A DNA stretch of 54,171 nucleotides from Candidatus Zixiibacteriota bacterium (GTDB lineage Bacteria; Zixibacteria; MSB-5A5; JAUVRN01), in the NCBI GenBank assembly GCA_036745245.1, contig DAIOGN010000002.1:1-54171 (forward strand), written 5' to 3'. The notes under the pieces were generated by a model that searched no databases, was not told the origin of the DNA, and saw nothing but the letters and a program-made list of their open reading frames with translations. The number at the start of each line of letters is the position of its first letter. The stretch's first letter is position 1. Both the position numbers and the translations under genes were made by a program. This document shows, piece after piece, positions 1 through 54,171 of the stretch.

Positions 1-2271
1 TTCTCCCGGCCGCTCCTCTGCAAGAAGTGTCGAACCCAGCCCGAGGAGCGCGATGGCCCGGTTGACGTGCCCTTCCGGCAGCGTGTGCGCGTGGTTGGCA
101 ATGGACTCTCGAAACAGCGAGTCCGCCTCGGCGAGTCGCCCGGCCTCCAGCATCACGGCGGCGAGGCTGCCCAGGTACGCCCCCACGAAATGGTGATCTT
201 CACCCACAATGCTGCGCATATGAGCCAGCCCCGTGCGTCGCAGTTCGATGGCTTCGTCGTACTTCCCCTGTTCGCGCAGCAGGATGGCAAGCGAGCCGGC
301 GGCTGCGATCGTGCCGAAATCCTCCCACCCCAGGAGCCTGATGTGCGTGGCCAGCGCTTCGCGCAGAAGCGGTTCCGCTTCCTCGAGCCGTCCCCGGATC
401 TGCAGCAAGCGACCAAAATGCACCTGCGTGTTGGCCTTGTTGATGTCGTCGGTGGACACCCGCTCCCACATGGCCAGCGCCTCTCGAAACAACACCTCGG
501 CCGAGTCCAGCTGGCCCTGGTGCCTCACCGCCGCGGCCAGATCGCTCAGGAAGGCCGCCACCAACGTGTCATCGCCATTTGCCAGTCTGCGGACGATCCC
601 CACGGCGCGGTGGTCACACACGGCGGCGCTGTCGTATTCGCCCAGGTCGTACAGCAGATTGCCCATTTCGTTGAGGCTCACGGCCACTTCGGGATGATCC
701 CAGCCATGCTGCGCCACCAGGAGATCGAGAGACTGCTGCAGAAGAGGCCGCGCGGCTTCGAGTTCGCCGAGCTGCTTGTAGGATCGACCGATCACGCCCA
801 GAGAGGTGGCCCGCAGTTCAGGCTGGCCGGTCAGCTGGGAGGCGATGCGATCGCGGCCCAGGTCCAGAAGCTCCTTCACCGTCAGGTCCGGCCCCTTGGA
901 CACATTCGGATCGGCCGCTTCGAACAGCGACGTCAGAAAGGCCGTCACCTGCCGCGCCTTGGCCGCTTCGGCGCGCGCCCGGTCACGCTCGTCGCCAAGC
1001 CGAACGCCATACACGACGGTGAGTGCCACGGTCACCACCAGGAACACCGCGGCCAGCGCCACCGCCAGACGATACCGGCTGGCGAACTTGCGTGTGCGAT
1101 ACCCCAGCGTGTCGGGCTGAGCGTGCACCGGCAGACGTTCCAGATGACGCTTTACGTCTTCCCCCAGCTCTCCCGCCGATTGGTAGCGACGTTCGCGCTC
1201 GGGCCTCAGGGCCATGAGGCAGATGGTGTCGAGGTCGCCGCGCAGTTTTCGATGCAGGCCCGACACGTCGGTGCGCCGCGCTGCGCACACGGCCGACAGT
1301 TTCGCGCTCGAGTCGGTCCCCTCGTGGCTTCGCCGCGATACCATGCGGCTGGGCCGTGTGGTCACCTGGCTCGGCGACGCGGCGGCCGAGGGTCCCGAGT
1401 CGGAATCACCCTGCGGCCGCTCGCCGGTAAGCAATTCGAACAACAGAACTCCCAGTGAGTACACATCGGAAGCCGTGGTCACCGGAGCGCCCTGCAACTG
1501 TTCCGGGCTGGCGTAGGCCGGCGTCATGGCGCGCATTCCCGTGCGCGTGAGTTGCGAATGGCCCTCGTGATCGCCTTCCGCATCGAGCCACTTGGCGATG
1601 CCGAAGTCGAGAAGTTTCACCGTGCGATCCGCGGCGATCAGGATGTTCCCCGGCTTGAGATCGCGGTGCACCACAAGGTTCTGGTGGGCGTACTGCACCG
1701 CCTCGCACACCGTGACGAACAGTTCCAGGCGCTCTTCCACTGAGAGCCGCTCCACGTCGCAGAACTCGGTGATGGGCGTCCCATCCACGTACTCCATGGC
1801 GATGTAGGGCTGGCCCGACTCGGTGGTGCCGCCGTCGATGAAACGGGCGATGCAGGGATGCTCGAGCTGCGCCAGAATGCGGCGCTCGTGAAGAAATCTC
1901 CGGAGCACATCTTCGGAATACATGCCGCGGCGGATGACCTTGATGGCTGCCTTCTGCACGAATCCGCCGCCCGTGCGTTCCGCCAGGTACACCGAACCCA
2001 TGCCGCCTGTGCCCAGGCGTCGAATCACGCGGAAGCCCCCGATGTGGTCCCCCGCCAGTTCGCTGTCGAGTAACCCTTCGAGGTGCACGAGGGCCGAGCG
2101 TCCAAGCACGGAAGGCGGACGGGCGTCGGCCGCCAGGAGCGCTTCTACTTCTCGCCGCAGCTCGGCATCCTCTCCGCACGCCGAATCGAGAAAGGCGCCG
2201 CGCTCCGACTCCGGCTGCTCCACGGCTCCCGCGAACACCTCCTGAATTCGCCCCCAGCGATCTCTGTCCAC
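1..2271 (-). CDS. Hanks-type Ser/Thr protein kinase with one TM helix and C-terminal TPR repeats (3' end runs off the window)
   Basis: Absent from the ORF track because there is no stop inside the window. Hand translation of the minus frame (codons in register 1-3, 4-6...) is open from 2271 to 1. GTG at 2269-2271 gives VDRDRWGRIQEVF. Kinase motifs: GTGGMGSVY, AIKV, HRDLKPGNIL, DFGIA, SPEQ. TM helix: LAVALAAVFLVVTVALTVVYGV. TPR-like repeats follow to the window edge. The + ORF 67..1458 is its codon-aligned antisense shadow. Confidence 0.85.
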   Translation of the reverse strand, partial: MDRDRWGRIQEVFAGAVEQPESERGAFLDSACGEDAELRREVEALLAADARPPSVLGRSALVHLEGLLDSELAGDHIGGFRVIRRLGTGGMGSVYLAERTGGGFVQKAAIKVIRRGMYSEDVLRRFLHERRILAQLEHPCIARFIDGGTTESGQPYIAMEYVDGTPITEFCDVERLSVEERLELFVTVCEAVQYAHQNLVVHRDLKPGNILIAADRTVKLLDFGIAKWLDAEGDHEGHSQLTRTGMRAMTPAYASPEQLQGAPVTTASDVYSLGVLLFELLTGERPQGDSDSGPSAAASPSQVTTRPSRMVSRRSHEGTDSSAKLSAVCAARRTDVSGLHRKLRGDLDTICLMALRPERERRYQSAGELGEDVKRHLERLPVHAQPDTLGYRTRKFASRYRLAVALAAVFLVVTVALTVVYGVRLGDERDRARAEAAKARQVTAFLTSLFEAADPNVSKGPDLTVKELLDLGRDRIASQLTGQPELRATSLGVIGRSYKQLGELEAARPLLQQSLDLLVAQHGWDHPEVAVSLNEMGNLLYDLGEYDSAAVCDHRAVGIVRRLANGDDTLVAAFLSDLAAAVRHQGQLDSAEVLFREALAMWERVSTDDINKANTQVHFGRLLQIRGRLEEAEPLLREALATHIRLLGWEDFGTIAAAGSLAILLREQGKYDEAIELRRTGLAHMRSIVGEDHHFVGAYLGSLAAVMLEAGRLAEADSLFRESIANHAHTLPEGHVNRAIALLGLGSTLLAEERPGE

Positions 2272-2280
2272 GACCCGGCC

Positions 2281-2841
2281 TTAGTGAGGGATCTGCGTGC
2301 CCAGCCAGGCGCGCGCGGCACGCCAGTCACGGCCCACGGTGGGTTCGGAGACGTCCAGCAAAAGCGCGATCTCCTGGTGAGTGAGACCGCCGAAGAAATG
2401 GAATTCCACCACGGCGGCCTGACGTGCATCGAGGGCTCGCAACCGCATGAGCGCTTCATCCAGCGCCACCAGCTCTTCGGGCCGCACGAGTTCGCCGTGC
2501 AGTTCGTCGCTCAACGTTACGCGTTCGGGGCCGGCCCCGCGTTTCTCCGCGAGTCGCGCACGTGCATAGTCCACGAGGATCCGCCGCATGGCCTGCGCCG
2601 CCACGCCCACGAAGTGTGCGCGGTTCTGCCATGAGGCCCGCTGACCCACCAGCTTCATGTAGGCTTCGTGTACCAGCGCTGTGGTGTTGAGCGTGTGACC
2701 GGAGCGTTCAGCCCGAAGCTGACGGTGAGCCACGTCCTTGAGGTGCTCGTAGACAAGCGGCAGAAGCGCATCCAGCGCGGCTTTGTCGCCCCGCTCCAGG
2801 CGACCGAGGAGAACCGTGATCTGGCCCTGCAGCTCAGCCAC
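2281..2841 (-). CDS. ECF-type sigma-70 family RNA polymerase sigma factor (kinase-linked type)
   Basis: 186 aa, GTG start. Region 2-like ALVHEAYMKL. Region 4 HTH LTHQEIALLLDVSEPTVGRDWRAARAWL. Lies 9 nt upstream of the kinase gene and in the same reading frame. Confidence 0.9.
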   Translation of the reverse strand: MAELQGQITVLLGRLERGDKAALDALLPLVYEHLKDVAHRQLRAERSGHTLNTTALVHEAYMKLVGQRASWQNRAHFVGVAAQAMRRILVDYARARLAEKRGAGPERVTLSDELHGELVRPEELVALDEALMRLRALDARQAAVVEFHFFGGLTHQEIALLLDVSEPTVGRDWRAARAWLGTQIPH

Positions 2842-3135
2842 GAAGCTCGCCTGTGAGAGAGTTCAAGCAAATCCGGAACAAACGTTTACAGCGGCAGGGC
2901 CGCACGCGCATGGGAGGGTCTCCGCCACAGGCTCCGGGAATCCCACGAAGCCGTGATTGAATGGCTCAGATTTCCTCGCGTAGGGTAGAGGCGTAATGCG
3001 CCCGAGCGCAACGCCCAAAACCAGAGGACAACCCCATCCCCAGGATTCACCTCGCAGGACTTCTACGAGTTGCAGCACGCCCCACCGCACGCTACCATAA
3101 GGAACTCCAACCTTCTTCCGGGGTATGAGGACGAA

Positions 3136-3564
3136 ATGAAACTCGGTCAGATTCTGTTTGGCGGAACCGTGATTCCTGGGTGGGCGGCCAACGTCGGCCT
3201 GTTTGTGCTGCGCACCGTAACGGGACTCGCACTGGCCTTTGGTCATGGCCTGGGGAAACTGCCACCGAGCGAGCGTTTCATTGCCGGCGTGACTGAGATG
3301 GGCTTTCCCGCGCCCGCACTCTTCGCCTGGGCCGCCGGACTCTCCGAACTGGCCGGCGGGATCCTCCTGGCGCTCGGTCTGGCCACTCGACCGTCGTCGT
3401 TTTTCATCATGGTCACCATGCTGGTGGCGCTGTTGATCAGGCACGCGCCCGACCCGTTTGCCACCAAGGAAAAGGCCCTGCTCTACGCGGCGGTGGCGTT
3501 TCTGCTGCTTCTGGCAGGCGCCGGCAAATACTCTGTGGATGCTCTGGTGACCCGACGGAAGTAA
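3136..3564 (+). CDS. DoxX family membrane protein
   Basis: ATG at 3136 is in frame with track ORF 3070..3564. Four hydrophobic helices with a DoxX-like pattern (GLFVLRTVTGLALAFGHGLGKL, AGGILLALGLATR, AGAGKYSVD). Confidence 0.75.
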   Translation: MKLGQILFGGTVIPGWAANVGLFVLRTVTGLALAFGHGLGKLPPSERFIAGVTEMGFPAPALFAWAAGLSELAGGILLALGLATRPSSFFIMVTMLVALLIRHAPDPFATKEKALLYAAVAFLLLLAGAGKYSVDALVTRRK

Positions 3565-3567
3565 TCG

Positions 3568-5058
3568 TCAGGCGGCGCGGACGCCGGCGTGTTCGGTACG
3601 GCCCGTACTGAGTTTGTGAAGCACCGCACTCACTTCACGTAGATCCGAGAGCCGGGTCGCCGGGTCCTTCACCAGCATTCGATCGATCAGTTCGCTCAAC
3701 TCCGCCGGCACGTCCGGGCGCTTGTCGATCAGCCTTGGCGGTGGCTGCGTGATGTGCTGCGCCAGGACGCTGCCCGGATCGCCGACAAACGGCGTGACTC
3801 CCGCCACCAATTCGAACAGTGTCACGGCCAGCGAATACACGTCGGCGCTGGCTTCCGCAGGCAGGCCCTGAGCCTGTTCGGGGCTCATGTAGGGTGCGGA
3901 TCCGAGAATCGTTCCCGACTGAGTAAGTGCCACGGCTCCAGCCAGCCGGGCCAGGCCGAAGTCGGTAATCTTCGGCGTGCCCCCGAATCCCATGAGTACA
4001 TTGGCGGGCTTGAAGTCGCGATGAACCACTCCCCGCAGATGCGCGTGATTCAACGCGTCGGCGCAGAGGGTTCCGAGTCGCGCCGCCTCCGTCACGGGGA
4101 GCGGTCCGGTGGTGCGAAGATACGCAGCCAGGTCTCCACCTTCCACGTACTCGAGCACGATCCACACGCGCCCGTGCTCGGCTACGAGATCGTACACCTG
4201 CACGATGCCCGGGTGCGACAGCGTGGCCAGCGCCTTCGCTTCCTGATGGAATCGCGACTTGAAGTCCTGACCCAGCGCCGGCCCCTCAGGCAATCCCTTG
4301 ATGGCCACCTTTCTTCCCAACTTGGTGTCCACGCCAACGTACACCATACCCATGCCGCCCTGACCGAGGGGACGGTCCAGCTGATAGCGGCCGCTCGTGC
4401 CCACCGTGTACCCGCTGTCGGAACGAAACGTCGACTGAAACGCACGACGAGTGCGCTGCCAGAGATTCTCCCGAAGCGGCTCGGACTCGACAGACGTGTA
4501 GCCCTTCTGAACCGACTCCGAGATCGCCTGCCGAATTTTTTCTTCCAGCCCCTTTTCGTCGCGAGGATCCGCCGCGAGGGCGAGCGCGCTCCTATATAGG
4601 AGGAGGCTCTTCTGAGGGCTGTCGCCGAGCATCGAGTCTGCCTTTCGCTCGCTGCGCCCGGACCGCTTCGCCGCGTCCCCCATCCCTCTCGGGATGTGCA
4701 GCCACAGAAGCACAAAGCAGAGCAGGCCCGAGCCCGTCCACAACGTGAAGAGCATCGAATCCGCCATGGCCTCGGCCTTCGGGTTGCCGTTTTTCAGAAC
4801 GGCGAGCGGTCCCTTCGGTTTGGAGTGCACCAGACCGGCAACACCTCGAGCCACGGGTGGCACGATGAAGAGCATGAGAAGGAGAGTTACGAAGGCTGTC
4901 GCGTGAACGAGAGTGGCCGACTTCAGGATGTGCCAGCCAAGCGATGGCTTGCGCCACAGAGCCGGAAGGTACGACGCCGACCGGCGGCTGTGTTCGAGAA
5001 ACCACTTCGCCGCGCTGCGAAGGTGATTTTTCCAGGGGAACTCCCGCAAACTGGCCAC
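3568..5058 (-). CDS. Membrane Ser/Thr protein kinase with the catalytic domain at the C-terminus
   Basis: 496-aa ORF. GQGGMGMVY, VAIKGL, HRDFKPANVL, DFGLA, SPEQ lie in the last ~270 aa. Two hydrophobic segments lie in the N-terminal 120 aa. G/C-rich third positions persist through the N-terminal part. Confidence 0.8.
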   Translation of the reverse strand: MASLREFPWKNHLRSAAKWFLEHSRRSASYLPALWRKPSLGWHILKSATLVHATAFVTLLLMLFIVPPVARGVAGLVHSKPKGPLAVLKNGNPKAEAMADSMLFTLWTGSGLLCFVLLWLHIPRGMGDAAKRSGRSERKADSMLGDSPQKSLLLYRSALALAADPRDEKGLEEKIRQAISESVQKGYTSVESEPLRENLWQRTRRAFQSTFRSDSGYTVGTSGRYQLDRPLGQGGMGMVYVGVDTKLGRKVAIKGLPEGPALGQDFKSRFHQEAKALATLSHPGIVQVYDLVAEHGRVWIVLEYVEGGDLAAYLRTTGPLPVTEAARLGTLCADALNHAHLRGVVHRDFKPANVLMGFGGTPKITDFGLARLAGAVALTQSGTILGSAPYMSPEQAQGLPAEASADVYSLAVTLFELVAGVTPFVGDPGSVLAQHITQPPPRLIDKRPDVPAELSELIDRMLVKDPATRLSDLREVSAVLHKLSTGRTEHAGVRAA

Positions 5059-5126
5059 GGTTGGAGTATCGGCAGCCGGCGCGGCGGCGTTTACAAAATG
5101 CGAACTGCCCCTGGCGGGACCCCCCT

Positions 5127-5909
5127 CTACAACAGCACCTGCACCAGCAACATCCCGCAGAAACCGAGGGTGAACGCCCAGGCCAGCTTAGGCGGCGAGG
5201 TGTCCTGGAGAGCGTGGGGCACAAGCTCCAGGAATACCAGGTAGATCATGGCGCCGGCCGCAAAACCCATGAGCACCGGCATGAGCGGCCTGGCCAGCCA
5301 GGACAGAATGCTGGCCGGCACCGCGGCCACGGGCTGAGGCACGCTGGTAAGGAAGGCGGCCCAGAAGCAGCGCCCCATGGAAGCTCCGCCCGCGCGCATG
5401 GGAATGGCCACGGCCAGACCCTCGGGGATGTTGTGAATGGCGATGGCCAGCGCGATGTAGTTACCCAGGTGCGTGTCATAAGCTGCTTCCGAAGCGTAGC
5501 CCACGCCCACGGCCACTCCTTCCGGGATGCTGTGCACCGCCATGGCCACAAAGATCAGAATCTGCGAGCGCGAGCCCAGCCTGGTCCAGGGGCCGCGTTC
5601 CAACCGCTCGGGAGACAGGTAAAGATCCGTGTACCATAAGAACGCCGCACCCAGCAGGATGCCGAGGATCACGGGCGCAACGCTGGCGAGCGTCACATGG
5701 CTCGCCGTGAGCGTGAGTCCGGGCAGGATGAGATTGTACACCGACGCAGCGAACATCAGTCCACCGGCCACGCCATAGGCCACGCCCGTGCGGCGCTGGA
5801 GACCGAGCCGCGCGAATCCAAGTGGCAACGCGCCCAGACCGCAGGCGACGCTCGCGAGCAATCCAGCCACCAGGCTCTTGATCACGAATGGGGGCAGCAA
5901 GTGTGACAT
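5127..5909 (-). CDS. zupT: ZIP family divalent metal (zinc) transporter, ZupT-like
   Basis: 260 aa, polytopic. Duplicated HSIPEGVAVG / HNIPEGLAVA metal-binding helices typical of ZupT/ZIP. Confidence 0.8.
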   Translation of the reverse strand: MSHLLPPFVIKSLVAGLLASVACGLGALPLGFARLGLQRRTGVAYGVAGGLMFAASVYNLILPGLTLTASHVTLASVAPVILGILLGAAFLWYTDLYLSPERLERGPWTRLGSRSQILIFVAMAVHSIPEGVAVGVGYASEAAYDTHLGNYIALAIAIHNIPEGLAVAIPMRAGGASMGRCFWAAFLTSVPQPVAAVPASILSWLARPLMPVLMGFAAGAMIYLVFLELVPHALQDTSPPKLAWAFTLGFCGMLLVQVLL

Positions 5910-6137
5910 CCTCCGTGAAGCGCACAGGGAATGTAGGAGCGCTCGAACCTGCGCGCACGATCAAACCGATGCGCGTGCCACTTGAGGTGAGGATCGGGCA
6001 ACAGAGTTAGGGTGTACTAACAACCCGACCGGTTGCACTCAGGTTGTGATGTAGGTGCGGGTGATGTGATGGAAGTGCTGCGTGGCGGGTGGCAATATGC
6101 GCGTGGTGTTGAGGGACTACTCACAGAAAGGAATCTC

Positions 6138-7565
6138 ATGAACACTTCGCGCATCACAGGCACCGTTTTGTCCTGCACCGTATCACTCGTGCTGGTGTGC
6201 AGCGCGTCGCGGGTGCAGGCCGACGAACCCGTCACGCCTCGTACCGGCTGGGACGGCCACTTCGATTATGTGATCACCGGCGCCACTCTTGCCATCGACA
6301 CCGACGCCGATGGCAACGTCGATAGCCTCCTCCAGCCTGCTCCGCTGCCCATGTCCACGGGTCACTGGCCTGCGGGTGCCACCCCTGAAAGGGCCTATCT
6401 CTACTGGGGAGGCACTCGAACGCAGCCCCCCGCGGGGGCCACGCCAACGCCCGACAGCACGCTGTCGCTGGTGGCTCCCGGCGGCGATTCGGCAGAGGTT
6501 CGAGCCGACGCGTGTTACTACTCCGATGGCGGAGCCGCCGCCTACGACGTGTGGGTGTGCCGCGCCGATGTAACGCACCTGTTCCTCGCCACGGCCAATC
6601 CGTGGGGTGGTGCGTGGCTCCTGTCCGGCTATGAAGGCCTTGTCAACGACAACGCCTCCGATCACGCGGCCGCGGCGCTCGTGCTGGTGGCGGAGCATGT
6701 GAGCTTTCCGATGCGCCGCATCACGTTGTTCGACGGTAACAGAACGGTTCAGTCATCTGCCGACACGCTGGTCTGGGTGGCGCCCGGGCCGGTGGTGGCC
6801 GGCAGCCTCACGTTCTTCACGCTCGAAGGCGATCCGGGGGCGAGTTCCAGCGAAAAGGTCGTGGTTACTGCGCCCGGCGGATCGCCGCTTTCGTTGAGCG
6901 ATTCGCTCAATCCCGTGAACAACCCCATGAACCAAACCATCAACACCACGCTGCCTCCGCAAACCGGCACCATTGGCGTCGACATCGATCGATACTCCAT
7001 CGACAGCGCGCTCACAGGCGCCGACACGAGCGTGCAGGTGATCTTCTCCGGGGGATCCGACAAGTGGTGGCTCGCGGCGTTCGTGCTCGCGGGGGAGTTG
7101 GTCCAGCTCGCCGATTCCGACGCCGACGGAGTGGCCGATTCGCTCGACAACTGCCCTCTCACCGCCAATGCGTCGCAACTCGATTCCGATGGCGACAGCT
7201 TTGGTGCCGCCTGCGACTGCAACGACTCGAATCCGGCCGTGCATCCGGCGGCCGCCGAACTCTGCAACGGCCTCGATAACAACTGCGACGGTACCACCGA
7301 CCCGGGCTGTTGCTCCATTGCCGTACCGGGAGACGCCGACCTCACGGGCCAGGTCACCTCATCCGACATCATCAAGCTGGTAAACTTTCTCTATCGAACC
7401 GGTGCGCCTCCTTCGCCGTGCCTCACCAACGGCGACGTCAACTGCGACGGCAAGGTCAACCCGGAGGATGTGGTCTATGAAGTGACGTATGTGTTCAAGG
7501 GCGGGCCGGCTCCCTGCGACGTGTGTCGCGACAGCCCTATCGTGTGCGTGCCGAGCGTTCTATGA
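6138..7565 (+). CDS. Secreted protein with thrombospondin type-3-like Ca-binding repeats, a CxxLDNNCDG motif and a C-terminal six-Cys dockerin-like module
   Basis: ATG 6138 preceded by AAAGGAA. Signal peptide MNTSRITGTVLSCTVSLVLVCSASRVQA. DSDADGVADSLDNCP...DSDGD repeats. Module at 7308..7562 (GDADLTGQVTSSDIIKLVNF...GDVNCDGKVNPEDVV...VFKGGPAPCDVC). Confidence 0.85.
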   Translation: MNTSRITGTVLSCTVSLVLVCSASRVQADEPVTPRTGWDGHFDYVITGATLAIDTDADGNVDSLLQPAPLPMSTGHWPAGATPERAYLYWGGTRTQPPAGATPTPDSTLSLVAPGGDSAEVRADACYYSDGGAAAYDVWVCRADVTHLFLATANPWGGAWLLSGYEGLVNDNASDHAAAALVLVAEHVSFPMRRITLFDGNRTVQSSADTLVWVAPGPVVAGSLTFFTLEGDPGASSSEKVVVTAPGGSPLSLSDSLNPVNNPMNQTINTTLPPQTGTIGVDIDRYSIDSALTGADTSVQVIFSGGSDKWWLAAFVLAGELVQLADSDADGVADSLDNCPLTANASQLDSDGDSFGAACDCNDSNPAVHPAAAELCNGLDNNCDGTTDPGCCSIAVPGDADLTGQVTSSDIIKLVNFLYRTGAPPSPCLTNGDVNCDGKVNPEDVVYEVTYVFKGGPAPCDVCRDSPIVCVPSVL

Positions 7566-7593
7566 CCCAGGCTGCTCCGCGCCCGGGCGCACG

Positions 7594-7710
7594 CTACTGC
7601 GGCAGCGCCCAGGGCGCGGGCTCGGGAAGCGAAAGAAAAATCACCGCGAGAACCACCACCACGGCCAGCGTGATCACCAGGGTCCGGTCGATGCCGAAGA
7701 TTGTCTTCAT
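7594..7710 (-). CDS. Possible 38-aa single-TM small protein
   Basis: Below the track threshold. Hand translation gives MKTIFGIDRTLVITLAVVVVLAVIFLSLPEPAPWALPQ*. Starts 20 nt after the Hsp20 stop. No clear Shine-Dalgarno sequence. Confidence 0.25.
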   Translation of the reverse strand: MKTIFGIDRTLVITLAVVVVLAVIFLSLPEPAPWALPQ

Positions 7711-7730
7711 GGGGCCGGAATATGCGGCCC

Positions 7731-8291
7731 TCAGGCCTCGCTGTAAAGCCTGGGGATTTCGATGCGTAGTCTGCCGTTTTCGTAGTGCGATGTCATTCCG
7801 TCGGGCTGCACCGGCTCGGGCAGGCTGAAGCTGGTGGAATAGCTGGATGAACTGCGGCTGGTCGATACTACGCGCCCTGTCGCGTCCCGCTCCTCCTGGA
7901 TCGTCTCCTGCTCACCTGTCACGCGCAGGCTCTGGCGCTCCGCTTCAATCTGTAGGGAAGCTTCGTTCAGGTTGGGTACCGACAGTTCGATCACCAGCCG
8001 GTCCGACTCGGTTTCGATTTGAATGTCCCCGGCCGCACCCGGCAATGGCAGGATCGGATCGAGAGGGTGTATCGTTCCGGTGGGGGGCGGCAGAGCCACC
8101 CCGGGGTCCCGCTTCCCAGGCTGTGTCTGGGCCAGGGCCTCGGGATCGAGGGTGGTAAGCCCGCTGCCTTTGGAACGGCTGCGGGCGAAGTCTTTTCTGG
8201 CTCCCCACGCCCAGCCAAGAGTTCCGATCACGGCCAGGGCGAGTGCCAGGTTCAGGGCCAGCTTCCAGTGAGTTCGCAGACTAATTGCCAT
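7731..8291 (-). CDS. Hsp20/alpha-crystallin family small heat-shock protein with an N-terminal membrane anchor
   Basis: TM segment LALNLALALAVIGTLGWAWG. C-terminal alpha-crystallin pattern (LVIELSVPNL..., FSLPEPVQPDGMTSHYENGRLRIEIPR). Confidence 0.8.
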   Translation of the reverse strand: MAISLRTHWKLALNLALALAVIGTLGWAWGARKDFARSRSKGSGLTTLDPEALAQTQPGKRDPGVALPPPTGTIHPLDPILPLPGAAGDIQIETESDRLVIELSVPNLNEASLQIEAERQSLRVTGEQETIQEERDATGRVVSTSRSSSSYSTSFSLPEPVQPDGMTSHYENGRLRIEIPRLYSEA

Positions 8292-8414
8292 GTAAGCCTC
8301 CTCCGGCGGGTGTACGCTCGGGATCCGCGACTGGTTTCAACCCTCCCGCGATCCGGGGGGGCCCAGCGTAAGCCGGTTGACGGGAACAGCTTCGAGGTCG
8401 TACACTCCTCCGCC

Positions 8415-9695
8415 ATGGCCTCCCCTACCAACACCTTCCTCTGGGGGGTCGCCTCCTCGGCCTTCCAGTACGAAGGGGGCATCACCAACGACATGACAGA
8501 ATGGGAAGCGCAGGGCGGCTTCCGCCAGAACGGCTGCGACCCCAGATACAGCCGGGCCAACAGCCACTGGGAGTTGTGGGAAGACGACTATCGCCGCCTC
8601 CACGACCTCGGCGTCAACGCCTACCGTTTCTCTCTGGAGTGGTCACGTATCGAACCGGAGCGAGGACGCTTCGACGGCGCAGCGCTCGATCGCTATGAGC
8701 GCCAGGTCGAGCGGTTGCTGGAGTACGGCATCGAACCCATCCTCACGCTGCACCATTTCACTCATCCGTGCTGGTTCCACAAACAAACTCCCTGGCACTC
8801 GCCTGATTCGGTTCACGCTTTCGCCGGGTTTGTCGAGGCTGTCGTGTCGCGACTGGGACCCCTGGTCCGGCGCTACGTCACGCTCAACGAACCTCTCCCC
8901 TGGGCCGTCGCGGCCTACGGCGATGCGCGCTTCCCACCCGGCACCAAAGACCTGGGGCAGATGATGAAGGCCGTGGGCCGGCTGCTAGCAGCGCACCGTG
9001 AGGCCTACGAGCGCATCCACAGCCTGCGATCCGACGCATTGGTGGGCATCGCGCATTCATGCGTACATTTCGCCCCGAGTCGCGCCTGGCACCCGCTCGA
9101 TCGCGGGCTGTCCAGCCGCATCGACACCTTCTTCAACGACATGCTGCCGCGCGCGCTGCACACGGGTGTCCTGCGGATGCACTTCCCCACGCTGGTGGAC
9201 TACGAGGAAGTTCAGCCGGCCGGCAACATCGACTTCTGGGGCGTGAACTACTATTACCGCCTGCACGTCCGCTTCCGGCTGCGCCGTGATCGCCCATTCG
9301 AACTCCTGTGCGACAACCGCCGCGGCATCGGCACCACCGACATGGGCTGGGAGATCTACCCGGAGGGTCTGGAGCATTCGGTGCGCCGCATGGCGCGTCA
9401 TGGCAAACCTGTGCTCATCACCGAAAACGGCATCGCCACCGAAGACGACGAGCTGCGGCAGCGTTTCCTGCGCGAACACCTGGCTGTGGTCGAAAAGCTG
9501 CGCGAGGGCGGGGTGCGCCTCGAAGGCTACCTTTACTGGTCGCTCCTCGACAACTATGAGTGGCTGGTGGGGGAGAAAGCCCGATTCGGGCTGTATAACG
9601 TGCAGTACGACAACGGATTTGGCCGGGAACTCCGCACCAGTGGCGACTTCTACGCCGGCTATATTCGCCGCCAGATCGAATCAAGCCGCGCCTGA
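8415..9695 (+). CDS. Glycoside hydrolase family 1 beta-glucosidase
   Basis: ATG 8415 is in frame with track ORF 8019..9695. FLWGVASSAFQYEG, acid/base LNEP, nucleophile ITENG, YWSLLDNYEW. Confidence 0.9.
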   Translation: MASPTNTFLWGVASSAFQYEGGITNDMTEWEAQGGFRQNGCDPRYSRANSHWELWEDDYRRLHDLGVNAYRFSLEWSRIEPERGRFDGAALDRYERQVERLLEYGIEPILTLHHFTHPCWFHKQTPWHSPDSVHAFAGFVEAVVSRLGPLVRRYVTLNEPLPWAVAAYGDARFPPGTKDLGQMMKAVGRLLAAHREAYERIHSLRSDALVGIAHSCVHFAPSRAWHPLDRGLSSRIDTFFNDMLPRALHTGVLRMHFPTLVDYEEVQPAGNIDFWGVNYYYRLHVRFRLRRDRPFELLCDNRRGIGTTDMGWEIYPEGLEHSVRRMARHGKPVLITENGIATEDDELRQRFLREHLAVVEKLREGGVRLEGYLYWSLLDNYEWLVGEKARFGLYNVQYDNGFGRELRTSGDFYAGYIRRQIESSRA

Positions 9696-9777
9696 TCCTG
9701 TTACACGTTCTTAACAGTCCCAAAATCAAGTCCTAACAGGCCCCACCGACACTCTCCCACGAGGTGGGGAATTATAT

Positions 9778-10935
9778 ATGAGTCACCTGGTTGAAGCAGC
9801 CCTCCTGGCGGCAACGGGACTGGGTCTGTCGGTGGTGACGGTAGCGGCTCTCATCAGCGTGTACCGTCTACGAGCAGGTCGAAAATCTCCCCTCCTCCGG
9901 GGGACAGAACCCGCCGTTTCCATTTTCAAACCCCTCAAAGGCGCCGATGACGAGCTGGCCCTCAACCTCCGCTCGTTCTTCGAGCTCGAGTATCCGCAGT
10001 TTGAACTGCTGTTCGCGGTGCGCAATCCGCACGATCCGGCTGTGACGATCGTGCAGGAGCTTCAGCAGCAATACCCGCAGGTTCCCTCCCGATTGGTGGT
10101 CGCGCCCGAGCAATTCGGATTCAATCCCAAGGTCAACAACCTCATCCATCTCTATCCGCATGCGCGGCACGAGCTCTTCCTGATCTCCGACAGCAACGTG
10201 CGCGTGAGCCCGGATTACCTCACGGATCTCGTCCATCGCCTCGACACTCCGGGCACGGGCCTGGTCACGTCCACCATCCGCGGGCGCGGCGCTCAGTCGG
10301 CCGGCTCCGTGCTGGAGAACCTGAACCTCAATACGTACGTGGCGCCGGCGGTGCTCTCCACGAGCCTCCTCTTCGGCCGGCCCATCGTAATCGGCAAGTC
10401 GATGCTCTTCCGCAAGGCAGACCTCGAGCGACTCGGAGGCTATGAAGCCTTCGTGAACCTGCTCGCCGAAGACCAGCTCATCGGCGTTGGCATCCGCAGT
10501 CTGGGCAAACGGGTTCGCACCTCTCCGCGCGCCATCGAGAACATTAACGTCTCCTGGTCGATGGAGCAGTTCTTCAACCGGCACGTGCGGTGGGGCATGA
10601 TCCGCCGTAGCCTCTCACCGGCACTCTACAGTCTCGAAATCCTCAGCAATCCCGTGGCCCTGGCCTGCGCTTATGCAGCCTTCAGCGGACAGCCCGATGC
10701 ACTCACCGTCTGCGGACTGGTCGCGCTGTACAAGATCGCACTCGACTGGGTGGTAGGACAGGCCATGCAGAGCGACCTGAGGCACCGTCACTACCTGCTC
10801 ATTCCTCTGAAGGACCTGTTCCTGGCCACGTGCTGGGCGATTCCGTTCTTCAAGCGGCATGTCGTGTGGCGGGGAAACCATCTGAAAGTGGGCCGCAATA
10901 CCGCGCTGACGGCGGCCCCGGGGAGCGTCGCATGA
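9778..10935 (+). CDS. GT2/GT21-type glycosyltransferase (ceramide glucosyltransferase / HpnI-like), membrane bound
   Basis: N-terminal TM. SIFKPLKGADDEL, NPKVNNL, ISDSNV, LAEDQLIG, RWGMIRR motifs of the GT21 fold. SD-like GAGGTGGGG lies upstream. Confidence 0.8.
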   Translation: MSHLVEAALLAATGLGLSVVTVAALISVYRLRAGRKSPLLRGTEPAVSIFKPLKGADDELALNLRSFFELEYPQFELLFAVRNPHDPAVTIVQELQQQYPQVPSRLVVAPEQFGFNPKVNNLIHLYPHARHELFLISDSNVRVSPDYLTDLVHRLDTPGTGLVTSTIRGRGAQSAGSVLENLNLNTYVAPAVLSTSLLFGRPIVIGKSMLFRKADLERLGGYEAFVNLLAEDQLIGVGIRSLGKRVRTSPRAIENINVSWSMEQFFNRHVRWGMIRRSLSPALYSLEILSNPVALACAYAAFSGQPDALTVCGLVALYKIALDWVVGQAMQSDLRHRHYLLIPLKDLFLATCWAIPFFKRHVVWRGNHLKVGRNTALTAAPGSVA

Positions 10936-11043
10936 GTCATCTCAATCTCGTATGGCCCGGTGCGCCGGAGACACCGGGCTGGCCCGGGTTCGGGCGACTG
11001 GTCCGCTTCCTCCTGGCGGCAGCCTTCCTGAGAAGACATCCGA

Positions 11044-11898
11044 GTGGCTAAGATCATGACCACTCAACCCAGCCTCTTCACCGGTCACGTTGACGCGCTC
11101 CGAAGGCGCATGAATACTCTAATCGTCTCAGACGTTCACATGGGCTCGAAAGTCACGCGCGCGCGGGAGCTGTTCGAGTTGCTCACGCGATTTCAGATCT
11201 CCGACCACCGGTATCGATTCGATCGCTTGATCCTGCTGGGAGACATGTTCGACGACATGAACTTCCGGCGCCTCCGGAAGTACGAGTGGAAGCTGTTGGG
11301 CCTGATTCGCAAGATGACGGACGATGACAGCAACGTGGAAGTGGTTTGGCTACGCGGCAACCACGATCTTGAACTCACCGATCTCATGACTCACATGGTG
11401 GGGACACCCATCCACGAGGAGTACCGCTGGCAGGTGGCTGGAAAGCGGTTTCTCGCCATGCACGGCGACCAGTTCGACAAATGGATCGTGAACTACCCGG
11501 TGCTGTCGAGCATCCCCATGTTTATCTATGACCTCATCCAGAAGCTCGACGGGCCACAGCACCATCTCAGCCGCTACCTGAAGGACCGATCCAAGAAGTG
11601 GCTGCACACCAACGAGGCAGTGGCACGCGGGATCCTGAACTATGCACGCTCCCGCAATCTAAAGGTGGATGCGCTGTTTTGCGGTCACACGCACCTGGCC
11701 GACGCGATCCACCTCGAAGCTGAACATGTCTGGTACTACAACACGGGCTGCTGGACCGGAAGCCATGCTCCCACATACGTGGTGATCGATGAACAGGGCG
11801 AGGTGGGACTCTACGAATACTCGACGGAGGCGGTCCCACCGCACATGGCCGACGTCCAGCACGACCTGGCGCAGAGACGGTTGCCTGTCTCTGATTGA
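11044..11898 (+). CDS. Calcineurin-like metallophosphoesterase, LpxH (UDP-2,3-diacylglucosamine hydrolase)-like
   Basis: SDVHMG, LGDMFDD, RGNHD, MHGDQFD and GHTH motifs in order. Start uncertain: GTG 11044 or ATG 11056 / MNTL. Confidence 0.8.
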   Translation: MAKIMTTQPSLFTGHVDALRRRMNTLIVSDVHMGSKVTRARELFELLTRFQISDHRYRFDRLILLGDMFDDMNFRRLRKYEWKLLGLIRKMTDDDSNVEVVWLRGNHDLELTDLMTHMVGTPIHEEYRWQVAGKRFLAMHGDQFDKWIVNYPVLSSIPMFIYDLIQKLDGPQHHLSRYLKDRSKKWLHTNEAVARGILNYARSRNLKVDALFCGHTHLADAIHLEAEHVWYYNTGCWTGSHAPTYVVIDEQGEVGLYEYSTEAVPPHMADVQHDLAQRRLPVSD

Positions 11899-11911
11899 TC
11901 CTTTCAGGCCT

Positions 11912-13237
11912 TCAGGGCACGCGCTCCCACACCCACGCACCCATTGAACTGTCGAGGACGGTCGGCCGCCTCGACCACACCCAGTAGTGCTGCGGCCAGT
12001 TCCACTCGCCGCCGAGCAGCGTTTGATACGTGGTGACAGAGTGCGGCAGCCCCGGGATGATCACTACTTCGAACTCCACTCCGGCGCGTGAGAGGTACTG
12101 CTTCATCAGCTCGACATTCTCTGCCGGCGGCACGTTGGGATCCACTTCTCCGAATACGGCAAGAACGGGACAACTCAGGGCCTGCAAGTCCTCGGCCGGA
12201 TCGTACGCGTTCTGCCGCCACCAGGCGATGTCGGTGTCGTCCTGTGTTGCCGGCAGGTTCACGAATTCCGCCCATGCAGCTTTGGAGGAGGTCTGCGTGG
12301 ACGCCTCCAGCGACTTCCAGTCCTGCGGAGAATTCACAAAGGCGAAGTACGTCCGCGTGTGTGACACGGCCGAGTCGATGGCGCTCTCCGCGTAGCCTTC
12401 CGCGCGCAGGCTGTACTCGACCCGGTGGAGTTCCTGCGCTTCCAGGCTGACCGACGGACCTTCCAGAAACACGATGAAGTCGGGCTCTGCACCCAGCCGT
12501 GACGCGATGGCGGCGACCCACCCTCCCTGGCTGATGCCGAGGAACCCCACGCGGCCGGGGGCTACGTCGGATCGCCCGCGCAGGCTGTTCAACGCGGCTG
12601 TCGCGTCGTTCGCCATGGTCGTGAAATCGGCGCTCGACAGGCTCCCTTCGGACTCGCCCACTCCGCGTTTGTCGTAGAGCAATACGGCAATCCCCTGGCG
12701 CGCGAGCGCATAGGCATGCGAACGATACTCCCACGTGGTGCGCCCCTGATTGCCGCTGCCCGGGATGGCCACAAGCGCCGGATGGGGACCAGGGCTCAGC
12801 GGCCGTACAAGGGTGCCGGCGAGCTGCGAGCCGCCGCTCGTGAAGGACACCGCTTCACTGGTGAATTGTGGCTCGAGTCCGCCTGCCACCTTTTTGAGGT
12901 GCAGACTCACCGGCGGATTCCAGCGCTCATTGAGAGCCGTGAGCTGCTCATAGCCCTCTTGAAAGTACAGATCGAATGGTCCGTAAAGCAGCCGGATGCT
13001 GACCGTCGAGTCCCCGACGACCACTTCCGAGAGCGGTTCCTCGAACAGCCCCATCTCGGGAATGTCGTAGTGCCCCACTACCGTGTCCCCCCGCCGCTCC
13101 AGACGCACGTCGATGATCTGGATTGAACCGTGCCTCGAAAACGCACCTTTCCAGCGGCCCACCAGTACGCCTGGATCCACCGCCCACGCGGTGGGCACCA
13201 GACACAGGCCACACCATAGTCCTACCCGGATCGACAT
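11912..13237 (-). CDS. Secreted alpha/beta hydrolase (S9 / dienelactone-hydrolase-like)
   Basis: Nucleophile elbow GISQGG. Signal peptide MSIRVGLWCGLCLVPTAWA from ATG 13237. The track ORF extends to GTG 13279. Confidence 0.8.
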   Translation of the reverse strand: MSIRVGLWCGLCLVPTAWAVDPGVLVGRWKGAFSRHGSIQIIDVRLERRGDTVVGHYDIPEMGLFEEPLSEVVVGDSTVSIRLLYGPFDLYFQEGYEQLTALNERWNPPVSLHLKKVAGGLEPQFTSEAVSFTSGGSQLAGTLVRPLSPGPHPALVAIPGSGNQGRTTWEYRSHAYALARQGIAVLLYDKRGVGESEGSLSSADFTTMANDATAALNSLRGRSDVAPGRVGFLGISQGGWVAAIASRLGAEPDFIVFLEGPSVSLEAQELHRVEYSLRAEGYAESAIDSAVSHTRTYFAFVNSPQDWKSLEASTQTSSKAAWAEFVNLPATQDDTDIAWWRQNAYDPAEDLQALSCPVLAVFGEVDPNVPPAENVELMKQYLSRAGVEFEVVIIPGLPHSVTTYQTLLGGEWNWPQHYWVWSRRPTVLDSSMGAWVWERVP

Positions 13238-13676
13238 TCTCACTGAATTGCTCCCTGTCTTCGTTGGTGACCACTCCACAGCCCGCCACGAGGGGGTGCC
13301 ACCCTTTCGACTACGAACAACTAATTAGTTAGTTGCACGGAAGGCAAGCCCTCCCCTGAGCAGTTGAATCCCAGCGGCTTATCAAAGGAAGATCGAGGCT
13401 GGCCCCGGGGCCCGCGGAGGTCACGTCTGCGGCCAGAACCAGTGGCTCGGACCACCCAACCGCCGGCTTTTCACCAATGGCTCCTCACCACATGACGAAA
13501 CGCACGGACGGTGCTGTCACATTCTGTCATGATATCCGCAGAGCATGTTCAGATTTCAGGCGCGCGCAACACTGGGCGCAGGCCTCGCAGCGGCCGACAA
13601 TTCTTATCAGATGAAAGCGCATGCCGCGGAGACGCGCCGTAGCGTGCTGGTTCAACCACATCAAAGGGGGAAACCC

Positions 13677-14276
13677 ATGAAGTACCTGATGCGTCAGATT
13701 CCGGTTGTCCTGGCGGTGGCTGTGCTCTTTGCAGCGGCTACGGCGGGCGCGACCGACCACAACAGCGGATTCTTCCTGCGCCTTGCCGGCGGGGGAGGAG
13801 TCAACTCCACTTCGATCACGGACCCTGCGTCCTCCTCCAAGCTCGAGCTGTCAGGTATTGGCGGCGGCATGAGCGCGGCCATCGGCGGCATGGTGAAGCC
13901 CAACTTCGCCCTGCACGGCACGGTGTGGGGCTGGCTCGTGAGCAGCCCGGATGCGACGATTGACGGCACGGATGCCGGTCAGATGAGCAGCAGCCTGAAC
14001 ATGTCGGCCTTTGGCGGCGGCGCCACCTACTATTTCATGCCTGCCAACATCTATCTCACCAGCTCCGCGGGTGTGGGTCGTTTGCACACGGAGTCGGGCA
14101 GCTCGGATGCGGGCTTCGTCCTCGACTTCGCACTGGGCAAGGAGTGGTGGGTGAGCTCCAAGTGGGGCCTCGGCATGAACGCCGGGATCAACTACCACAG
14201 CGTACCCGATGGCGGCGTGAGCCAGAACTGGTCGGGAACGTCGTTCGTGTTGAATTTCAGCGCCACCTGCAACTAG
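13677..14276 (+). CDS. Small outer-membrane beta-barrel-like protein
   Basis: ATG 13677 after AAAGGGGG. Signal peptide MKYLMRQIPVVLAVAVLFAAATAGA. Gly/Ser-rich alternating strands and an aromatic-rich C-terminal strand (SFVLNFSATCN). Confidence 0.65.
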   Translation: MKYLMRQIPVVLAVAVLFAAATAGATDHNSGFFLRLAGGGGVNSTSITDPASSSKLELSGIGGGMSAAIGGMVKPNFALHGTVWGWLVSSPDATIDGTDAGQMSSSLNMSAFGGGATYYFMPANIYLTSSAGVGRLHTESGSSDAGFVLDFALGKEWWVSSKWGLGMNAGINYHSVPDGGVSQNWSGTSFVLNFSATCN

Positions 14277-14291
14277 AGCTAGCTAGTACCA

Positions 14292-14330
14292 CCCCGGAGT
14301 CCGGTCGCAGATCGGATTCCGGGGTTTTTT
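14292..14330 (+). terminator. Rho-independent terminator
   Basis: 12-bp stem CCCCGGAGTCCG / CGGATTCCGGGG (one G-U pair), 9-nt loop, followed by TTTTTT. Confidence 0.8.
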
Positions 14331-14439
14331 GTGCCCCCCTTCACGCGTGGCCCCGGCACTGCATCGGTCAGGCGCCTGGAATGGGCCTCCTCACCCCCCA
14401 GAGAGGACGCACCATCGTACAATGGATTTCGCCAAGCCA

Positions 14440-17205
14440 TCAATCGCAGGTGGGCCCAAGTGGGCTGTCCTCACAAATATCGCAAGGCTCGGCGGTGCCC
14501 TTAAACACATAGTTCACGAGCCTGATGATATCGGCTGAAGTGATCGTGCCGCTACAGTTCACATCGCCGGCGGCCTGGCACGGCTGCAACAGGTTTGGAC
14601 CTTTGAATATGGCATTCACAAGTGTGATAATGTCGGCGGACGTGACGCTGTGACTGTTGTTCACATCGCCCGAAACTTCGATCAGGCAATTGCACGAATC
14701 CCCTCGCCCATTGTGGTTGGAGTCCTCCTGGAGGGGATTGAATGCATAGGGGCAGTTGTCGCAGGCATCGCCCACTGCGTCACCGTCGGCGTCCGTCTGG
14801 TTCGCGTTGACGACCAGCAGACAATTGTCGAGGGTGTCAGGCACCCCGTCGTTGTCGTTGTCCAGATCGCAGGCGTCTCCCTCACCGTCATCGTCCAGAT
14901 CTTCCTGGCTGGAGTTGGCGACCTGGACACAATTGTCGCAGACATCTCCGAATGCGTCACCGTCAACGTTCTCCTGGCCTTCATTGGCAACGCACAGACA
15001 ATTGTCATCCGGTTCCAGGAGGGAGTCGCCATCGACATTTGAGAGTCCACTCAGTTTGGTGACAAAGACATCCCGGCCCCCCTGATGGGTGTGAAAGGGA
15101 TTCTGAACCGGAAAGTCAGGAGATTCGGTCCACCCGGCAACATAGACGATGTCGCTTTCACTCAGCACAATGCTCGCACCGCCGTCGCTGCTTCCCCCGC
15201 CGAGGCAGGTACTGTACATCAGGCGACTACCGTCATCGGCGAACACGGACACAATTGCATCCAGGGAGTTCTGGTGCGTCTGATAGCCGCACTGGGTCGG
15301 AAAGTCCGCGGACGTCGTGTACCCCGTGACATAAGCCCTGCCACGGTCATCCAGAACCAGAGCACCCAGGTTTTCGTCGCTGCTCCCGCCCAGGCAAGTA
15401 CTGTACACCAGGCTGTCGCCGGTGCTGGAGAGCCTGGTGACAAACAGGTCATCTCCACTCAGATAGAGTTGGTAGGGGCTCTGAGTCGGGAAGTTGGAAG
15501 ACGTCGTCACTCCCGCCACAAAGGCGGTGCCATCGCTTCCCACCGCGATGCTGTATCCCGCGTCCCAGTCGTTGCCGCCAAGGTATGTACTGTAGATCAG
15601 GCTGTCCCCAGAATCGGAAAACCGGGTTACAAAGGCATCCTGATAGCCCTGCGGCGTCTGAGAGGAATTCCGAATCGGAAAGTCGGAGGAACTTGTGGAG
15701 CCTGTGATGAAAGCACCTCCATTGCTGTCCATGGCAATGCCCGCGCCCAAATCGAAGCCGCTCCCTCCGAGATACGTACTGAAGAGCAAGCTGTCGCCCG
15801 AGCTGGACAGCCTGGTCACGAAACCATCCCCTCCGCCCTGATACAATTGGATTGGGTTCTGGGTAGGGAAATTCGTGGACGTCGTGTACCCCGTCAGGCA
15901 GACACGTCCGCTGCCGTCCAGCGAGATTCCGTTGGGGCGATCGGAACTGTTTCCGCCGAGATACGTGCTGTACTCGAGACTGTTGCCGGCGGCGGACAGT
16001 TTGGCTACAAACCCATCATCTCCGCCCCCGTCCAACTGATAGGGACTCACGGTAGGAAAGTTCGAGGAACTTGTCCTTCCCGTCACGTACACCTGCCCGG
16101 CTAGATCCACGGCAATAGCACAGGCCTCATCGAAGCTGCTGCCGCCGAGGTAGGTGCTGTACAGGAGCTGGTTGCCTGCGCTGGAGAGCTTGGATACAAA
16201 TACATCATCTCCGCCTTGATCCGGTTGAACAGGATTCTGAGTCGGGAAGTTGAACGATTGGGTCGTCCCCGCTACATAGGCGTTGCCGTTGCCGTCCACC
16301 GCGATGCCCGAACCCCAATCGGATGAACTCCCACCGAGATAGGTGCTATACGTCAATTCCACTGCCGCGGCCGGTGATGCCACATGCAACAGGCCATCCC
16401 CCACGCGCCCCAACCCAAATTCCGAATTGGACTCCCGCTGTGGCGAGAGCCAGCCCGTGCCGCGGTTCGCCAGGTCGATGGGTCCAATCTTCGAGCCCCA
16501 TGCGGTCCTCGCGATCAGCCTGCCCTGGGCATCGAGAGACGCCTCGACCTGACCCTGGTAGGTCACCTTGATCTGTCGAACATCAGCGCCAGGAGCCACT
16601 ATGAAATCGTACTTCACCTGATGGGGACCGTTTCCCGAAAACCTGACGTCAATGCCGGGATAAAGGTTCTTGATCGTCACGGCTGCGTAATTCGGAACCT
16701 CAGCCCGCCATTGCTCGGGATCGCTGCCCAGGAAGTAGTTACACTTGTATGCCAGTTCCTCCATCCCGACCGCCTCGGCCGATCTGTGTGCACCGACGAA
16801 CGAGGCCTGGATCACAAGCTGTTCAACGCTTTCGCGAGCCGAGAGAACGGCCTCCAAGGCGAGTGGGTCGTCACTGCGCGCGTGTTTCGCCGAGAGCCCT
16901 CGACGGAGCGGCGGCCCAGCATCGGATGGAGTCACGTGCCGCGTGAACTGGTAGCAGATGCCGCTCTGGGTGAACCACAAGGCCGCTCCGCCGGCTTCGG
17001 TTCGAAACAGGATGCTGTCCGGCCATTGACCCCTGTTCGCGGAAAAGGGGAGTGGCCTCGGGAGGGAGGATGGCATCACGTATGCAGTGCTCTTGGGATC
17101 GCCCGCCCGGATGATGGATGACTGGCCGCGCGAATGAGCCTGAAGGGGAGCCAGTGCACTGCTCAGCAGGCAGATGGCAAACGTGCTACGCGCTGAAATT
17201 TCCAT
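14440..17205 (-). CDS. Large secreted protein: SBBP-type beta-propeller repeats, thrombospondin type-3 repeats and a six-Cys dockerin-like module
   Basis: Signal peptide. Seven repeats of Y-S-T-[YC]-L-G-G...FPT.NP. DNC...DGD Ca-binding repeats. Module at 14443..14694. Confidence 0.9.
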   Translation of the reverse strand: MEISARSTFAICLLSSALAPLQAHSRGQSSIIRAGDPKSTAYVMPSSLPRPLPFSANRGQWPDSILFRTEAGGAALWFTQSGICYQFTRHVTPSDAGPPLRRGLSAKHARSDDPLALEAVLSARESVEQLVIQASFVGAHRSAEAVGMEELAYKCNYFLGSDPEQWRAEVPNYAAVTIKNLYPGIDVRFSGNGPHQVKYDFIVAPGADVRQIKVTYQGQVEASLDAQGRLIARTAWGSKIGPIDLANRGTGWLSPQRESNSEFGLGRVGDGLLHVASPAAAVELTYSTYLGGSSSDWGSGIAVDGNGNAYVAGTTQSFNFPTQNPVQPDQGGDDVFVSKLSSAGNQLLYSTYLGGSSFDEACAIAVDLAGQVYVTGRTSSSNFPTVSPYQLDGGGDDGFVAKLSAAGNSLEYSTYLGGNSSDRPNGISLDGSGRVCLTGYTTSTNFPTQNPIQLYQGGGDGFVTRLSSSGDSLLFSTYLGGSGFDLGAGIAMDSNGGAFITGSTSSSDFPIRNSSQTPQGYQDAFVTRFSDSGDSLIYSTYLGGNDWDAGYSIAVGSDGTAFVAGVTTSSNFPTQSPYQLYLSGDDLFVTRLSSTGDSLVYSTCLGGSSDENLGALVLDDRGRAYVTGYTTSADFPTQCGYQTHQNSLDAIVSVFADDGSRLMYSTCLGGGSSDGGASIVLSESDIVYVAGWTESPDFPVQNPFHTHQGGRDVFVTKLSGLSNVDGDSLLEPDDNCLCVANEGQENVDGDAFGDVCDNCVQVANSSQEDLDDDGEGDACDLDNDNDGVPDTLDNCLLVVNANQTDADGDAVGDACDNCPYAFNPLQEDSNHNGRGDSCNCLIEVSGDVNNSHSVTSADIITLVNAIFKGPNLLQPCQAAGDVNCSGTITSADIIRLVNYVFKGTAEPCDICEDSPLGPTCD

Positions 17206-17374
17206 TAAACACCCTGCTCGCCCGAGTTGCTCGGGCGTGCTGCGTTGCCTCTGCGGTCAAAGCGTACATACATCCTGTGACCGGTTGCTCGCAAGGGACC
17301 TTGTGTGTGAGTAATGGAGCACTCCAGGGAGCTGAGAGCCTGGAAACACCTGTAAGATGATCACGTGCAGTCGA

Positions 17375-17572
17375 TTAGGCGCTTTCATAGTGGCGGCACA
17401 GAGAGACGACATGGAAGATGTCAGATGTGGTCACTCCACCGTTGGCATCCACATCGCCGGGGAGCATGTCCAGCGCCTTGCCGCCGGCGCTTACGCCAGC
17501 CGCGGGCAATGACTGATGTGTGGCCAGTACGGATAGGAGCAGCGCACAACGCAAGCCTGTCAGCCTGTTCAT
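17375..17572 (-). CDS. 65-aa secreted mini-protein carrying a single dockerin-like EF-hand repeat
   Basis: ATG 17570-17572 overlaps the upstream TGA (ATGA). GGAGGAG lies upstream. Signal peptide MNRLTGLRCALLLSVLATHQSLPAAG, then GDVDANGGVTTSDIFHVV. Confidence 0.55.
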   Translation of the reverse strand: MNRLTGLRCALLLSVLATHQSLPAAGVSAGGKALDMLPGDVDANGGVTTSDIFHVVSLCRHYESA

Positions 17573-19092
17573 CTCTCCTCCCCAAGCGTACAGCACGTCG
17601 GCTCTAGTGCAACTCCCCCCTTGAAGACAAAGTTCACCAGCTTGATGACATCGGCAGCATTCACGGCGCCTTCCCCGGTCAGGTCTGCTGCACATGTTGG
17701 CACGAGCAGGGAGGCCCCTTTGAAGACGTGGTTCACGAGCAAAATCACATCCGAAGATGTCACACTCCAGGATGCATCCGCGTCGCCGGGGCGATACACA
17801 CGGAGAGCTTGAACGTCAGGGAGGTTCCAGGTGGATCCGTTGTCCAAAACGACTACCTGCCACCAGTACCGCTGGCCGACCTGGAGGCTTGTTCCAAACA
17901 CCAACGATGTGTCCATCCAATCGTACAGAACGGAATCCACCACATCGGTCAGGAAATAAGGCGAGGTAGCTCGGCTTGCGATGTAGCGAATGAACGGCTG
18001 GTCGTACGGTTCCGGATCCGCAATGGCACTCCAGACGTGCGTAGGTGCACAGTTGTAGATGACCTCGTCCTCCGCGGGCCCAAGCAGGCTGGTCTTGGCG
18101 GGCACCAGGTTGAAGGCATTCAGCAGGAATGCATTCGTCGTGGCGGGAGGGCTTTCCGCGTAGCCATCGGAGGCCCTGGCCGTCCAAAGGTACAATGAGT
18201 CTTCCCACAGGCTGTCGGGGGGCGTCCACTCCGCGGCCGTCCAATCTTCGGTGGATCTCACCCACGGCGAGCTGGCGACCAGCTCGGTATCCAGGCCGGA
18301 TTGGACCTGAAATAGAGAAAACTGCGTCCAGACTGTGTCCTGATCTGGCTGCACTGCATTCGACACCGAGAGAGTCGGCCAGTGCGTATCCCGAATGTAC
18401 GCATCATCGATCGGACTCACCAACTGTGGAACATCCGGAGGGATATTCACGCTGAAGGCGCGCGGCGCCCACGGACTCCAGTTCAGGCCGTCGAAGACTC
18501 TTAACCTGCAGTAGTACAATTGATCAGGTACCAGAGTCGCTCCTGCGTAGGTAATGCTTGTGTCAGAGCTTGCCACCTGGCTCAGTTGCCATAGTTCTGC
18601 GGAGGACCACTCATTGTCGGTGCCGAACTCGAGATCGAAGAGACTCTGCTGCAGGCCGGGCAAGGCCGCATACCTCCAGGCGATCAGCGGCACTGACGAG
18701 GCTACGTGCATCATGTCGGACGGGTAGTCCAGTCGCAGGGCCGACACAACCGGTCCCGTAGCCGTGAGATGCCCAGCCGTGAATTGCGGCGTCCAATTGA
18801 GAGGACCTGCCGCCGTGAGTGTCAGGCTGTTGTGCGGAGGGAGGGAGGTGCTGTCGATCTCAAGGCTCACGACCTCAGGGGGAGCTGCTTGTTTGAAGTG
18901 AATTCGCGCCAACGGCCCGCTGGAGGGCGGGAAGTGAGTAAACGACTCGAACCCAAGCAGAATCGTCTGGGACTGTTGTTGTACTCGAGACGTATTGATG
19001 GCCTGAGAGAACTCCGGACGAACACCAAGGGAATGCGGCATCCAACCCGCGAATATCAGTCTGATGATCGTCGGTAAACGCTCTCCTCTCAA
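17569..19092 (-). CDS. Protein with a partial cohesin-like N-terminal region, a central beta-rich region and a divergent dockerin-like C-terminus
   Basis: 507-aa ORF. TTG start immediately after an in-frame TAG. No recognisable signal peptide. The N-terminal ~110 aa aligns by eye with the second half of the cohesin-like domain of ORF 51030. Module at 17572..17790. Confidence 0.7.
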   Translation of the reverse strand: MRGERLPTIIRLIFAGWMPHSLGVRPEFSQAINTSRVQQQSQTILLGFESFTHFPPSSGPLARIHFKQAAPPEVVSLEIDSTSLPPHNSLTLTAAGPLNWTPQFTAGHLTATGPVVSALRLDYPSDMMHVASSVPLIAWRYAALPGLQQSLFDLEFGTDNEWSSAELWQLSQVASSDTSITYAGATLVPDQLYYCRLRVFDGLNWSPWAPRAFSVNIPPDVPQLVSPIDDAYIRDTHWPTLSVSNAVQPDQDTVWTQFSLFQVQSGLDTELVASSPWVRSTEDWTAAEWTPPDSLWEDSLYLWTARASDGYAESPPATTNAFLLNAFNLVPAKTSLLGPAEDEVIYNCAPTHVWSAIADPEPYDQPFIRYIASRATSPYFLTDVVDSVLYDWMDTSLVFGTSLQVGQRYWWQVVVLDNGSTWNLPDVQALRVYRPGDADASWSVTSSDVILLVNHVFKGASLLVPTCAADLTGEGAVNAADVIKLVNFVFKGGVALEPTCCTLGEER

Positions 19093-19128
19093 CTATTTAA
19101 ACGGAGGTTGACACCAGTCAGATCCACA

Positions 19129-21009
19129 TCACTTAAGTAGCAGAGCTTTGCGAGTCACCTGCATGCCATCTACCTGCAATCTTATCATGTAGGGCCCGCT
19201 GGCCACTGGCCCGCCGTCCGAATCCACGCCGCACCAGAGCGCACGATACTCGCCGGGCGGAAGTGTCCCGCTCACTAGTGTAATGACGTTTCTCCCGAGA
19301 AGATCGAGAATTGTAAGCTGGGTCCTCACAGGATTGCTTCTTTGGCCAGCAGCGATTGAAAAGCGAATTACGGTCGATCCGTTAAAGGGGTTTGGCACGT
19401 TTGGGTAGAGTACGAATTCATCTGGCAGGACAGCGTCGTCGAATACCCCCGTGGCGGATGCAAACAGTGCTTCAGAGAGGTCGCTCGCATTGCCTTGGGA
19501 GTCGAGCGATCGCAGTCGGTAGTAATATGATCGCCCGGGTGCGATCGACGAATCGAAGTACTGTGTATCCGCTGACGTACTCGAAAGAAGCAGGGATGGC
19601 AGGGGATTCGTGAATGGCAACGAGTCGCGATAGAGCTCATAGCGTTCGAAGTCCGCTTCACAGTGCCCTGACCACTGCAAGAAGATGCCTGTATCTGAAC
19701 CTGTCGCCTTTGAATTCCCGGGCACCCCAGGAGGCAAGTCCAAGTATGAATAGCTGATTCCGAGCACACCGCCGCAGGGACCAATATCGGATCGGCTCCC
19801 GTCTAGGTCTTTCAGGAGTGTATCCCCGGCATCGATGGCGGGAGAGAATGCTTGTAGAAGATAATCGTTGGTGTCCTGAAACATCGGGCAGGCCAGGATA
19901 CAGCCGCTGGAGATTCGGGCCGCCGTATCAACCCACAACTCGTTTTGCCAGAATAGATTGAAGCCAACGCTTCCTGGAGTGGTCGCAACCGAGTCGTACT
20001 GCAAATCGAGGATGGTCCCAATGACCATGTTATTAGTAATCCGAATGTCACCTCCGAACGAGCTAATGCCGCGATCTGCTCCGACACACAGGTTGTTTTC
20101 TATTCGCCCAGTCGTGGGGAATCCATGGGCTTGGTTGTTTATCCAAATGCCACCAGCATGAGCACTTGGCGGAGAAATGAGAATGTTGTTTCTCACGTCG
20201 ATGATCGAGGGTTTATAGAGGTCAATGAGTTGACCAGCACTCCTGACAGTTCTGTAGAATTCGTTGCCGGTGATTCGCGCTGACTTCAACGCTTGGTCGA
20301 TAGGCGAGCCAATAGAGGAATTGTTGACGTAGAAGACGTTGTTCCGAATGTCCGATGACGCCCCGAATAGGTAGACCGCTTCATGAAAGTGAGAGAATTC
20401 GTTGGCTACGATGCTGACTCTCTTGGTGGTATCGACCTCATCGGTAGACACTAGGTAAATCGCCCATTCTACATTGACTATGCGATTGTCACGAACAATT
20501 GCTCCGACGTCTGACTCGCCCAAGATGGCTCGGGGCAGCGCGTATCTCAGTTCATCAACGGGAACCGTATCGACGACAACACCGTCGAGATGGAACCCTT
20601 CCACGAGACTACCATCGCTAAGTGTTATGAGGTAGTTGCCTGTTCCACTGAATAGGAGTCGTGTGTTGTCTCTTCCTGCGCCTACGAAGCTCATTCCACG
20701 TTTCAACTGCAATTGCGAGTTCCAATAGCTGCCAGGTCCTACCAAGACGGTATCGTCCTCCTCTGCCGCCCCCAGCGCTAGAGGTATCGAATCGGTTGCT
20801 GTCTCCCACGTCGTGTACGGAGGGGTGCTTGTTCCTGCCTTGGACACGTAGTGCGTGTCAGCTTCACATCCAACAGAATGGCAAAGCGCTATTTCGAAGG
20901 CGAAGAACGAAGCACACAACCACTTTACCATGAACGGCCACGCACGGGCGGACCTCTTAAGCATCGGCAGCCTCCTATTGGCGTCGCCGTAAGTAGAAGT
21001 TACAAACAA
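19129..21009 (-). CDS. Secreted right-handed beta-helix protein with an FN3-like domain and a T9SS-type C-terminal sorting domain
   Basis: Repetitive N-x-[IV]-x-N beta-helix rungs. Tail YPNVPNPFNGSTVIRFS...ILDLLGRNV...GPYMIRLQVDG...ALLLK. Start ambiguous (21009, 20964 or 20931). Lower GC than its neighbours. Confidence 0.85.
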   Translation of the reverse strand: MFVTSTYGDANRRLPMLKRSARAWPFMVKWLCASFFAFEIALCHSVGCEADTHYVSKAGTSTPPYTTWETATDSIPLALGAAEEDDTVLVGPGSYWNSQLQLKRGMSFVGAGRDNTRLLFSGTGNYLITLSDGSLVEGFHLDGVVVDTVPVDELRYALPRAILGESDVGAIVRDNRIVNVEWAIYLVSTDEVDTTKRVSIVANEFSHFHEAVYLFGASSDIRNNVFYVNNSSIGSPIDQALKSARITGNEFYRTVRSAGQLIDLYKPSIIDVRNNILISPPSAHAGGIWINNQAHGFPTTGRIENNLCVGADRGISSFGGDIRITNNMVIGTILDLQYDSVATTPGSVGFNLFWQNELWVDTAARISSGCILACPMFQDTNDYLLQAFSPAIDAGDTLLKDLDGSRSDIGPCGGVLGISYSYLDLPPGVPGNSKATGSDTGIFLQWSGHCEADFERYELYRDSLPFTNPLPSLLLSSTSADTQYFDSSIAPGRSYYYRLRSLDSQGNASDLSEALFASATGVFDDAVLPDEFVLYPNVPNPFNGSTVIRFSIAAGQRSNPVRTQLTILDLLGRNVITLVSGTLPPGEYRALWCGVDSDGGPVASGPYMIRLQVDGMQVTRKALLLK

Positions 21010-21394
21010 ATATCACAATATGTGAGGCTCGTATCAACTAAAGTGTTTGCAGTCCGAATTGCGGGGTGTGCGCATCACATTTGGGCGGTTACTTACCGTT
21101 CTTGATCGTTGAATTACCGGACAGCAAGGGGGTAGGCGCCTCGTCATCGTGAAGCTGGCCATTTAGCCTCCTTCACGAGCAGTCTCTTTCCATTTCCAAT
21201 TCCCTGTGCTATTGTTCCCCGATCTCCCAAATATGTTATTGTGAAACAACACCTTACCCCAACATCAACCATTCCGGTCCCGAGCCTCCCCGTTCCCCCC
21301 GCCCGAAGGGCGGGGTCAAGAATGTGTGCTTTCGGACACAAGGTTTACACTTCCTTCCGAGCAGATGGCTTACAGTTGTTAGGTTAACCATACT

Positions 21395-22579
21395 TTAGAA
21401 GGCCTTGTCAAGCTTCATCCCAAAGGGATCCTCTTTGGGTGCGAACTTTCGGCTCGGTTCATCCAGGAAGCCGATTTCGTAGTCCATGAAGGTCACGGAC
21501 CAGACCTGGTCTTCGACTTCTGTAAGCCCCACGGGTTGATCGGCAAAGGCTCGGCTGACATGGATCTTCGCCCGGCTCAGGCAGACCCGGCCACAATTGG
21601 ATATGGTCATGGTCTTCTCGTGACCCGGATAGGTCAGTGGCGATAGCCCTTTGTACTTCCGCGCCGACGGTGTGTAGAGATCCGCGGGACTCTTCATCTC
21701 CAGCGCCTGATGAGGGCGTTCGTGATTGTATTCGTCCATGAACCGGTAGAATCGGTCCTGCTGCTGCAATAGATTGTCCCCTGGGGGTCGGGTGGCCTCC
21801 AACTTCAGCGTGCGGTGCATCCGTTCATGACGTCCGTTCTGCTGGGGATTACCGGGGCGGATCCGCTCGAGCTTGATTCCCAATCGTATCCACCACACGG
21901 ACAGTTTGGTGAGTCCCCACAGGGAGTTGCCACTGGCAAAGGGGATGCCGTTATCACTACGGATGGCGCTAGGCAGTCCGTAAGCTCCGAAGGCCTCCTC
22001 AAACACGGAATAGCTGGCGTTCTCTTCAGTGCCCGCCAGGGCCTCGCAGCTGATCAGGTATCGACTCTGGAAGTCCGTGATGGTCAGAGGAAAGCAATAC
22101 GCATTGTTCCTCATCTGGAACTGACCCTTGAAGTCCACGCACCAGAGGTCGTTCGGCTGCCGGGGGGTGGAGAGGTAGCTGGCGACCGCGCTGAACTTGG
22201 GCCGGCGCGTCTTCCGCTTCACCAAATCATGCCGGTCCAGGATGCAGTGAATGGTGCTGATGGACGGCAGCCGCACCTGGGGATGCCTTCGCATCACCAA
22301 CTCCCGGATCTTCGGAGCTCCCCAGTGAGGCCTCTCCTTCTTCAGACGGAGGATGATCTGCTCCACATCGAAGGAGGTCTGGTTCGGATGCGCGTGGGGA
22401 GCTCGACTCCGAAACTTGATGCCCGTAGCGCCCTGTTCCTGATACCACTTCCAGATCTTGTGGCCCGTGACTCGCGAAATCCCGAACTCCCGGCACAAAG
22501 GTGCCATCTTCTCGCCGGCCAGGATCCGACCCACAAACTTCAGTCGCTCATCCATGACACTGGTCTCCTTCCAAGGCAT
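21395..22579 (-). CDS. IS481-family DDE transposase (integrase catalytic core)
   Basis: ATG 22579 after GGAGGAGG. N-terminal HTH (LCREFGISRVTGHKIWKWY). WCVDFKG, SDNGIPF, NPQQNGRHERMHRTLK (D-D-E region). The track ORF's N-terminal extension runs into the tRNA and is rejected. Confidence 0.9.
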   Translation of the reverse strand: MPWKETSVMDERLKFVGRILAGEKMAPLCREFGISRVTGHKIWKWYQEQGATGIKFRSRAPHAHPNQTSFDVEQIILRLKKERPHWGAPKIRELVMRRHPQVRLPSISTIHCILDRHDLVKRKTRRPKFSAVASYLSTPRQPNDLWCVDFKGQFQMRNNAYCFPLTITDFQSRYLISCEALAGTEENASYSVFEEAFGAYGLPSAIRSDNGIPFASGNSLWGLTKLSVWWIRLGIKLERIRPGNPQQNGRHERMHRTLKLEATRPPGDNLLQQQDRFYRFMDEYNHERPHQALEMKSPADLYTPSARKYKGLSPLTYPGHEKTMTISNCGRVCLSRAKIHVSRAFADQPVGLTEVEDQVWSVTFMDYEIGFLDEPSRKFAPKEDPFGMKLDKAF

Positions 22580-22604
22580 AGGCCTCCTCCTGAGGTAATG
22601 CCCT

Positions 22605-22655
22605 AAAGTGTAAACCATGTGCCCGGAATGAAGTGTAAAGGATGTGCCCGGAATG
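22605..22655. repeat. Tandem duplication of the IS right terminal repeat
   Basis: AGTGTAAACCATGTGCCCGGAATG is followed directly by AGTGTAAAGGATGTGCCCGGAATG (2 mismatches). Confidence 0.7.
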
Positions 22656-22666
22656 TACCAGTATAG

Positions 22667-22740
22667 TAGCGGCGCAGGGATTCGAACCCCGGACAAGCGG
22701 ATTATGATTCCGCTGCTCTAACCAGCTGAGCTACGCCGCC
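22667..22740 (-). tRNA. tRNA with CAT anticodon (elongator Met or lysidine-type Ile2; not initiator)
   Basis: Hand-folded 74-nt cloverleaf: GGCGGCG TA GCTC AGCTGGTTA GAGC A GCGGA ATCATAA TCCGC TTGTC CGGGG TTCGAAT CCCTG CGCCGCT A. G1-U72 wobble pair. No encoded CCA. No C1 mismatch and no GGG/CCC anticodon stem. Confidence 0.9.
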
Positions 22741-22784
22741 ACGTGAATTGCAAGGGCCATAAAATAGGCGAAAACAGATATCCG

Positions 22785-23141
22785 TCAACGGGTATTGGGC
22801 GGCCCGGAGCGGGGCTTTGATGCCCGGATGCTTCCCTTCGGTTTGAAGCGGACTTCCACTCTCTGGCCCAGCACGAAGCCTATCCGCTGCAGCATTCGCA
22901 GCGAGTGGCCGCCATAATCGTTGTCCTCGAGGCGGCAGATGACAGAGGCCGTCGTGCCCAGCCGTGCGGCCAGTTGGCGCTGGGTAAGCCCGAAACGAGT
23001 GCGAAGCTGGTACACTTCGCGCGCGACCCTGGCATTCAGTATCTCCTGCTCCAGTTCGGCCATTCGATCGGCACGCCCTTCAAAGTACAGCAAGTCAATG
23101 ATCTTCAGGGCATCCCGCGTCTTCCTGACCTTTGCTGTCAT
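22785..23141 (-). CDS. XRE-family HTH antitoxin (HigA-like)
   Basis: HTH LTQRQLAARLGTTASVICRLE. The ATG overlaps the toxin stop (ATGA at 23138-23141). Confidence 0.8.
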   Translation of the reverse strand: MTAKVRKTRDALKIIDLLYFEGRADRMAELEQEILNARVAREVYQLRTRFGLTQRQLAARLGTTASVICRLEDNDYGGHSLRMLQRIGFVLGQRVEVRFKPKGSIRASKPRSGPPNTR

Positions 23142-23514
23142 GGAATCCCCACCACATGGATGTGGCGCATTGGCGCCCGGGCAAACTTCCTCGAGCGAGC
23201 CACCGCGAGCCGGAACTCAGCTGCGGGAACTCGTGACTCTCCTTTCGCAAAAGCCGACAGCAGCAGCACCACTTCACGACCATGGAAACAGTAGAGAATG
23301 CGGTATCGTTGTCCAGCACGCAGAATGCGAAGCTCGTATACGCCTTCTCCCAAATAGTCCGATTCAGGCCTTCTCATGTGATGACCCAGTTCCTGTAGTA
23401 ATGCCAGCCGAGCCCTGCACTTGATCAGCACCCGAGGCTCAGGGAACCGAGCCAACGCAGTACGGGCACGGTTCCGTCGTCATCACGGTAGAAGGCTACC
23501 TGAACCTTCGGCAG
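23138..23514 (-). pseudogene. HigB / Gp49-like (RelE superfamily) toxin, apparently frameshifted and lacking a canonical start
   Basis: Track ORF 23138..23455 (TTG start) encodes LGEGVYELRIL..YRILYCFHGREVVLLLSAFAKG. The expected N-terminal strand KVQVAFYRDDDGTVPVLRWLGSL is read in the -1 frame from 23512 down to ~23440, where only a CTG after GGGAG is available as a start. Confidence 0.55.
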
Positions 23515-23561
23515 AGGCTCTCCCGTAGGTTAGCAATATTGCGAACAATGTCAAGCAGAGC

Positions 23562-23861
23562 TTGCATCTCCATTGGCTTGTTCAACTAAATGGAGTCGGT
23601 GAAGCCTGCGAATGCTACGTGGCTCTCACGGGTGACGTGAGCGCGTCGGGATCGCTCACCTCGGCCGACGTCATCGCCATGGTGAACTTCGTGTTCAAGG
23701 CGGGGTTGCCCTTCAGCCCGTGTGAGGCGGCAGGCGATGTGAACTGCACGGGGCAGGTGACGTCTGCGGACATCATCTTCATGGTGAATGCAGTGTTCAA
23801 GGGTGGACCGGCCTCCTGCAACGTCTGCGCGCTCATCCCGTCACAGTGGGTCTGTCCGTGA
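23562..23861 (+). CDS. Stand-alone six-Cys dockerin-like module; probable 5'-truncated gene remnant
   Basis: 99-aa ORF from TTG, open only from 23529. No signal peptide and no upstream domain. Module at 23607..23858 ends C..C.LIP..W.CP, as in ORF 24081. Confidence 0.45.
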   Translation: MHLHWLVQLNGVGEACECYVALTGDVSASGSLTSADVIAMVNFVFKAGLPFSPCEAAGDVNCTGQVTSADIIFMVNAVFKGGPASCNVCALIPSQWVCP

Positions 23862-24080
23862 GGGTCCGCACAACACGGTCTCTCTAAGGCCCTTCGAACA
23901 TACCGATCGCCGCCTCGGGGACCTTGGAAACGGGCTCCTGGGGCCTTATCCTGCGCACTGAGCCCGACCCCAGGGTGCGGGCCGGGGCCACCCCAGCCCT
24001 GTCTGAAATCCGGCTCGGCCGGCCGGCCTGGGGCCATGGCGCTGGGCCCCCTGCGAGCCGATACACTAGAGGTGGCTAAC

Positions 24081-25412
24081 ATGATTCGAACGATCGTCGC
24101 GGTGTGCACCCTCTCGCTCTTCGGTTGGGGGTCTGCCCATGCTCAGCTCGACGTATCCGTCGACACGCTCACCGTGATCGAGTCCACGACGATTTCCTAC
24201 CAGGGTCTGGTGGTGGACTACTTCCTCGTCGATCTCGGCGACGCTGCAATAATCTTCATTGAGGACTCGGCCTTCGTCAAGATGCTGGGCTTCATCGAAG
24301 GCGTCGATACGATGTTGCTCCCGGAGGCCACCGTCTGGATGAGGACCAGTGGTGCGCAGGTGGGAGACAGCTGGGCGGGGGTCTTGCCGTTGGACCAGAT
24401 GATCTTCACCCAGGAGGAGATCGTCGGCACCAAAATGGTCACCGTGGGCGCGGGCACCTTCCTGGTGTTCGACATCGGCGTGTGGGATCTCGACGGTCAG
24501 TACCTGGGCGAGAAGTGGTACTCCGACGGAATTGGATTGGTCGGCTGGGACATCAACATCTGCAACGAGACGCACGATCTCCAGGTTCTGGAGTTTGACC
24601 TCTCCGGTGCGGGGTTCTGGCCCCACGCCTTTGGTGACACCTGGATTTACGACGAACGTACGAATCGGACCTGGGTCACTGCACCTGTGGCCTCGATCGT
24701 CGTGGACGGTTCAATGTCCGACTGGGTAGGCGTCTCGCCGGTCGTTCAGGACTCACCGGGCGACGACACGTCCATCTGGCCCGGCTCCGACATCAGCGAT
24801 CTGTTCGCAGCAGTGAACAATGACACGCTGTACATGGCAGCCACCTTCTGGGACGGCGCGCCCGACACGGGCTTCGCCTCCGGTTATCCTTTCGCATATT
24901 CGTTCGTGTTTGATGACGAAGGATTCGGTACGCTGTGGGGCTACTCGGTGGCGTACGAACCTGAGCCCGTCTCGGAATGGTATGTCTCAGGCCTCAACCT
25001 GTCCGTGGCGGGCGCGAGGGCGGCCGTGGGTGAAGCCGTGGAAATGGCTGTGCCCATTTCGAGCCTCGGCTTCTTCACTTTCGAAATCCCGAATTTTCTC
25101 TTTGCCGTGGACTCGAGCTACGCCGACGTCACCTGTTACCATCGGGTGCGGCTGGAGCCGAGCTGCTCCATCACCCTGACCGGTGATGTGAACATTAACG
25201 GTGCCATTTCGTCGTCGGACATCATCACCCTGGTGAACTATGTATTCAAGGCGGGGCCGACACCGCTTCCGTGCCTGGCCGCAGGCGACGTGAACTGCAA
25301 CGGCGCAGTCAGTTCGTCCGATATCATTTACATTGTGAACCGCGTGTTCAAGGCCGGGCCCGAGCCCTGCGACGCCTGCTCCCTGATTCCCGGCACCTGG
25401 AGCTGCCCGTAA
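24081..25412 (+). CDS. Secreted protein of unknown function with a C-terminal six-Cys dockerin-like module
   Basis: ATG 24081 after AGAGGTGG. Signal peptide MIRTIVAVCTLSLFGWGSAHA. Module at 25164..25409. Confidence 0.85.
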   Translation: MIRTIVAVCTLSLFGWGSAHAQLDVSVDTLTVIESTTISYQGLVVDYFLVDLGDAAIIFIEDSAFVKMLGFIEGVDTMLLPEATVWMRTSGAQVGDSWAGVLPLDQMIFTQEEIVGTKMVTVGAGTFLVFDIGVWDLDGQYLGEKWYSDGIGLVGWDINICNETHDLQVLEFDLSGAGFWPHAFGDTWIYDERTNRTWVTAPVASIVVDGSMSDWVGVSPVVQDSPGDDTSIWPGSDISDLFAAVNNDTLYMAATFWDGAPDTGFASGYPFAYSFVFDDEGFGTLWGYSVAYEPEPVSEWYVSGLNLSVAGARAAVGEAVEMAVPISSLGFFTFEIPNFLFAVDSSYADVTCYHRVRLEPSCSITLTGDVNINGAISSSDIITLVNYVFKAGPTPLPCLAAGDVNCNGAVSSSDIIYIVNRVFKAGPEPCDACSLIPGTWSCP

Positions 25413-25417
25413 CGGAG

Positions 25418-27919
25418 TTACTCCGACGGCTCAACGTCGGGATAGAAGTCGGGCACCACCACCAGCAGCTTCCCCGGATCGATGAGTATCTCCCTGAGCC
25501 TGTCGCCGCAGGCGAGCTGTTCGAGCGGCAGCGACTGAAGCACGCGCTCGCCCTGCTGAAGCACGCGCGGCGGATCGAAGGGGTCGGTTACGGCCAGCGC
25601 CAGATCGTTGTTCTCGTCGGAGATCACGGGCACACCGCGCACGTCTTCGCGTAGCGCTTCGTCCGGACGCATGATGCGCGCCAGCAGTTGAAGGGGCTCC
25701 GTGAGACCCAGAGCGGCCAGATCGGCCCGTGGCCCTTCCAGTGCAGCGAAGCGCGACTCGAGAAGGGCCGCGTCGAACGGCTGTCGGCTGCCCATGAGAA
25801 TGAGCTGGTGGCCAAATCCCACGAATAAAAGCGAATGCGGAAACACCTCCACGAACGTGGCCACCATGCGTCGGGCGGCGTTGCCCGACAGGGTGTTCAT
25901 GGGCAGCCACTGCGTCATGGTCCCTTCGGGGGAGAGACGCTCCAGAATGGCGCGGTAGTACTCCACCGAGTACAGGCGGTACACGCCCGCCGCGCGCGGC
26001 GGGGGCGGCTCGCTGGTGACCAGGTCGTAGGTGTGCTCGTAGCGTTCCAGAAACCGGCGGCCGTCGTCGTGGATGAGCCGGACGCGCGGATCGCGGTGCG
26101 ACAGGAGATTGGTCTCCGCAAACTCGTCGGCTGTTTCGAACACCTTGTCGTTCAGGTCGACAATGTCGATTGAGCGGATCGACTCGTGGGAGGCGATAGC
26201 GCGTGCCGTATTCCCCACGCCAAAGCAGATGAGCAGCGCGTCTTTGGGATCGTGCTGTGCCAGAAGAGGCATGTGCGCCATGAGGCGCATATACTGCTGC
26301 GAGTGGGGCGAGGTGCCCGACATGGGGTAGCTGTCGAAGAAGAGCACCTTGCGTTCCGGCGGTCGCACGATGTAGGTGGTGTTCACGCCGTCGCTCTTCA
26401 TGGCGTACACCGGGTGCTGCGCCGCCAGGTGGGTGGGTGAGAAAAAGCTCCGGTCGAAGCTGCCTGGAATGAAGATCGCGCAGGCCACCGCGGCCGCCAC
26501 GGCCGAGCCGAGCGCCAGCCTCGACAGCGGGCGGTAGGGCCGCAGGGTGAGCGCGAGCGCGGCGCAAATCGCGGTCACGGCCACCACGAGTTTCACTGCA
26601 TAGAACAGGCTCACCCGCGGCGCCGCCCACGAGAAGATCACCGCTCCCGCACAGAAGGCCAGCGTGTTGAGTCCGTACGCCCCACCCAGGTGCCGCTTTT
26701 GCGCCTGGGAGGCATTGCACACGGCGGGCAAAGGCAATGAGGCCAGATAGTATGCGGGAAACACGATCACGCCTGTAAAAAGCAGGAGATGCTCGAGGCT
26801 TGCCCCCAGCGGCTGAATGGACGGGTTGGCTACGTCGGGGTGCAAATGCGCCTGAGAGGTCACCCAGTCTACGAATCGCCTGTCGAACCACCGCCGGATG
26901 TCGGTGAGCCAGATCCATGTGGCGGCGTGAACCAGGCACGATCCGGCCAGTGCAGAGCGCACGAGCCAGGGCCTGGGGGGTCCCAGTGCACGCACAGTCC
27001 AGCTGGCGGCGAAGATTGCGGCGATGGCCCAGAAGGAGGTGAACGACATGGCCGCATCCGTAATGGCCCCCGCGAAACGCACGGCGCGGAACATGTCCAT
27101 CTCCAGGGCACCCGTCACGAATCCCGACAGGGTGGCGACCGCCAGAAGCACGGCCGGCTCGAACAACGGCTTGCCGGGCTTCTTCCTGCGATCCTTTGAG
27201 CTGGCCTGCGCCTCTGGCTCGGTCTCGTCCGTCGAACGACCCACGTCCCCGAATCTTCCAAGCGACATGAACGCCAGGCCGAGCAGGACATTCGCCGCCA
27301 CCAGCACCATGAATGTGGTGGAATGACCGAGAAACCTGAGCAGGATGAATTCAGCCGCCAGAACGCCGAGGCAGGCGCCCAGTGTGTTCCAGCCGTACAA
27401 TTCCGATGGCAGCATCTCTCGTTCTCGGAACGCGCGGCAGAGAATCGGAAACGTGGTGCCCATGAGGAAGGTGGGCAGAAGCATGAGTGCCGCACCCAGT
27501 CCCGTGGCCAGCTGGAGAGTGAAGTGCGGCTCGAAGATGCCGCGCTCGTCGACCACGTATGGAAACGTGCTGGAGGCACCCGCTCCCGACAGGTCCAGAA
27601 TCCACGTGAGCAGTGCGGTGGCCGCAATGGCCAGTTCGATCCAGCCTACCAGGCGCAGGGGTCGGCTCAAGAGTGGGATGTTTCCGGCCCAGTGCAGAAT
27701 CCTGCGGCTTGCGAGAGCGCCTGCTCCCAGTCCGCCGATGAAGGCGATGATGACGATGAGAAACGTGAAGGTGGTGGAACCAAAGCGGTCCGCATAGATC
27801 CGGAACCACATCACCTGGTAGCCCAGGCTGATCACGCCGGACAGAAACGTGAGGAGATACAGCCACACGGGCAGGCGTCCGCCCGCGGAACCCGATTCGG
27901 CGGAAAGACGCTCTGTCAA
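25418..27919 (-). CDS. Fused polytopic membrane domain / spermidine-synthase-like aminopropyltransferase fold protein
   Basis: 833 aa. About 500 aa of TM helices, then LLICFGVGNTARA ... IHDDGRRFL ... YDLVTSEPPPP (SpeE-like SAM-MTase fold). Confidence 0.8.
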   Translation of the reverse strand: MTERLSAESGSAGGRLPVWLYLLTFLSGVISLGYQVMWFRIYADRFGSTTFTFLIVIIAFIGGLGAGALASRRILHWAGNIPLLSRPLRLVGWIELAIAATALLTWILDLSGAGASSTFPYVVDERGIFEPHFTLQLATGLGAALMLLPTFLMGTTFPILCRAFREREMLPSELYGWNTLGACLGVLAAEFILLRFLGHSTTFMVLVAANVLLGLAFMSLGRFGDVGRSTDETEPEAQASSKDRRKKPGKPLFEPAVLLAVATLSGFVTGALEMDMFRAVRFAGAITDAAMSFTSFWAIAAIFAASWTVRALGPPRPWLVRSALAGSCLVHAATWIWLTDIRRWFDRRFVDWVTSQAHLHPDVANPSIQPLGASLEHLLLFTGVIVFPAYYLASLPLPAVCNASQAQKRHLGGAYGLNTLAFCAGAVIFSWAAPRVSLFYAVKLVVAVTAICAALALTLRPYRPLSRLALGSAVAAAVACAIFIPGSFDRSFFSPTHLAAQHPVYAMKSDGVNTTYIVRPPERKVLFFDSYPMSGTSPHSQQYMRLMAHMPLLAQHDPKDALLICFGVGNTARAIASHESIRSIDIVDLNDKVFETADEFAETNLLSHRDPRVRLIHDDGRRFLERYEHTYDLVTSEPPPPRAAGVYRLYSVEYYRAILERLSPEGTMTQWLPMNTLSGNAARRMVATFVEVFPHSLLFVGFGHQLILMGSRQPFDAALLESRFAALEGPRADLAALGLTEPLQLLARIMRPDEALREDVRGVPVISDENNDLALAVTDPFDPPRVLQQGERVLQSLPLEQLACGDRLREILIDPGKLLVVVPDFYPDVEPSE

Positions 27920-27935
27920 AACCCGCGCCGTAAAG

Positions 27936-29582
27936 CTAGAAGCGCGATCCCGTCAGCTGGATGTCGGACCAGGCCCAGGCCTTCTGGAAGCGCTCCTCCA
28001 CGTCGGCGGCCTCCGACATTTTGTCCTGCGCCTTGAGGCTTTGCAGAAGGCCATAGAGCGACCAGCCATTCTCGGGATAGATGCGCAGGTCACGCAGGTA
28101 CACCTCTTCGGCGGCGGCGGCTTCGCCGGCTTCGAGAAGCACCGCGCCCAGTACCTGCCGCACCGGGAAGAACCAGTCGGACGGTTCCTGGTACATGAGA
28201 TCGTCTTCCTGACCCACCGCATCTTCGAGACTCTTTACGGCCGCGTCATAGTTCTTCTCTCCCGCCTGAATCTCGCCCTGAAGCACCAGCTGTCCGATCT
28301 TCAGCACGCTGCGAGTGCTGTTTCGGCCCCAGATCAATTTAGGCTCGAGCGTGGTGTCGGCGGCATACTTCGCGAGCAGTTCAAGTTCGGCCCGCGCGAG
28401 ATCGAGCTTTCCGGTTCGAGCGTACGCCATGCCGCGCGCATAGCGCCAGACGCCCATGGGATAGTGCAGATCGCTGTCGGGGGCGGGCTCGGTGAGAATG
28501 TCGGCCCACTTCCCGAAGCGCACCATGGAGAACAGCGGGATGGTGGAATAGTGCTGCACGGCCTCCATGCCGCAGACACGGAGGTAATCCTTGAGTGCTC
28601 GCCCCTGCGTGGATCGCGCCGCGGCCATGGCCTTGGCGCTGGCGCCCTCAAAGACCGCACTGGCCCAGAGAAAGTGATGATTGTGCGGCACGTAGCCGAT
28701 GTCGTACACGCCCTGCATGCGACACTCTTCCAGATACTGATCGTCCACTCGGACGGCGGCTTCGTTGGCCAGCGAGCCCTCGTGATAGCGGCCGGTGCGG
28801 ATGTAGATGTGCGACGGCATGTGCACCAGGTGGCCCGACCCGGGCACCAGACCCGCCAGCCGATCGGCGCACACCGCGGCGCGGGCGGGCAGATCCGATG
28901 CCTCCACCGCGTGAATGTAAAGGTGATTGGCGCCGGGGTGATTGGGGTTCTTCGCAAGCTCCGACTCGAGCAGATCCACGATGGGGGGCGTCCAGGGGCG
29001 TGCCTTGCCGTCCGAGTACCAGAAGTCCCATGGATGCAGGTCCATCAACGCTTCCGCATACAGCACACCGGCGTCCGGGTCGTTGGGAAATTCTTTGTAC
29101 ACCTGCCCCATCGCAGCGGCGAAGCTGGAGTCCAGCCGGCTACGATCCTTCCCCGGCACGGCCTCATACCTCTGCGCCAATGCACGAATGTATGCCTGTT
29201 CCACGGGTGAGGCGTTGACGGCCAGGCGTTGCGCCACCTGAAGATCGGCCCAGGCTTTTACAGCTGAAGCAGAGTCCATGGGCACATTGATGTTGGGCCC
29301 CAGCACGAACGACCGTGCCCACCAGCCCATGGCGCAGGTCGAATCGAGACGTGTCACTTCCTCGAAGGCCCGGTACGCCTCCGCGTGATTGAATCCGTAC
29401 GCAAGGGCCAGCCCCTGATTGAAGAACATCTGGGCCCACGGTTCCGTCGTGGTGACGGGGTGATGGTGCTTGCCCATCCCGGTGAGCAGCGGTGCCTGGG
29501 GCGTGTAGGCATCCCCGGCATGTACGGCAACCGCGAGCGTGAGTACGAATCCAAGGGCCAGATTACGGGATGTAGAGCGCAT
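27936..29582 (-). CDS. Secreted TPR-like helical repeat protein, function unknown
   Basis: Signal peptide MRSTSRNLALGFVLTLAVAVHA. Helical repeat pattern (FNQGLALAYGFNHAEAYRAFEEV...). Conserved His cluster HLVHMPSHIY. Confidence 0.75.
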   Translation of the reverse strand: MRSTSRNLALGFVLTLAVAVHAGDAYTPQAPLLTGMGKHHHPVTTTEPWAQMFFNQGLALAYGFNHAEAYRAFEEVTRLDSTCAMGWWARSFVLGPNINVPMDSASAVKAWADLQVAQRLAVNASPVEQAYIRALAQRYEAVPGKDRSRLDSSFAAAMGQVYKEFPNDPDAGVLYAEALMDLHPWDFWYSDGKARPWTPPIVDLLESELAKNPNHPGANHLYIHAVEASDLPARAAVCADRLAGLVPGSGHLVHMPSHIYIRTGRYHEGSLANEAAVRVDDQYLEECRMQGVYDIGYVPHNHHFLWASAVFEGASAKAMAAARSTQGRALKDYLRVCGMEAVQHYSTIPLFSMVRFGKWADILTEPAPDSDLHYPMGVWRYARGMAYARTGKLDLARAELELLAKYAADTTLEPKLIWGRNSTRSVLKIGQLVLQGEIQAGEKNYDAAVKSLEDAVGQEDDLMYQEPSDWFFPVRQVLGAVLLEAGEAAAAEEVYLRDLRIYPENGWSLYGLLQSLKAQDKMSEAADVEERFQKAWAWSDIQLTGSRF

Positions 29583-29659
29583 GGTGTCTCCTCCGAAGGC
29601 GGTAATTTATCAGACGCCCCGCGAGCGTCAACTGGTTCGATGAGGCCAGGAGGCCCGGT

Positions 29660-30442
29660 TCATTTCACCAGTCGGCGCTTGAACAGCCACACCGCCAGGG
29701 CGAAGAACACCAGGAAGTACCCGAGGATCCAGGCCCCGTCGAACGCCACGGTGGACCACTCGATGTTTCCTGTGGCAAACATTCGCGCCGGGCGCACCAT
29801 GTGGTAGAACGGAGACAGTTCGGCCAGCCGCTGCGCCCACGTCGGCAAGTGAGACAACGGGAAAAACGTGTCGGAGAACATGAGGAGCGGCGAGAGCACC
29901 ATGGAAAACCAGAAGTCGATGGGGCTGAAGTTGGGCATGAACGACGTGAACACCAGGGTCATGGCGGCAATCATGAGGCCGCCAAAGAACACCACGGCGA
30001 GGATGAGCGGCGCCCAGGGGGACGGTAACAATCCGAAGGCGGCGACGGTGACTCCCACGGCCGTGGCGTGCACCGTGCCCTTCGCAGCTCCGTACAGCGC
30101 TTCCCCGGCAATGACGTCCTCCACCGACACGGGAGTCGCGATCATGGCCTCAAACGTCCTCTGCACAATCAGTCGTGCCAGTGTCCCCACCAGGCACTCC
30201 ACGCCGGGCGCGATCAGGCCCACCATGGCCACCAGGGACGGCGCAATGAACTGCGCGTACGACATCCCCTCCACCTGCGACACCATGGCACCTACACCAA
30301 AGCCCATGGCGAACAGGTAGGTAAGCGGTTCGAAAAAGGGTGGAATCACCGAGCTCCACACGTTGCGCATGAACACATCGCGATGGCGCAGGAGCACGGC
30401 CCAGATGCAGCGCGGGGAAAAATCGAAACTCACGATTCTCAT
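29660..30442 (-). CDS. ABC-2 type transporter permease
   Basis: ATG 30440-30442 overlaps the ATPase stop (ATGA). Six hydrophobic helices. The track ORF's longer N-terminus is an out-of-frame overlap with the ATPase gene. Confidence 0.85.
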   Translation of the reverse strand: MRIVSFDFSPRCIWAVLLRHRDVFMRNVWSSVIPPFFEPLTYLFAMGFGVGAMVSQVEGMSYAQFIAPSLVAMVGLIAPGVECLVGTLARLIVQRTFEAMIATPVSVEDVIAGEALYGAAKGTVHATAVGVTVAAFGLLPSPWAPLILAVVFFGGLMIAAMTLVFTSFMPNFSPIDFWFSMVLSPLLMFSDTFFPLSHLPTWAQRLAELSPFYHMVRPARMFATGNIEWSTVAFDGAWILGYFLVFFALAVWLFKRRLVK

Positions 30443-31341
30443 TCTTCGCCCAGCTCCCGCCCCGTGAGTTTCAAAAACACGTCTTCGAGATTCGCGGGCC
30501 GCCGGGTGATCTGCCGGAAGCCCGCAGCGACCAGCGGTTCGAGGTCCACCTGACTGCTCTCTACGAACCAGGCCGCGCTGTCGAAGTGTCGCTCGCCCGC
30601 GCCCAGGTACGAGCCGGCGATCAGCGCGGCCTCGGGCGATTCCGTGTGAACTTCCACCACCTCGCGACCCGGGAGACCGGACACCAGGTCTCCCGGCGTA
30701 CCGGTCACGAGAATTCGGCCGCGGTCCATGACCGCGAGCCGATCGCACAACTGCGCGGCTTCTTCCATGTAGTGAGTCGTGAGCACGATCGTGAGGCCTC
30801 GGCGCTTGAGAGCTCGCACCTTCTGCCACACCATCTGCCGCGCCTGCGGATCGAGGCCGGTGGTGGGTTCGTCGAGGATGAGCACCTCCGGCTCGTGCAG
30901 AAGCCCGCGAGCCATGACCAGCCGTCTCTGCATGCCGCCCGACAGGTCGTAGATCACCACGTCGCGTTTTTCCGAAAGCTGCCAGAGCTCAAGAAGTTCT
31001 TCAGAACGGCGCAACGTCTCACTCCGGCGGATGCCGTGATAGCGCCCGTAGCAGGTGAGGTTCTGGAGGACGGAGAGGTCGGGATCGAGATTGTTGTCCT
31101 GCGGCACCACGCCCAGCTTCGACTTGGCTGTCCTCGGATCGGCCGCCACGTCCACGCCTGCCACCAGCAGGCGGCCATGGTCCGGCCGCACCAGGGCGTA
31201 GATCATCTTCATGGTGGTGGACTTGCCTGCGCCGTTGGGACCGAGAAACCCGAACACTTCGCCTCGCGCGATCTCGAAGTCGATCCCGCGCACGGCGGCC
31301 ACGGCGCCAAAGGACTTCGTCAGTCCGGAAGCGGAGATCAC
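30439..31341 (-). CDS. ABC transporter ATP-binding protein (ABC-2 / DrrA-like)
   Basis: GTG 31339-31341 overlaps the upstream TGA (GTGA). Walker A GPNGAGKST, signature LSGGMQRR, Walker B LILDEP. Confidence 0.9.
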   Translation of the reverse strand: MISASGLTKSFGAVAAVRGIDFEIARGEVFGFLGPNGAGKSTTMKMIYALVRPDHGRLLVAGVDVAADPRTAKSKLGVVPQDNNLDPDLSVLQNLTCYGRYHGIRRSETLRRSEELLELWQLSEKRDVVIYDLSGGMQRRLVMARGLLHEPEVLILDEPTTGLDPQARQMVWQKVRALKRRGLTIVLTTHYMEEAAQLCDRLAVMDRGRILVTGTPGDLVSGLPGREVVEVHTESPEAALIAGSYLGAGERHFDSAAWFVESSQVDLEPLVAAGFRQITRRPANLEDVFLKLTGRELGEE

Positions 31342-32357
31342 GAGGTGCCGAACAGGTCGAGCGTCTCGGCGGTGTGCTGTACACCCTCCGAGGCGCTCAC
31401 GTCCTGCCACTGCTTCGGCAGTGGCAAGGCGTCCATCCCCTCCCGGCAGAGCAGATCCGCGAGTTCAGCGGCAAAACCGTGCATCGTGTACACGCGTGCG
31501 GCGCCGGTGGCCTTCGCGAACTCCACGAGCGATGCGCAGTCGGCATGATCGGAGAGCGGAATCATCTGGTCGGCAGCGTAGTGCCCACCCGGCCCCCCAA
31601 GGGCCCAGCCGGAGCAGAAACACACACGTGGGCGCACGATGCGTTCGCGCCACTCGCTGCGTTGAAAGTCGGGAGTCATCACCACCAGTGCGCCCGGCGG
31701 AGCGCCGGCCAGCGGCACCTGCACCTCCGGCAGAACGACCCCGGCCTGTTGATAGAGCGCGCAGTACTCCGCGACTTTTGGGTGCACCCACACCGTTTCG
31801 TGGTACGCCGCGAGGTGCGCCACCAGTTCCTGTGCTTTGCCCAGCGAATACCCCGTGAGCACCGGCGTGTATGAAGAGGCGCGCGCCGCGTCCACGAAGC
31901 CCGTAATGAGCCTGTGAATTCGCTCCCGGTCGGGGAATCTGTACTCACGCCGGCCGAACGTGGATTCGATGACGAGCACGTCGCACGCTACGGGTGTGGC
32001 GACCTCTGACAGCGTGCTGGAGGTGGTGCGCAGGTCGCCTGTGAACAGAAGTCGTCGCCCCGCAAACTCCACCAGGGCCATGGCCGATCCCAGAATGTGG
32101 CCCGCGGGCAAGAGCGTGACCCGGGCGCCATCCAGCGTGAAGCTCTGTCCGTACGGAACGGCCCGTGTGGTGAGACGTTTCCAGCGCGCCCCGAGGAGCA
32201 GGGCCGTCTCGGGAGTGCAGATGATGTGTTCGTGACGCGCGGCGTGGTCGGTGTGCGCGTGGGTGACGAGCCCCACGGGCTGACGCCGGCCTGCGTCGAT
32301 CTTCACCGGCCAGCCTTCGATCTCGAACCCGTCGGGTCGTGTGTGGCGAACTCTCAC
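31338..32357 (-). CDS. MBL-fold beta-CASP family hydrolase (nuclease-like)
   Basis: GTG 32357. HAHTDH motif, GHILGS, ESTFG, C-terminal PLSDHAD. About 339 aa. Confidence 0.8.
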   Translation of the reverse strand: MRVRHTRPDGFEIEGWPVKIDAGRRQPVGLVTHAHTDHAARHEHIICTPETALLLGARWKRLTTRAVPYGQSFTLDGARVTLLPAGHILGSAMALVEFAGRRLLFTGDLRTTSSTLSEVATPVACDVLVIESTFGRREYRFPDRERIHRLITGFVDAARASSYTPVLTGYSLGKAQELVAHLAAYHETVWVHPKVAEYCALYQQAGVVLPEVQVPLAGAPPGALVVMTPDFQRSEWRERIVRPRVCFCSGWALGGPGGHYAADQMIPLSDHADCASLVEFAKATGAARVYTMHGFAAELADLLCREGMDALPLPKQWQDVSASEGVQHTAETLDLFGTS

Positions 32358-32397
32358 GGTGCAGTCAGCAGGCGGCACCCAGGCGGGGCCGCGTGCT

Positions 32398-34377
32398 TCA
32401 CCTGGCTTCCGAAATCGTGATGCTCTTGACTTTGTCGCCCAGTCGGATGGCATCCACCACGTCCTGGCCGGAGGTGACGTAGCCGAACAGGGTGTACCGA
32501 TCGTCGAGATGAGGTTGCGGCGAATGCGTGATGAAGAACTGGCTCCCCTCCGTGTCCTTTCCGGAGGAGGCCATGCCCACCGCACCCGTTGAATACTCCA
32601 GATCGTTGAACTGGGACCGCATGGTGTAGCCGGGCCCGCCCCAGCCGGTGCCTTCCGGATCGCCGGTCTGAATTACGAAGTTGGGAACCACCCGGTGAAA
32701 CACCACGCCGTCGTAGTATCCCCGGCGCGCCAGCGTGACGAAATTGAATACGGTGTGCGGCGCCTTGTCGTAGCGAAGCTCGATCTGAATCGACCCCTTG
32801 TCCGTTTCAATGGTGGCGGTGGGGTTGGCCTCGAAGGCGCGGAAGATCTCGTCGAAGGTGTCGGGCGTGATCTTTGACACGTACTCGCCCAATCGGGCCG
32901 ACGAATCCACGTCCATCTTTGCGAGCGCGTCGATGGCGGCCTTGCGCACCAGCCGGTCCCCATCCTGCGTGACCTCGGCCAGCCAGCCCTTGAGCGGATC
33001 GCGAAGAGCTTGCGACGAATCAATCCAGGCCGCGGCCGTCTCCACGGCGGAGAGTCTGTAATCGGACACCGAATCAGCCGCATGGCGGTCCCAGAAACGC
33101 TTCAGGCGCGTAAGATTCTCCTCTGTGGGACTGGACTTCAGCACATCCACGGCCGAGATGGCCAGCACCCGGTTGCTCGAAGCCAGCGCACTGTCGATGA
33201 AGTGCTCCACGTTGGCGAATCCGAACCGCGCCAGCTCCGAAATGGCAAAGCCTTTTCGCGTGGCGTCCGTCGTGTCGAGCATCATGTGTACCAGCACGCC
33301 GCGGCCCATTTCGCTCTGCACCTCGCCCAGTGCATGAATGGCCGCCTGCGCCACGGGGAGCCGCGGATCACCGATCAGCGCCATGGTATAGTCGTGCGCC
33401 GAATCCTTGAAGCCCGCCGTAATGCCCGAGATGGCGCCCACGAAGATGGACGTGGACCTCCGTCGCACCAGCCCCTTCAGCATCGGGAAATCCTTCAGCC
33501 GGCCCTGCTTGCCCACGGCCTCTGCCATGGTTTGCGCCACGAGTTCGTGTTGCTCGAGGTCGAGGGCCGACACGAGCTGATCCACTTCGGGATCCGCGGC
33601 GTCGATCGCTCCCAGCGCGTAGGCGGCGTGGTTGCGCACGCGCCAGTCGGCATCCTTCAACAGCGGCACGAGCAGTTTCGCCGATTCCGCATCGCCGATC
33701 TCCGCCAGGCCGCGGGCTGCAAACATGCGCACACGCGCATCGGTGTCGCCCAGAGCCCCGTCGAGAGCAAGCTTTCCGCGAGGATCCCGGATGCGCCAGA
33801 ACGCCCAGGCCGCGCGCCAGCGAACTTCCGGTTCGAGATCGCGCAGGAGCCCCGCCAGGTCGCGCACTTCCGATGACTTCCCCATGCGTCCAAGCGCCAC
33901 GGCGGCGGCGCCGCGCGTGGTGGGATTGCCGTCGAGCAGCCCGAAGATCTGCAGAAACTGATCCGTAGCGTCTCCGCCCAGCCAACCCATGCCGTCCATC
34001 ACGTTGCGACGCGTCAGCGTGCTTGTGTCGGTGTAGAGCGAAGAGAGTCCCTGCTCTGGCACTTCCGTTTTGTACTGTGCGGCCAGCTGACCGAGGGCCC
34101 AGGCCACCGCGGGTCGAAGCGGCAGGGTGTCGAGCGTCTCGGCCTGATTGAGCGCGTGGATCGTGGACGGATCCAGGATGCGGCCCAGAGCCCACACGGC
34201 GGCTTCGCGCACACGCATGTCTTCATGACTGAGGAGCGCCACCAGCTCGGCATTGGGGCCTTTGGAACCGCGGTCTTCCCACTGGGCGACCTCCACCAGC
34301 CGAGACTTGATTTTGGAATCTTCCTTTGAGCAGGAAACGACCAACAGGGCAAGGACAACGAGTCGAAGTACTTTCAT
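32398..34377 (-). CDS. Lipoprotein with HEAT repeats fused to a C-terminal cyclophilin-type peptidyl-prolyl isomerase
   Basis: ATG 34377. Lipobox LLVVSC. Multiple VR..A..ALG HEAT-like repeats. Cyclophilin motifs FHRVVPNFVIQTGDP, GAVGMA, SQFFIT. The track ORF's upstream extension is rejected. Confidence 0.85.
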   Translation of the reverse strand: MKVLRLVVLALLVVSCSKEDSKIKSRLVEVAQWEDRGSKGPNAELVALLSHEDMRVREAAVWALGRILDPSTIHALNQAETLDTLPLRPAVAWALGQLAAQYKTEVPEQGLSSLYTDTSTLTRRNVMDGMGWLGGDATDQFLQIFGLLDGNPTTRGAAAVALGRMGKSSEVRDLAGLLRDLEPEVRWRAAWAFWRIRDPRGKLALDGALGDTDARVRMFAARGLAEIGDAESAKLLVPLLKDADWRVRNHAAYALGAIDAADPEVDQLVSALDLEQHELVAQTMAEAVGKQGRLKDFPMLKGLVRRRSTSIFVGAISGITAGFKDSAHDYTMALIGDPRLPVAQAAIHALGEVQSEMGRGVLVHMMLDTTDATRKGFAISELARFGFANVEHFIDSALASSNRVLAISAVDVLKSSPTEENLTRLKRFWDRHAADSVSDYRLSAVETAAAWIDSSQALRDPLKGWLAEVTQDGDRLVRKAAIDALAKMDVDSSARLGEYVSKITPDTFDEIFRAFEANPTATIETDKGSIQIELRYDKAPHTVFNFVTLARRGYYDGVVFHRVVPNFVIQTGDPEGTGWGGPGYTMRSQFNDLEYSTGAVGMASSGKDTEGSQFFITHSPQPHLDDRYTLFGYVTSGQDVVDAIRLGDKVKSITISEAR

Positions 34378-34441
34378 GCCAACCTCTTGAAGGGTAATCG
34401 GATCAAAAAGTGAGCCTCGCGGCCGCAAGGCAAGGGGAGCT

Positions 34442-37400
34442 TTAGCGAAGCAGGAGCATCCGCCGGGTCTGAACCTGGTCGCCCGCCTCCAGGCGATAGA
34501 AGTACACGCCCGAAGCCACGTCCCGCCCACGCTCGTCTTTGGCGTTCCAGGTGGTCTCGAACCGACCGGCCGGAAGCGATGCTTCCATGAGCGTGGCCAC
34601 GTCCTGTCCCAGCAGGTTGAAGATGCGCAGCCTGACCTTGGCCGGCAGATCCAGCGTGAATGAAATGTGCGTCTGCGGGTTGAACGGATTGGGCGTGTTG
34701 GGGTGCAACTCAAACGAGACCGGGCCGATCGGCTGTTCGTGAACTGCCACGCTCTCCGTGATTGCTTCATAACGGGAGCGCGCGAGTTGCGTGTTTTGCA
34801 CCAGCCGCGCGAGGCCGTCTTCAGACCCAACGATGGCAAAGGCGATCTGCACGGTATCGCCCGGGGCCGGAAGCGACAGCGGCCCAGTGCCCACGAACGT
34901 CCCCGCATCGCCCAAACCGCCAGAAGGTATAGCACCCGGCCCGATTCCGCCCGAAAGGTAGCTCCACTTTGCGCTGTCCGTCAGCGTCGTCTCGAAGGTG
35001 GTGGGTGCATAGAAGTCCATCTGCGCGTTGATGGCGCGATAGGCCGTCGCGCCCGTGGAAGACACTACGGCCACACCGCGATACGGCCCAGCGGCCGCCT
35101 GACTCTGATTGAACATGTAGGCGAGATGCTCGCTGGCCGAGAAACCGGTGGAGTCGCTCCCTGCCAGAAATGCCGGGAAGTCACAATCGTGCAGGATTCC
35201 GGCGTACAGCCCGCTCAATGCCCCGCCCGACGTATTTTGCAGCGTGTAGATCACCAGTACATAGCCCTGATCGGTGCCCGCCGGGAAGACGAGCGTCCAC
35301 TGCTTCACCGTCAAGCCGATGGGGTTTTCCGCCGCCCCGTCATTGAACTCCGAGAGCGTGGTCTGGAACGCGGTTTCGAGATTGGCCACCTGAAGGAGCG
35401 CGCCCCCCGCATCGGGGATGAAGTCAGCGTCTGTAACCTGCATGCCCGACTCGGCGCCGCCCGACCTGCGGGCCGCATCCGACACCTGGTTTGGACCCAC
35501 GCCAATCACCAGCGCCGCCTCCGCCAGGTGGTTGGTGAGATTGGGATCCACGAGGAAACCCACACCCCCCTCCGGGTAATAGCTGTCAGTCGACAAGCCG
35601 TACTGCCCGTAGTTGGTGACAGTGAATTGTAGAAATGTGTTGTCGTGAGTGAACTGCGACTTAAACGGCGCAGGCTCGGTGTAGTACACGAGCGGATCGA
35701 CCTGCAGGAATCCCACGGCCGCCAGAGCCACCGACAGATTGAGTGGCTGACCCACGGGCGTCCCGGCATCCACCACGAATCGCAGCGGACCCGCGGTGGC
35801 CCAGGCCTGTGCAGCGAGAATCCCGAGGTTCACCGAGTCGGCGAGCAGGGTGACATACGGACCTGTGGGAAGAATCTTGACGAACGCCCCCGTGGCGGGT
35901 GACTCGGACCGGTTTCGCACGCGCAAGTAGAGCGTCACGGTGTCTCCCGCATGAAGGCTGTCACCTGTGCCGGAGGCCGGTAATCCCGCAGCCACGAGCA
36001 GGGATTCGCCCTCCACCCGCAGGTCAGGTCCGCCCATGAGAATCGAGAGCGAATCCGCCGCCGCGGGCAGATTGATGAGGCCCCTGCCGTGCGTGTTGTC
36101 TTCTCCCGGGATGCCCTTGTCGATGGCCGAAACGAACAACGCGTTCTTGATCTCTGCCGGCGTGGCGTTGGGAGCCAGCTGGCGAAGCACGGCGGCGGCC
36201 CCGGCCACGTGCGGCGAGGCCATCGACGTGCCTGAGAGCGGGCCGTACAAACTGTCGTTGCCGCGGTAGCAGGAACGGATGACCACGCCGGGGGCCACGA
36301 CTTCGGGCTTGATGTTGTCCCCCGGGCAGGGAGTGGGACCGCGACTGGACGAAGGAGAAATCGCGTCGCCCGAGATGCTGTAGCTGCCCACTGCGAAGTT
36401 GGTTCCGAACACCGTGCCCGAGTTGGCCGGATAGCCGATCGTGCCCGCGCCCGACCCTTCGTTGCCCGCGGCCCAGATCACGATCACGCCCAGGTCTTCG
36501 AGATGCGTGATGATGCCGTCCATGATGTCGTTACACGGGTACACGATGCCCTGGATGGCGAACCGCCAGGAGCAATTCATCACGTCGGGGACGTCGCCTG
36601 TGGTGTTGGGGTTGCCATCGGGATCGGCCGCCCACTCGAGGCAGCGGATCAGGTCCATCGTGGTGAGGTTGGCTCCGCCGATGCCAAAGGCCGCAATCCA
36701 CTGCGCCTCGGGCGCCACGCCCACCGTGTCGCCGCGCACAGGGTCGGCGCCGCAGATCGTGCCCATGGTGTGCGAGCCGTGATTGGTGGGACTGTTGCCG
36801 ATGTCCGCCGGAAACGTGGTGAGACCGCGCGGATCCAACCAGGCGTGCCACCAGGGCACGGACAGCCCCCGCCAGCGCGCGGCCAGGGCGAAATGCGTGC
36901 CGCGTACACCGGTGTCGATGCCGCAGACGAGGCGTCCGCGGCCGGTGTATCCCTGCGCCCACAGCACGGGCGCGCCGATGGCAACCAGGCCATTCTCCAC
37001 GGTGGCGGCGGACGGTGCGGGCACCTCGGGGGCATCGATCTCTACAGGTGGCAGAAAGCGCACTGCGGCCACGTCGGGCCGCGCCGAAAGCTCCGTGATA
37101 AGTTCGGGAGTGGCCTCGAGTCCTACCACGTTGTCGATCCAGAAGTGATGCACTCCGCGTGCGCGACCTGCGCGGTTCTCCTCCAACAGATGAGTCTTGA
37201 GGTCTCCCTGTGAACGCTGCGCACGCTCCTGGAGTTGTGACAGCACCCGGCTGTGTTGTGCGGCCCGATTGCGTTCACGGACCAGGTTGGCCTGCGGGGC
37301 GGTGTAGCCTGGGTCGGCCACTTCCACAAGAATCGGAATGAACTCGGACGCAGAAGCAACGCGGAGTTGGTCCTGGAGCGCGGGGTCGAGCTGTGCGGCG

Positions 37401-37492
37401 CCAAAGGCGGTGGCCGCCGACAGGAGGCAGAGCAGAAGTACGGAGAGACTCAAAACGGTCGCCGCGATCGGGCGAGTGCTACGCTCAGCCAA
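34442..37492 (-). CDS. Subtilisin-like S8 serine peptidase with an I9 propeptide and a T9SS-type C-terminal sorting domain
   Basis: Catalytic triad contexts [26 protein letters not shown]. Signal peptide. Tail [14 protein letters not shown]...IFNLLGQDV...[10 protein letters not shown]...MLLLR. Confidence 0.9.
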
Positions 37493-37799
37493 CCTTCACC
37501 GCCGTTCCGGACACCGTGACCATGAGCATTCCTTCGCGGATCACCTCGTAATCGAGATCGATTCCCACCACCGCATTGGCGCCGCGCTCCCGCGCCGAAT
37601 CTTCGGCTTCCAGAAGTGCGATCTGCCTGGCCTTTGCCAGTTCCTTTTCGTAAGCCGCCGAGCGGCCGCCCACGATGTCGGTGATGGACGCAAACAGGTC
37701 GCGGAACACGTTGGCGCCCAGAATGGCTTCGCCCGTGACGATGCCGAGGTATTCCCGGATCGGGCGTCCCTCGAGGGTGGGGGTAGTGGACAGGATCAT
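37485..37799 (-). CDS. YbjQ/UPF0145 family protein
   Basis: 104 aa. [19 protein letters not shown]...[13 protein letters not shown] pattern. Overlaps the peptidase start by 8 nt. Confidence 0.85.
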
Positions 37800-37871
37800 A
37801 TCTTGAGCAGCTCCTGCTTCCTTATAGTAGGTGACTCGCGCGGCGGCCCGGAATTCCGGCCGGGGACAAAC

Positions 37872-39233
37872 TCAGCGGGCCATCTCCTCCAGGAGGTGGG
37901 CGGAGGTGAGGATGCCCTTCTGATAGTCGTCGAGGGTGTACTTTTCGTTGGGTGAGTGCAGATTGTCGTCGTTCTGACCATACCCGATGAGAATGGTGTC
38001 GATGCCCAGCACCTTCTTGAATGTGGACACGACGGGAATGGTGCCTCCTTCGCGCGTGAAGAGGGGCGCCTTGCCGAAGCCGCGCGTGACCGCGCGGGTG
38101 GCCGCTTCCACGTAGGGGCCCACGATCGGCACCACAGAAGGAAACGCACCTTCGTACCGCTTCACCGTGACTTTGGCCGTGGTGGGCTTCAGGGTCTCGA
38201 TGAACTTCTCGAACAGATCAGCGATCTTCTCAGGATTCTGATTGGGGACGAGGCGCATCGACACCTTGGCGCCGGCCCAGGCCGGCAGCACCGTCTTGGG
38301 ACCTTCGCCCATGTACCCTCCGAAGATTCCGTTGATTTCGAAGGTGGGGCGGGCCCAGCGACGCTCGAGCGTGGAGAACCCTTCTTCGCCGAAGTGCGCA
38401 GGCACGCCGAGATTCTCGCGATCGGCCTCGTCGGAAAAGGGCACCTTGCTCATGAGATCGCGCTCCCTCTGATCGACAGCGAGCACGTCGTCGTAAAAGC
38501 CGGGAATCTGCACGCGTCCCCTGTCGTCCTTGCAGCGCGCCAGGATCCTGGCGAGCACTTCCGCCGGATTGGCCACGGAACCACCGTAGGCGCCGGAATG
38601 AAGGTCGCGGTTGGGACCGTCCACGCGGACCTCCAGGTAGGCGAGACCACGAAGCCCGTACGTGATCGCCGGCTGGTTGGGTCCGGCCATGGCCGAATCG
38701 GAGACAATCACCACGTCGGCCTTGAGCATCGCCGCGTTCTTGCGAATGAACTCTTCGAGGTGCCTCGAGGAAATCTCCTCTTCCCCTTCGATCAGTAGCT
38801 TCACGTTCACCGGCAGCTTCTGGTTCTGTTTGAGGTGCGCCTCGATGCCCTTCACGTGCGCATAGAACTGTCCCTTGTTATCCGACGAGCCTCGCGCGAA
38901 CAGTTTGCCGTTTCTGATCTCCGGCTGAAACGGAGGCGATTCCCACAGGTTGAGCGGATCGGGCGGCTGTACATCATAGTGCCCGTAGATCAGCACGGTG
39001 GGTTGGCGGGGGGCGCCGAGCCATTCGGCGTACACCAGCGGATGGCCGCCCGTCTCCATTTTCCTGGCCTCGAGCCCGAGGCTCTTGAAGTGCGCGGCCA
39101 GGTAGTCGGCGCACTTCTCGATGTCGCTCTTGTGCGCTGAGTCGGCCGACACCGACGGAAACTTCAACAGTTCCACCAGCTCGTCCACGTAGCGCTGGCG
39201 GTTGTTCTGAATGTAGGTGCTGACGTCTGACAC
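37872..39233 (-). CDS. M20 family dipeptidase (ArgE/DapE/CPG2-like)
   Basis: HYDVQP, SSDNKG, GEEE, SDS metal/catalytic motifs. GTG 39233 lies 7 nt after GAGGAG. The track ORF extends to 39329. Confidence 0.85.
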   Translation of the reverse strand: MSDVSTYIQNNRQRYVDELVELLKFPSVSADSAHKSDIEKCADYLAAHFKSLGLEARKMETGGHPLVYAEWLGAPRQPTVLIYGHYDVQPPDPLNLWESPPFQPEIRNGKLFARGSSDNKGQFYAHVKGIEAHLKQNQKLPVNVKLLIEGEEEISSRHLEEFIRKNAAMLKADVVIVSDSAMAGPNQPAITYGLRGLAYLEVRVDGPNRDLHSGAYGGSVANPAEVLARILARCKDDRGRVQIPGFYDDVLAVDQRERDLMSKVPFSDEADRENLGVPAHFGEEGFSTLERRWARPTFEINGIFGGYMGEGPKTVLPAWAGAKVSMRLVPNQNPEKIADLFEKFIETLKPTTAKVTVKRYEGAFPSVVPIVGPYVEAATRAVTRGFGKAPLFTREGGTIPVVSTFKKVLGIDTILIGYGQNDDNLHSPNEKYTLDDYQKGILTSAHLLEEMAR

Positions 39234-39392
39234 GTTTACACTCCTCGTCGAAAAAGCCGGCATCAACATAGCGTCCCGACCGGATTTGGGCAAGTCTGAG
39301 GCGGGGAAACCGTGTTGCCTGCCCTGCACGCGAAGCGTAGCTTAGGCTTCAGTTTGCGGTTGAAGGTTCACCTTCGGGGACGGGAGGATTCG

Positions 39393-40214
39393 TTGAATAG
39401 GAAGCGCTTGGCAAGACTCGTGATATGCATCGCCGTAGCGGCGACCATGCTTTCTGCTACCGACCGTGCCGTGGCAGCGGAGCTCACAGGCATGGGAGGG
39501 TATCAATTCGGCGGCCAGATCGAGACGTCGGAAGGCGACCTGGAGTTGAACGACGCGGCTGCGTTCTTAGCTGAGATCGAGTTTCCGCTCAAGTTCAAGA
39601 CGGGAACGAGCCTGATGCTGATGTGGGGAGTGCAACCCACCAACCTTCAGTTCGATGCATCGCCGCGAAAGGTAGATATTACGGTTCACTACTGGCACGG
39701 CGGATTGCTCTACAACCTGAGGACCGACAATCCGGCCCTGGTTCCATTTACGCAGGTGGGGCTGGGCGCCACCCAGTTGAATCCCTCAGACGGCGAGAGC
39801 GTTACGAAGTTCTCGTTCGCCTGGGGCGCCGGTCTCAAGTACGCCTTGAATCCCAAAGTGTCCCTCCGGTTTCAGGGGGAGTTGTACGCCACCATGCTCA
39901 CGAGTGATGCCTGGGTGGGAGTGGGTACGGGCGGAGCTAGCGTTGGTCTGGGGGGCAACGCACTGTTGCAGGGTGCCCTCATGGCAGGTGTGACCATCAA
40001 ACTCGGCGGAAAGAAGGGCAAGGAGCCTGCGCCGCCTCCCGCGTCCGAGCCGGCCCCGGCCCAGCCGGCTCCGGCACAACAGCCGCCTCCTCAGGAGCCG
40101 CCAGCGCAGCAGCCGCCCACGGAACAGCCGCCGGCCACGCAGCCTCCGGCCACCGAGCCGCCGGCCACCGAGCCGCCTGCAACGCAGACTACGGGGACGC
40201 CTCCGTCGCGATAG
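39393..40214 (+). CDS. Outer-membrane beta-barrel protein with a proline-rich C-terminal tail
   Basis: TTG 39393 after GGGAGG. Signal peptide. Alternating beta-strand pattern (WGAGLKYALNPKVSLRFQGE). Tail of PA/PP/EPPAT repeats. Confidence 0.7.
   Translation: MNRKRLARLVICIAVAATMLSATDRAVAAELTGMGGYQFGGQIETSEGDLELNDAAAFLAEIEFPLKFKTGTSLMLMWGVQPTNLQFDASPRKVDITVHYWHGGLLYNLRTDNPALVPFTQVGLGATQLNPSDGESVTKFSFAWGAGLKYALNPKVSLRFQGELYATMLTSDAWVGVGTGGASVGLGGNALLQGALMAGVTIKLGGKKGKEPAPPPASEPAPAQPAPAQQPPPQEPPAQQPPTEQPPATQPPATEPPATEPPATQTTGTPPSR
40023..40211 (+). repeat. Proline-rich low-complexity coding repeat (EPPAT/QPPAT units)
   Basis: CCGGCCACCGAGCCG-type 15-nt units are repeated. Encodes ...QPPATEPPATEPPATQ... 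Confidence 0.6.
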
Positions 40215-40269
40215 ACGTGTTCAGACCACCCCGATGGGTGGCATTGCAGAAGAATTGAATGTGTAAGAG

Positions 40270-40303
40270 CGGCCGCTTCTCAACGAGGAGCGGCCGTTTT
40301 GTT
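40270..40303 (+). terminator. Rho-independent terminator (overlaps the last codons of the convergent thiamine pyrophosphokinase gene)
   Basis: Stem CGGCCGCTTC / GGAGCGGCCG (10 bp, one G-U pair), 7-nt loop, then TTTTGTT. Confidence 0.65.
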
Positions 40304-40936
40304 GAGGAATCGATACACGAGCAGGCTTCCGGTTTTGAACGACACCCGTGCAGTGGCGACCATGAGTTCATTGGAGATGCCGTCGCGGCTCCCCATGATG
40401 AGGTCCACTCCTTCGAGCATGTACTTGAGTCCCGAAGTTCTCACGGCCGTTGCGCCGGGCGCGGGCACCAGCGAAATCCTGTCCCCTGGCTGACCCACGA
40501 TGTTGGTACTGGACGGGAAGGCCAGCGTGCCGTCGCCCTGGGCATCGTGCCACACGAACTCCGCCTTGCCGCGGTAGCGGATCATCATACTCACACCGTT
40601 TATCGTGTGATCGATTCGATCCCCCGAAGCGCACACGATCCCGATCTTCTTGGCCCCCAGCTCGAGCGCCAGGAGAACGGCCTTTTCCAGATCCGTGGTG
40701 CTCTGGTCGGTGGAACGGCGGGTCTTGTCGGCGCCCATCGATGCCAGAACTTCAGGCGACACGGAGTCCATATCGCCCACCACGAAGAGCGGCGAAAGCC
40801 CGGCCTCCTTGACTGCGGCGAGTCCGGAATCGGCGGCCAGACATGCTTCATAGCCGGCGGCACACTGTTGCAGGCGCTCGACGCCTACCGGGGCGCCACC
40901 CCCCACCACGAGCACCGATTGCACTTTGTCGTTCAA
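40280..40936 (-). CDS. thiN: Thiamine pyrophosphokinase
   Basis: 218 aa. VVGGG, VVGDMDS, STDQSTTDLEKA, C-terminal thiamine-binding beta domain. The TTG start overlaps the SSS transporter stop (TTGA). Confidence 0.8.
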   Translation of the reverse strand: MNDKVQSVLVVGGGAPVGVERLQQCAAGYEACLAADSGLAAVKEAGLSPLFVVGDMDSVSPEVLASMGADKTRRSTDQSTTDLEKAVLLALELGAKKIGIVCASGDRIDHTINGVSMMIRYRGKAEFVWHDAQGDGTLAFPSSTNIVGQPGDRISLVPAPGATAVRTSGLKYMLEGVDLIMGSRDGISNELMVATARVSFKTGSLLVYRFLNKTAAPR

Positions 40937-42366
40937 GTCCCCACCTCCCTTTCAGCGATTCTATGCAATGTGCCACCTTCCCGCCCCAGCAGCCAGATGA
41001 GAAGTGAAGTTCCCAGACCCACATAAATCCCCGGAACTGCAAACCACGAAGATGTGTGCCCCGCCCCTCGCACCAGCTCCCAGGTGAGCGCCGCGCCTCC
41101 GGCCAGCACGATGTTCAACAGAGCCGCGGACGGTTTGAAGCGATGCCTCGACGAAAACGTGGTGAGCACCGGCAAAAGCAGGGCCGGTGTGGACACGCTG
41201 CCCACGATGTACCAGAGACCCACCACCGACTGAAAGTAAAGCGCCAGCACGACGGCGAGCAGCGCCACCACCCAGAGCGCGCGTCGGGAATACGTAAGCC
41301 CCACGTCGGTGTTCCGCCGCGAGTCATTGAGCCACAGGTCTCGTCCCCCCGTCACGGCCGACACGAACATGTACGATTCCACGGTAGACATGACTACGGC
41401 AAAGAGCGTGATCCAGAAGAACCCCAGAAGCCCCGCGGGCAGGAAGTCCACGGCCAGCCGGGGAAAGGCGGAGACCGGGTCGTCCAGGTGCGTGTACAGC
41501 GCGGCGGCATACAGGCCGCATGTCGTGGTGAGCAGATCGAACACCAGCCAGAAGCACACCGACACCAGAATGCCGCGCCGGGCGGTGGCGTGGTCCTGCG
41601 CGGCGTAGCAGCGCTGGTAGAAGGCCGGTTCGATGAGAGTGGCCAGGGCGATGAAATACCACACTGCGATGTCGCCCCAGGCCTGACCGCCGGTCACCTG
41701 TTTGTGAGTAGCCGGCAGGCGATCCCACAGCGACCAAAGGGGCCCGGCGTCCAGCCAGAGTACGATGACCAGCACGATGAAGCCCGCGAACATGAGCGAG
41801 AACTGAATGAAGTCCGTCTTCAGCACGGCACGGAAACCGCCGCGGTACACGTATGCTACCGACAGGAGCGTGCCAAGCACCACGGACACGGGGAGCGGCC
41901 AGCCGAAGAGCATTCCCACCAGCACGCCGAGCATCAGTACGTACGCGGCGGGCAGCGAAGCCACGAACACCACGAAGGCGCCGGCGCGCGCCACCTTCGG
42001 CCCGTAGGCCGACAGCAGTTGGTCCGGCAGGTTGTAGTAGTTGGTCTTGCGTGCTTTGGAAGCGAGGAACACTGCGAACAGAAGCGCGGCCACATAGTAC
42101 GGCAGTCCGAACACGAACCAGTTGGCCAGGCCGTATGTGTACGAATACTCGCTCACGCCAAGGATGCCACCATACCAGGTGGTGACGAGCGTCATCACGA
42201 ATGCGGGAAGAGTGAGCCTGCGACCGGCGAGAAGGTAGTCGGCGGCGTCGGTGCTGCGCTTGGCCACCTTGAAGCCGAGGGCCGGCACCACGATCGCATA
42301 CGCCGCCACCACCAGCCAGTCGACCCAGTGCATGCGGGCCACGAGGCTCTCGGCCAGGGGATTCAT
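40933..42366 (-). CDS. Sodium:solute symporter (SSS) family transporter; predicted thiamine or thiamine-precursor importer (ThiV-like)
   Basis: 477 aa, ~13 TM helices. SSS N-terminal pattern DYLLAGRRL...TWYGG. The substrate is inferred from its operon position between a TPP-riboswitch-controlled receptor and the thiamine pyrophosphokinase. Confidence 0.8.
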   Translation of the reverse strand: MNPLAESLVARMHWVDWLVVAAYAIVVPALGFKVAKRSTDAADYLLAGRRLTLPAFVMTLVTTWYGGILGVSEYSYTYGLANWFVFGLPYYVAALLFAVFLASKARKTNYYNLPDQLLSAYGPKVARAGAFVVFVASLPAAYVLMLGVLVGMLFGWPLPVSVVLGTLLSVAYVYRGGFRAVLKTDFIQFSLMFAGFIVLVIVLWLDAGPLWSLWDRLPATHKQVTGGQAWGDIAVWYFIALATLIEPAFYQRCYAAQDHATARRGILVSVCFWLVFDLLTTTCGLYAAALYTHLDDPVSAFPRLAVDFLPAGLLGFFWITLFAVVMSTVESYMFVSAVTGGRDLWLNDSRRNTDVGLTYSRRALWVVALLAVVLALYFQSVVGLWYIVGSVSTPALLLPVLTTFSSRHRFKPSAALLNIVLAGGAALTWELVRGAGHTSSWFAVPGIYVGLGTSLLIWLLGREGGTLHRIAEREVGT

Positions 42367-42379
42367 GTGGAGCGTCTGC

Positions 42380-44971
42380 CTACCATTCCGTCCGCAGGCG
42401 CACGAACACGTTGCGCTCAGCCGCCGGCAGAGTGTACGGCACGCCGAAATAGGTGTACCCCGAACCGCTGTACAACTCGTTGGTGACGTTGTTCACCGCG
42501 CACTCGAGCGTCAGACGATTCACGATGGGAGCGGCGCCCAGTCGCACACCCAGCCTGAGGTTGAGCACGTTGTACCGGTCCATCGAGAGTGCAGCGTCGC
42601 CGGTCTGATCGAGCTGAATGCGACCGGCATACCGAAACTCTACGCCGCCGGTGAGTTGGACGCTTTTGCTGAACGGAACTTCTCCGTAAGCTCCCAGATT
42701 GACCAGCACCTGCGGGAAGCCCGCGATCGGGTTCCCCGCGTGATCGATGGTCTCAGTGCTCGCCACGGGCAGGTACACCGTGTCGCCGCCCGTCGGCGAA
42801 TTGAACACCGTGGTGTACTCGGTAAACGTCTCGAAATAATTATCCGACCAGGTGGCGTTCGCGGACAGTTCCAGCTCCCGGAGGGGCTTGTACTTCAGGA
42901 GTCCCTCCACACCGCGGTGGATCGATTCGCCTGCGTTTGTGCGAATGGGAAAGCCGTTCATGTCGAGCCCTCCCGCGGCCACGATCTCGTTGTCGAACCA
43001 CTGATAGAACCCATTGAGGTCGAAGAGCAGCCGGTCCTCCGTGTGGCGGTAGCCCAGATCCAGACTGGTCACCTCTTCAGGCTGCATGAACGGATCGGAC
43101 GCGGCGCCCGACACCGGATCGTAGGAGCCGAAGAATTGCGTGGGATCCTCGAGTTCATCGGGTCTGAAGATGTCGGTGTGCGCCGGCTCGTGTTCACTGC
43201 GCGCGGCATTGAGGTACACCGCGTCGGGCTCCGTGAACCTCCACAGCACTCCCAGGCGCGGCGACCAGGCGGAGTAATCCAGATCGTAGTTCACATTGCC
43301 GCGACTGTCGTGCCGCAACGAATAGCGTCGCCAGGAGTACTGCACGGCCAGCGAGAGGTGCCAGCGTTGTGCGAGTTGGAGGTTCTCCTCCACAAACGCC
43401 ACGGCGGAGGTGCGATACCCGTCGTAGCTGTAATAGTCCTGTCCTGCCAGAAACCCCGGTGGCGCAGGCTGAGCCGAGCGCACCTGGCCGAAGTGGTAGC
43501 CATGATGATAATCGAAACTGCCGCCGAACTGCAGCGTGCCTGCGCCGTGCGCCACCTTGAAGCGCGGTGCCATGCCGAAGAAGTCGTTCTGCACCCAGCG
43601 TTGAAGCACGGCGTTGTTGTATTGATTCACAGTAAACACCGTGTCGCCCGACGACAGGGTGTCGCGACGAAATGTGGACACTTCCACTTCATGCCACAGG
43701 GTGTCGCCGTACAAGGCCGAGTCCTGCACGAACTGAGTACCGGTAACCACGGTTTCGTAGTGGATGGGGTCGTAGGCGAGGCTGTCGCGCGTCTGGATCG
43801 ATCCGAGGCCCAGGTCGCCGAAGCTCGAATACGGCCAGCTCTGGATGTAGTAGCCGTCGCCCTTGATGTAGAACAGCGAGTTGGACAGGCTCCAGGTCTC
43901 AGAGATCTTCCAGTCGGTGAGCAGCTCGTAGTGCGGCTGGTTGAACGTATCGGTCTCGTCCTCGTAGGTGAGCGGATTGAACTTCCGGTCGGAAGCCAGC
44001 GTCACTGGATCGATTCCGTAATACGCCAGGTGGAGGTGTTCGGGTCCGCCATAGGCGTGGAAGCGATTGGTGAGTCCCTGGTCGTAACGAGCCACGCCCA
44101 CGAAGTAGCTCCACATGTCCGTCCACGACTGATCCCGGTAGCCGTCGGACGTGATGCTTGAATAGCGGCCGTACACGGCGTAGCGGCCGTCGATCAACCC
44201 CGAGTTGCCTTCGAGTTTGAACTTGTGGGTGTCATAGGAACCGCCTGCCAGGTCGAGCGAGAGCTTCGGCTCCTGGGTATAGGGCTGCGTCTCGATCGAC
44301 ACCACACCGCCCGCCGCCGACGCGCCGTACAGCGAAGCGCCCACGCCGCGCTGAATCTGGATGTCGGAGGCCGATTCGGACAGGTCGGGCATGTCCACCC
44401 AGTACCCCTGGTGCGGCTCGGGATCGTTCTGTGGCACGCCGTTGAGCAGCACGGAAATCCGGCGCTGGTCGAATCCCCGGATCTGAAGATAGCTGTAGCC
44501 CACGCCGTTCCCGGCATCCGAGTAGGCATAGGCCCCCGGCTGCTTGGCCAAAAGCATCGGTGCGTCTTCCACTCCGTGATCCCGCTCGATTTCTTCGCGT
44601 GTGAGGTTGGAGTGCGGCACGGCGTCAGTCTGCGACGACACACGCGTGGTGGTGATGACGACCTCTTCACCGGGAAGAACGATGGGATCCAGCCGCAGTT
44701 CGAGCGCAATGGCAAGGCCGGCGGTTTCCACCTCCTGTCGAACGGGCGCATAGCCCACATGGCTCACCGCCAGTGTGAAGCGACCATCGGACGCCAATTC
44801 AAAACTGAATTCCCCCGAATCATCGGTGGACGCCGCCTGCCCGGTTTCGACCAGCCGCACCGACGCCGCCGGAATGACTGCGCCGGACTCGTGATCGACA
44901 ACTTTTCCCGAAAGGACAACGGCTTGTGCCTGTAGAGGGAGGAGCGCCACAAGAAGAACACTTCGAAACAT
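42380..44971 (-). CDS. TonB-dependent outer-membrane receptor with a carboxypeptidase-regulatory-like N-domain; predicted thiamine receptor
   Basis: ATG 44971. Signal peptide MFRSVLLVALLPLQAQA. GKVVD...DDSGEFSF domain, plug, and a beta-barrel ending ...VFVRLRTEW. First gene after the TPP riboswitch. Confidence 0.9.
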   Translation of the reverse strand: MFRSVLLVALLPLQAQAVVLSGKVVDHESGAVIPAASVRLVETGQAASTDDSGEFSFELASDGRFTLAVSHVGYAPVRQEVETAGLAIALELRLDPIVLPGEEVVITTTRVSSQTDAVPHSNLTREEIERDHGVEDAPMLLAKQPGAYAYSDAGNGVGYSYLQIRGFDQRRISVLLNGVPQNDPEPHQGYWVDMPDLSESASDIQIQRGVGASLYGASAAGGVVSIETQPYTQEPKLSLDLAGGSYDTHKFKLEGNSGLIDGRYAVYGRYSSITSDGYRDQSWTDMWSYFVGVARYDQGLTNRFHAYGGPEHLHLAYYGIDPVTLASDRKFNPLTYEDETDTFNQPHYELLTDWKISETWSLSNSLFYIKGDGYYIQSWPYSSFGDLGLGSIQTRDSLAYDPIHYETVVTGTQFVQDSALYGDTLWHEVEVSTFRRDTLSSGDTVFTVNQYNNAVLQRWVQNDFFGMAPRFKVAHGAGTLQFGGSFDYHHGYHFGQVRSAQPAPPGFLAGQDYYSYDGYRTSAVAFVEENLQLAQRWHLSLAVQYSWRRYSLRHDSRGNVNYDLDYSAWSPRLGVLWRFTEPDAVYLNAARSEHEPAHTDIFRPDELEDPTQFFGSYDPVSGAASDPFMQPEEVTSLDLGYRHTEDRLLFDLNGFYQWFDNEIVAAGGLDMNGFPIRTNAGESIHRGVEGLLKYKPLRELELSANATWSDNYFETFTEYTTVFNSPTGGDTVYLPVASTETIDHAGNPIAGFPQVLVNLGAYGEVPFSKSVQLTGGVEFRYAGRIQLDQTGDAALSMDRYNVLNLRLGVRLGAAPIVNRLTLECAVNNVTNELYSGSGYTYFGVPYTLPAAERNVFVRLRTEW

Positions 44972-45057
44972 CGCCAGAACTCCGCGTTGGGCCCCGGAGG
45001 GCCGACAAAAATACCGTTCCAGCGCGGGAAACGGCATGCGGCAAGGCAATGTCCGTT

Positions 45058-45140
45058 CCGTTTCCTACGCTGGTATTACCCAGATCAGGTTCGAAGGGTG
45101 TGATCTCAGATGCCGTTCGCTTCGGCACCGACCCCTACGG
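45058..45140 (-). promoter_or_regulatory. TPP (THI-box) riboswitch aptamer
   Basis: Minus-strand read: CCGUAGGGGUCGGUGCC..GGCAUCUGAGAUCACACCCUUCGAACCUGAUCUGGGUAAUACCAGCGUAGGAAACGG. Contains the CUGAGA and ACCUGAUCUGG.UAAUACCAGCGUAGG cores, with a P1 stem CCGU/ACGG. A hairpin plus U-run (CCGUUUCCCGCGCUGGAACGGUAUUUUUG, + coordinates 45005-45035) follows as a possible expression platform. Confidence 0.9.
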
Positions 45141-45225
45141 AACAACGTCACGATATCCAATCCGGCCCCGCCTCACAAGGCGATTCGCTGGCACCGGAAC
45201 CCCTTCTCCAGTAGCTTGTGCGCCT

Positions 45226-46020
45226 ATGAGTTCCGAAACCAGGCAGTACGCCCGCTGCCTCGCTCGTGCGCAGGAAGTAGCCAAGGCCGCGGGCTGCAAG
45301 CTGCGCGCCGCTCAGAGCAGGAAGCCGGCCGTAGACTTCAAGGGAGCCATCGACCTGGTGACGGAGATGGATCGCAAAGTGGAGCGCTTCATCGCCTCGG
45401 AATTGTCGCGATCTTTCCCCGGATTCGACTTTCTGGCGGAAGAAGCACAGCGCAACGTGGCCACCGGGTCGGAGTTTCGCTGGGTGGTGGATCCTCTCGA
45501 CGGCACCACCAACTATGCACACGGTTTGCCGATTTTCAGCGTCTCCATCGCGCTCGAACACCACGGAAAGGTAGTGGTGGGCGTGGTATATCAGCCGGTG
45601 CTCAACGAGATGTTTGCGGCGCAGAAGGGCCGCGGAGCGCGCCTCAACGGCCGGAGAGTTTCGGTGTCCACACGGTCACACCTCCACCACAGCCTCCTGG
45701 TGACCGGGTTCCCTTACGACATGCACACCACGCGCGACGACAATCTGAAATACTTCAGGCGACTGTCGAAGCGCGCACGCGCGGTACGCCGCCTGGGCTC
45801 GGCGGCTCTCGACCTCTGCTACGTAGCTTGCGGCCGATTCGACGGCTACTGGGAGCTGAAGCTCGCACCCTGGGACGTTGCAGCCGGCTCGCTTGTCGCA
45901 ACAGAAGCTGGCGCGAGGATCACTACTATGGAAGGACGCCCGTTTTCAATGTACGGACGTTCCCTGGTGGCCGCTGGGCCACGCCTTCACGGTACCCTGC
46001 TTTCCTGCCTGCACGGCTGA
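45226..46020 (+). CDS. suhB: Inositol monophosphatase family protein (SuhB-like)
   Basis: ATG 45226. EEA, WVVDPLDGTTNY, and GSAALDLCYVACGRFDGYWE motifs. Confidence 0.85.
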   Translation: MSSETRQYARCLARAQEVAKAAGCKLRAAQSRKPAVDFKGAIDLVTEMDRKVERFIASELSRSFPGFDFLAEEAQRNVATGSEFRWVVDPLDGTTNYAHGLPIFSVSIALEHHGKVVVGVVYQPVLNEMFAAQKGRGARLNGRRVSVSTRSHLHHSLLVTGFPYDMHTTRDDNLKYFRRLSKRARAVRRLGSAALDLCYVACGRFDGYWELKLAPWDVAAGSLVATEAGARITTMEGRPFSMYGRSLVAAGPRLHGTLLSCLHG

Positions 46021-46240
46021 ACCCGCCCCGCCGAAAAGCGGCGGCAAGCTTCCCCCAACCATTTATTCCACTTGGATTTAGCTTGTATTACGGTTCTGTC
46101 ATTCGCCCGTCATAAAACCTACTCGCTGGCTCCTAACCTCGGGTCAACGGGGAGGGGTGTGTCTACCCCGTAACAGCAAATAGCCAAAGGGATTTGACGA
46201 AGAGTCACGGGCACAGAAACAGCGAATTCAGGAGAACACA

Positions 46241-49159
46241 GTGACGTTTTCACATAGTGGAATTCAAAAGCAGAGATGGTTCCATGGCAGCACGCTCACG
46301 CGAGCACTGTTTGCGCTTGTGTTGACAGTGTGCGGTGCGTGGGCCGAGGGCGCATTCGCCGGCACACTTCGGGGAAAGATCGTGGATTCCCAGACCGGCG
46401 AGCCGCTCATGTTCGTAAGCGTGGTGATTACCGGCACCAACAAAGGCGCCGCGACCGATCTCGAAGGTGTATTCGTCATCCGAGAGGTCCCGGCCGGGAC
46501 GTACGAGGTGAACGTCACCATGGTGGGCTACTCCAAGCGCGTGATCACAAGCGTGGTGGTTCCCGAAGGCGACGCCGAACCGTTGAACCTCACCCTGACT
46601 CCCGAAGTGATCATGGGGGAGGAAATCGAGGTCACGGCAGAAGCGATCAAGAACAACAACGAGGCGGCGCTGCTGCGCGAGCGGCAGAAGGCCTCGTCGG
46701 TGTCGGATGCCATCAGCCAGGAAAACATCAGTCGCTCCGGCTCGAGCACCGCGGCCGACGCAATGGAGAAGGTCACCGGCGTGTCGGTGGAAGACGGCAA
46801 GTACTTCTACGTTCGCGGCCTGGGCGACCGCTACACCAACGCACGCCTCAACGGCGCCTCGCTGGCCAGCTCCGACCCCGACCGCAACTCGGTGTCGATG
46901 GACATGTTCCCCTCGAACTTCCTGGAGAGCATCGTCACCACCAAGACCTTCACGCCCGATCAGCCGGGCGATTTCACGGGTGGCAGCGTAAACATCCGCA
47001 CCACCACGTTTCCGGAGAAGCTCAGCGTGAAGTTCTCCATGTCGGCCTCGCGCAATGACGCGGCGCCACGAGACGACAAGTTCCTCACGTATCCCGGCGG
47101 CGCGACAGACTGGATGGCCACGGACGACGGCACGCGCGCAATCCCCGACGAGCTGGAGGAGCCGGGTCAGCTCCCGAACATCGGCACCACGTTTCGCGAC
47201 TCGACCAAAGCCTACACGCTCGATCACCTGAGCAAGGCCTTCAATCCGAACATGGGGCCCTCCACTCGCACGGTGCCGGGCTACCACAGCGAGGCGCTCT
47301 CGATTGGCAGCCAGAGCCTGGTGTTCGGCAAGCCGCTGGGCTACTTCGCCAGTTTCAGCTACAACAAGAGTCTGTCGTCCTACGAGGAGGGGACGTCCGG
47401 GTGGTACTACCTCGCGGGTCACGTCGACACCAAAACGGAGCTGGAGACCAACCTGTCCTTGAAAGACTACCGCAGCACGGAGGAGGTACTGTGGGGTGGG
47501 ATGGCCAACCTCTCCTTCAAGCCGCATCCGGCTCACAACCTCCACGCCACATACAACTACAACCGTCGCGGCGAATCGTCCACGCGGTACCAGACGGGGA
47601 TCTTCCCGCACACGCTTACCGACGGCACATTTTTCGAAACCCGCACGCTCTCGTACCTCGAGCGCACGCTCCAGGCCGTTCAGGCGGGCGGCGATCATCA
47701 TCTCACCAGCTGGCTCAACACCGACTGGACGGCGTCGTACACAAACTCCAGGCAGGACGAACCCGACCTCAGGTACTTCTCCAACGACTTCACGCCGGAT
47801 GAGGCCAACCCGGTGGACACATTCTTCGACATCAAGAAGTCCAATTACACGCTGCCCACCCGGTATTATCGCGATCTCGACGAGGACATTTACGACGGAC
47901 TCCTCAACACCACGCTCCCCTTCGACGTGTGGGGCGGGCTCAAGAGCAGCGTGAAGCTGGGAGGCAGCCTGAGCCACAAGATGCGCACGTTCCGTGAGCG
48001 GCGATTCACGTACGATCACTCGGGCGACGGCGAGTCGCGCTACGATGGCGACTGGTACAATTACTTCACGGAGGATGTGGGAGTCGTGAGGGTGGACACG
48101 GCGCCCAATGGCAACAAGTTCTACACGTTCGGCCAGTACGTCTATGAGTCGTCGTCCCCTTCCTCCAACTACAACGGCGAGCAGGACATCTACGCGGCCT
48201 ACGCCATGATCGACCTGCCCGTCACGAGGCGATTGCGGCTGATTTCAGGGGCTCGCTACGAAGCGACCCGAATGCAGGTGGAGAGCCTGGACAAGAACAA
48301 GGATGTGGGACTCCTGCACATCAACGACGTGCTGCCGTCGGTGAATGTGGTGTATGCGCTTCGCGACAATATGAACGCGCGCGCCGCCTTCACCAAGACA
48401 CTGGCGCGACCCACGTTCCGCGAACTGGCCCCCTACTCCACCTTCGACTTCGTGGGAGATGGAATCGTCTCGGGGAATCCCAATCTCAGACGGAGCCTCA
48501 TCGACAACTACGACCTGCGGCTGGAGTGGTTCGTGCGACCTGGTGAGCTTCTGGCCGTGAGCGGGTTCTACAAGAATTTCCGCGACCCCATTGAACGCGC
48601 CATCATTTCCAGCCAGAACAACGAGATCCAGTTTCAGAATGTACCGATGGCACGCGTGACAGGAATTGAATTCGAAGCCAGGACCCGCCTCGACCACGTG
48701 TCGGGGGCGTTGCGCAATGTTCAGATCGGAGGCAACCTCACTCTCATGGAGTCGGAAGTGAAGGTTCCCCCCACCGAGCTGGGGGAGCGGCGGTCGCTCG
48801 ATCCGTATGCGCCCGACACCCGGCAGCTGCAGGGCCAGTCGCCCTACCTGATCAATCTGGACGCGGGCTTCAACAGCCCGCGCACAGGTACTTCGATCAG
48901 CTTGTTCTATAACATCTTCGGCGAGCGGATGTCGGAGGTGGCCGTGGGCGGCAGCCCGCACACGTTCGAGCAGCCGCGTGGGCTGCTCGATCTGAGTCTG
49001 TCCCAGAACCTCTGGCGCGGCCTGTCCTTCGGCTTTCAGGCCAAGAACCTCCTCGATGCCAGCCTCAAGAAGACTCAGGAATTCAAGGGTCAGGAGTACA
49101 TCGTCAGCGAGTACAAGCTGGGGCGAACCTTCAAGATGGGGTTCAGCTACAACCTCTAA
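46241..49159 (+). CDS. TonB-dependent outer-membrane receptor with a carboxypeptidase-regulatory-like N-domain, substrate unknown
   Basis: GTG 46241, 5 nt after GGAGA. Signal peptide. GKIVDSQTGEPL...DLEGVFVIREVPAGTYEV, plug, and a barrel ending FKMGFSYNL. Confidence 0.9.
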   Translation: MTFSHSGIQKQRWFHGSTLTRALFALVLTVCGAWAEGAFAGTLRGKIVDSQTGEPLMFVSVVITGTNKGAATDLEGVFVIREVPAGTYEVNVTMVGYSKRVITSVVVPEGDAEPLNLTLTPEVIMGEEIEVTAEAIKNNNEAALLRERQKASSVSDAISQENISRSGSSTAADAMEKVTGVSVEDGKYFYVRGLGDRYTNARLNGASLASSDPDRNSVSMDMFPSNFLESIVTTKTFTPDQPGDFTGGSVNIRTTTFPEKLSVKFSMSASRNDAAPRDDKFLTYPGGATDWMATDDGTRAIPDELEEPGQLPNIGTTFRDSTKAYTLDHLSKAFNPNMGPSTRTVPGYHSEALSIGSQSLVFGKPLGYFASFSYNKSLSSYEEGTSGWYYLAGHVDTKTELETNLSLKDYRSTEEVLWGGMANLSFKPHPAHNLHATYNYNRRGESSTRYQTGIFPHTLTDGTFFETRTLSYLERTLQAVQAGGDHHLTSWLNTDWTASYTNSRQDEPDLRYFSNDFTPDEANPVDTFFDIKKSNYTLPTRYYRDLDEDIYDGLLNTTLPFDVWGGLKSSVKLGGSLSHKMRTFRERRFTYDHSGDGESRYDGDWYNYFTEDVGVVRVDTAPNGNKFYTFGQYVYESSSPSSNYNGEQDIYAAYAMIDLPVTRRLRLISGARYEATRMQVESLDKNKDVGLLHINDVLPSVNVVYALRDNMNARAAFTKTLARPTFRELAPYSTFDFVGDGIVSGNPNLRRSLIDNYDLRLEWFVRPGELLAVSGFYKNFRDPIERAIISSQNNEIQFQNVPMARVTGIEFEARTRLDHVSGALRNVQIGGNLTLMESEVKVPPTELGERRSLDPYAPDTRQLQGQSPYLINLDAGFNSPRTGTSISLFYNIFGERMSEVAVGGSPHTFEQPRGLLDLSLSQNLWRGLSFGFQAKNLLDASLKKTQEFKGQEYIVSEYKLGRTFKMGFSYNL

Positions 49160-49186
49160 TCCGCGGTATCGACGCATTGTCCTCGA

Positions 49187-49218
49187 AGAGGCCCGGTTTG
49201 ACACGGGTCTCTTTGTTT
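49187..49218 (+). terminator. Probable rho-independent terminator after the receptor gene
   Basis: Stem AGAGGCCCG / CGGGTCTCT (one G-U pair), 8-nt loop, followed by TTGTTT. Confidence 0.5.
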
Positions 49219-49339
49219 GAATAGCGAGATGGCTGCCTCATTACGATCCGGTAACGCGGCCGTAATAGTAGACCCACGCCCGGTCGTAAATCCCCACCTG
49301 TAGGTCCTTCCTACGAACCGCAGTCCCATACCGCATACC

Positions 49340-50986
49340 ATGAGGAGGAGCGACATGTTTCAAAGATGGATGGTGGCATTGCTCGTGCTGCTTGTGCCGG
49401 CTGCCGCGCTTGCGCAGCTGGATAGTATCATCGTGACCGATGCCGGATTCGCCGGAGACCACGTGGTGTGGTCGCCCGATTCGGCCAATTTCTACCTTCT
49501 GACCGAATTCATCTTCGTCGAAAACGGCGACACGCTGGAGATCGAGCCCGGCACCGTGATCAAGGGCGAGCCCGGCACGGCCGATTCGGCTTCGGCGCTC
49601 ATCGTGGCTCGCGGTGGGTACCTGATCGCCGACGGCACGCCTTCAGAACCCATCATTTTTACCTGCCAGGCCGACGATCCCACGGATCCGTTCGACCTGC
49701 CTGAGAATCTCCGCGGCCAGTGGGGCGGCCTGGTGCTGCTCGGCGTGGCGGGTACCAACCGTGCCGGCGACTCGGGCCAGATCGAAGGCATTCCCGCCAC
49801 TGAGCCGCGCGCCCGCTATGGGCCGGGAGCGGCGTTCCCCCTCAACAACGCAGACAATTCGGGCATCGTGCGTTACGTGTCCCTGCGCTACGGCGGCACC
49901 GTCATCGGCGCAAACAATGAAATCAACGGCCTCACCATGGGCGGAGTAGGCTCGGGCACCACCGTCGACTACGTCGAAGCTTACAATAATGCCGACGATG
50001 GCATCGAGTGGTTTGGTGGTACGGTGAACGTGAAGCACTTCGTCTCCGCGCGCTGCGACGACGATGGCTACGACTACGACGAAGGCTGGCGTGGAAAAGG
50101 CCAGTACTGGTTGCTCTATTTCGACGACGCCGACGGCAACTCGGGTGGCGAGCACGACGGCGGCACCACGCCCGAAGACGGCATGCCCTACGCGGTCCCG
50201 GTGGTCTCCAACGCCACGTGGATCGGCGCGGGCGACGCCAGCGGTGCATTCAATGATATGGCGTTCAACATCCGCGACAATGCGGGCGGCAAGTACTCCA
50301 ACTCGATCTTCGCCGACTTCTTCGGCTTCGGTGCTCAGATCGAGGATCTGGTGTCGGGCAAGGACAGCCGCGAGCGGCTCGACTCCGGCGAGATCGAGTT
50401 CCAGCGCAACATCTGGTACAGCTTCGGTTCGGGCGACGGAGTGGCTCAGTTGTTCCCCGAGGCCTGGACCCAGGCACACATGTCGGCACCGGCCAATCAG
50501 AACCTGTTCGGCGTGAATCCCAAGCTGACCAGCTGGCCCAAGCCGGGCCGCCCTGCGGATGGCAGCTTCAATCCCATCCCGCAGGTGGGCGGACCCGCCT
50601 CGTCGGGCGGCGTGGTCCCGGTCGATCCGTTCTTTGACGTGGTGACTTACAAAGGCGCGTTCGATCCCAACGGCACCAACTGGGCCCTGGGCTGGACCGC
50701 TCTCGATTTTCACGGCTACTTCGGCAACGGGAACGCCTGCGCCATTATTGTGGATGGCGACCTGAACGCGAGCAACACCGTGACGTCCTCCGACATCATC
50801 ACGCTGGTGAACTACGTGTTCAAGGGCGGTGCAGAGCCGGAGCCGTGCGCGGCCAACGGTGATGTGAACTGCTCGGGATCGGTCAGCTCCGCCGACGTGA
50901 TCACGCTCGTCAACTTCGTGTTCAAGGCCGGTCCGCCGCCGTGCGACATCTGCAACACTCCGGCCGCGCAGGATTGTATCCCGTGA
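49340..50986 (+). CDS. Secreted beta-helix-like protein with a C-terminal six-Cys dockerin-like module
   Basis: Signal peptide (M)FQRWMVALLVLLVPAAALAQ. Alternative start ATG 49355 lies 4 nt after GAGGAGGAG. NEINGLTMGGVG...DDGIEWFGG repeats. Module at 50738..50983. Confidence 0.85.
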   Translation: MRRSDMFQRWMVALLVLLVPAAALAQLDSIIVTDAGFAGDHVVWSPDSANFYLLTEFIFVENGDTLEIEPGTVIKGEPGTADSASALIVARGGYLIADGTPSEPIIFTCQADDPTDPFDLPENLRGQWGGLVLLGVAGTNRAGDSGQIEGIPATEPRARYGPGAAFPLNNADNSGIVRYVSLRYGGTVIGANNEINGLTMGGVGSGTTVDYVEAYNNADDGIEWFGGTVNVKHFVSARCDDDGYDYDEGWRGKGQYWLLYFDDADGNSGGEHDGGTTPEDGMPYAVPVVSNATWIGAGDASGAFNDMAFNIRDNAGGKYSNSIFADFFGFGAQIEDLVSGKDSRERLDSGEIEFQRNIWYSFGSGDGVAQLFPEAWTQAHMSAPANQNLFGVNPKLTSWPKPGRPADGSFNPIPQVGGPASSGGVVPVDPFFDVVTYKGAFDPNGTNWALGWTALDFHGYFGNGNACAIIVDGDLNASNTVTSSDIITLVNYVFKGGAEPEPCAANGDVNCSGSVSSADVITLVNFVFKAGPPPCDICNTPAAQDCIP

Positions 50987-51029
50987 TCATGGACGAACCG
51001 TATTTCATCCCATTGGAAGGAGTGACAGC

Positions 51030-51869
51030 ATGAAGTGGTACCTACAAATCTTCCTGGCGACCACCGCATTGACAGTGACGGCCGCCGCCGGATCCGCCCA
51101 GGGCGCGATCACGAGGGACGTGGTGCGCCTGTCGGATCCTCAGCAGGTCGCCGGTGAGTGGCACGTGGCCCTGCACGTGGAGAACAGCCGCGAACTGGCG
51201 GGCCTCGACCTCCCGCTGCGGTTTGCCGGTGCAGGTTCTCAGGTGGAACTGGTGCGTGTGGAGTTCTCCGATCGCGTGGCCGACTGGGAGTTCCGACACG
51301 CTCAGATCGACAATTCAGCCAAGACGGTGGTGATCGGGCTCATCTCGGAGCTGGTCAACGTTCGGCCGGCCGCCGAGCTGAAGGTGGCCGCTTCCGGGTC
51401 CACCCAGGTGGCCGACCTGGTATTCAAGGCGGAACCGGGGGCCCAACTAGAGTTCGGCACGTTCACCTCCGAAGCGCCGGCGCACCAGCTCACCTTTCTC
51501 TACAACGAGAACGTGGACGGCCAGCCGGTGGTGAAGGAGCTCGTGCCCGAGTTCGAGGCCTACGTGAACTTCCGGGAGGACGTGGCGCGGCCGTTGGAGT
51601 ACGCGCTGTCACAGGCGTTTCCGAACCCGTTCAATCCCACGACCAGCTTCACACTGTCCCTGCCCGAGGCGTCCGACTACTCGATTCGGATCTTCAACGT
51701 GGCCGGCCAGCTTGTGAAGTCGATGGAAGGGCATGTCGAGGCCGGATCGCACCGGATCGTTTGGGATGGTCGCTCTACACAGGGCCAGCCCGTAGCCTCG
51801 GGGACTTATTTCTTCAGCGCTCATGCGGGCTCCTTCCAGGAGACTCGCACCATGACGCTCCTGAAGTAG
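51030..51869 (+). CDS. Cohesin-like domain protein with a T9SS-type C-terminal sorting domain
   Basis: ATG after GGAAGGAG. Signal peptide. A ~165-aa beta-sandwich-like domain with a cohesin-like strand pattern. Tail FPNPFNPTTSFTLSL...IFNVAGQLV...GTYFFSAHAG...MTLLK. The cohesin assignment is by eye only. Confidence 0.8.
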   Translation: MKWYLQIFLATTALTVTAAAGSAQGAITRDVVRLSDPQQVAGEWHVALHVENSRELAGLDLPLRFAGAGSQVELVRVEFSDRVADWEFRHAQIDNSAKTVVIGLISELVNVRPAAELKVAASGSTQVADLVFKAEPGAQLEFGTFTSEAPAHQLTFLYNENVDGQPVVKELVPEFEAYVNFREDVARPLEYALSQAFPNPFNPTTSFTLSLPEASDYSIRIFNVAGQLVKSMEGHVEAGSHRIVWDGRSTQGQPVASGTYFFSAHAGSFQETRTMTLLK

Positions 51870-51945
51870 AGAGAAACGATAGACCAGGCTAGAGGCTGTG
51901 AATAGTGCCCGGGCACACGTGGGCCCGAGCCGGTTCTACACGCGC

Positions 51946-51981
51946 GACGCAGGCTCTGCTCGGCGGCCTGCGTCCGCTTTT
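51946..51981 (+). terminator. Probable rho-independent terminator
   Basis: Perfect 9-bp stem GACGCAGGC / GCCTGCGTC, 11-nt loop, then CGCTTTT. Confidence 0.5.
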
Positions 51982-52151
51982 AACACGGGGTTTACATGGA
52001 CGAAACGTCTCCACTGCTCTCTGAACCGGTGTTGCCAACCTCCCAGGCGGCTATGAATTCGCCACGTAAGCGCGCTGAAAAGACCGAGGAGTGGGGAACG
52101 CGGAATCCCGCCGAGTCGCCGGCGTACGAGTCCGCCCCTCCCCGTCGCGGG

Positions 52152-52844
52152 ATGGAAAGCCGCACCGTCCTCATCGTCGAAGACGATCCCGACATCGCCG
52201 AACTGGTTCGCTCGCGCCTCGAACAGCACGAACTCACCTGCCTGATCGCCGAGGACGGCCCCGATGCATTGCGCCTGGCGCGCCAGGAGCGGCCGGCGCT
52301 CATGCTGCTCGATCTCATGCTGCCCCACATGGACGGCCTCCAGGTTCTCAAGACGCTGAAGCAGGCGCCCGACACAGCCGGCATACCCGTGATCATCATC
52401 ACGGCGCGGGCCGCCGAAGAGGAGCGCGTGGAAGGGCTGCGCCAGGGAGCCGTCGACTATATCACCAAGCCATTCTCCATCCGCGAGCTGACGGCGCGCG
52501 TGCAGAACATGCTCAAGCTGGCCCACCAGCACGATCCGTCGGTCATCTCGGTGGGGCCTCTGCGTCTCGATCTCAATCGCTATCGCGTGTTCGGTCCGGG
52601 AGGATCTTCGGATCTCACGGCCACCGAATTCAAGCTGCTGTGGGCCATGGCCCGCTGGCCCGGCCGCGTCTTCACCCGTGACGAACTGCTGAATCGCGTG
52701 TGGGGCTCGGGCGTGGTGGTCACCGACCGCACGGTCGATGTCCACATGCGCCGCATCCGGGAAAAGATGCGCACCTGCGGATTGAATCCGCGCAGCATCG
52801 GCACGGTGCGCGGCGTCGGTTACAAGCTCAGCGAAGCCAGCTAA
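52152..52844 (+). CDS. OmpR/PhoB-family response regulator (no adjacent histidine kinase)
   Basis: MESRTVLIVEDD, LLDLMLP..DG, ITKPF receiver motifs. Winged-helix TATEFKLLW...VRGVGYKL. The track ORF allows an upstream ATG at 51996. Confidence 0.85.
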   Translation: MESRTVLIVEDDPDIAELVRSRLEQHELTCLIAEDGPDALRLARQERPALMLLDLMLPHMDGLQVLKTLKQAPDTAGIPVIIITARAAEEERVEGLRQGAVDYITKPFSIRELTARVQNMLKLAHQHDPSVISVGPLRLDLNRYRVFGPGGSSDLTATEFKLLWAMARWPGRVFTRDELLNRVWGSGVVVTDRTVDVHMRRIREKMRTCGLNPRSIGTVRGVGYKLSEAS

Positions 52845-52877
52845 GAAGCAGGGTCAGACTCGACTTTCCATGAAAAA

Positions 52878-52926
52878 GGGGCCAGCACACTTTTCCATCT
52901 CGGAAAAGTGTGCTGGCCCTTTTTTA
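52878..52926 (+). terminator. Strong rho-independent terminator (A-run / 18-bp stem / T-run, potentially bidirectional)
   Basis: GGGCCAGCACACTTTTCC - ATCTC - GGAAAAGTGTGCTGGCCC, followed by TTTTTT and preceded by AAAAA. Confidence 0.85.
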
Positions 52927-53279
52927 CTGTACCGGAAACGCCGCTCTTGCGTGAGTGGGCCAGGCCCAGTGGCTGGCGGTCATTTGGGGACACTGGATTG
53001 ACCGGCATCGGCTGTCTGGCAGCTAGAGTCTCACAGCCTGTACGTCCGGCTGCCGAGCCTTGTGCAGTCCGATCCTTGCAGCGCACTTCGCGGACCTCAT
53101 GGTGCATCCGGTGATCTTGCCTCCCTATTCTAGGGGCGCCTCGGTCGTAGGACAGATCTAGTGAGTTTCGTCCGTAGAGACGAGCCACCGTAAGTTCACT
53201 ATTGCGCCACTTTCGGCGTTTCTGTTAATTGCCCATATATCGATGACCGGCATGCGTTTGTTTTTCTTGCCTCAAGCCG

Positions 53280-53840
53280 GTGAGAAGCCAGGGAGGACGC
53301 GTGGAAGCGTCCAAGTCGCCAGAAGAGGGTCGGAAAGCCAGACGACTGGTGCAGTGCGCGGTCTGCTCCTTTTGCAGGCAGCGGCGACCTGGTGTGGATG
53401 GCTGCGCCGAAGTGTGCCCCCTTTCCGCGTTCTTGCGCCCTGGTCGGGCACTGTTGGTAGACCCGGGCAAGCCTCGCGATCCGCGTGTCAGACAGGCCCT
53501 TGAGGTACTTCAGGCGGAATGGCACAGTGCGACTTCCGCAACGTCCCTCGCAGAACGCCTAAGAATCAGCCCGTCTCACTTCAGGCGTCTCTTCAAGTCT
53601 GATCTTGGCGTGCCGCTGGGGCGCTATGTCCGCGCTTTGCGGCTTCATCACGCCGCGAGGCTGTTACTAACGACCGATAAGCGGGTTTCCGACATCTGCT
53701 TCGGCGCCGGTTTCGAGGGGGTGGCCATCTTTGACCGTGCGTTCCGGGGCGCTTTCGGCGTCACGCCGTCGGACTATCGCCAGCGCGCACAAGCCAAAGT
53801 TCAGGCGCGAACAAAAGGCGGAGATCGGGGAGCTGAATGA
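53280..53840 (+). CDS. AraC/XylS-family transcriptional regulator (short N-terminal region, start uncertain)
   Basis: C-terminal double HTH: SLAERLRISPSHFRRLFK...ALRLHHAARLL...VSDICFGAGFEGVAIFDRAFRGAFGVTPSDYR. The N-terminal ~75 aa are Cys-rich and poorly supported. Confidence 0.6.
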   Translation: MRSQGGRVEASKSPEEGRKARRLVQCAVCSFCRQRRPGVDGCAEVCPLSAFLRPGRALLVDPGKPRDPRVRQALEVLQAEWHSATSATSLAERLRISPSHFRRLFKSDLGVPLGRYVRALRLHHAARLLLTTDKRVSDICFGAGFEGVAIFDRAFRGAFGVTPSDYRQRAQAKVQARTKGGDRGAE

Positions 53841-53873
53841 TCAGAAATGTCAACGAATAGTCAGAATTGTCAA
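53841..53873 (+). promoter_or_regulatory. Direct-repeat candidate operator
   Basis: TCAGAAATGTCAA (53841-53853) and TCAGAATTGTCAA (53861-53873) match at 12/13 positions. Centre-to-centre spacing is 20 nt. AT-rich setting immediately after the AraC stop. Confidence 0.3.
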
Positions 53874-54171
53874 TCCTTTCTTCTTGCGGTTTCCGGGAAG
53901 TGCCCGACCTTACTCGATAGAAATCCGGGGATTGGCGACCGATTGGCCGGGCTTGAGCGACTCGATCTCTTGTGCCCTACCAAGGCTAGTGCTGGGAGTC
54001 CACATTCTCAGCGGGTAGGTGCTCCCCTGGCGGATTTAGCAACACGTCCGCCGATCCCCAAGGCGATTGAAAAAGGGGCCTAGCGTGAAGCTCTCTATCC
54101 TGCGTTTCCCTAGTCAATGCCTATTGATGGAGCTCTGTTGGCTTTTCGTGATGCCAGGCGTCGGTACCCTA

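Follow-up and report, generated by a model that had tools for sequence, protein, structure and literature searches.

The locus described here raises two questions: what is carried by the two transporters encoded behind a single TPP riboswitch, and to which family does the inner-membrane transporter belong? We analysed a window comprising the whole 54,171-nt stretch of contig DAIOGN010000002.1, from an uncultured bacterium of sediment or groundwater, in which riboswitch, TonB-dependent receptor, SSS-family symporter and thiamine pyrophosphokinase (TPK) form one co-directional locus (40280..45146).

A TPP riboswitch with a terminator heads the locus

The leader contains the following elements.

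45150..45178, minus strand: candidate sigma-70-like promoter, TTGTGA (45178..45173), 17-nt spacer and TATCGT (45155..45150), read from the sequence
45045..45146, minus strand: TPP riboswitch aptamer (THI element, Rfam RF00059) with intact CUGAGA and ACCUGAUCUGGGUAAUACCAGCG sensor helices
45019..45073, minus strand: antiterminator, 45073..45058 (CCAGCGUAGGAAACGG) pairing with 45034..45019 (CCGUUUCCCGCGCUGG) (ViennaRNA)
45006..45037, minus strand: intrinsic terminator from a terminator scan, a 10-pair hairpin (45037..45011, arms AUGCCGUUUCC...GGAACGGUAU) followed by UUUUUG

The Rfam scan yields a single riboswitch in the window, an RF00059 match of 63.2 bits (gathering threshold 54.3 bits, E-value 4e-10) that spans model positions 1-105 of 105. 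Its core coincides with the aptamer placed at 45058..45140 (minus strand) in the original prediction. Both sensor motifs are present, CUGAGA for the pyrimidine and ACCUGAUCUGG...CCAGCG for the pyrophosphate, and the aptamer scores 80.3 bits under a second model that we built ourselves. Pairing holds in 96.9% of the cells across 64 homologous aptamers, compared with at most 59% in slid controls, and there are 77 doubly changed cells, with double changes at eight pairs. The element is classified by its sequence as a TPP riboswitch, predicted to bind TPP and to control the downstream receptor gene, the start codon of which lies 74 nt from the aptamer 3' edge.

The TTG and TAnnnT elements of the promoter are kept at fixed spacing in three relatives. 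The promoter matches the consensus at 8 of 12 positions, below the threshold of the scan tool, which reported no sigma-70 promoter upstream of the aptamer. Its support comes from conservation, and we treat it as a candidate only; a transcript initiated here would probably start where the aptamer begins or a few bases upstream.

The terminator hairpin is followed by TTTTGTCGGC, and the terminator as a whole lies 35 nt ahead of the receptor start codon. Hairpin and T-run are conserved, with changes in the arms, in three relatives that share the clade of the window (loci L089, L090 and L091); aptamer, terminator arms and T-run are kept in relatives with SSS proteins 58-79% identical to that of the window. 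The 5' strand of the antiterminator (45073..45058) consists of the 3' strands of aptamer helices P5 and P1. In ViennaRNA folds of 45075..45000, the antiterminator helix is worth -32.7 kcal/mol versus -11.1 kcal/mol for the terminator alone, and the terminator hairpin forms once the aptamer is excluded from pairing. The hairpin and U-run noticed originally are part of this terminator/antiterminator switch. As modelled, the leader is an OFF switch of the classic type, in which transcription termination depends on TPP, and it would respond to its ligand in vivo.

Control could instead be exerted chiefly at the level of translation or RNA stability. A simple scan detected an intrinsic terminator in 15 of 59 homologous leaders, with the remaining 44 lacking a simple hairpin plus T-run, and Bacteroides TPP riboswitches are reported to act at either level (bioRxiv 10.1101/867226; PMC5613172). 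In the window and its clade, however, terminator and T-run are preserved, the terminator cannot form together with the strong antiterminator, and the GGAG 5' of the receptor ATG falls outside both helices, which makes this alternative improbable here. The terminator mechanism thus holds for the window's clade and for a minority of the other leaders.

Three closely packed genes follow the leader

The leader is followed by three genes and a possible operon end.

42380..44971, minus strand: TonB-dependent outer-membrane receptor, 863 aa (Pfam PF13715, PF07715, PF00593)
40933..42366, minus strand: SSS-family secondary transporter, 477 aa (PF00474, 109.9 bits, 1.8e-31)
40280..40936, minus strand: thiamine pyrophosphokinase, 218 aa (TIGR01378 equivalog, 119.1 bits versus a cutoff of 76.4; PF04263 and PF04265)
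40270..40296, minus strand: possible operon-end hairpin (tentative), CGGCCGCU / AGCGGCCG, with an 11-nt loop containing the TPK stop codon

The gene assignments made originally are borne out. The receptor, with an ATG at 44971 that is invariant among relatives, has a signal-peptide-like N-terminus (MFRSVLLVALLPLQAQA), then a carboxypeptidase-regulatory-like N-terminal extension (CarbopepD_reg_2), a plug (PF07715, 4.5e-15) and a 22-strand-barrel domain (PF00593, TonB_dep_Rec_b-barrel, 1.3e-35), as expected for the TonB receptor predicted at 44971..42380. The 13-nt gap to the SSS gene, 'gcagacgctccac', is read directly from the sequence. So is the predicted 4-nt TTGA overlap (cTTGAac), formed by the TTG start of the kinase gene and the SSS stop codon TGA; a GGAGG lies 7 nt 5' of this start.

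Thiamine pyrophosphokinase converts thiamine and ATP to TPP and AMP. The window protein contains both the catalytic and the B1-binding TPK domain of Pfam; its best solved relative is a thiamin pyrophosphokinase (3k94), and its PDB relatives are enzymes of that kind. The hairpin at the end of the operon is followed by a weak T tract and is absent from the output of the terminator scan.

There is no thi biosynthesis gene within the 54-kb window. Upstream of the locus, an ORF at 45036..46115 (plus strand) has no Pfam match and was rejected as the neighbouring gene; the real divergent gene, 45226..46020 (plus strand), encodes a member of the inositol monophosphatase family. A neighbouring M20 dipeptidase has relatives that are 73-89% identical, all on metagenome contigs, and taxonomically assigned relatives of about 55% identity in Planctomycetota, Latescibacterota and Eisenbacteria. 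Freshwater-sediment metatranscriptome contigs span 44928..45127 as well as portions of the receptor gene; they are few, of low depth, and could include DNA.

The symporter belongs to a separate SSS clade

Pfam and NCBIfam assign the SSS protein, for which 2575 homologues were found, at the superfamily level only, and the TIGR00813 score of 108 bits is under the cutoff of 184. In its clade the Na2-site residues Ser327 and Thr328 (TM8) and Asp185 (TM5) are conserved, aligning with S340/T341 and D187 of PutP, respectively, and the motif TWYGGILGV is invariant. By sequence, the characterised proteins closest to it are OpuE, PanF and PutP (36-66 bits), and the closest solved structure is that of the choline transporter SLC5A7. 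The scores against the panF model (65.1 bits, cutoff 328) and the PutP model (56.9 bits, cutoff 515.5) are far under the equivalog cutoffs.

The protein falls outside the ThiV/SSSP clade, which the original prediction had invoked. The window protein scores 33-35 bits against SAR11 ThiV, versus 130-200 bits among ThiV and SSSP proteins themselves. In a neighbour-joining tree, for which the usable bootstrap values are those of the reference clades, ThiV and algal SSSP group together at 100% and the window clade lies outside. ThiV-like references from plasmids (Haladaptatus, Oceanisphaera, Gemmobacter) were discarded, as their neighbours are agmatinase, LysR and other unrelated genes with no link to thiamine. 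On these sequence comparisons, the protein is placed in a separate, unnamed clade that is neither ThiV/SSSP nor PanF or PutP.

We predict that it is an inner-membrane thiamine importer, probably coupled to Na+. The expectation that such a carrier would have little experimental support stands, in that we found no transport assay for this clade in the literature.

Riboswitch, receptor and symporter are linked across phyla

A scan of GTDB genomes with the SSS alignment returned 80 related loci, distributed over Zixibacteria, Ignavibacteria, Eisenbacteria, Latescibacterota, Calditrichia, Fibrobacterota, Bacteroidota and others. In most of them a homologous receptor (25-40% identity) adjoins the SSS gene, and a TPP riboswitch on the same strand precedes the genes in every one of the 57 loci where the receptor-SSS pair is complete. 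Behind the riboswitch, the two genes are found together in either of two orders. The arrangement of riboswitch, receptor, SSS and TPK genes seen in the window recurs in the three relatives from its own clade, and all four components are also found together in L025, L048, L054, L058, L070, L078 and L084. Recurrence with a TPP riboswitch in the three clade relatives and in 57 of 57 complete loci of other phyla argues against a chance arrangement, and this comparative genomics, which ties the SSS clade to TPP riboswitches and TonB receptors over many phyla, strengthens the reading of the three genes as a riboswitch-controlled operon.

The kinase gene lies beside the transporter genes in about 10% of the GTDB loci (8 of 80). 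Among the 54 co-directional accessory ORFs of 61 riboswitch-headed loci, TPK is the sole thiamine-related Pfam family, with nine members; ThiD, ThiE, ThiM and TenA families are absent from this set. Because the only co-encoded thiamine enzyme is the pyrophosphokinase, the gene content suggests intact thiamine as the cargo. Seven of the 80 related SSS genes are found in an unrelated housekeeping context, without receptor or riboswitch, so the clade is not always thiamine-regulated; a search for weak riboswitches with filters off in these seven receptor-less loci was negative.

Comparison with known systems

The arrangement has a precedent: a locus with the same four components was noted in 2017 in Caldithrix abyssi (Cabys_3975-3977; PMC5317091, Kublanov et al. 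2017). There, in a species whose thiamine pathway is incomplete, it was read as a thiamine transport locus, in a one-sentence annotation without experiments or analysis of the symporter, and the receptor was stated to resemble BT2390. C. abyssi belongs to a different phylum, and the SSS proteins are, by indirect comparison, about 42-45% identical; the Calditrichia MAG with riboswitch, receptor, TPK and SSS (L048) has an SSS protein 42% identical to that of the window. The gene order differs as well, being receptor-TPK-SSS in the Calditrichia type and receptor-SSS-TPK in the window clade. The window operon thus adds a member to a known, predicted type of locus.

For Bacteroides thetaiotaomicron, there is genetic evidence that OMthi (BT2390) and pnuT-tnr3 (BT2396-BT2397) serve thiamine acquisition (PMC5613172). 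As in the window, a TPP-riboswitch-regulated TonB-dependent transporter, an inner-membrane thiamine carrier and a pyrophosphokinase make up a full salvage route. However, the receptor and pnuT-tnr3 are in separate riboswitch operons, whereas the window has one operon and one riboswitch. The inner-membrane carriers also differ: PnuT is described as channel-like, with facilitated diffusion and metabolic trapping (PMC5749112), in contrast to the SSS-family, presumably ion-coupled symporter of the window.

ThiV/SSSP proteins (Methylobacillus ThiV, SAR11_0811 and algal SSSP) are, like the window protein, PF00474 symporters under a TPP riboswitch to which thiamine-related uptake has been assigned. 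Unlike the window protein, they belong to a different SSS clade and are associated with HMP and with tenA, thiG or thiM contexts, and no pairing with a TonB receptor has been described for them. The window receptor shares TPP-riboswitch control with the omr1/OMthi group: omr1-type TonB receptors behind a THI element were proposed as potential vitamin B1 outer-membrane transporters (Rodionov et al. 2002) and serve as a marker in PMC10881298 and PMC12442306, where their specificity is marked 'unclear'.

A model for thiamine salvage

The aptamer, the mutually exclusive helices, the three gene-family identities and the association of riboswitch, receptor and symporter across phyla were all shown directly by the analysis. 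From these we infer that the operon is likely a thiamine salvage route, comprising uptake and activation, that is shut off by its end product TPP. Transcription would begin a few bases 5' of the aptamer. At low TPP levels, the antiterminator would form between the aptamer's 3' half and the segment following it, allowing the polymerase to enter the three packed genes. The receptor would carry scarce thiamine over the outer membrane, and the SSS carrier, probably driven by Na+, would then move it across the inner membrane. The pyrophosphokinase would convert thiamine to TPP in one step, which would also trap it in the cell. Once TPP is sufficient, its binding to the aptamer would hold P1 and P5, so that the terminator with its U-run folds and transcription stops before the receptor gene.

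Two other explanations concern the cargo. What receptor and symporter bring in might be a precursor or a degradation product of thiamine (HMP, AmMP/FAMP or a thiazole moiety), as proposed for SAR11 ThiV: in Pelagibacter the TPP-riboswitch-controlled SSS carrier ThiV/SSSP is the likely importer of HMP (PMC11452348; PMC4260697), and most related loci are without an adjacent kinase, so that context does not fix their cargo. We consider this unlikely for the window, where the SSS protein falls outside the ThiV/SSSP clade. The operon partner in the window, in its clade and in eight other loci is a pyrophosphokinase, which acts on intact thiamine, and the HMP and thiazole salvage families are absent from the 54 accessory ORFs of the 61 loci.

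Still less credible, and in our view highly improbable, is that the thiamine link is confined to the receptor and that the SSS protein carries something unrelated, such as pantothenate, proline or a choline-like cation, its gene being a passenger in the operon. The affinities to OpuE, PanF, PutP and SLC5A7 would fit such a substrate, as would the seven clade members without a riboswitch link. Against it stand the receptor-SSS pairs behind a TPP riboswitch in every complete locus, in two gene orders and many phyla, the tight placement of the window gene between receptor and kinase, and PanF (65 versus 328) and PutP (57 versus 515) scores far under the equivalog cutoffs.

We lean towards the view that the SSS clade was recruited to thiamine uptake independently of ThiV/SSSP. 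It would then be the regular inner-membrane counterpart to TonB receptors under TPP-riboswitch control in candidate phyla of the Fibrobacterota-Chlorobiota-Bacteroidota type (Zixibacteria, Ignavibacteria, Eisenbacteria, Latescibacterota, Calditrichia and the window's own lineage). As an ion-driven alternative to PnuT, it would form a further importer class beside ThiBPQ, ThiT, PnuT and ThiV.

Significance

The majority of bacteria in the environment cannot make their own vitamin B1, and B1-cycling surveys rely on counts of marker genes such as thiB, thiT, thiV, pnuT and omr1; the SSS clade of the window is missing from these marker sets. Taken alone, the window provides a sound functional annotation and not a discovery. 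The wider relevance is that each of the complete loci examined, over many sediment and groundwater phyla, combines a member of the clade with a TonB receptor under a TPP riboswitch. If the clade were confirmed as a thiamine carrier, this would close an annotation gap for these phyla, and provide a new metagenome marker for B1 uptake and a Na+-driven counterpart to the diffusion-type PnuT.

A riboswitch-headed operon for probable thiamine uptake

On the minus strand of the window, a TPP riboswitch and a terminator hairpin precede three closely packed genes.

Features of the operon (window positions)
45045..45146, minus strand: TPP riboswitch
45037..45011, minus strand: terminator hairpin of 10 pairs
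44971..42380, minus strand: TonB-dependent receptor, 863 aa, with carboxypeptidase-regulatory-like, plug and TonB-dependent-receptor barrel domains
42366..40933, minus strand: SSS transporter, 477 aa, PF00474 (sodium:solute symporter family)
40936..40280, minus strand: thiamine pyrophosphokinase, 218 aa, with both thiamine pyrophosphokinase domains

A scan of all Rfam models against the whole window returned two matches, one tRNA and one TPP riboswitch, the latter covering the full model (63.2 bits, gathering score 54.3 bits; E 4e-10). The THI-box aptamer of the original prediction is thereby confirmed; CUGAGA, which is universally conserved, and the ACCUGAUCUGGGUAAUACCAGCG helix are both in place. 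The hairpin and U-run noted behind the aptamer were recovered in a terminator scan, with the hairpin followed by TTTTGTCGGC. Pfam domains identify the three genes as originally named, and the kinase scores 119 bits against the NCBIfam equivalog TIGR01378 (cutoff 76.4). The 13-nt gap between receptor and symporter and the TTGA overlap between symporter and kinase are exactly as first described; GGAGG lies 7 nt upstream of the TTG start of the kinase.

In the fold of 45075..45000, an extended helix of -32.7 kcal/mol pairs 45073..45058 (CCAGCGUAGGAAACGG; the 3' strands of aptamer P5 and P1) with 45034..45019 (CCGUUUCCCGCGCUGG), which includes the terminator's 5' arm together with its loop. The terminator hairpin, -11.1 kcal/mol alone, forms in folding once the aptamer nucleotides are blocked. 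TPP binding would make these nucleotides unavailable, so that the antiterminator would be lost and the terminator hairpin would form. As modelled, the leader follows the standard logic of an antiterminator/terminator OFF switch. The aptamer, terminator arms, T-run and receptor ATG are kept in three relatives (symporters 58-79% identical), with changes in the arms. An upstream TTGTGA-17-TATCGT element ends 4 nt short of the Rfam match, and its TTG and TAnnnT are kept in the same three relatives; because it falls below the threshold of the promoter scan, we regard it as a promoter candidate only. Short contigs from two freshwater-sediment metatranscriptomes cover 44928..45127 as well as stretches within the receptor gene, and provide weak evidence that leader and receptor are transcribed.

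Divergent from the riboswitch promoter region, and outside the riboswitch-controlled transcript, lies an inositol-monophosphatase-family gene (45226..46020, plus strand; PF00459, 1.1e-68), the neighbourhood of which is retained in the related loci L002, L089, L090 and L091. To tie this gene to thiamine phosphate metabolism would be speculative.

The symporter belongs to a distinct SSS clade

The original prediction linked the symporter to ThiV. McRose et al. treat Rodionov's ThiV as the same as the SSSP clade, of which SAR11_0811 is a member (PMC4260697). Using reference sequences of SAR11_0811, algal SSSP, PutP, OpuE, PanF and SiaT from the supplementary alignment of PMC11452348, we obtained blastp scores of 33-35 bits to ThiV and 24-27 bits to algal SSSP, as against 130-200 bits between ThiV and SSSP. 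In a neighbour-joining tree, the window's clade is placed outside the ThiV/SSSP group, which has 100% bootstrap. On these grounds, the assignment to ThiV is rejected. The clade is nearer to PanF, PutP and OpuE in this tree, in which bootstrap values refer to the reference clades only, and the window protein scores 55-66 bits to OpuE and PanF. It is nevertheless neither PanF nor PutP, since it reaches 65 bits against NCBIfam panF (cutoff 328) and 57 bits against NCBIfam PutP (cutoff 515). Among proteins of solved structure, the choline transporter SLC5A7 comes closest (E 2.5e-12). From these sequence comparisons, we assign the symporter to a distinct, unnamed clade of the SSS family.

Linkage across genomes

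The protein collection holds 2575 symporter homologues at E <= 1e-5. A GTDB scan with one genome per species, queried with an alignment of 21 homologues, yielded at least 587 encoding stretches, of which the best 80, all from MAGs, were analysed. Their symporters share 43-53% identity with that of the window, and the labels of these loci are Zixibacteria, Ignavibacteria, Eisenbacteria, Latescibacterota, Calditrichia, Fibrobacteraceae, KSB1, Krumholzibacteriia, Bacteroidota, Cytophagia and a few others. In tblastn searches with the window proteins, a homologous receptor (25-40% identity) adjoins the symporter gene in most of these 80 loci, usually upstream (downstream in six Eisenbacteria loci), and the pyrophosphokinase lies between the two in eight. 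In the loci of the window's own clade, the kinase always comes third.

The Rfam TPP riboswitch was found in 8 of 11 loci tested, and a covariance model built from these riboswitches placed one on the same strand, ahead of the pair, in 57 of the best 80 loci. These 57 comprise every locus with a complete receptor-symporter pair and upstream region; the remainder are incomplete contigs or seven receptor-less loci. The latter have no riboswitch even with filters off, and their neighbours are unrelated housekeeping genes. The aptamer alignment is 96.9% paired, as against at most 59% in slid-partner controls, with 77 doubly changed cells.

Two TPP aptamers in tandem precede the receptor-symporter pair in four loci from Zixibacteria and Ignavibacteriales MAGs (L035:3202-3458, L036:2860-3484, L053:3213-3456 and L065:3170-3559), an arrangement already known for TPP riboswitches in other settings. 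Inside the riboswitch-headed operon of a Calditrichia MAG, an extra 205-aa ORF (L048:4631-5248, plus strand) lies between receptor and pyrophosphokinase.

Cargo and ion coupling

A Pfam scan of 54 co-directional accessory ORFs, taken from 61 loci with a riboswitch at their head, found no thiamine-related family other than the two domains of the pyrophosphokinase (9 and 8 members); ThiD, ThiE, ThiM and TenA families are absent. Thiamine pyrophosphokinase acts on intact thiamine, and intact thiamine is therefore the most likely cargo. The commonest other accessory family is GreA (14 members). The GreA/GreB gene, for a transcription elongation factor, follows the symporter gene at a distance of ~25-65 nt in 14 loci that have the riboswitch, in Zixibacteria and Ignavibacteria (for example L005:9418-9894, L007:7415-7891 and L011:7418-7894), an adjacency that probably reflects lineage synteny and not function.

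The symporter retains S327/T328 and D185, the aligned counterparts of PutP residues at the Na2 site and in TM5, and this retention makes Na+ coupling plausible. The motif TWYGGILGV (residues 62-70; W64, Y65, G66, G67) is invariant in, and specific to, the window's SSS clade, and aligns with the substrate- and ion-binding TM2 segment of PutP. Its aromatics could suit a cationic thiazolium cargo.

Genomic surroundings

The window has a G+C content of 62%, was found again in groundwater and freshwater-sediment metagenomes, and contains no thiamine biosynthesis genes within its 54 kb. A neighbouring dipeptidase is only ~55% identical to its nearest named relatives. Secreted proteins of the window carry FlgD_ig-type C-terminal domains. 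Large predicted secreted proteins (14440..17205, minus; 24036..25412, plus; 34442..37492, minus; 49340..50986, plus) have dockerin type I, thrombospondin type 3 or FlgD_ig-type C-terminal domains; an S8 subtilase and a beta-propeller protein are among them. The S8 peptidase homologue in L089, a relative from the window's own clade, also has a weak Por_Secre_tail match, hinting at type IX secretion; together, the FlgD_ig-type and Por_Secre_tail domains hint that the lineage is of the FCB type.

Another TonB-dependent receptor (46241..49159, plus), unrelated to that of the operon, is of the TIGR01782 type (265 bits, below the cutoff of 310) and is without a riboswitch in the whole-window Rfam scan; downstream of it, 49340..51869 (plus) encodes a dockerin-domain protein and a protein with a FlgD_ig-type C-terminal domain. 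An rve-type integrase/transposase ORF (21395..22696, minus) abuts, and nominally overlaps, a tRNA with anticodon CAU (22667..22740), and may be a mobile element inserted beside the tRNA gene. In an 833-aa protein (25418..27919, minus), Pfam recognises a spermine/spermidine synthase domain (residues 542-669) and nothing else.

Precedents and significance

The original observation is confirmed and its interpretation supported, but two points need correcting: ThiV is the wrong name for the symporter, and a locus of this type is already on record for Caldithrix. The view that such a carrier has little or no experimental support holds in that full-text searches found no paper analysing or testing the window's symporter clade, but the locus type is already known as a computational prediction. 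The sole direct precedent in these searches is the genome paper of Caldithrix abyssi, an organism whose thiamine pathway is incomplete and for which the paper proposed thiamine transport (PMC5317091). In Bacteroides thetaiotaomicron, OMthi BT2390 and pnuT-tnr3 BT2396-7 form a functional analogue that is backed by genetic evidence (PMC5613172). In environmental B1 studies, omr1 and thiV serve as separate markers, and the specificity of omr1 was called unclear (PMC10881298, PMC12442306). What is new is that riboswitch, receptor and symporter are linked so widely and so strictly, and that the symporter clade is set apart from ThiV; taken together, these two results make the clade a specific candidate, open to testing, for an additional class of thiamine importer in bacteria.
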